A stretch of DNA of 43,310 bases from Diploschistes diacapsis (GCA_023645945.1 JALAIB010000037.1:1-43310); one strand, 5' to 3'. Shown: positions 1-43,310, counted from the stretch's first letter. The notes: generated by a model from the letters alone, not told the origin. Translations and numbers: made by a program.

Positions 1-1141
1 GAGGTATGAGGCATGTGGGTGAGGAGGGAAGTGGGAAAAGGGGAAGGGTGGAGGTAGAAAGGAGGGTGAGAGCCGGGCGTTGTTGTACGCGCTATTGTGT
101 TCGAAGTGCTATCGGAAACTCATGGTGATGAAACCATGTACAATGGATAATGTACAGTGTGTATATATTCACCCGCAAGCTATTTTAGCACCCCCTGCCC
201 TTCCACTCATATTCGGGAAAACTTCCAATCCCCAATTGACAAACCCCTTAATTCGCAACAACAGCAGCCCAAGAATGACCTGCAGCTCTTGCTCCTGGCT
301 TTGTTTGTGCGCAAGTCGGAATCCCTCCTCGTTCCTCACTTACCTTTCCTCATTCCTCACACCTATTTCTTCATCCCTCATTCCCATCCCTCCATTCTCT
401 CATGTTGATTCCTACCTACTTTCTACCGGGCTTGGTGGCCTCGGCATTGTCGGGAGGGGTGGGCTCGGAAGAGAATGGCGGAAGTCATGTGAAGAAGAAG
501 AGTGTAGCCTTGGAGTGGAGGGGTGGAGGGGTGGAGGATTGGTGGCTGGTGGCTGGTGGGGGCAGATTGGAAATGCGTTTGGGTATAGATTACTAAGTAG
601 CGGAAAATGGGGGGCTTGAGAGGGCAGGGCGACAATGGTGTGGGATGTGGGGAGCTGGAATCAGGGAGGCATAGAGAACAGACGCAAAATGTTTCTTTTG
701 TAGGAGAATGGAGCGATAGGCACGAGGTATGTAAATAGTTCTATTGTATTGCTATGTAAGATACTTGGACAGCTCTGTAAGAGTAGGTTGCAATGCAGAC
801 TCGGAAGAAGAATGAATAGTGGACGATCCTGTAGTGATAACGATGGGCCCCAAATAATGTCTTTCGTAAGACGAATGGAATGGAAGAAGTGAAAAGGCCA
901 AGAGCGAATTGCGAGTAGTTCCCGGGTAAAGTCGTCAATAAACCTCCGTTGTTGAAAGGAATTCGTTGCAGCCCAGCGCCGTTGCGATGCTCGAGTAAAA
1001 GGTTTCCGTCACTTGCAGTCCCAACCCAAGAGCCGACTTCCTCTGGATTAGTAGCTCGTAGCGCTAAGATTCATGCACCTGCAGTGAAAAGGAACCACCG
1101 TTAACAACGTTCCGTGATCCATCCAAATAATCGAGACGCCT

Positions 1142-2144
1142 TCAGGCTCTCAGGACGTGACTGTAATGCCCCGGCACACGTTCTCTGCACTTCCCACAGT
1201 CCGCCCTAAAGCCCATGGAGAAGACCACCTTCCCGGTCTCTCCAGCTCCTCCGCTAATGGCGTCGCTCCTCATCCTGTTCCTGCTCATCGTCAAGCCGGG
1301 AGCATTCATCCAGCTCTTAGGCATGTCGTGCGGCGGTGACTCGGGACTGATCAGGTCTGGTGGTGGCTGAGGGAAGTTGTCCGACAGAGGCGCGGTGCTC
1401 ATTCGGAGATTACTGAGCATGCTCTTCGTCATCACGGTCGGAGAGTCCATGTTCTCATCTTCTGAGATGGGAGAGGGCAGGGCTCGTCGGCGAAAGAAGG
1501 CGTCGGACGAATCCTGCGTGGAGGTGCGGATTCTCGGGTGAGGAAGAGCTGCAGAGGTCGGTGGTGCGGTCTGGGGAGTAGACACGCCGGTGTCTGAGGG
1601 CGTGTCTATGGCGGCGAAGTGGCCGTAGATGGGAGTTGGGATACGAGCTTTCTGCGCATTTGCTTTCCCTGATCCTCCTCCTGGGATCTCGAGGCGAGAC
1701 AGCATCGGTGTGCTGAAGGTGCTGTATGCTGCGGAGTCTGGCGGCCGTGGTGACCATGCTGGATCCGATAGCGGCTGCGGCGAGTCGATCATGTCCAAGT
1801 CCATGTCTTCGTCCGCCTCCAGGTTCTGAAGATAGAGATTTAACGGCGGATGGCGAGAGCTGTCCCTTGGGGACACCAGCTCAATATCAGAGTCATCTTC
1901 CTCTGACTCGGCAGGAGTCAAGGTCTGTGGTCGTAGACTGAACCGCGGTCTTGAGGAAAACGACAGAGAAGAATGCTGAGTGGTCGGTGAGGTCCGCAAT
2001 GGTAAACTTCGTAGTTTCTAAAGAGATCAACATTAGTCCAATCCTTGAACCTAGCGAGAGGCTGCACCAGCTACAAACTTTGACGTCTCCATACTGTTGG
2101 ACAGACTCTCCCTCGTCCTCTCGTGCTCTTTTGATACCTATCAT
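1142..2144 (-). CDS. Conserved fungal hypothetical protein, S/P-rich and probably disordered, with C-terminal CxxC...H..H motif; 2 exons (2144-2079, 2017-1142)
   Basis: ATG at 2144 gives MIGIKRAREDEGESVQQYGDVK. A 61-nt intron (2078-2018; GTTTGT...CTAAT...TAG) joins it in frame to KLRSLPLRTSP and the 285-aa ORF ending FSMGFRADCGKCRERVPGHYSHVLRA. Confidence 0.8.
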
Positions 2145-2401
2145 TGTGATAGTGGGTGCGTTGGCAATAGAAACCGCTGGTGGCTCGGCTGGCAGCAGGT
2201 TACTTGCACTCGTTAGCGTTGGGGTTGGGTTGGACGAGCAAGATGGGAGTCGCTCTTCTGCAACGGGAAGCACGGTGTTTTAAGAAAGAGCGTGGATTCT
2301 ATTGCATGGACCCGTCTTGGATAACACTCCGTTGTGTTCATGCAGACAGACGAGGATGAGACGAGAGCGCCGTTTCAGGCAATTAAGCGAGTCCTCTAGT
2401 C

Positions 2402-2428
2402 ATAGATAGATCGATAGATAGATAGATA
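2402..2428. repeat. Imperfect (ATAG)n microsatellite in the divergent promoter
   Basis: atagatagatcgatagatagatagata read directly. Confidence 0.85.
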
Positions 2429-2473
2429 CCTTTCTGGCCAGTCGCTCGGCGTTTGCGGATTTAGTGTTTAGTC

Positions 2474-2503
2474 TCTGCTTCAGTCTGCTTCAGTCTGCTT
2501 CAG
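2474..2503. repeat. 10-bp tandem repeat (TCTGCTTCAG)x3
   Basis: tctgcttcag repeated three times exactly. Confidence 0.9.
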
Positions 2504-2579
2504 CTAGTTTTAATTTTTATACAAAGTAACGGTGTGTGTGTTTCTAAGCTCAAGCCCCAATGAAAGAAAAAGTTGAGTG

Positions 2580-2588
2580 AGAGTCATT
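2580..2588 (-). promoter_or_regulatory. Putative Gcn4/CpcA element upstream of the DAHP synthase gene
   Basis: + strand AGAGTCATT reads ATGACTCT on the - strand (TGACTC core), about 170 nt upstream of the ATG of an amino acid biosynthesis gene. Confidence 0.5.
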
Positions 2589-2752
2589 CCTCCTCGGTGT
2601 CTTCTGCGTTACTCCTCCTTTTCTCGTATTTTACTCTCTCCAGCTCTTGAAAAGACCCCGAAGCCCCCTTTTGCTACTGTCTCAGGAGCCTCCATACAGT
2701 CAAGATCAGACTACTACTACCCTAGAGCCTCCGAGGTTGCATAGCGTGCAGA

Positions 2753-4037
<1,285 letters not shown>

Positions 4038-5450
4038 ACGGCTGAAGCTCTCCTGAACCACGAAATAAAGTCGGAAAGCACGTGGCGTCCAAAAAGCATT
4101 CCACAATTGTTTCACGATGCATGCCTTGACGAGTAGAACCACGAAATCCACGTTTGAAAATGCGGCAAACGGCAGCAAGCGTTGGGCAAAGGTGGAAGAG
4201 CAATTCAAGGCTTTCTTGAACATGCTCGTACCTGCTGCAAAAGTAGCATACTGTGAATAGCGATGCTAAGCTTCCGTTACCTTCAAGGTGCACACGACTG
4301 TTTCAATACCCTCGTTACGACGTGAATCAGTCAGTACTCACTATACCACCCCTGATTTCTCCAAGCCCGCAATTCTTCTGTGCACCTTCAATTTCCCACT
4401 TCCTTATGGTAGCCAGTGCGGGCTTTCGACGGGCGTTCATCTGTCCTTCATGTAATAGTATACTAGTATTTCTGCTCGCTATGGTAATGCAAGTGTCGAG
4501 GTTACCGCGTAGTAAACTTAGTTTGTCTCGTGGCTGGGTTTCTGAATAAATCTTATACAATACCCTCGGGGCTGCTGTGTCGTCGGGCCATCCGCTATCT
4601 TAGTGGGTAGTAATCGAATTTCTTGCCGAGTCTTGCTTCACTTTTCATTCCTTCCGCGCAGTACCAAGCCATCATCCATCCTGCCTCGTTGGGCATAGTG
4701 GAAGAGATTCGAGCCTTACCGTTGAACATCCGCCTCTGGGTACAGCGCATAAAAAAATAAGGATGGCTGTCATAGCACGATATCATTCCGAGGATCTGCA
4801 GAACAGGCATTCACGGCAGCAAGTGCGTCCCTGACGAACGATAGGTAAATGAAGCCAAAGGATGCGAAGATCGATACACCATCGAAGAGTCAAGCAAAGG
4901 GAATGCTGAGAGTTCGAAGCAGCGGCACATAAGGTGGATCTCTGGACGAACCGCACTAGCTGGAGCTCGATGGTGGTTCTCCGAATATGAAGAGCATCCT
5001 CATAAGCAACTTCTCTCATGAATGACTTACACGAAACGCTTTTGCTTGCCCTGGAATGGAGGGCAAATTTCTTACTCATTGCCCTTCACCAACAGTGGTG
5101 CATCCTTCGGTTTACGTGTCAGATCTGGATGCAGCTCTCGATGGCATAAGATGAGCCATCAAGAACATACATACCCGACTAGATCTCGACCTTGGAAGGC
5201 TCATCCTCTTATTTTTTATGCCAGGAAAGGTCTGTATTTCGCTGATTGCTGCCTGGTAGCTGGCCATGATTCGCAGCTACGACTGGCTCTGGGTACTTTG
5301 ACATTAAACTATCCTCTTAATGAAGCATTATTTTGTTAGAAAATGTTACAAAATCTAGATGCTGTTTGTTTATCTTTGGGTCAACATCTTTACATTCCTG
5401 TGGTCTCTTCCTGTCTTGTAGTTATTCAAAAAATCATAATACCCTCTTCC

Positions 5451-6577
5451 ATGTTGCAAAAGTGGTGGTTTCTCGCAGGCCTGTGGAGTCTTTGCTGCCT
5501 TCGTAATGCTTGCGCTTTCCAGCTTGTTGATCCCAACACCCTCGATCGCTACAATGAAGCCAAAGCAGAGCTTTACGAGGGTCCTGTCGCCCCGAACCTC
5601 ACGGTCTCCAAGCCGTCAACACCGGTAGACTATCAGCAGGTGTGTCATCCAGACGGACACTGCAGCCTAACTCCTTCTTTCTGACTTTGCACTCGCCCGG
5701 TAGGTCGTAGCCAAGGGTCGATGCATGCTGGCCAACATGAGATATGGAAGTGAGCCGCCTAGCCAGTGGACTTCGCTCGACCAGATCTTACAGAGCGGAT
5801 GGCAAGCCTCAACTTATAACGCCAACTTTCCGCCCTTGTACGGCATGCTTAACAGTGCTCGATGGTACGAGAGCGACTTCGCCAGGTATCGATACGATGT
5901 CAGTGCCGCTTCTTACGCTTCTTGGCCAATCCTCTCCCAGATTAGCCAAAAAAAAAAACCCCTAGTAAGAACGCAAATCAAATCTGACACAAGACATTAC
6001 CACCATCTAGTACCCCCAGCCCTGGATAAACTACCAAGCCACCTGGAACATCTACGTCTGGGGCCCCCCTCCCCATTTCATCCTTTTAATCCCACCGCTG
6101 AAGTTCCACTAGGTCAACACCGTCGCCGGCGTCGTCATCGTCGTCACCGCCTACGCCCCCAAACAACCCTACGTCAACCCCAGCCAGCCCAACAATCCCG
6201 CACCCTGCACCTTCCTGTCCGACTTCGTCTTCCTCGCCATCCAACAGCAATGCGGCACCCAGGGCCTCCCCTGCATCCAGCGCCTCCAGTACATAATCCA
6301 CATGCTCGTCTCCAACAGCGTTTCCGTCGCGGTCGCACAGCGCGTCTTCACCGGCGGAACGGGCACGCCCGCTTCCTTCCCGCAGTGGCCCGGCCGCAGC
6401 TACGAGACGGATACGGAGGGCGGCGCGGCGCTCGTGGGCGTGCCGAACGGGTACGGGGTCGCGTATATGCTGGCGCAGCACAGGGCGCAGCTTGGGCCGC
6501 GGACGGTGGACCAGGTGAGGGTGTTTGGGAACGATTATGGGCAGCTGTGCATTGCGTGGCATGTTAATGTGCTGTGA
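5451..6577 (+). CDS. Secreted fungal protein of unknown function; 4 exons (5451-5639, 5704-5898, 6011-6055, 6113-6577), about 297 aa
   Basis: Signal-peptide-like MLQKWWFLAGLWSLCCLRNACA. Three phase-0 GT-AG introns give one continuous frame. The C-terminal block WPGRSYETDTEGGAALVGVPNGYGVAYMLAQHRAQLG...VRVF resembles an uncharacterised Pezizomycotina family (from memory). Strong GC3 bias in exon 4. Confidence 0.8.
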
Positions 6578-7252
6578 ATCTTGTAATAAAGGGATAGATG
6601 GAGAGCGCTTTGGGTCTGCTGTAACTGTTCGGAGAAAAGTTAAGATGGAATGGATGGAGCTCTGCTTCAGCCTCTCTGTACACGAGAACACTAACACTAT
6701 CGTTCACATCACTCACATCAAGGCTTTTTTTGCTTGCTGTTTTCTCTAGTCGTGCAGGCTTATCGTTCAGCGCGCGCGCGACGCTTCCATTACGGCAATC
6801 AAAGATTGAGAACATGGTCCTCTCGGGAGATGATGGGTAAGAAGGAACAACATCTGGTTTCGGCGGAAAGGAAGCCCAGGTCAGACATGCAGAAACGCTT
6901 CTCTTCGAGCCGACTTCAGCTTTCAATTAACCAGAAGATGGTGGGCAAATTCACACGCGAAAGACTATGTCCGTCTGCTTCTTCTTCGAGGTAAGAAGTG
7001 AGCTCCCCTTCATGGGGCTGCCATTTTTGAGGCTAGTAGTGCGATGGAATGGCGAAGTGCTTCATGGAATATAAGATGCAAGTCGCCAGCGCTCTTTCTT
7101 TCAACAATGTAGTACGTACAGAGAAAGATCGGCTTATGGGTTAACTAACGTTAAAGATAAAGAATGTTCGAAGTGTCGTTTAACATATACATCTCATTTT
7201 CTCCACTTGTCGAATTCTTCTAATTTCTACAGTCATTCTTCACAACGTCGCC

Positions 7253-8617
7253 ATGGACAGCTTAACAAATCCTCATCCTGAATTTGCTGCTCTTTTGGAG
7301 GATTTCTTAAAGAGAGAAAGTGCGCTTCCTCAAGATCGTGAAGCTCTCCAAGCTTTTCTCACTGCTAGGCCAGTCCACTGCTTAAGCAAAGGGTACATTA
7401 CCGAAGTAGAGATTCGCCTTGAGCTCTTGAAAGATAACCAAAAGAGCTGCTATGAGAACAATGGGGACCAATTCTCCACGCCAGCATTATGGGCAGCACT
7501 ATTAATAGCTTCTGTTGAGAAAGTGAGGCAGCTGCGTGACATATTGGTCAGAAGCCCGCTTGACCCTTGTATCTTCTCGTACATGAGATGCAGGTCAAAG
7601 AGCTTGCCAAGCCTCTTCAAGTTCTGCGAGTCAAGTCAAATTCGATAAATCTGATCAATCGCTAATACATTGCTCTAAGTTCTTATAAGACCCCATCTCT
7701 CGTTTCGACGAGGTGATCCACAACATCGGTAGCAAGAGTCCGATAGCAAACTTGAAACCGGAACCATCAGCTAGAGAGAAAGCCAGGTGCAACGCCCGGG
7801 GAATCAAGAAAGTGCGTATTCTTTCTTCATCTATCCTTTCGTTAAGCTTTCCAGAAGGTAACCGAGACCGACTGCAGACTCAATGTAGAGACAACAATGA
7901 GTGCGTTGTTAGGCTTCTGCCATATCGTACCTTTCATTGCAGAACATTCCGCAGCAGATACGAAGGCATTGCTGGATACTTTATACCTGTTATACGACGA
8001 TACTGCTGTGCAGCGCTGGAAGGGTCTGCTCGCACATCCCGATACCACAATCGTAAACTCAGCCCGCAACATGATCGCACTCAACCCGATACTCCGCGAG
8101 TGGTGACCATGGCAATCATCGGCCTCGAGCCCTTTGAGAAACTACCCGACGGCGTCAGGCTGCGGCTCCACTGGCTTTTAAAGAGTAGCAAGATCCCCGG
8201 AGGAATGTGGCATGGATCCTGCTACGGACCCTCAAGAGACTCCCTAACCGTTTGATGGGAGTCGAAAACCAAGCATCCCGCATTTCAAGACCCACCGGCC
8301 CATCTTGAGTGGTGAGGTGATTACCATTAGCCCCGAGGATCCAGAAGTGAGGCCAGATTTGGGATCTATAGACACTGCAGTGGGCTTTGGTTGGGATTTG
8401 GTCAGGATGTGCTCCATTGCAGGGGCTGGGTGGAAATCGGCGGGTTTGGAGGGGGAACGAGTCGGATACGAAAGAAACTTGGGTGGATAAAGACGAGGAT
8501 GAACTGGATGAGGGAGAAGTTAAGCGCCAGATGGGGCAAGACATCAAGCTAGGTAATGACGAGGATAAGGTAGCGACGGAGGAAGGTAAGGACAATGGGA
8601 ATGACAATGACAAATAG
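7253..8617 (+). pseudogene. Frameshifted fungal HNH-endonuclease-domain (HNH_2-like) gene
   Basis: Motifs in order but across frames: CRDNNECVV, CHIVPF, NMIALNPILREW, IIGLEPFEKLPDGVRLRLHWL, then an acidic tail. Probable intron at 7812-7877. At least two frameshifts (~7910, ~8104). Confidence 0.6.
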
Positions 8618-9799
8618 GAAATTTCGAGCTCATCTGGGTCGCTGCGCCTCTTGCTCTCCGCCAGGAGTGTAATGTAGAGCAAAGCTGGGATCTCTATTAT
8701 ATCTCTACTAACAATTGCCCAACTACTGCGCAAGGCTAGGTCTATTATCCAGCAAGATTGCCACAGGTATAGATCTAGAGCTTCAAAGAGTGAAAAACCT
8801 ACAAATTTCATGGGTTTCGAAATGGAATATCGTGTTACCTGGCATCCATCCGTATAGGAAGTTTACAAGGTAAGTAAATTCAGCGATCCGTTAACGGAAA
8901 ATCGATCAAAAACGAAAATCAGCCGTAAGTAAAAATGGCTTAAACCAAAACTACTGATCAGCAACCAAAATAGAGCCCATCGGTAGACGAAGTGTATCCG
9001 TAAAGGAAAACCCGTCCATCAACTGAAATGCATTCGGTAAGAAATCGATTGATATACATAAACGAAAACTTCATCCAGTCAATGGAACGAAGTTCCCACT
9101 TCTTGTTTTTTCTACAGGTCTTTGTTTTCTCCGTCTTCTACTGCAGAACATATTCCATATCTTTGCTCCCTTCCCTTCCTCCTTTCCTCCACCCCCATCC
9201 TCCCACTCCCGCCTCCGTTCTATCATACGAGGCCTTTTATACCGCCCATCCTTTACTTCTATATCATGTCCGATCCACTCTCAAAAGACTCCCTGGTCTA
9301 TACTTCAAGTTGCCTCTCTACCGCTTGAACCTTCTCTCCTTTCTAATCCGCCATACCAAACACCACAGGTCCCTCCCGCCGTCCTATTCACCCCCTACGT
9401 ATGGAGCAGCACCCTCCTGGCTGCTTAGGGAAACTAGTCTGTGGATCTATACCCCAACTGGAATTTACCTATCCACCTGATACCTTTTGAACCGTGCAAA
9501 CGGGAGAAAATCCCAATTCCGCCTGTCGAAACCCCAGCTCGTAATCTACAGTACACCATCTCCCGTTTGGAAAAGCATAGGCATCGGAAGACCTATCCGC
9601 TGCAGAGTAGCCAGCAAGGTACAGCCCAACGCGGCTCGACGTAAACGCACATAGAGAAGACTTTGCCGGGCCTACATGCCGAAGCTCGGATTCGGGCAAG
9701 GAGGGTGGAGACGGAGGCGGAGGTGCTGGAGGCGCTGCTGGAGATCGAGGTGGCATGGCTGAAAGTTATGTAGCAGATGTAGAGCGGGCGAGGCAGTCA

Positions 9800-11223
9800 G
9801 CCGAGGAGCCCTAGCATTTCCATGCTGCGATTTCGTCCGATAAGCAGTTCAGCCGGCCGTTACTGAACTGTGGAGCCACAGCTCTGCTGGCTTGCCTGTT
9901 CCTGAACCTCGTTGGCATTCTATTCGAGCTTGACGTGCCGTTACTTTAAGCCGTGTAGGTTCTGGGAATGTTCTCACTGGGTCCGTTCGGAACGGCACAC
10001 CCGTCGGAAGTGCCTTCTCCAAGTACAGAACCAACGCATCAGTGTCAAGAGTGGCGTGCGTGAGGACTGCAGCGGTAGATACAAAAGTCTATACGGGCCG
10101 AAGTTATAGTCGATAACAAAAGTTATACTCTGGCAACCCGCATGAGCCACAATCAGACATTGTGACATTGTTCTGCGAGGCCTCAAAGCCGAGCACAAAA
10201 CTTACGCTATCCATGAACGCTGTGATCTTCCCTGCTGCAGCACTAGAAGTTTGAGCCTGTCAAAAGGCTTGCGGAGTTTCAACCGCCCAAGCGACTGCAC
10301 CGGTTGCTGTGTAAGAGGTGTCGTTACCCACCATATCCGAATCCAATACATTCCCGGGTTACGCTCGTGGAGATACCGACGAGCTTAATATGCTCGACCT
10401 TCTCGTGAACGACCCGCCTCTATTCAGGCCGTGGGGTGCAGTCGTAGGATATATGCGTCACAGACGCTGCTAAATGACAAGCTGGTGCCTCCAGGGTCTG
10501 TGTTCTAAATCAAGCGGGCCACGTTGCCTGATATTGTTCTCGTGATAGATATTCAAGGTCCCGGGACTGAGTCCGCTCTCACAGCTCTCGTAATCAGTGG
10601 CCCAGCCCCGGATATACGATACCCGGCCTAGAACTGAGGGAAATACTCCGGCTACTTGAAGCTGGCGTTCTGATGCCATTCATTCTACAGTCGAGGACCA
10701 CGTTGTATCCCGGAAGAGAGATTCGTACAGCTAATTCCTCTGTGGTGGAGTCGAGTTTCGCACATATTGGCCGCTCCGCCAACGTTCTCTTTTTTGTGTG
10801 CTCCAACACGTGCCTTGATGCCCTTCTTGTTGGGGGAAGGGGACTATGATAGCAGGACTAGAGAAAGCGTCCCCAACACTCCATAGAAATAGAGTAAACG
10901 TGTTGTACCATTCGTGGACGGTTTCAGCAGGCTCCTTCTCGACCCTGGTCAGAATCACAGGCCTTCCATTGGTGCTTTGTCCTGTCGCGATGATCTTCCC
11001 AAGCCCCTAAATCCACTGCAGCCATGCTTCGTAGAACCTTTCCTCTGCGGTTCCTAGGCTCCCCGCCGAATCCAACCGAAAGGCGCCGAGAGTTGGACCG
11101 CACGCTTTGCTCTCGGCAGCTCTGGCGGCACCGCAGAGCGTCCACACATCCTTGCCGGTCGTCTGCAAGTCCGATCGCCCTCTAGTAGCGTAATATTAGA
11201 ACTTCGGAAAGCGGTTCGGCCAT
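9800..11223 (-). pseudogene. Heavily degraded gene resembling fungal HeLo-like/protein-kinase-like proteins
   Basis: Fragments in order on the - strand: MAEPLS (ATG 11223), TKHQWK..LTRVEKEPAETVHEWYNTF, LDLEHR..ACHLAASVTHI, FVLGFEASQNNVTMSD..YNFCYR. These match the family pattern (L..R+.+A..LA.sV.++H; +LvGFe..r...YRHP) from memory. Many stops and frameshifts; the 3' end is approximate. Confidence 0.4.
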
Positions 11224-12157
11224 GCTGAGGTACAGGAAGGCGCTGCTGGTGGATAATTCGGCGAAGGAATCACAAAAACTCTCCTCTCTCTCTAGTTGTT
11301 TGACGGCCAGTCCCCCAGTCCTTAAAGACGAGAGATGCTAGAACAAGAGTGTGCCGGAAAGAAAGCCACGGCACACTCCTACCTCTCGTCCACTTCAGCA
11401 CGCATGATACACACACACCGAGCCTCACAACCTCGGGAAAATCTCCTCCGCCTTCCTCACAACCAGGACACGTCACGCAGCGCGAAAGACGACAAGAAAA
11501 GAGCTGGGAAAGAGCAGTCATTGAACTGCGACATAGGGATGCACCTGGAGGAACACCATCTCCGATAGCCTGAATGAGGGTATGTATCTTCTGCATACTG
11601 TGCGAGAGATGAATAGCATCACCGAAAAGGGTTTCTGGACCAAATAGCTTGAATACTCTTTAACGCAGCTACAGCTCTGAAAATTAAAATATTGCAGCCT
11701 GTGAGATCTATAGCTTCGATAAGACCCAACATGGGTGGTATATGCCATTCAGTCTTGTCGCCGTAGGGACCATCTTTACGTTACACCAGCCAACCACAAA
11801 ATATTGCTTAGCCGGAGACCACATAGCACTCACCCTGCTAAACACAGATGCTGTCGGAAGTTCAATTGATCCACTGTAATTCTAACGCAACAACGAGAAA
11901 AGATTCAAAAGATTCACGAACGAAAGGGTATCTTTGCGAAGAAAGACCTTCTATCCGAAAAGCACCCTTGCCCCATCCGCCTCCCTCCAGCCATCCATTA
12001 CGCCTCTGCATTACCCAACATCGTAATCATCATGTGTATCGTAAATCATCATATCCTCCAAACGGGCCATTGTTCTTCCCAGAGCTACATCATCTGCCGA
12101 CATCATCCTTGGCTTAATGGGAATCAAAAAGGTAACCAAACAACGGAAATAGAGAAG

Positions 12158-15100
12158 CTACCAGAAGCTGCACCATCCAATATAGTGCTGGCAGATGTTC
12201 TCGATATTCGTCGCCTGCGCAATCAGCCTTGCCACCTGCTCGTCGACGCTTAGCGGCTCCGCGTTCTTGAAGTCCATGCCCGTCAGCTTCTCCCTGACAC
12301 GCTTGAGCACCTGCAAGGCCCGCTCATTCTGTACGTCCCTATTGTTCTCGTCCTGTGCCTGGAGGCCCGTAAGAGCTGACGTGCGGCCCCTAGCACGGAA
12401 ACTTGGGTTATGCTGCGGCATGCGCGACCCGTTGGGAAGGCCAGGCATGTGTTGATTGGCTTGAAGCTCTTCCATGAAGGAGTTGAAGTGCGGAGCTCGT
12501 CCGGACGTGCCCCCAGCTTGACGTCCATTGCCCTCGTCGCCGCCTATGAGAGACATGCGGCGCTCGGACCTGAAGGACGGCTCGTAGGGCGATTCCCGGG
12601 TCATCAGCCGCCAGTTCAGTAAGGGGTCATGAATGAAGGCCTCGAGCACGGCCATCAGAGACTCTTTGTTGTCGCGGATCGCGCGCATGACAGCTTCGCT
12701 CGAGATCTTAAACGAGCCGTCAATGTTGGAGATTTCCATGGCGAAGGTGAGCATGCGGGTAAGACGGAACGGCACGCGCTCGGGGTATTTCTCGCGGTGC
12801 ATTGCCACCTCGAAGCAGTCGCCAAAGTCAATGTGAACAACCTTGCCCGTCTTGCGAAGCAGCATCAAGTTAGATGGATGGCGGTCGCCTAGACCCAGAA
12901 TGTATCCCACCATAGACATGACGGCAAGCGAACGAGTGTAGTTGGTACGGCGCTCCAACCAGGCCTCGGAATTGGGACTCTTGAGCCACAAGACACGGTA
13001 GAGATCTTTGCCGGTAGTGTTGTCCATGGCGTAACTGAACACCTCAACCTTCTGCATCAACGTAAGATTGTCGTACTGCGGAGCCATTTGGAGCATGATT
13101 CTGTGCTCGATATTGAGCAGTATGCGACGGTTCTCGCGATACTCCTTGATGAGACTGTGCAGAGTATCGCTCTCATGAACCCAACCGAGCAATCCAGAGC
13201 TCTGCGAAAGTGGGATGGCCGGGAATTTGGTGATATTAAGATGTCGCTTGAAGCTGTCCGCATCCTTACTGAGGAGGGTGTTGACCAGACCGAACAATTG
13301 CATCACGCGCTCATCCTGCCGAATGTCTTCATGCCCTTTGAGCAAGAAGGTGTAGGATTGTCCGTCGCTTCCTTTGAGAGTCATCTTCCTCGGACGCTGC
13401 TTCGTCGCAAAAACGGTGAAGATCTTATCGAAGCTCATGATTCGAACAATTGGTTTGCCGCTCTGGTAGGTTCCAGGAACAACAAGCTCGAGGTTCGTAG
13501 CGTCTCGAAGCTGTGGTGAGATGTATTTCAGATCAAGTATCATCAGCTGAGGCAACTGTCGTGCTATGCGTTTGAAAACACCATAGTACAGGTCCCAAGC
13601 TTGATTGATGTCGCCGGGCTCGTGCGTTGTGCGGAACGTTTCGCACCAGTGCTTCGCTTCAGTCAGCTCCCGGCCAAAGGCTTGGTGGAAAGAGATCTCT
13701 CGTAGAGTTTGTGGGCCCTGCTGACGTTAACACAGTGGCAACGAGAGCGTGACGGAATACGTACATCCTCGAGCAACTTATGAAGAGGCGCAAGAACCGC
13801 AAACATCGCGTCCGTGTTGTGATCGCCGAAGTAACTACGTCTGGTTTAGATGATCACGGAAAAAAGCTCAGAGTGCGTCGAGGAACTTACAGGCGAGACG
13901 CTTCTTCCAATCCTTCATGCCACAGTTCATGCCAGAGAACGGCCACGCGAATAAGCTCCTTGCTGACAAGTTGTGCCTGATCGACCAAGATCGGACTATG
14001 ACTACGTAGCTTCTCCATTACCGCTTTCGCGGACTCTGCCCGACCTCTTACTTCCGATTTCATTGCCACGGTCAAGGGGTAGACTAAAGCTTGCGGATGG
14101 ATCTTTCCAACGTCGACCAGTAGTTTCTGGACACCTTGACGAACACGCGCATTCGGTTGGTTGATACGGGCAATGAGCTGTGGAATGACCTCGAGCCATG
14201 TGTTCATGCTGACCATCGGAAACCCTTCCGTCAGAGCTTGCCCAACGTCTGGATTATGGCCATGGTGGAACCAGAGCGTCAGGAGACGCAACGTATCTTG
14301 CAGAGTGCTTTCCGCTTTAGATAGTGCAATCGACTTGAAAAAGCCCTGAATTGCTGGAATGACATGATCGGATATGGTCGCCTGTGGGAAAATGGCAGAC
14401 TCGTGGCTAGCTTGAGAGACGACAGCGTTTACGACCTCGAAATTGGCAAGAGACCAGGCGTGCCATGCCTTGTAACCTTCAGGATTGTATTGCGTTGCCG
14501 AATGGTATGACATGAGAATCTCGTGGATGTCTTCTGACTGCCAATTTCCTCCTTTCCCGTACGTCTGCCACTGCCCCAATCTTAAGAAACACTTGGACAG
14601 TAGGAGCTTCATGTTGCTCATGTCTTGTTTCTTAGCTTTCAATTCGGCCGGTTTTGACTGCTGATAAACATTCATCGGGTTAGCGGGTGTTGCTTCCATT
14701 GCGTTGATAGCCACGGTGAGAGCACTGCATTGGTCCGCCAACGTATTTGTAAACTCTCGCAGCTCAATCATAGCACGCATACTGTCTCCGGAGGCCCAAT
14801 TGTACTTATGCTGGGCATAGCAGACTTCCGGAAGATCGTTGGGGTCAGCCACAAGGTGGTCCGAGTCGTCAGCGTTCACCTTAAGCAGGTTGATAGCTTT
14901 TTTGGCGAGACCTGTGCGACCGGCCTTGCGACAGAGGTTGGCGTATTTGATCCATACTTCCTTGTTTTCCTTTGGACTCAGCACAAGCTGCCGCACCTTA
15001 AGCATACGCTGCCAAGTTTCGACATTCGCCTCGCAGCCCTCCAGCCGTGTTCGCCATGTTTCCCTCATCATGCTCTGCTTTTCTGGATCTGCTAGAGCCT

Positions 15101-18100
15101 TTTTGTAGGTAATTGTTTCTTCAAGCTCCGCTATCATCTGAACTCGAACCACAACGCCGTACGCACGAGTGTACGATTCACCAAGAAGTGCGGTCAGCTC
15201 TGTGTCAAGCCCATCACGAGCCTTCTCGATGTGGGCAAGTGCCTCTGCGTATGAATTCTGATTGACTGCCGCTATCGCTTTGAAGAACGAGCGATCGGGG
15301 GAATTCGTCTTCATTGCTTCGAGGTAAGTGTCCATCAGCTCCCAGGAGTTGATGCCCCATGCGGCAGCCGCGGCCAATGGTGCAATCATGCGCTTGTTCT
15401 CCATTGTTGCCAGGCTCCACTTGCTCTCTGCAACGCTGTGTAGCATCTCCCATTCTCCGAGCGCATGGAGACATCTCATCTTGCCCATGGTGACTTCGAA
15501 AGAGTCTGGATCTTCCTTCTCACGTTCCGTGTATGCAACTAGGGCATCATCCCAGCGTCCGAGCTTCTCAAACCATGTCTCCTTCAGTTCAAAGTCACGG
15601 TACTTTTGGGCGTTTCTGAGAATGCCAACTGCAGCATCTGTTTGCTGTAGCTGGTTGTTGATCGTGATCAATGCTTCAACGACACTTGGGTTCTTTTCTT
15701 CTTCAAACTCAAGTTCTTTGTAATGCAAGGCTTTGGCGTAAGCGTGACATTTGCCTGCATGGAGACCCAGCGTGCCGATATCGATAGGCAGCGGCTTGTC
15801 GTCGTGTTCCATAAACTCGGCAAGATTGAGTAAGACTTGTAGTATTTCTGGCGGGATGTGTGGCGAGACGAGTGCCAGCTCCAGTGAATGAACTAGATCT
15901 TCTTGGTATTGATCGTAGAGCTCAGTCCAACAAGACGCAAAAGCAACATTGAATAAATCCTTTGTCACTTGGGAATAGACGTTGGCAAGGCTTGCACAGG
16001 CTCGAAGTGCGTTTGAAGGAGATTCCTTGAGCAGCTCCATACTGAACCGCCTCATCCACTCTTGCCAGTCGTCACGAGTGGACTTGTTTGTGGCCTCCCA
16101 AGCGATTTTCAAATGCTCTTGATTCACAGGCAGCTTTCGCTGGGACACTTCAACAGGTGCTAAATCCTCTGAGTTGGCCTGAGAGTCTAGGATAGGCCTC
16201 AAATCCTGCGGGAGGGCTTCGCCATTGCGGATTTTGGTACATATGTTATCGAAGCTCGAGTGTTGCATACCATTGCTCACAAGCGACTGCTTCAGGCCGT
16301 CCAAGAATGGCTCGGCGTCTTGCGGATACTGGAAGAGAAATGTGAGAATGCAATCGTAAGCTACACCATGCAAGGCCTTCTCTTTCGATGCGAGCATGTC
16401 CATCAGGCTATGCAGAAGGAGTGAAGCGTAATCGGAGATGTTCGTCTGACGAGCTATCGTACCTATTGTTTCTATACAACTTTTGCGGACCGACAGTTGT
16501 CTCACGTCACTTGAGAAAGTGCGAATCATTTTTGGCAGGATCAGCCACATTGACCGCTCAGCGTGCTTTCCGAAGACGAGCACTGTATGCATCGCTCTTC
16601 CAGGCCGGTTGATCGATTTGTCCGGATCACTGTCGACAGCCTGCATGACCAACGGGCACAGTCGAACTAAAGATGGATAAAACTCCCGGCCCAGAGCCTT
16701 CGAAAGGGATTCCATCACGGACAAGCATGTGACAGAGACACCAGCGCTGGTATCAAAATACAAGAGGAGGACCTCGACTATGTCTTTCACGAATGGCCTA
16801 AAGTGCTGCCCGACTATCGAGATTAGAATGGCCATTTGGTTGAAGTACTGCTCTAGCTTGTTGAGCGGCGCGGAGTGAATGACTGAGATGAAGGTGGGAA
16901 TAATTTGCGGCAAAAAGGTGACACACTTCAGACCCAGGGTTTTGAAGATGGTGACTATTGCCTCAATGACATTGTGGTGATACTGAGCCAAGGAGCTGTC
17001 TTGCAGAACATTATGCATTAGTATATTCATGACGACCTGGGGATAATACTCCTCGTTGGATGGAGTCAAGCCCTGCATTATAAGTGCCACATCTGACAGG
17101 CCTAGGTTGTCGGCAGTCTTCGCCGTCGATCTCGTCTCCAAAGATTGCTGGTGACGATAAGGGTCGAGCGCACCAAGTATACCCAGTAGTTTGATAGTCT
17201 CCCGACGAATAACACCTTGCTGCTCTGTCTTGATGATGCTGGTGAGCATGTCGAGGAGCTGGGGGTGATCTAGATAGGGTGCAATGACATAGCCCGTGTT
17301 GCTCGCCAGCTGCCCCAAGGAGCGTAGTGCAGCGTCCCTCCTTGGTGGATTAGCCAAGTCTTGAAGAGCATCGATGATTGTGGGCATCAGTTGTTGAAGA
17401 TATGGCTGTAATCGCAAACCGCCAACAGTCGAAAGGTCACCAATCGCACGAAGAATAGTGGCGCTAACATCGGGACTCGAGCTCGTGGCTTTTGGAACAA
17501 GAGTCTTTACCAAATTTTCAACAAAAGGCCGAACAAGTGACGATGCATTCATTACGCATAAGCTAACAAGCCTAGCTCCTTGTTCCTCATATTCGGGGTC
17601 GTTTGATGCACTGACGCTTTGCGTGAAGTTGGAGAGCAGCTTACGCAGAGGGGGAAAGACGTAGGCAGGGTTCACAAGGGTAAGGCGACCCAGGATTTCA
17701 ACTGCCGCTTTGCGAACCTCGAAGTCTTCCTCGTTGATTGCCATGATAATCTTGCGAACGTTCTCCTGCTCCGCCAGATGTCTGTCGAACTTGGTATCCA
17801 AAGCATGCATGACGGTCCTCCGAATCTCCGTAACTGGATCCGCAACCGCGGCATTGAGGAGCTGCGAAACAACGGAGCGAACGACACCGATTGCGTGATA
17901 GCTCGTCTGCTTGATGATGGGATCTTGTACGTAGATCTGGCAGCAGGTCAAGGCGGCCGCTCTTCGAATCTCGGCATTATAGCTCTTAACGTAGGGAAGA
18001 GCCACATCTCGAACGAACTCGTTCAGAGTATGGCCCTTGAAATCGAAACTACCTAGAGTATGTAGGGCCAAGGCGATCTCGTTGTCCCCATGAGAAATGC

Positions 18101-19531
18101 CACTCTGCTGCCATTCCTTTGCAAATTGAGGTATTGGGGGAAGTCGATTATCTGGACAGCCAAGAGGCTTGAAGGGCTTATTGCAAAGCACTAAGCTGAC
18201 AAGATCGAGTAACTTGTCTTGGATCTGGGCTTTGACGGGAGCAACATAATGGGCCATATCCACGAGTGCTTGGGTGAGAGCGTCACTGAGACCACATGCA
18301 AACATAATATCCAACAAGCCATCCTCGATAAACTTCGTCATAGCTTGGCCTACCGCCATTGAAAGCATACTTATGCAGTGAAAAATGGAGCCGTCCCTGT
18401 CGCGGCTTTTCGCTTTAGTCTTCAGACCGTCTTTTATTGAGTTCATCAGGCCGTCTAAGTACGGAACAATGGATGCCGAGATAGCTGTGGCAATCTTACC
18501 AATAGCTTGATATGCCGCCGAGCGTTCCCGGTCCTTTTTCAACTGGCCGGTAAGGAATATCATGAACTTCTGTAGGTAGAGGGCGCAAAAATCGGTGGGA
18601 GCGTACGAGGCAAGTATCGGAATCATCTGCACGACCTCGCTGCGGATCTTGGCGTCTTTATGAGCCTTGAGCTGTAGATCGATCTCGCAAGCTTCGCGAT
18701 AATGGTCCTGCATGAACATGCCCCCAGCCGTGAGCAGTTCCCTCATGATGAGAAGCGAGCCGTGCTGATAATCTGCGACTCCAGCCTTGAAACCAACCAG
18801 GCACTCATTCCACATCGATGTGAACCACTGCGTCCGAGTGCGGACATCTCGAGGTGCAAGAATCTCAAAGCACGTCGCAACCGCTTCAGCTGCCGTTTCC
18901 CGGATCAGAATTTTTGGATCCCTCAACGCGGACCAAATGTACTCGAGGATCTGAGGTATGTATGCGAAAATCAACGTAGGCGAGCTTTTGGCAAGTTCAC
19001 GAATCACTAGTGCCGCAGCGAACCTTTTTGTTTCCGATCTCTCCACTGTCAGCCACTCCAAGGCGGTCTTCACTTCGCTATCCACCAAATCCGCTGTCAA
19101 AGCTCCGCCAGGAGTGGCAAGTCGCCCTAGAGCCCGTGCCGCGTAAATGAGCACGTCCCCATCATTGGATCGTAGTGCCGCTCTCAAAAAGCCTGAGAAT
19201 CGCGTTACTTTCGCAGCTGCGTCTTCACCGCCAAAATCGAGCAATGCTTCCATAACCAAGATGCCTCCTATTTTCTCATTGGGATCCTGGCTCATTACAA
19301 TTGTGCTCGCTAGCCGAGAGTTGAGAGAGTTGTAGAACTCCACGAATCTGTCCGGTTGTAGCTCTGTCCTTATTTAGTACGGGTGTTCACGACATGGTAT
19401 GCTGGAGATGTACCTCTGTGAGCTGCAACAACCATATTTCGCAGGTCGGTCGCCGCCTTGAACCTCGCCTCGAGTCGCGGGCTCCGAAGTTCCTTGAAGA
19501 GGTTTTGCCATGCTCTTTCGTCGATCGGCAT
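12158..19531 (-). CDS. tor: Serine/threonine-protein kinase TOR (HEAT repeats, FAT, FRB, PIKK kinase domain, FATC); 4 exons (19531-19414, 19363-13891, 13834-13765, 13717-12158), 2406 aa
   Basis: 1818-aa and 465-aa ORFs join through GT-AG introns into one frame. [22 protein letters not shown]...AWDLYYGVF. Kinase: [58 protein letters not shown]. Confidence 0.98.
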
Positions 19532-20451
19532 GTTGACGGTTTAAGCATTCTTTTCCAGGAGGGTTTGGGAGGCTTTTTTGGTTTGCCCTAACGCGCAACT
19601 TGGAAGTCGATACCTCGATAATGCCGCTGTTTTGGAGGGACCCTGGGAATAAGAAATGAGCTCGATGGTTTGTCTCGTTGTCCAAAATCCCATTATTCTC
19701 GAGGATGCAATTCCAGGGTGTTTGGTTCCTTACTCAAGGGCTCACAATGGTTGCTTGCTGAATTAGCTGCTAGTGCTTGGAGGATTCTTCGATGATCTAC
19801 GTGTATCGATCTCTTACTGGCTGGGACGCAGTCTGGAGGAGCTTGATGCCCGGCATCAGCCTCCTTCTACTTAGTAGGTGCTTCAGCGCGTTCGGCGATT
19901 ATGTCACCGGTGTGCTCCCGAAGCCTCTCCTCCCTGGAACAAACTGAACTGCAGCTCCTCTGCGAAATTGGAATCAAGGCAAGATGATAGTGCTCAGTCA
20001 GAAGTGAACAGTATACGTGGATTCAGAGCTTCAGGTTTCCGAGAATAACCTCTGATCTCTCTTGTCACATGCTTGGCAACGGTTTTCGTACAAGGTAGAT
20101 TACTTTATGCTGATTGGATCGCTAAGCACAGCTTGGCAGCTCGGAAAAATTCTCAAGCTCTTGCCCCTGAGTTATCCGCTCTCGACAGGACAGGTAAAAT
20201 TATCTGACTGCTTTGGTGAATCATTAGCGGGAATGGGATAACGTTTTCCCAGCAAACTCTACACGCAACAACATTGATTCACATAGAAGTTTGCTAACTG
20301 CTGCGTCAAGAGCTAGCGTGCATAGGAGTGTTCGGGGTTTCCATAGTTCTACTCCAAAATTGATAAAAACTCAACCTGGAAGGCCATGCACCCCAATAGG
20401 GAACAGCCAAGATCAGGGTTATATAATACATTCAGGGGGCAATGCTGTGCA

Positions 20452-22655
20452 CTAAGCAACCCAGAACCAAAACCTCTGAAGCATATTCTTGGGCTCTGGC
20501 CTCTGATCCAATGCTTCCAGAGCATCTGCCTCCTCTTTGCCAGTTCTAACATCGACATCATGTGTGGGTCGCACCCACGGTGTGCGATACCAGGCCTTGT
20601 GGCCAAAATAGAGTAAAAAGAAGGCCGGGATAGTGATACTAAGTCCTCGTAAGTAGAAATACGGACAAGGGGCCATTGACGACTTACTATGCCGCAAGGA
20701 AAGACGCAGCGGAGAATGAGTCTGGGAAAAAGACCTGGAAGCCATTCGTTAAGCTCAGGAGGACAAGTATGAACAAGGCAGCCCATGTAGTATATGGCTG
20801 GAACCGAGTCTTGTAGGGCCTAGCCTCGTAGATATTGTTATATATAAGTGCCTTCCTGAAACGAAGATAAGCCATGAGCAATGTGCACCAAGCGATGAAG
20901 CCAGAGATTGTCGTAAGGTTCAAGAACCACTCGAACACGGTACTGCTACCCTCCGAAACGGACATGTAGACCAGGCAGGAGAGCAGACAGGAGAAGAGCA
21001 CCGCGATCCACGGCACTCCTTGCTTGTTGCACGTCCTGAAGATTGCCGGTGCTTGATGTGATATCGCAAGACTGTAGAGGTTGCGACTTGCTGCGTACAC
21101 GAAGGAGTTTGCTGCGCTTGTTGCACTTGTGACAATGACCGCGTTGATGATGTGGTTGAGGACTGGGATTCCCGCGTTTTGTATACCCAGCACGAAAGGA
21201 CTGGCGCCAGCGTTCGAAACGCCGCTACTCACGGCCTGTAGAAGGTTCGGGTCGTTCGAGGCGACGATCACTGAGATGACCAAGGAACCTAGGACGTAGA
21301 AGAACATTAGACGGTAGACAAATCTTCGGCTTGCCTTTGGTATGTTCCTTCGAGGAGCTTGACTCTCGCCCGCTGTAATAGCCACCAACTCAGGGGAAGT
21401 GATAAAAGCGAAGCCCGAACGGACTAGAGCCGTCCAGAAAGCTAGGAACCTGCCAGTGGAACCTTGGGCTTTGTACGATACGAATGCCCCTGGCGTTTGC
21501 CAGTAATAGAAGCCTAGTCGAGTGTGGTCTGGGGCACCACCAAAAAAGATGACGACTCCTGGTGAAAGTCAGCAGCGTTTCCAGCAGAAGTCCTGGACAG
21601 CCTACCCAGGATTATAAGCCCCAAAATTGTAATCAATTTGATACTGCTCTTGGTCAATAGAAGTTCGCGTCCTCCAAAGTTGTACAGACCTCGCAAACCA
21701 GAATTCTGCCTCGCCGTAGATTGAGACCACGAAGATGTTGAGGAAGACAACGACTATCAGGATGATGGTGATCCAGACGGCCACAGGCACTGCTGTTGTC
21801 CAGTACTGGATGACAGTAGCAGCAGCGCTGATCTCGGCCGCCACAAGCATTGCGTACGTATACCTGGAGAATCATTAGTTCAGGGGTGGACGGGCATACT
21901 TCCAGAGGCCATTACCAGTAGTTCCATCCACTAGCGAAGGCCAGACTAGGTTCGAAGAAACGATTGATGTAGTAGGGGACTGAAACACCCGGAATAGGCA
22001 CGTAGGTTACCATCTCGGCCAGAGCGTTCACTGCGGCAGCATCCAGTCAGCAACAGGCCAATGTGGCTGGCGAGTGACTGACTGATCCACCAAAGGATGA
22101 TGCTCATGACGAAGAAGGCCATGAACTGGGAAAAAGATCAGCTCGAGGCCGTCGTCGAGGCTGCAGTACCGAGTCTGTGTGGCCAGCCATTCTCGCTTAC
22201 CAAGGGGGCGGGGCCAACAAGGGATAGGGTAGCGCCTGTGTATTCACATCAGTACGCCCAAGTTCATTCAAATCACACAATCAGACTGTCCTACCCGATC
22301 CAACAAACAACCCAGTACCTATTTAAGTCAAGCGTGATTAGGTCAACTGCTTCTGACTCTTCACAAGTAGAAGTCATGCAAACCTATTGCTCCACCCAGG
22401 GCTGTCATCATCAGTTCTCTTTCCTATTTAAAGACCACATCCTCCCTCCTTCTTACCTATCAGTTGTATATGCCTGGACTTCAAGCCTCTCTTTGTACTG
22501 CCATAGTGGTCGGCCTCGATCAACTGGCCTTCAAAGGCCTGTGGACCTTCATCTACCTTCTCTGCATCATACTTCTCATACATCTGAGCATCGTGGCTTG
22601 GCTTTGTTGATATTTCTTCAGCCACCAAGTCTTTCTTCGGTGCTCGATAGGACAT
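20452..22655 (-). CDS. APC/YAT-family amino acid permease (proline permease Put4/PrnB-like); 10 exons by manual splicing
   Basis: Spliced sequence reads [37 protein letters not shown]...NALAEMVTYVP...SLAFASGWNYWY...GEAEFWFASIK...AGESQAPRRNIPKA...SRNLYSLA...PYKTRFQPY. Nine GT-AG introns. Substrate is inferred. Confidence 0.92.
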
Positions 22656-25600
22656 CTTATTGTCTTATCAACAACCAATAATCTCAAGATGATATATATC
22701 ACTCAAGATCCACAGTACTTGGCTCGAGTCTCTCTCTGTGTCATCAAAGACCATGCAAGTAGGGAGGCTTTTAATCCAAACAGAGAGAGAATCGAAGGCG
22801 ACGAGCTTTGTCAATTGCGAGAGACAAGTTAAGCTCGCGGAGATCATGGGCTAGATGCATCTCGACCTCCAAGTGCTCCACCCCATTAAAACTGGCTATA
22901 CTAACGTCAAACGAGACAAGGCTAGAAGGTCTCTTTGGTTGGTCATCATCATTCGTTGATCGCCAGCACTAGGCTGTTTAAGGGATCCTTCTCGAAACCA
23001 GAGCAAAATCCTCGTACAAACGCCAAGAACATCCGCAACCGCTCCACTCTTGACAAACCTTCCTCCTCTTCTTTTCTTCAACCATCAACAATCACTACCA
23101 TAATGTTGAATATGAGCTCCGCCCTAATATATAAATGATTCGACTTGATGTATTTCCAGGAGATATCGGATAAGGCCTTGCCTCTTTGCACGAGACAGTG
23201 TCGGCTATGACCCTTCTGATCGACCCTTGCTGTCTTGGTCGCAACAAGCCGTCCCTTCTCTGCAGCTCTCCAAGAATGGCAGGCTAGCATAGGCACAGTA
23301 ACATCCAAAGGTACCAACAGAGACTTGTCTGTCTCTTTCATTCATGACAAATTATATTGAAAACATCGGAGAGCTTAGGGAAACTGTTTGCTTCTCTTTC
23401 AGTCCTCTATATAAACGCCTATCCCAGGAAACACATTGCAGGATACCAAGCAGTGTTTTTAAACAAGCATCGAGAGATGCTGGCACTGTATTTTTGAGCA
23501 CGCAGCGAGACAACAACCACGACCTACTTATCTCAAGTAGGAATTGGTGTTGTCTCTGTTTGCTGTTCTCATGAACTCACCAGGCAGGATCACAGGGTCC
23601 ACTGGGCATTCTCTTTATGCCTCACAATCCCATCATGCAGTTGCGCTAGATATCATACCGACCAAAGGGCTATAAGTTCTCCATCAGAGCATTCCAAGGA
23701 CCCCGCCTTTAGAGACTTCGCGAAGACCCCAGGGCTTGCTGTCCTCTCTGTGGATATATGAATAACTCAAGTCTTCCGTCTTTGCTCTCAGGCTGTTTGC
23801 AGAAATGATATAAAGTTAATTCGGTTTCCGATACTCATCTATATGAGCGCATACTGGACATCCTTATCAGACTAAAACCTCCCGTTCAGGGGCGGCGGTT
23901 TCTTCCGCGCGTGAGCCGGCCAAGAGATTTATTAACAATTTAGAAACATCGAACCAGTTCTACGACAGGCTCTTGTGGCAATCCTCTTGACTTTCCGGGG
24001 CAGGTTGAACTTTGTATTACTCTGCGAAGGAAGGAAGCAGACCGGCTTGGCTTCGAAGTACCTTCAGGATCATAACAGCCAAGGTTACCATAATAGGAAA
24101 TTTAGGATATCGAAGGCCCCAAACCTTTGCCAGATCCTCTTTTTTATATGAGCTTAGTGCACTCGTACTCTCGGTTCCTGCTTCCACCTCACGATTGGCG
24201 AGTGTTTCTACCACAATTCGCAGATGGCAACACAGCTCCGGTTCAGTCCATCTGCTGGTGCCGCTACTCTAATCCGTGGAACAACTAGGAGTTCTTGCCG
24301 AAACTGTTTCTTGCCAGGATGTTCTTTAGGTTTCTCGAGTATACAGCCGCCACTGGGGGATTAATACCCGAACGTAGTGTTTGGAGGGGAGCAGTGCGTT
24401 TGGGTCAAGTAGCGAATCCGGAGGCTCATATAAAGCTTACACATCCTGCGAGATCATAAGGATTACTCAACCTTTGCGCCATAGCGCAACATTTATATCT
24501 GAGGACTAAATGGCTTGGGCGTTCCCGAGAAGGTGATTTCTTGAACATCACCTTCCCCAACAACCGAGGGATAAACCAGTGAAACTGTATAGTGATTTTC
24601 AAACGACAAAATTCTTCTGTACTGCTGAGGGCTGGATCTTTATCTTGAGCATCAACAGGGCTCTTCATCAACCTCGGCCTCAGTCTCACATCTAGTGCTG
24701 CAAGCTCTTGTCACTGTTGTCTTTGTACGATCTTTCCTGACCTTGGTTGTATATGAGGCCCTCTTTCTTCGCTGGAGCGCGAATCCCTAGATGCAACCAG
24801 AATAGCGTGAGGGAAACTCTTTTTACTCATCTGATTCGTTCGCATGAATGACTTCGAGAGCTCTTATCAAGTATTACTTCATTCCGGGGTCCGACTTGAA
24901 CAACTAAATCACAAGAGCGGCACTCGGTAGGATGTCTCCTCTCTGGTGGCGATCACACTCTTCAGTTCAACCTCAGCATCCAAAGGATTGCTTCTTCATG
25001 ATGTTTGATCCTCTTCAGGACCGTACCTGGGAGCTTTGCGCTTGATCTTTCGCTCTTGAACTGAGCTAAGGCAGTGCTCAGGTGCGCTCTGCAGCTTCAA
25101 TGAGTATCTTAGGACTGTTGCTGGACGCTCTACTCGAAGTTTAACGATTGATATATATGACACCAGGGCAGCTGCATCGTTATCGATCGGCAATAGAACT
25201 TCTATTTAAGGAATCATCGTCTCGCCAGAACTTGCAACAGAAATCATCTTCATGGTCAGAACCTTCATCCTGAAATAATATTTCGGGATAGAACCTTTGT
25301 CCTGGAATTATTTTCACGGACAGGACCTTCGTTTAAAGTTCTCTTTAGAGACAGAGTCTTGCTCTTCAGACAATAATGGCCAGGAATCTTCTCTTGCTTC
25401 TCGACCAAAACTCTCCTAGTTTTCTCTGTATAGCACTTAGGACTCTTGTCAGACTGGTCACAGCTCGATAATCTACTACGATTCATCGCGAGGTCGTTTG
25501 TTCTCCCCTTTCGCGCCCAGGATTTGTGTAGGTCTGCAATAATTGACTGAAGCTTCGCACAATCCCTGCCCAATTTTCAGGATAGCTTCTTACAGATCTA

Positions 25601-26450
25601 GTCTCGATCATCTCCAGCACTTCGTCAAGCTGAGGAAGGCATAACCGTTCACCCATCTATCCTATCGAAATATCGCATTCCGGGCACTTCACTTTTGACA
25701 TAGTAAACCTCAGGATTGTCCTTCTGTTTTCCGAGCAGACTTGAAGGAATCGACGGAGGTGTACAAGGACCTTGGGCAGCTCTTTCTCCCTTGATAACAT
25801 TTGATTCAAGCTTTCAAAGCTTTCCAACTCTGTGCGGCTCTAGCTGTCTACTTCTCCTAGGTAGCGAGCAGAAGACTTCGCAAAAACCGGTTTGGCCAAC
25901 CCCAGGGCTCGCTCCAGCCTTGTGGCCTTCGAAGAATGTGCCAGGTCGACTGACTCCCTGCTGCAACTGTTCGAGCTTAACGTGAAATGTAGAATAGGCA
26001 GCTCGGTATTGAACCCATATCCAGTATACTGCTAAAGATTTCGGTACATGGTCCGTGGCAGCTTTGCATCCGACTTCTGGTGGACACCCCAGATGCGAGG
26101 GACTTGATCTTTATCATCCCACTCTTAATGAAGATCTGGCAACTTTCAACATGCGACTGGACAACAGGAACATCGGTCGAGTTCGTTGCCCATCAAGTCA
26201 TCTCCTTGAGGCTTCAAGAAAAATTCTCTCTAATTGCATTCCCCAGGGAATTTCGCTAGCTCCTCGCTGCAACTGCTTTAGAACATCTAAAACACATGCG
26301 GGTCATTTGTTTTAGCAATTGAGCGCACAAAGGAGACCATCTTTAGGGAGTCATCCCGTTGAGCTTCGCAACAAGATGATCGAGTTTCTCTCAGGCATCC
26401 CAAGCCAAGTCCCCGACTGACATATATATGACAACATTCGAAATAATTTG

Positions 26451-26704
26451 TCTGTCATACGGACCACAACTGTGAAGATAGGTCGTTGTCCAAAACTATA
26501 ATCCTGGAAAACAGGTGTTGTTCGAGTGACCACAATCAAGAACAGGCTGTCACACAAGCAATTATCCTGGAAAACAGGTAGTTGTAAGAGTAACGACGTT
26601 CGAAAATAGGCTATCACAGTCAAACACCTACAAAAGCAGGTCGGTATATAAGTCGCAAGACTCGGGAACAGGCCGTGGTGCGAATAGCAACAATTGAGAA
26701 CAGG
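26451..26704. repeat. Degenerate tandem array, 8 units of 30-33 bp (mode 32), each ending in a GAAAACAGG-like core
   Basis: AGG anchors at 26480, 26513, 26544, 26576, 26608, 26638, 26670 and 26702. Exact 16-mer ATCCTGGAAAACAGGT at 26501 and 26564. Confidence 0.8.
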
Positions 26705-28380
26705 CACTCAACCACTCTGCCTTTGGCAAGCCCAGCTCTTCATAAGTTTTCTCTTTTGTCTTCTACGGATGCTATCCGCAGTACCTTTACCCAGTACATA
26801 GGTATTATCGTCGGATCGTCTTGCAACTGCTTTGGATACTTCCTCGAAAACGCTAGGCTGACTCGGAGCTCTGGGTGTGGAAGTCGACGTCTCATCAGAG
26901 ATCGAGTAGGGCGCCAATTCGATTATATGATGCTTTATTCGAGACATTTGCAGGGAGCTTCGCGCTCATCTCTTTGGTCTTAACGAACACAGTCAGGCCC
27001 GCTGTCTCGGAAGAGGTGATTGCGTTCTAGGGAACCTTGAACATTTCGCAATGTCCTACTGAATACTGGGCCAGGCTTGCTGTTTTGAAAAGAGGTGACC
27101 AAGGTCCAAATATGACAGATGTCTAAAACTCCATCGACTCGTGCTGGAAAGAAAATGATGAGACTGGTAGGAACAACCGAGCAGATCTTGAACAGGCTAG
27201 CAGAATACTTCAGGTTTTCGTCGAGTTCTCTGAATGATCCATCGAACAATCATTGAAGAGGTGTCTTCCTCCGCTTTGACCTTTTTCTCCATTCATCTTC
27301 AGGCGAGCTGTGAGTCTCCAACTTCTTCGTGGAAAAACTTCTCCAATCTACGACAGGCGACCTGTCTTTCTCCATTTCGTCGAGGTGCCGTAAACTTTTC
27401 GTGGGAGAAGCTGCTTTTTCTCCATTGCATCTTGTTACCCGATCACAGAGGAGCTAGGTGGTTTCCCTTGTTCCACCGTGTCAGTATGCAACAACTCTCG
27501 AAGAGGAAACTGCCTTTCTTCACTTCGATACCCAATCTTGGCCCGTGTGCGAGAACTATAGGAATTCCCGATAGCTGTCCCAATGGCTAACACGGCCGTG
27601 ATGCCAAAGATCATGCAGTAGTTATCGAGGAGTTTTCGAAGGCTCCTACAAAGCACAAAATGCTGACAGGATATTTCCTACAAGTGCCAATACCTTAGGA
27701 TTTGATCGATCAGCTGCAGTTTCGGCACGTCTGCGAATGCGCCCAGAGACCTAAGGCAGATTTATCGCAGGCAAGACATTCTTAGCTGCGCCAACTCGTG
27801 GAAGATTGTGGCCAAGGAACGATTGACAAAATCGATGATTCGACAGATATATATGACAGACCCACATTTCGGTTTTAGAAGGCATAACGGACAGTGCAGG
27901 AAAGATCCTGGTGGACCTTTCCTTGGGTAGGACTGTCGTTTCACAACGCTTCTTCCCAGGTATCTTCTAGCACGAATACCGAACGCAGGAAGACTGTGTT
28001 GGCATCTCCTGATATAACTTTTCGTTCCATGATGTTGCATCTCCAGGTACCGTGCGTAACTGATACCCAGCGACAACGAGGAAGATCCACGTTGGTCTTT
28101 GGAACCTAGGGTTTTCTTTACCGCTTCTATCTTGCCAAGCACCTTCCAGCTTACACACTCTTTTCATCGGGAAACAATCCGCTGCAATCAGAGTCGGTTA
28201 GGATCTTCGTTCCGCAACGCTACCTTGCCAGGTATCGACTTTCTAGAGCTCATAGACAGACAGGAGTAGTGAAGATCTCGAGCCTGGAAAAAACGCAACT
28301 AGGACACAGACTCCGTATATACCTCGTTGACAGAAGACTGAGGCTGGTATTGTGAGAGCAGACGGATCCATAAGGTGATT

Positions 28381-31300
28381 AGAAAGGGTAAAGAGGATCT
28401 GGAAATGAAGGAGGAATTCCTCCGCAGTCTAGACTTGACCAGATATCTTCCTGAGCTTGGGATTGGTCAGGAGCACCGGAAATTTCGAACCTGCAGCCAC
28501 ATGAAGCCAGGATCAAAGCTGCGCCTATGAAGTTTTGATAAGGATGTGCTTTTGTATAACAGAGATTTCAAGGATCTGGAAGGGGAAAAGAGTTTCTCCT
28601 CACGATGGATATTGCTAGGTACTTGCCAGAGCCCAAATGCTGTCAGGAGCAGTAGGGATTGTGAACGGCGAGTAGATTTTGAAGCCAGGAGTAACACCGC
28701 GGCCACACAAAGCTCTAGTAGAAGGGTACAGGCTTGTATAACAACGGCTTCGAGGATATGAAGACGAAAGGAACTTGTCGCAAGCTGTACTGGAAGCAGT
28801 CATACAAAACCTCTCAAAGACACAGCGGTGCTCTCTCCAAAGCTTGGAACAGGTCAGGGATGATAGAAGAAGCTCGAATAGTGAGACCCAATCGCGATCA
28901 AACAGCTATCGTTGAAGGTATGGTGATTGAGAAGAAGTCGTCGCGCCTGCCGAATCATCCTTTGTTCCATCAGAGCTACCCCTCGCCACAAAACCAGAAT
29001 GATCTCGACGATACTTACGCCGAAGAAGAGTTTCGCCAGCGCTGTTATATAGCCATAACTACCTCGAAAGTAGGAGTCGCGAAGAGTTTGAGAAGGCTAT
29101 GTTGAGGCAACGAAGGAAGGAATTTGAGTAGCTATGTACCGTCTTCACAGAATGTATTTGGGGCGCTTCCTCGCCACTCAATAGGCTCGGAGAACATGCC
29201 AGGAGAGAATATCAGGCCTTGAACAATTTTGCCGAGACAATGCTGAGACCTGGAGGAGTTTTGCAGTTCCACGGTACATCTGAGAAATCTTCCTAGGACG
29301 TAATGGTCGATGAGACAGGAAGAGCCACCGAACAGACTCATCTAGGGACCCTAAGCCACCGCCGTGAAAGCAGCAATAGGATGGCCTTGCGGCGCTTCTC
29401 TTTCAAGGCTTTAGGACATATAATATGCCTGTCGAGAATATCAGGTTCTGAGTTTCGAAAGCCTCCCGATTTCATTTGGCTTAAAGAAAGCAGTATACAT
29501 ACGGGGCACAAACAATATTAAACATAGCGAACGAGAAACTTTTGTGGAAGAGTCCGCAACCAGCTATCATTCCCAATGTTTTTTGAAAGAATTGGACAGA
29601 AGCACGAAGAGTATAAAAGGAGAAGGGAAAGGTGCGCAGACATGTTGAGTACAGGAGACAGTTCTTCCTCCACCTCTATATGACAGGATCACAGAGAAGT
29701 ATGAAGAGCATGAAAGGAAAATGGGGAGAGATGTGTGGACCGGGAAATAATCATCTTCCTTATCGGACATATGAAGACAGAATAGCAGAGAGACTGGAAG
29801 AGCATGATAGGAAAGAAACGGTATTGCATACAGAGTTCAGGAAATACTTGCCTTCCTCTCCGCACAAAACCAAAACCAAGGGACAACAAAACAACCTTGG
29901 TTTAAAGCGGTAGGGGACAGTCCTCTTTCTCAAACAGCTGTACGACCGGGCTACCACGTGACTTAAGCTATTTTCTAAGCTTACTCGAAGAAACCAGGAT
30001 TTCGTCGAGCAGTCATTATACATGATGGAACCAGGAGAGACAGACAGTATTTCTGCAATGCTTCAGTCTTCAGCTGCTCCACGATAGAAAGAGCTCTTTC
30101 CGTTCTTGACTGCGAAGAATCACCATAGGAGTTAGTGCGCATTGATTCGACAGTGCGGTAGAGGAAGCAATCATGGGTTGGGAGATAAATAAAGCTTCAG
30201 CGTGAGGTCCTGATGCAGACAATAAAGAATTCCGCACAGGAACAGCTGATAAGTTCTTGAACTTGGAATAAAGTGCCGGATTCCAAAGTGGTCAAGGACT
30301 TCTTCTCTTTTCCATCAAAGCCCGTGGATAGGAACCAGTAGGAGAATGGATGAAAGAGAAAGTCAAGAACAGTGAGGGAGTTTGGAAGTTTTATAGATGA
30401 GACGATATCCTCAGGCAGCAAGCTGGGCCGACATTGAAGCAAAGGCAGTATATACGACCCAAGAAATACATTATAGTTTCCTCGCAGCGTTTCGCTCTGG
30501 ACGCGCCATTCGTTCAGGCACTACCACATATATTGTCGATATAGCGCAGATAGATGTCTTTTTCAATGACATCTACGAATCAGGGTCTGCCGCGCTCTGG
30601 ATGATAAAGGAGGAACAGGCCGTGACTTCTTCCGATCTGGATATATAGTGCAATCAGGAAGCAGTGAAGTTGTCCGCAATATCAAACGAAGTGAGGCATC
30701 TGGCAGGAGCTAGATCGACAGTGACCTGGGAGCCGCCAGCCACATAGAGCCGCATCTGGAAAGCCGAGATGAAGCTTCTAACCACCATCGCCGCCGCAAC
30801 CATTTTTCGCCCCTGTGAGTGCTGCCGAGGCAAGTCGTGGCGGTCAAGCAGGTATTCAAGAGATCAAAAAAGCTGAAAAGGGATGCAAGCGGGCAAACTT
30901 AGAGGATAGGACCTGCCGCCTAAACACCACGTATTGAACAAGGATGGCTTGTTGGGTTAAAGAGTAAGATCAAGGAGCAACCGAGCATTGCGGCTGTATA
31001 TGAGTTTGGCGCCGTGTTAGAGGCTGTTTTCGTTTCATATTAGCCGTCCCAGGAGATTGGAACAACAGACTGTTCAATCAGATAACACCCAGGAGCCTGG
31101 TGGTGCTGGATCGGCAAGATTGGCAGGGCCATGTGCACCACCACATATAAGAGAGATTCAGCTTTCTTGTAACTCTCCACCACAGATGAGTGTAAAAACA
31201 CGATTACAAGTGAGGGATAGCAAATAAGTTTTGGATCTTGTATCGGTATAAGAAGTTCGAGTGGCGAAGTACCAGGCCTCTTGTGCAAAGATACGCCGAA

Positions 31301-32605
31301 AACATAGACCTGGGACCAATATCAAAGTTCCACAACAATAGAGGACCAGGACTCTCCGACTCGGTACTCCACACCCAGGGATCTAATATAAATACCCAGC
31401 ATCTATATCAATGGAGGACTGGGACTTTTCTCCTCCGTGAGCACAGATCCAGGGATCTAGTATAAATACCCATATCCACGACAGCGTGATATAGGATTTT
31501 CTTGTTCGATACACCCAGAATTGACTTCGATAGCGATCACAGTGGCAGCGAAGCGACAAAGAAGTCAAAGACCAAGATATTATAAAAATAACAGGCCTCC
31601 GGCTTCACTAATGACAGGAGCTCTGTATCCAAATATATCAGATGGCTTCATTTAGGCGCGTGCATCCACTTCTAATTGCGTGTAAAGAAGCTCAGGCTTG
31701 TGATAAAATCGTCGGAACGTTCAAAGCGCTGATTAGCTGTCCAAGGGTAGTAATCTTTCCCCCATTTGATACGGAGACTCGGTACGAGGATAAGGAATCT
31801 CATTTGCTTTATGCTAGAATCAGGATCAATTCGAATTCGCTGGGCGATAGAGGCAGGATCAATCCATTGCTTGATGCTCGATTCAGGACCAGTCCATCTT
31901 TGAGCCATAATGCAACCACACTGGTATGACGCTAGGCACTGTATATCAAACGTTTCTGCGAGTCAAGCATTGTCTCGAATAAAGAGGAGATGATTGTGGA
32001 GCTTCGTCGCTTGAGGCTGGCCAAGCTGGAGAGGAACTATACCTGCAATAGGCTTAGGCGTAACAACCTCTCGCAGGTCTGTAAGCATATCGCTGCCAGG
32101 ATCATCCCTGACATATCAGACGCTAGCACGCAGAAGACGTTGTCCATAAGCTCCAACGAATCGTCTATAGGCGCCATGCATTTAGCATCGCAAAATAAAC
32201 TAGGCGTCTGTCCAAAGCCTGGTATACGCGACCTGAAGTTCATGTAGACAAGGAGGTATTGGCGGACTAGGATCAGAAAGAGTGGTATTTCGTTTGGCAC
32301 AGGTTCTCAGGCTGAGATCATGGTCATCGTAACCTATATATGACGGATAACGATTTGAAGCATTTATGTATGACAGGATTTTGGTGGATTGGTCACCCAT
32401 AATCTTCAACGATCCCAAAGTCGCCCCACCGCCTCTTTCCCATGGGAATTCGTATCCCTATACCAAGACAAGGGCGAGCAGTTACTTGCAGGAATTTTGT
32501 GTGTTAAAGTTTCTGGTACTCTGAGAATTGGAGTCCGACGCAGAAGGAATGCTTTACAAGTGCCGCTACTGCGTTGATACTCACTGCGGTGACTGCCTCG
32601 ATTGA
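28381..32605 (+). pseudogene. Fragmented NACHT-ankyrin-ZZ zinc finger gene (fungal NLR-like)
   Basis: Fragments in order. NACHT-like: KEEFLRSLD..LLYNRDFKDLEGEKSFSSRWILLG, LSQAVLEAVIQNLS (~28775-28815), FRQRCYIAI (29031), LPYRTYEDRIAERL (29755), ELVRIDSTVR (30129). Ankyrin-like: PHRAASG (30740), AEKGCKRANLED, PSIAAVYEFGAVLEAV, LHTQGSNINTQ, IQGSSINTH, LMTGALYPNISDG/HPLLIACKE, AMHLASQN. ZZ-like: GMLYKCRYCVDTHCGDCL (32546). Walker A is not recognisable; many stops and frameshifts. Confidence 0.6.
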
Positions 32606-35600
32606 AGCCATATGGAGGGTCCCAGTGACGATATCGAGGGATTCCAGCTGCTAGGGTTCGGCATGAGTGATCAGATGTTGGTCTTCAGGTGCCTACAACG
32701 CTACAAGAGCTATCCAGGCTATCCCCTTTGCGGGACTTGATGCAGCAATAACCTAATTACCTCCAGGATCGAAATTGGAGCAGAGTGCTCACCAGGCGTC
32801 TTTGAAGGTCTTATACGAGGTACCATGTGCATATATGGTGATCGATATCTCAGCGCAGAAGAGTATAGGATTTCATAACAATGACTGGCAGAGTATTTCG
32901 AACAGGTTCGGACCCTTATACAGAGCGCGGATTAGGCATTCCTTTTTGGGAGCTTTGATGCGGTGCATTGCACGTATGGCAGACGACACGATCCTGCACC
33001 GGTTTGCGGAATGTTGGGATATCGGCGAGCCAGCTGCCTTCAAGTACTGGTACCTGGTTATCAATTCCAGGGTAGGCATCTTCGTTGGAGCATAGATCGG
33101 ATATTCTGCCTATAGATGATATTGCAGCTCACACAGACAGCTCAAGTTCAAAATGCAAGAGAATGACCGGTTAGTACGCCTGGTTCCCATTAGGAACTTG
33201 AAAATTCGACAAGTCAGACGTTCCGAGGACTAGATTCAACCCTGCATCTAGCTCAGGTGTTCACTCGGTAGCTTGGATCAGGTGTGTGTATATGAGATAA
33301 CAAATGGCGTCTCAGAACGATCACTCTCGTTGCATCTTGCATCAGACGTTGGCATGGACGACCTAGGCTGACCGGCAAATCCACGCAGTCTCACACAGGA
33401 ACTTTAAAGTTTTCACAGGCTGGAGGCCCCGAGGACTGATTTAATGCTCTATGTAGCCTAGGCATTCCTCATAGAGCATAAATCTTACTTTTTGCGTATA
33501 TGCGGCAGACACCAGCACTCGCAACCGAAGTGCACGAACTTGAACTGTAGCAAAAATATAGATCTTCCGAGGATGATTTCCAGTCAGTCTTTCAGCATAG
33601 ATGCTATCCCGAAAGAGCCCAGCGAAAGCTTCCAGTAGGTTCTGCGAGCATCTGGAACTGGCCAGATTCAGGAAATTCACAGTGCTGTAACCAGTATAGA
33701 TGACATGGATCGAGACTCTGCCCAATGAAGAAACCATGCTGTTCTATTCCGCGAGGTTGTCGTACCACAACACTTTTGAGAAAAAAACCCTTCTATTTCT
33801 TTTTGAGGCTGCTGCACTCAAAAATTACCTTCGCAGAGATAATATGTTGCCTTGAGAAAATCCGCAAAAACCCTGGCTGAAGATGCCAAGATGACTGCTT
33901 CGAGTGGTCTTTATCCCGTATATTCTCAAAGCTCTATCCTCAGCTATTCTCGCAGCGTCTCCATCCCTGAGGAATTTGGCTGCCCACCTCGTACCTGTAT
34001 TTCTCTATTGGATGTCTTTCAGGATTTTGCTAAGAGCCCGTGAGGTTCCATACTATTTAGCCTCCACTTTCACATATATGAGCATACACGTTACTCTTCG
34101 ACAACCAACGTGGCTCTAACATTGGTCAAACGTCATCAAATCCCAGCTGATCTGAGTCCAGCCCTTTCCGGATACTCATTGGCTCAACATATCTTCGACT
34201 AGGGAAAACACCATAGATAGCAGCTGCGTCAGGAGATCAACAGCGTCGTTAGCAGAAATGGATCTGATAGGCAAGTGTAGCTAGAAAAGATTTGGTTCGG
34301 CAGGCTGCTTGGCTGACAAGTCCATATTATCCATTTCAGGTTTTGACTTTGAAATAGCCACTTAGTGAGTTTACACACCGATCACGGTTCCATGGAACTG
34401 GAACTTTGAGCGGTTGGGATGTTGTTGAAAAACCGTTGCGATTGAAAGGCACAGATCCGCAAGAGGTCCCCGAGTAGCCCTTACAAAGCGCCGCTATTCG
34501 ATATATACTTCTCGAGTAGCTAGCTAATTTGTAAGGTGGTGTTGAGCTTTTCGACTGTCCGCCGGAGAGCCACCGCGTGGAATTTTCAACGGTATCGGAA
34601 TGCCGTGATAGGAGGACAACGACCAATCTTCCCTTGAAGTTGGTGCTGAACTACCCGAATACTGCCAGGAAGACACACAAACCCTGTATTTAAACCAGGA
34701 AACACTTGTCAGGCTTTCGAAATGAGCGAGGAGGAGCACAGCAACTCTTCAAACTGCAATGGCTTCTTCCATACACAGAAAGTCGAGAAGAGACGCCAGA
34801 CCGCCCTTCAGAAGCAGGCCTGTTCCATATATATGACAACCAACGACTTGCCAAAGCTTGAGTTTGGTGCAGAAGCCTCCGAGTACCGATAGATACATAC
34901 CAATAGACACATACCCATTATCTGCTGAGACAAGGTAAACATACTTCTTTGTCTGAGACACCATTTCTGAAGAAGGTTATTGAAGAGAAATTGCAACAAT
35001 GTGTTCTAGGTCAGAAGAACAAAACAAGTGTGCTCCAGGGCCGAGGGCCAAAATGGTGTAGCTAAGCCCGGGCAAGGATTCGAGCTGACCAATCTTTCCA
35101 GCAGCAGAGACTTAAGCAAAAGGGAAGTGGCAATCAAGAGCTGTCGGAAGTTGTAAGAAGACATCTAGGGAACCCAGCCGAAGCGACCAAGTCCCTTATA
35201 TATGACTTCTCGAGCGAGCCGCCCAGCTTGGACTTTGGGCAAAACACCGAAAATTTACAGGAAACGAACACCATTCGTTCTTTTAAGAGGATGAACCTTG
35301 CTGAGCTGTTGCCATATTGCGAGGAGAATGAAGATCCCAACGTCTTGGTTATAACCTTCAGTCCATCTGGGCTGGGTGGCCACTTCCGGTGGCGTAGTGC
35401 ATGCGGGACATTCAAAACTAAGACGCAGGAGAGAGCCGCAACTTCTCTGGGCGCGTTTTATTTCATCTCAGAGAGCGAGGCTAGCTGAGCTGCTGCCACA
35501 TTGTGAGACGAACAATCTTCTTTCCTTTCCAAAGAGAACGTGACTTGCAAATCATTCTGACGGTCGCTAGGAGAACGACCATCATTCCTTCTCCATAGAG

Positions 35601-37340
35601 CATCAGGCTTGCTGAGCCTATTCTAATGGCGGCAGGAGACCGACTGCCTGTGTTGTTAGGCTTCGTGAACAAAAGCTCTGAGGTAGGGTGGCTGACGTAG
35701 AAGCCGTCATTCACAACATATATGAGTTCTTGAAGGCTGCGATCCGGCAATTAGAGCCTATGAGGATCGTAGTAAAGAGCTGGTCGATTAGAAGAATTTC
35801 CGAAAATAGACCATATAACATGAACTCGAGGTGGAAGCAAGGAGCTATATCAAAGGCCACAGGAGTCTTGCAAATAAAGCAATTTACGCGAGACTTACGG
35901 GACTGGGACCCCACGGATTAGTACACTTTGACCGTTTCTCTCATGGCAAAGTAGACATTCTGGAGGAGCACCGACAGAGTCTGACGGAACCCTGACTGCC
36001 TTCTCCAGGAAGTTGAGAAGTGATTGTTGGATTATAATGTGGAATGGCCACCATGGATCCATAAGCCAAAGGAACATTCGTTGTCTTTCGAAGCCTGTTG
36101 GTCTTGAAGAGGCACTCGGCTAAGCTCTACTTCTTGAACTGCCAGGAAGTTGTGCTTCGACAGTCAACGAGCATTTGCGGAGTCCCCCAAGCAGGAACGG
36201 TTGAGGACCACTTTTGTCCGATCTTGAAGTCCGACTAACGAAGTAGGCCAAGCATGTGACCTTAATGGATATGAAGGTACATCGCGGCCGCGAGGATGGT
36301 AAGTACTCGATGTGGAGACCATCGAATCTTGATTGTCCCGCCATCACCGCCTTAACAAGGTCTTCTTTTCTACCCGAGCAAGGCAGCCGACGCAGAAGGA
36401 TATCAACATCGGCGCAGGAGCCACGTCTTTTGTTTGATGTCTCAAAGTATATGGATCTTGGACACGGTATTCTATAGATTAGGCCCAACTTATTACTCTG
36501 ATTCGAGCCCTCTAGAAATGGAAGCTGATATTTATGAGGATGTTGCCGTTCGTTGCGGGAGTCTGTGTATATCGCGTCAGTTGACGCATGACAGCAGTGT
36601 TGAGAAGGAGATGAACCGAAGTAGGATATCGGGTTGAAGACGATCACGCTCTGATCCTCGGAGTGGAAGATAGGTTGATTCGAGTTGACCGGACCGTGAA
36701 CATGGCTCAAGCTCTCTATGGAGGAAAGCTAGAATGTCTTAGGATTATGCTGTTTGTTGTGACTGTCCGTATATACCGCATCGGCAAGATGAACGATAAA
36801 AGTGTCGAAAAGGAAATGGCCTAGAAGATGAGATGGCATGGAGGAAAGATCGTATTTCATCCTTCGGATCATATGTTTGTGAGTTGATTATGGTCATCGA
36901 TATGGCTCATTCTCTGAATAGTCAAGCAAAGTATATGAGCGCTTTGCTATCTGTTATGAGTGTCTTCTTATATTTCTTCAGCTAGATGAATGATGAAAAT
37001 GCTCTTCACGAAGGGTTGGCGTTGTATTCTTCGAAGCGGATCGCAGGCTGGTTTGAGTTGTCGATATCTCTTTTCTGTTCATCAAATGTTTTTGCAGGCA
37101 GTCTGTGCGTTCTCTTGTCTGCCTGTATGATCTCTTCATGGCCCTGAGGGAGCTGCAAGACTTGGGGTGCAGTGGGTATGTCTCTGCTCGTCATTTCAGG
37201 AAGACATTGACAGATTAGGTGTGCAGATCTTTTCATCCGTGGAATCAATATCAGCAGAGGTGCGTAACCAGAAGACTGATATTAAAGGGATGAAAGAGTT
37301 TCAAGTGTTAGCTCTAGACGCTCAACCTTTGTACACGGAG

Positions 37341-37379
37341 AAGAAGAAGAAGAAGAAGAAGAAGAAGAAGAAGAAGAAG
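37341..37379. repeat. Perfect (AAG)13 trinucleotide microsatellite
   Basis: Read directly; it produces the poly-Lys run in ORF 37167-37439. Confidence 0.95.
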
Positions 37380-40300
37380 ATGCTTAAGACTATCTTAAAG
37401 CAAGGAGATAGGCTGGCGATGAGCAGCAGATTAGGATGAAAGAAATTTTCCAGGAGTACAAGTCAAAAGAATTCAAGCGGCCTGCAAGAATATCTTTCGG
37501 TATATGAGACGCTTAGGTCTTTGCTTGTGCTGGTTACTATTCCCGATCTAGTGGAAGTTTGCTGCATCGGGAGCGACATCGTCTGATAGCCCCCTTCCCA
37601 AATTGGCTAATTCACAAGCACATGGTCCGACCCTTAGCAAACACCCCTAAGAAATCAGCACCAACCACTTGCGAACACGCCTAGGAAGGCTCACGCCCTA
37701 CCGCTATCCTTCTCAGGAACCGCCGGCGACACTCTCCTGAAGAAGACGATGAGCCTCTGCCACAGTTCTCGGTGCTCGCCATAAACCGTCTACCACAACC
37801 CCGAAGAAAGCAATTCAACGCCACCATGCACGCACAAGCAGCTCCAGACAGCTCAACACCCTGCACAGTTCCGCCAGCAATCTTCTAACTTTCTTCGATC
37901 GTCTACACTACTCCCGGCAGACTGACTTTCCTCGACTCTCTATTACTTCTGACCCTAGAAAATCCCTCGCTCGAAGTCCTTACCGCCATTCCTAGGAGAC
38001 CATCTTTCCTCTTCTCAACAGCTTAAGATTGAGCCAAGAGAGGCTGCTTGGTCAGTACAGGGGCTTGTCTCTCCCTCTCAGTAATTCAGCAGCTGCAGCA
38101 ACCAGAGTCTCCTTTATATACTATCAGAAACAGCCAATTCAACACTCCTTCCAAGTCCTTCGCCACAACCTCCAGCTTCACATCCTACTACTCTCCAATC
38201 AAACAAGCAGAGGCCAGGTCGAAATTTGCCCGCCCAAGCGCTCACCGTGCTCTCGTCAATTCCCTTTTGCAAGCGTCCGAATACTACAGTTGCGGTCAAG
38301 GTCTATATAAATGAGGAATAAGAGTCTACGGCGTTCCCGGGATATGGTATCGACTGGTGCTTTGCTTCCTGTTGCCGAGAGAAGAAGAGCAAATCGACAG
38401 GCTGTCTCTTCCGCTTGAGGATGACATCAAGATGCCAGGTGCCACAACCGGCGGCGTGCTTTCCCTCCCCGGCAGCGCTGCAATACCGAACAACAGGCAG
38501 GGCGAGTAGGTTCCAACAAACATTCAGTGGTGCCGGTTTGTCTCTCAAGCCACGCAGGGCGTTCAGGAGCTAGCTGTCTGGCTTTCTACAACCACACAGA
38601 ACTCCGCGTCAAAGGCGTTCCCTTCTCTTCTCCCACCAACAACGACTTGCGATTATGCGAGGAAAAGAAGCTGATTATAGCACCGAAAAGGAGCCGGTTA
38701 CCAAAAAGAACTCGATCTTAGGCGGGTGCGTCTGTTGTACTCGCAACGCTCGACAGGTGAAAGCAACAGAAGCAATGGCTACAGATGCCACTGTAATGAG
38801 AGAGGCACCAACAATGTGAACTACATCAGGGAACGAAAACCAACCACAACATGCCAGCACCGCTATAAGCCCAGAGGCTCTTCCCTAAAACCCCGATTCA
38901 CGAATGGAAGTGACGACGATGACGAGGATCCTGGCTTCATATCCATCAGCAGAGCAGGCTCCCGGGGCAATAAGCAGAATATATAAAGGAGAGAAAGCCG
39001 GCTACAACACACGGTCAGCAAAGTCACAGGCGTGTGCATATACCGCGTGGGCCTTATCCTGCACCGGAACGGAACGCAATGAAACGAACGCATCGGTTAC
39101 GGGCTTCACAGGCACCAGTTGCCAAAGCACGGCAGCCAGACCGGAGGTCAGGGACGAGAGTGGAGTGCAACAAATCCAGCAACCGTGACAGTGGCAGGTT
39201 CGCGGATTGCACTCACTATACAGCCCCCTTTCGTGAATGGAGCAGATGTGGGATAAAGGCATCCAGGCTCCACAGCAGACTCTGTGCACGACAACCAGGC
39301 ACATCTACACAGCATCAAGGCTTTGCTGGAAGCATCCCCATGAAGTGGATTACATCAGGAACCACTCGGCTCCACCCCACAACACTTGCTCTGGGGGAAG
39401 CCAATCCAGACGCTTGGGATCCACCCTACAATATATACAAGCCCGTAGTGCTACTAGTCGGATTCTGCTGCAAGCACAGAAAACAAAGAGCCAGGCCTCG
39501 CACCCAGCCGTGACGTGCACATTGTCAGAGCATAAGCAGGAGCCATGCGTATGGAGAACCCAGCGCTACACCACCTCCCCTTCGCTACAGCCGCTAAGTT
39601 ATTATGCTACAAAGCTACTATATAGACAAAATGGAAGAACATACTACTATTTCACAGCCACGCAGAGCGTTATAGTGACCAGATACGACCTCCAGATATC
39701 CTAGGAAAGCGCTGCATCACCTCGACACATGGGTTACAGTATCATGGTAAGCCCGTAGATGCGATTCGCTATCTTAGACCAGGGCTGTTGCGGTCGCTGG
39801 CTTGGGGGGATGTGCGGACGAGATATGAGCAAGTATGGAAGTAGGAGGGTTTGGGTGGTTTTTGGGACTGGGATTGGGAGGGAATATTGGGTAGAGGTTT
39901 TGGGAGGAAGGTGCCGGTGCTTTGGGGTAGATGTTGCGGTTGAGGGAGGCCGCAGTGATATATGATTGCCTAAACGGGCATTGCAAGCAAAACAATGGAT
40001 TGCGCGGTAGTTATGTTTTGCGATGTCCATGGAAGTAGGTCAGTAGCTTAATATAGCATGGTATCTTAGGATGTCCGAATTTCAGGCGATAGCATAGTAA
40101 TGCACGAAATGAGAGAGCGTGGAATTGAATACTGCTACCGACATCTTCTATTGTAAAAGCGTACAATGATAAGCAATATCTAACAAAAGGATAGAATGCC
40201 CGAGGATTTTATTTCCAAGACGGCTGTCCACAATAAGAGCCTGAAAACAGTCACGCCAAGACCAGTAACCCTGACCCGTAGCCCTGGCCTGACGCCCCTT

Positions 40301-40522
40301 TTGGCCTCCCATTTATCTACTAACAAATTCTACATAACCTGACCGATGCCCCAATTCAAATTTCGCCCTTTTTGCTCTTTCTCTCTTCCTAACTCATGCT
40401 TTCTGGTCGTATTTTAATACTTAAATCTCGCACCTTTCCTTCAGCCTCGCCACGTCACGCGCAGCGCACCAAACGCCCTTTCTTGGCACACCTTAACACC
40501 TCAACCATCCCATTGGATAGAC

Positions 40523-41033
40523 ATGAGTGACGCCCCTCCGACCACACCAACTATGTCGACCAACTATCAAGAATGTGATTTTGGACCGGACGTGGAGGAG
40601 ATCGATAGTTGGCTGAGAATGCTGGACCAGATGGAGAATGACGAGCCTGATCCGTTCCTTTCTGCACATAGCGTGCAGGAAAGGGGCGGAGGGCTTCGGT
40701 AAGCTTTTTTTTTTACTGGCTAATGTAGTCGTGCACAGCATTCCCGCTAGCCAAACTCCGCAAACAACCCACCTCACACCAGGTCCTCACATTAACCAGT
40801 CTGTCGGTATCCACGATACCAAGGCGCGTGTGCCTTGTCTAGACTGCGAGAGGACCTTTGGCCGCAGATCCGAGATGCTGCGCCATGCGCGTAAGCACAA
40901 TGAGGCGCTTGCCAGATCCTTCAAGTGTCCGATCCCGTCCTGCAGCAAGGGATTTCCGAGGAAGGATAAGCTCACGGCCCACATGAAGTCCATGCACGGA
41001 CCCGAGGTGAAGGGTTTGGTTGCTGCGGAGTAA
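40523..41033 (+). CDS. Small protein with two C2H2 zinc fingers; 2 exons (40523-40698, 40739-41033), 156 aa
   Basis: ATG 40523 and an acidic N-terminus. A 40-nt intron (GTAAGC...GCTAAT...CAG) joins in frame to CLDCERTFGRRSEMLRHARKH and CPIPSCSKGFPRKDKLTAHMKSMH. Confidence 0.85.
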
Positions 41034-41306
41034 ATGTCTCCGTACCTCCGAATGAGGGGAGCGGTTGAGGTGCGATTGATGTGGTTTAGTGAATGGTGGA
41101 CTAGAATGATCAACTGCTTTAGGAGGCTATTTCTTCTTTCGGTGTTGGGGTAGATGGACTGATTTCAGTTTTATTGGCACAGAGAACTCCAAACCCAGAT
41201 TGTACTGTGTCATGAAAGCTTTTGAACATACGCATTGTTGGTCATAGACTGGCAATAATCACCACTATACAAAATAGTAGGGTAGTTGATGCCGCCTAAT
41301 AGAACC

Positions 41307-42653
41307 CTAAACCTTCGCGTGGACGGCGAATCCCACCATAGAGATCCTCGTAGCAGCAGCAAAGATAGCCGCAAGCGTGACCAGAGCTGCACAAAATGAC
41401 TGCAGCGCCAAGTACCCGGACGAGGTGCCGAGAACTGCGCCTGCAACAGGATTGCCAATAAGGATGCCGAGTCCCCCAACGGAAAATACCATACCCATGC
41501 GAGCTCCGATCTTATTCAATGAGGGCGACAGGGAGGCTACGATAGGTGGAGGCATCGACACAAAGCATCCTGTGAAGAATCCATAAAGAATGCTCCAAAT
41601 GATCATCCCAGCTGTGTTTGTATCTGCGATCCAGAACCAAGCCAAGACCGTTGCTGCTGTGATGCAAGGAACCATGATGTTCAGACAGCCAAAGATGTCT
41701 CCTAATAGATTCGGAATTATGCGTCCAAAGGTAGATGCAGCGCTCATTATCGCAATGTAATAGAAGGCCAGGTCGGTGGCAGACGGATCGATGACGTCGA
41801 TGTAACTCGGTACGTAGAAGAATGGGATATACACTCCAGCAAAGCCAAAAAACATGGTAAGGCAGAAGAATGTGTATGGAGGCTCCTTGAAGGCTGCTAG
41901 ATCTATTAATTGGCGGCGGTGCTTGTTGCTGGGTTTCCGGACGCGGAGCAAAGTCAGAGAGATTGCGAGCGTTACCAGCATTACAAAGCCCCAGATACGA
42001 GTAGCCCAAGGAAAGCCGAGCTCGGGTATCAGGCGATTGAACATGATGGGATATATTACGGCGCCAATTGAGCTGCCGGCTGCTGCAAATCCTTGAGCTT
42101 GGCCCTTCTTAGTGGAGAAGTGTAACGGGAGGAGTGCGGAGCTGGGAACGAGAAGTAATCCAGCCCCGGTGCCTACGCAGATTCCCTGAGCTAGCATTAC
42201 TTGCCAATACTGGGTGCAGAGGCTCAGCATCATCATGCCGAAGACAACGAAGAATGTCCCGGACCACAACATATGGTAGAGATAGCCGGCATCGAAGAGC
42301 GGACCCGTGAACGCACCCAATATCAAAACGATGAATGCTTGGGTTGACCCTATCCACGAGATATCCGAATCAGACTTGTTCGATAAAAGATCGGCTGCGT
42401 AGTATGACTGAAAGACTCCAAAGGAGTTGATTGTACCCCTACAGATGACACGTTAGCGCTAGATATCTCGCACAAGATAGGCTTGGGTACCGTACCATGT
42501 ATTCAGGATCAAGAAAAAGGAGCCGCCAACTTGGGACCAAGCCTTCAAGCCGCCATTCGGTATCTCAGGAGCAGCCTCTTTGATGGATTCCGCCAGTTGA
42601 GTCTCTCCGAGCTCACTCATTTCCCTAAGCGCGTCATCTTCCGGGAGCACCAT
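41307..42653 (-). CDS. MFS transporter, monocarboxylate porter (Mch/Mct-like) family; 2 exons (42653-42496, 42438-41307), 429 aa
   Basis: PNGGLKAWSQVGGSF..NTWGTINSFGVFQSYY, ISWIGSTQ, GPLFDAGY, YWQVMLAQG, GFPWATR, FGRIIPN, IGARMGM, with multiple hydrophobic helices. 57-nt GT-AG intron. Confidence 0.93.
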
Positions 42654-43310
42654 AGTAACACACAGCGAACGATAGTAAACCGAGTATATGCCGATAGAGA
42701 AAATCGCTTGGCTAGTGGTACGCCACGTACTGCTACTCTTGTTACAGGTGCACAATCCCAAGTAGACTCGAGACTCAAGATATCAAAGACAAAGCTCCAG
42801 ACAAGTCGGACATGTACTCATAGTTATATAATATAGAAAGTATGATTAGATTATCACCAAACCACAGAAAAGCACGCAATGCGCCAAAAATCCAACGAGC
42901 GTCGCGAATTGCCTCCTTAAGCAAGTGCTTGGAAACATTGAGCGAGTCCATCGCCATTTGTAAGCCCTGCGCATGGGTGGAGACGCCTCGTGAAAATTTC
43001 AAATAAACCGTTGCCGATAACCCCTCAAAGGTGCTCAGATCGCTTATGAAATCTGCATGACTTCGCGACAACGTGCCTGATGGAGATTTGCGTGCACTGC
43101 GCTTGACAGATGCTCACTGACTGCATGAAGTGAGTAAAGAAAATGTACGATTCGAGCAGCTGATGTAAGCAAAATCTTGGCATTGATCTTCCTCGGCGGA
43201 ATTCAATTCCGCCCAAACTCCGCCGCCCCCATTCCAAATCAATTCGCATCCCAAACCCCTCCCAGCTTACCAGCTTACAAATCAAACCATGCCTTCCGAC
43301 CCAGTTCCAC

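Follow-up and report, generated by a model that had tools for sequence, protein, structure and literature searches.

The ORF-free domain at 22500..37750 (+ strand), about 15 kb of the 43,310-nt stretch of DNA analysed here (the window), carries a one-strand YAGGA/AGG lattice together with an array of TATATGA words, which no other part of the window does. These unrelated words share the same orientation and the same domain boundaries. Our tentative interpretation is that protein-binding sites form a directional array here, the simplest version being a long non-coding RNA (lncRNA) that bears them; resting on one locus, this reading is possible rather than probable. To our knowledge, the pattern matches no known system that can be named.

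Content and composition of the domain

The neighbours of the domain are an amino-acid permease gene (20.3-21.6 kb, - strand) and a small C2H2 zinc-finger gene (40.4-41.0 kb, + strand). The lattice ends at about 37.75 kb, 2.7 kb short of the latter gene, and the interval at 38-40.4 kb is likewise without clear coding. GC content of the domain is 0.45-0.49, that of genes about 0.50-0.57. Throughout the approximately 15 kb, ORFs do not exceed 140 aa on the + strand and 202 aa on the - strand, and a period-3 signal was not found. None of the 219 stop-to-stop ORFs (at least 45 aa, both strands, 22.6-38.9 kb) reached the Pfam cut-off, and the longest + strand ORF had no relative among 5.8 billion proteins. 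Three TATATGA copies had previously been placed in a dead NLR gene. This NLR (NACHT/NB-ARC) pseudogene is not supported, as all six frames of 28500-33301, read through with X at stops, yielded no Pfam family at E <=0.1.

Rfam families and tRNAs were not found in the domain, and the nhmmer self-search recovered no dispersed family, merely nine weak local matches. A RIP-mutated repeat was rejected since no RIP signature was present, both indices being flank-like (TpA/ApT 0.73-0.76; (CpA+TpG)/(ApC+GpT) 1.28-1.32). The domain could not be assigned to any of the families tested. Short, weak same-strand local duplications occur throughout, with periods of 30-33, 63, 74, 94-97, about 180 and 311-369 nt. 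Neither canonical intron signals nor the poly(A) signal showed polarity in the domain, nor did the words of known fungal RNA-binding proteins that were examined (Nab3, Nrd1, DSR, PRE, Whi3). The + strand is purine-rich at 28-32 kb and pyrimidine-rich at 23-27 kb, and the polarity spans these two regions.

The TATATGA word

Within 23755-37507, the + strand has 18 copies of TATATGA and the - strand a single one (24426..24432), a polarity with a binomial P of 7.6e-5. Outside the polar domain, one further + copy is present (39959..39965, followed by T), which is probably not part of the array. All these counts and coordinates, as well as the confinement of the polar word to the gene-free domain, agree with the earlier note. 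The following base, recounted, is C in seven and G in nine copies (16 of 18 together, as claimed before), the form RTATATGAS accounts for 13 of the 18, and the count of six for the extended form ATATATGAC was reproduced. From left to right on the + strand, the array starts with copy 1 at 23755..23761 (then A), followed by 23840..23846 and 24145..24151 (both G type), 24750..24756 (GTATATGAG), 25154..25160 and 26425..26431 (both ATATATGACA), 26924..26930 (then T) and 27850..27856 (ATATATGACA). Copy 9 (29677..29683, TATATGACAGGATCA) has CAGGA immediately after it. The array continues with 30997..31003 (GTATATGAG), 32337..32343 (ATATATGACG), 33289..33295 (GTATATGAG), 34075..34081 (G type), 34830..34836 (ATATATGACA), 35199..35205 (ATATATGACT), 35719..35725 (G type) and 36932..36938 (GTATATGAG), and the last copy (37501..37507, GTATATGAG) lies 121 nt past an (AGA)14 tract.

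Both the enrichment and the polarity of TATATGA are real. Comparison with local di-/trinucleotide backgrounds had been set beforehand as a check, and the enrichment survived every background tried (expected 0.7-3.2 under the local Markov models). Markov models of 23001-38000 (+) predicted 0.69 (order 1), 1.92 (order 2) and 3.16 (order 3) copies, and the highest count in 100 simulations from local Markov models was 8. Under a strand-symmetric order-2 model (expectation 1.74, P = 6.5e-13), TATATGA was the top-ranked 7-mer. Dinucleotide shuffles of the whole window gave an expectation of 3.56 on both strands, and 20 copies were reached in none of 100 shuffles. Other fungal-type loci, 167 kb in all, contained 11 copies, both strands summed. 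Each of the 21 one-mismatch variants was found only 0-4 times on the + strand, i.e. at background level, which makes TATATGA an exact word.

The flanks of the copies (+-150 nt) are no more similar to each other than random positions are (alignment scores: mean 15.6 and maximum 25-26, as against mean 15.7-15.8 and maximum 27-28). As the earlier note had supposed, these are not transposon copies, and a dispersed transposon or MITE family was rejected on these scores and on the nhmmer result. Base composition is flat around the word. As for the irregular spacing of 85-1800 nt reported before, the range holds (85-1827 nt, about one copy every 0.8 kb, or 1.3 per kb) while the irregularity does not, since the copies are spaced more regularly than chance would place them (CV 0.55, P = 0.0075). 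The remark that the word contains a bZIP half-site is unsupported because no second half-site follows TATATGA[C/G]; columns +8 to +24 show no base preference, and bZIP (Gcn4/AP-1) sites were rejected on this ground.

The AGG lattice and its register with TATATGA

The skew of YAGGA is the stronger one-strand signal and was overlooked in the earlier note. In the domain, YAGGA is present 92 times on the + and 21 times on the - strand (P = 8.7e-12), as compared with 46 vs 44 in the remaining window. The skew of YAGG vs CCTR holds in all 1.5-kb bins of 22501-37500, whatever the local purine skew, and the cumulative YAGGA skew climbs from about 21-23.4 kb up to about 37.7 kb. CAGG sites total 126, of which TGCCARG, a word that we take to be the PacC/Rim101 site and that is itself polar in the domain (9 + vs 0 -), accounts for only nine.

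The sites are spaced. Gaps of 25-27 nt between consecutive AGG were observed 5 times (13.1 expected), those of 28-30 nt 40 times (12.2 expected) and those of 31-33 nt 28 times (11.4 expected). For AGGA pairs, 32 were counted at lags 29-35, where order-3 simulations gave 11.2 (sd 3.7; highest of 150 simulations, 28), and 17 at lags 6-27, where they gave 36.0. AGG(A) sites are seldom closer than 28 nt to one another and are in sharp excess at 29-35 nt; the gap profile steps up at 29 nt and tails off to 36 nt and beyond, without peaks at 10-11 or 21 nt. Among all 3-mers and frequent 4-mers, exclusion combined with a peak is confined to AGG(A) (2.75x; 3-mer median 1.10), and the effect is absent from the - strand and from sequence outside the domain.

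Lattice units taken by lag (sets of 24, 16 and 15) have no conserved column besides C-AGG-A. When 89 units were pooled, three extra columns deviated weakly (chi-square P = 0.0006-0.007), none of them being a fixed base. Since only C-AGG-A is common to the units, this core has persisted or repeatedly arisen while the remainder was randomised. As regards a tandem-repeat or minisatellite array, overall self-identity at lag 32 reaches 0.264 (mean 0.2526; z = 3.0), and TRF detected one 32-nt array of 2.8 copies. In the longest visible chain (26480..26705, + strand), eight AGG sites follow one another at 30-33 nt and have the core RRAACAGGY in common.

TATATGA is in register with this lattice. In 10 of the 18 copies, the nearest upstream AGG is 24-35 nt away (17.5% expected, P = 3e-4), and AGGA is scarce at +1 to +35 of the word (1 vs 6.6 expected, P = 0.007). 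The directional reader proposed in the earlier note is thus strengthened by an independent lattice on the same strand.

The predicted RNA accessibility of both words is unremarkable. CAGGA has a predicted unpaired probability of 0.39 vs 0.43 in flank-shuffled controls, i.e. no loop preference, and TATATGA one of 0.62 vs 0.55. An RNA-fold signal is absent in the 26480-26705 chain (z = -0.9 on the + and -1.1 on the - strand).

A proposed directional array, possibly on a long non-coding RNA

The model that we favour treats the 15-kb domain as one directional unit with two superimposed single-strand signals. The first consists of about 90 YAGGA sites with the core C-AGG-A, spaced like close-packed hard rods, and the second of the 18 exact TATATGA words, occupying slots of the AGG lattice. 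Transcription of the domain in one direction would produce a long non-coding RNA, or a few consecutive ones. On this multivalent platform or decoy, each AGGA would be the docking site of a sequence-specific RNA-binding protein whose footprint is about 29 nt, and the sparser RTATATGAS words would be those of a second factor. The + strand would then be the one that is read, and selection may be what keeps both signals in place.

Sites in a transcript would all have to keep one orientation over 15 kb, which ordinary sites of DNA binding need not do, and two unrelated one-strand words with shared orientation and boundaries speak for reading as a transcript. Counted against an lncRNA are the ordinary accessibility of the sites, the lack of a fold signal in the clearest chain, the flat composition around TATATGA and the lack of polarity in known RNA words. 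A non-coding transcription unit of 15 kb would also exceed the usual length in fungi. In favour of an lncRNA, clusters of short motifs on multivalent decoy RNAs are known from fungi (meiRNA, PMC3352096) and animals (NORAD, PMC8192489). However, meiRNA-L has roughly 8 DSR per kb (PMC3352096), and the far lower 1.3 TATATGA per kb observed here likewise count against the lncRNA.

We consider it conceivable, and doubtful, that the domain represents an undescribed kind of chromosomal element, a 15-kb single-strand 'ruler', in which a reader covering about 29 nt would be tightly packed on C-AGG-A anchors and the exact word RTATATGAS would recur every ~0.8 kb for a second factor. If so, a two-tier code would build a large ribonucleoprotein or nucleoprotein body in a lichen- or rock-associated ascomycete, with chromosome pairing, segregation and sequestration of RNA-binding proteins as candidate roles.

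Relatives and the alternatives

The domain was found in two further public runs with about 96% identity, which indicates that the locus is real. Differences from the relatives amount to 69/1659, 28/712 and 30/886 in the domain and to 6/582 in the permease gene. With this roughly fourfold faster divergence, the domain on average evolves like unconstrained DNA. In one relative (run X3), 63 nt are missing (29117..29179); the gap starts just past an AGG and ends 3 nt short of the following TAGG. These data bear on a rather unlikely alternative, namely that the domain has no function and that its signals are by-products of head-to-tail short duplications (roughly 30-370 nt) or of directional mutation in junk DNA, with the TATATGA copies as recent or chance survivors. 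The divergence, the AGG-bounded indel, the richness in weak same-strand duplications and the slight excess of all 3-mers at lags 29-35 (median 1.10) would fit such an origin. However, duplication copies all words alike, yet exclusion and peak were found only for AGG(A), and where the unit bodies are randomised, a neutral core should likewise have decayed. Nor do 18 exact 7-mers without an excess of one-mismatch variants look like neutral relics. As for directional mutation, substitutions relative to the relatives are strand-symmetric (A>G 89, T>C 79, G>A 104, C>T 87), so that no such process is now active, and the missing RIP signature is equally at odds with this alternative.

It is also rather unlikely that the domain is a polar element acting at the DNA level, i.e. 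an oriented protein array on duplex or transiently single-stranded DNA. Small regional centromeres, loci for pairing or partition and polar fields of fork or loop barriers are candidates, in which the proteins would bind along the AGGA lattice and TATATGA would be a second mark. The missing RNA-structure signal is neutral to such an element, which would be in keeping with 15 kb of unique, ORF-free DNA whose GC is slightly below that of its flanks and with the ~31.5 nt spacing, equal to three helical turns. The family of repeats of EBV oriP provides a precedent, being a plasmid-tethering array of about 30-bp units. On the other hand, a shared orientation over 15 kb is not required of sites in duplex DNA, and the spacing profile is a step with a tail instead of a peak centred on the helical repeat. 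Centromeres of Zymoseptoria tritici are of a similar size class, but they lack a consensus motif and as a rule include expressed genes (PMC4589918).

Improbable is a giant regulatory region, loaded with transcription-factor sites, upstream of the C2H2 gene (+) or the amino-acid permease gene (-). Some fungal master regulators do have very long upstream regions, the C2H2 gene follows downstream in the same orientation, past an interval without clear coding, and the polar TGCCARG would suit this explanation. Nevertheless, transcription-factor sites work in either orientation, which leaves the strict polarity of about 110 sites unexpected; the lattice also halts well before the C2H2 gene, TGCCARG makes up a small part of the CAGG sites, and the second bZIP half-site is missing. 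Finally, the wreck of an NLR, of other genes or of same-orientation retroelements, with polar words as coding-strand relics, is highly improbable: although purines prevail on the + strand at 28-32 kb, as they do on coding strands, polarity persists through the pyrimidine-rich 23-27 kb, and the searches for period-3, Pfam families, protein relatives and a dispersed family described above gave nothing.

Comparison with known systems

The directional array proposed here shares features with several systems. With the CENP-B boxes of alpha satellite and the bacterial KOPS and Chi, long DNA carries oriented words for protein binding, placed regularly or with a skew. CENP-B boxes reside in homologous tandem monomers, and KOPS and Chi are oriented by replication; neither context applies to the domain. 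Sponge RNAs of the CsrB/RsmZ type are bacterial, a few hundred nt long, and titrate one protein by many GGA sites (consensus near CAGGA), which are located in hairpin loops 10-30 nt apart. The domain differs in its spacing of at least 29 nt, the lack of loop preference and its eukaryotic host, and a GGA sponge of this type was rejected on the predicted pairing of CAGGA and the lack of an Rfam match.

Among centromeres, those of Z. tritici (mean 10.3 kb, range 5.57-13.55 kb) are described as unique sequence that is not AT-rich and has no repeat basis (PMC4589918). The domain, too, is unique and gene-poor, and its roughly 15 kb falls in the 5-15 kb class of small regional fungal centromeres, but it has motifs and lacks genes. 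NORAD, a mammalian 5.3-kb lncRNA, sequesters Pumilio by protein-binding elements with regular spacers (PMC8192489), and its modular layout resembles the exact words at quasi-regular intervals found here. Its units are mutually homologous, whereas our flanks are unrelated, and the hosts belong to different kingdoms. A Pumilio sponge was rejected, as UGUANAUA (TGTA.ATA) occurs on neither strand of the domain and no unit homology was found.

In fission yeast, meiRNA (sme2) acts as an Mmi1 decoy via clustered DSR hexamers, meiRNA-L having 9-13 copies of U(U/C)AAAC in 1.1-1.6 kb (PMC3352096). The suggested Mmi1/DSR analogy fails for the hexamer itself: T[TC]AAAC is not polar here (11 + vs 7 - in 23-38 kb, 8 vs 11 elsewhere in the window), and this decoy type was rejected. 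Unlike meiRNA, the domain is ten times longer, has about six times sparser TATATGA and possesses a second, spaced lattice. What the two have in common is a fungal non-coding locus with many copies of a short word on one strand and unrelated DNA between them.

Genomic setting of the polar domain

The window represents fungal nuclear DNA. Its minus strand carries a TOR kinase gene at 12158-19373, recognised as two long ORFs with FAT, mTOR, PI3/4-kinase and FATC domains (the FRB domain is interrupted by an intron near 13727-13886), and an amino-acid permease at about 20.3-21.6 kb. A DAHP synthase and an MFS transporter are also present in the window, and a small C2H2 zinc-finger gene is located on the plus strand at 40.4-41.0 kb. 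The polar domain analyzed here extends over about 22.5-37.75 kb and was mostly counted as 23001-38000.

This domain had been described as gene-free, and the description stands. The period-3 signal present in the TOR and permease genes was not found in it, none of the 219 stop-to-stop ORFs of at least 45 aa (both strands, 22.6-38.9 kb) reached the Pfam cut-off, and Rfam and tRNA scans gave no match. The longest plus-strand ORF, which spans copy 15 of TATATGA, had no relative in a large protein collection. The earlier note had also placed a dead NLR gene here. The six read-through frames of 28500-33301 match no family at E <= 0.1, and with no ORF reaching the Pfam cut-off either, this gene is without support. 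No RIP signature was found, the indices of the domain being equal to flank values.

A perfect (AGA)14 microsatellite lies at 37339-37380, near the right end of the domain. This tract accounts for the GAAGAAGA-type 8-mers at the top of k-mer lists, and the contigs of the fully matching lichen-metagenome run break at it.

TATATGA as an exact, one-strand word

The counts of TATATGA in the earlier note were all correct: 18 plus-strand copies in 23755-37507, one minus-strand copy at 24426 and one plus-strand copy at 39959, with C or G following 16 of the 18 and six copies corresponding to ATATATGAC. The extended form RTATATGAS accounts for 13 of the 18 copies and occurs neither on the minus strand nor elsewhere in the window. 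Two subtypes can be distinguished among the copies, ATATATGAC(A) and GTATATGAG.

Survival against a local higher-order background had been set beforehand as a refutation test, and the enrichment does survive it. Markov models fitted to the plus strand of 23001-38000, with the copies themselves included, predict 0.69 (order 1), 1.92 (order 2) and 3.16 (order 3) plus-strand copies, with a maximum of 8 in 100 simulations. In whole-window dinucleotide shuffles, 3.56 copies were expected on both strands, and 20 were reached in 0 of 100. No 7-mer deviates more than TATATGA from a strand-symmetric order-2 model (1.74 expected, P = 6.5e-13), and a comparison set of 167 kb from other fungal-type loci contained 11 copies, both strands summed. 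The word is also exact, as its 21 one-mismatch variants stay at background (0-4 each on the plus strand).

The flanks of the copies were correctly reported to share no obvious similarity: over ±150 nt, they resemble each other no more than random domain positions do, and an nhmmer self-search of 22.5-38.5 kb returned only nine hits, all weak and short-range. Neither flank comparison nor self-search revealed a hidden 0.8-kb repeat unit. As for spacing, the reported range holds (85-1827 nt), but the copies are spread more evenly than expected by chance (CV 0.55, P = 0.0075).

Several conventional roles of the word were considered and rejected. Against a frameshift or readthrough site, the motif places its TGA and ATG in each of the three frames, and no long open frame precedes or follows it. 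An alternative genetic code is contradicted by the occurrence of TAA, TAG and TGA in every frame of each kilobase. Open lengths downstream of TATATGA are random (3-78 codons), which does not fit starts of small ORFs, and a 3'-end processing signal would lack A-rich/U-rich context, base composition being flat within ±400 nt of the copies. Introns or splice sites are not indicated either, with plus versus minus counts of 13 vs 12 for GT[AG]NGT, 20 vs 20 for CTRAC and 2 vs 2 for intron-like patterns. The literature matches listed for the strings TATATGA and UAUAUGA were primer and siRNA listings; as only matches of this type are among them, we base on them no claim that the motif is undescribed.

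A lattice of YAGGA sites on the same strand

The same 15 kb harbours a second one-strand signal, overlooked in the earlier note. CAGGA occurs there 59 times on the plus and 13 times on the minus strand, and TAGGA 33 and 8 times; for pooled YAGGA, the counts are 92 vs 21 (P = 8.7e-12), compared to 46 vs 44 in the remainder of the window. On the opposite strand, the two words of the domain take the forms TCCTR and STCATATAY. The YAGGA skew holds in all 1.5-kb bins of 22.5-37.5 kb, including 23-27 kb where the plus strand is pyrimidine-rich, and it is therefore not an effect of purine skew. The strongest skew in any 5-kb window of the control loci was 14 vs 3, whereas the domain reaches 44 vs 7 and 30 vs 2.

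The sites form a lattice with a characteristic minimum spacing. Gaps between consecutive AGG of 25-27 nt are rare (5 observed, 13.1 expected), followed by an excess at 28-30 nt (40 vs 12.2), 31-33 nt (28 vs 11.4) and 34-36 nt (21 vs 10.6). The AGG autocorrelation is low at lags 1-27, climbs abruptly at lag 29 (24 vs 8.1 expected) and then decays, with small bumps near 63 and 94. For AGGA, 32 pairs were found at lags 29-35 and 17 at lags 6-27; 150 order-3 simulations gave means of 11.2 (sd 3.7, max 28) and 36.0 (min 17), respectively. Only AGG(A) behaves in this way: the median ratio at lags 29-35 over all 64 trinucleotides is 1.10, and for AGG the effect was found neither on the minus strand nor in the remaining window. 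Twenty chains of at least three sites each are distributed across 23.6-35.6 kb, the longest comprising 8 sites (26480-26705). Within the units, conservation is limited to a C at -1 and an A at +3, and overall self-identity at lag 32 is just 0.264 against a mean of 0.2526. A profile of exclusion, then a sharp maximum at the minimum spacing, then damped echoes suggests a close packing of fixed-length objects.

Since GGG is low and AGG high, G-to-A hypermutation (GG to AG) was considered. By arithmetic on 3-mer counts, a shift from other NGG words could account for no more than 106 of the 155 extra AGG; moreover, GG is not scarcer than CC (796 vs 747). Telomere-like TTAGGG seeds were rejected too, GGGT and GGG being depleted.

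The region 4500-11700, where the period-3 signal is weak and several ORFs match no Pfam family, was used as a non-genic control within the window; it contains no TATATGA and no YAGGA skew. The 2.4 kb separating the polar domain from the C2H2 gene (38000-40400) are also without clear coding signal and without lattice, and are C-rich on the plus strand (CCC 30 vs GGG 10 in 37501-39000). Short degenerate head-to-tail repeats were noted at 29585-29814 and 31802-31893, one set comprising three copies at intervals of 94-97 nt and a second one three copies at intervals of 30-33 nt. Every copy of both sets has CAGGA or TAGGA at the equivalent unit position.

Coupling of the two words

For 10 of the 18 TATATGA copies, the distance to the closest AGG upstream is 24-35 nt, as opposed to 17.5% of all positions (P = 3e-4), and AGGA is rarer in the 35 nt downstream (1 vs 6.6 expected, P = 0.007). 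From this register and depletion, TATATGA apparently takes up lattice slots. Two other words occurred on the plus strand only in 23001-38000: TGCCARG, the PacC/Rim101 binding site, with 9 plus and 0 minus copies (5 vs 5 elsewhere), and CTTGAAC, likewise 9 vs 0. They may be additional words of the polar kind, or chance results given the large number of k-mers.

Related versions of the locus

A public lichen-metagenome run contains the stretch completely and is its possible source, and two others, one from a coded organism and one from a rock metagenome, carry related versions (0.31 and 0.21 of sampled words). In both of the latter, contigs extend across the domain, with each of the 30 bins covered. 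Divergence amounts to approximately 3.4-4.2% in the longer listed pieces (69/1659, 28/712 and 30/886), compared to 6/582 in the permease gene, and substitutions are distributed symmetrically between the strands (A>G 89 vs T>C 79; G>A 104 vs C>T 87). A stretch of 63 nt is missing in one relative; it runs from just past one AGG to 3 nt short of the next TAGG. In metagenome_contigs, an exact 22-mer had 0 matches, and permease relatives were at most 62% identical, with no TATATGA cluster.

The lichen-metagenome contig spanning the domain begins at 22426-22455 with a loose end resembling a sequencing-adapter remnant. A contig of the rock-metagenome relative bridges the junction of domain and left flank (21869-22562), so this join is real. 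In one of the two related runs, contig pieces end at 26931, 29669 and 35720, within 8 nt of TATATGA copies at 26924, 29677 and 35719; these are 3 of 16 ends, from 8 listed of 347 pieces. This may be chance, or could reflect strain variation at the sites.

Interpretation

Because two unrelated words share orientation, boundaries and register, the sequence points to something that would read one strand along the whole domain. We favour selection maintaining the words over neutral relics, as the cores persist in units whose remaining sequence is randomised, and TATATGA is without decayed variants. RNA would be the simplest single-strand medium. Our best, still tentative, reading of this one locus is thus a putative long non-coding transcript acting as a multivalent platform. 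Counting against it, predicted accessibility and folding of the sites are unremarkable, giving no signal, and none of the known fungal RNA-binding words considered is polar in the domain.

Growth of the domain by short head-to-tail duplications, with no function involved, is a rather unlikely origin; the numerous weak local repeats, the rapid divergence of the domain and the indel of 63 nt would all fit it, but it leaves unexplained both the AGG(A)-only spacing and the exactness of TATATGA. We consider unlikely a polar DNA element, for example a small regional centromere. The domain matches centromeres of Z. tritici in size and uniqueness, as these are presented in passages of PMC4589918; in the same passages they are without motifs, unlike the domain, and the step-like spacing profile is unlike helical phasing. 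A giant regulatory region is improbable, and decayed genes or transposons are more improbable still.

Short one-strand word arrays are a means by which decoy or scaffold RNAs, and some centromeres, gather one protein in many copies. Only a few fungal cases are known, and none known to us has a packing-type spacing readable directly from DNA. If functional, the lattice predicts the footprint of its reader (about 29 nt), an anchor (C-AGG-A) and a second word, with which synthetic oligonucleotides could be designed to fish directly for the reader. The domain is a case of structured information in 'gene deserts' of poorly studied fungi that can escape both gene finders and repeat finders; were the pattern a by-product of DNA growth, it would still be a warning for motif-based scans.

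As a multivalent platform, the putative transcript would work in the manner of meiRNA or NORAD. The DSR hexamer of meiRNA and the Pumilio element of NORAD are neither enriched nor polar in the domain, which is not a member of either family; the likeness would be one of mode of action.
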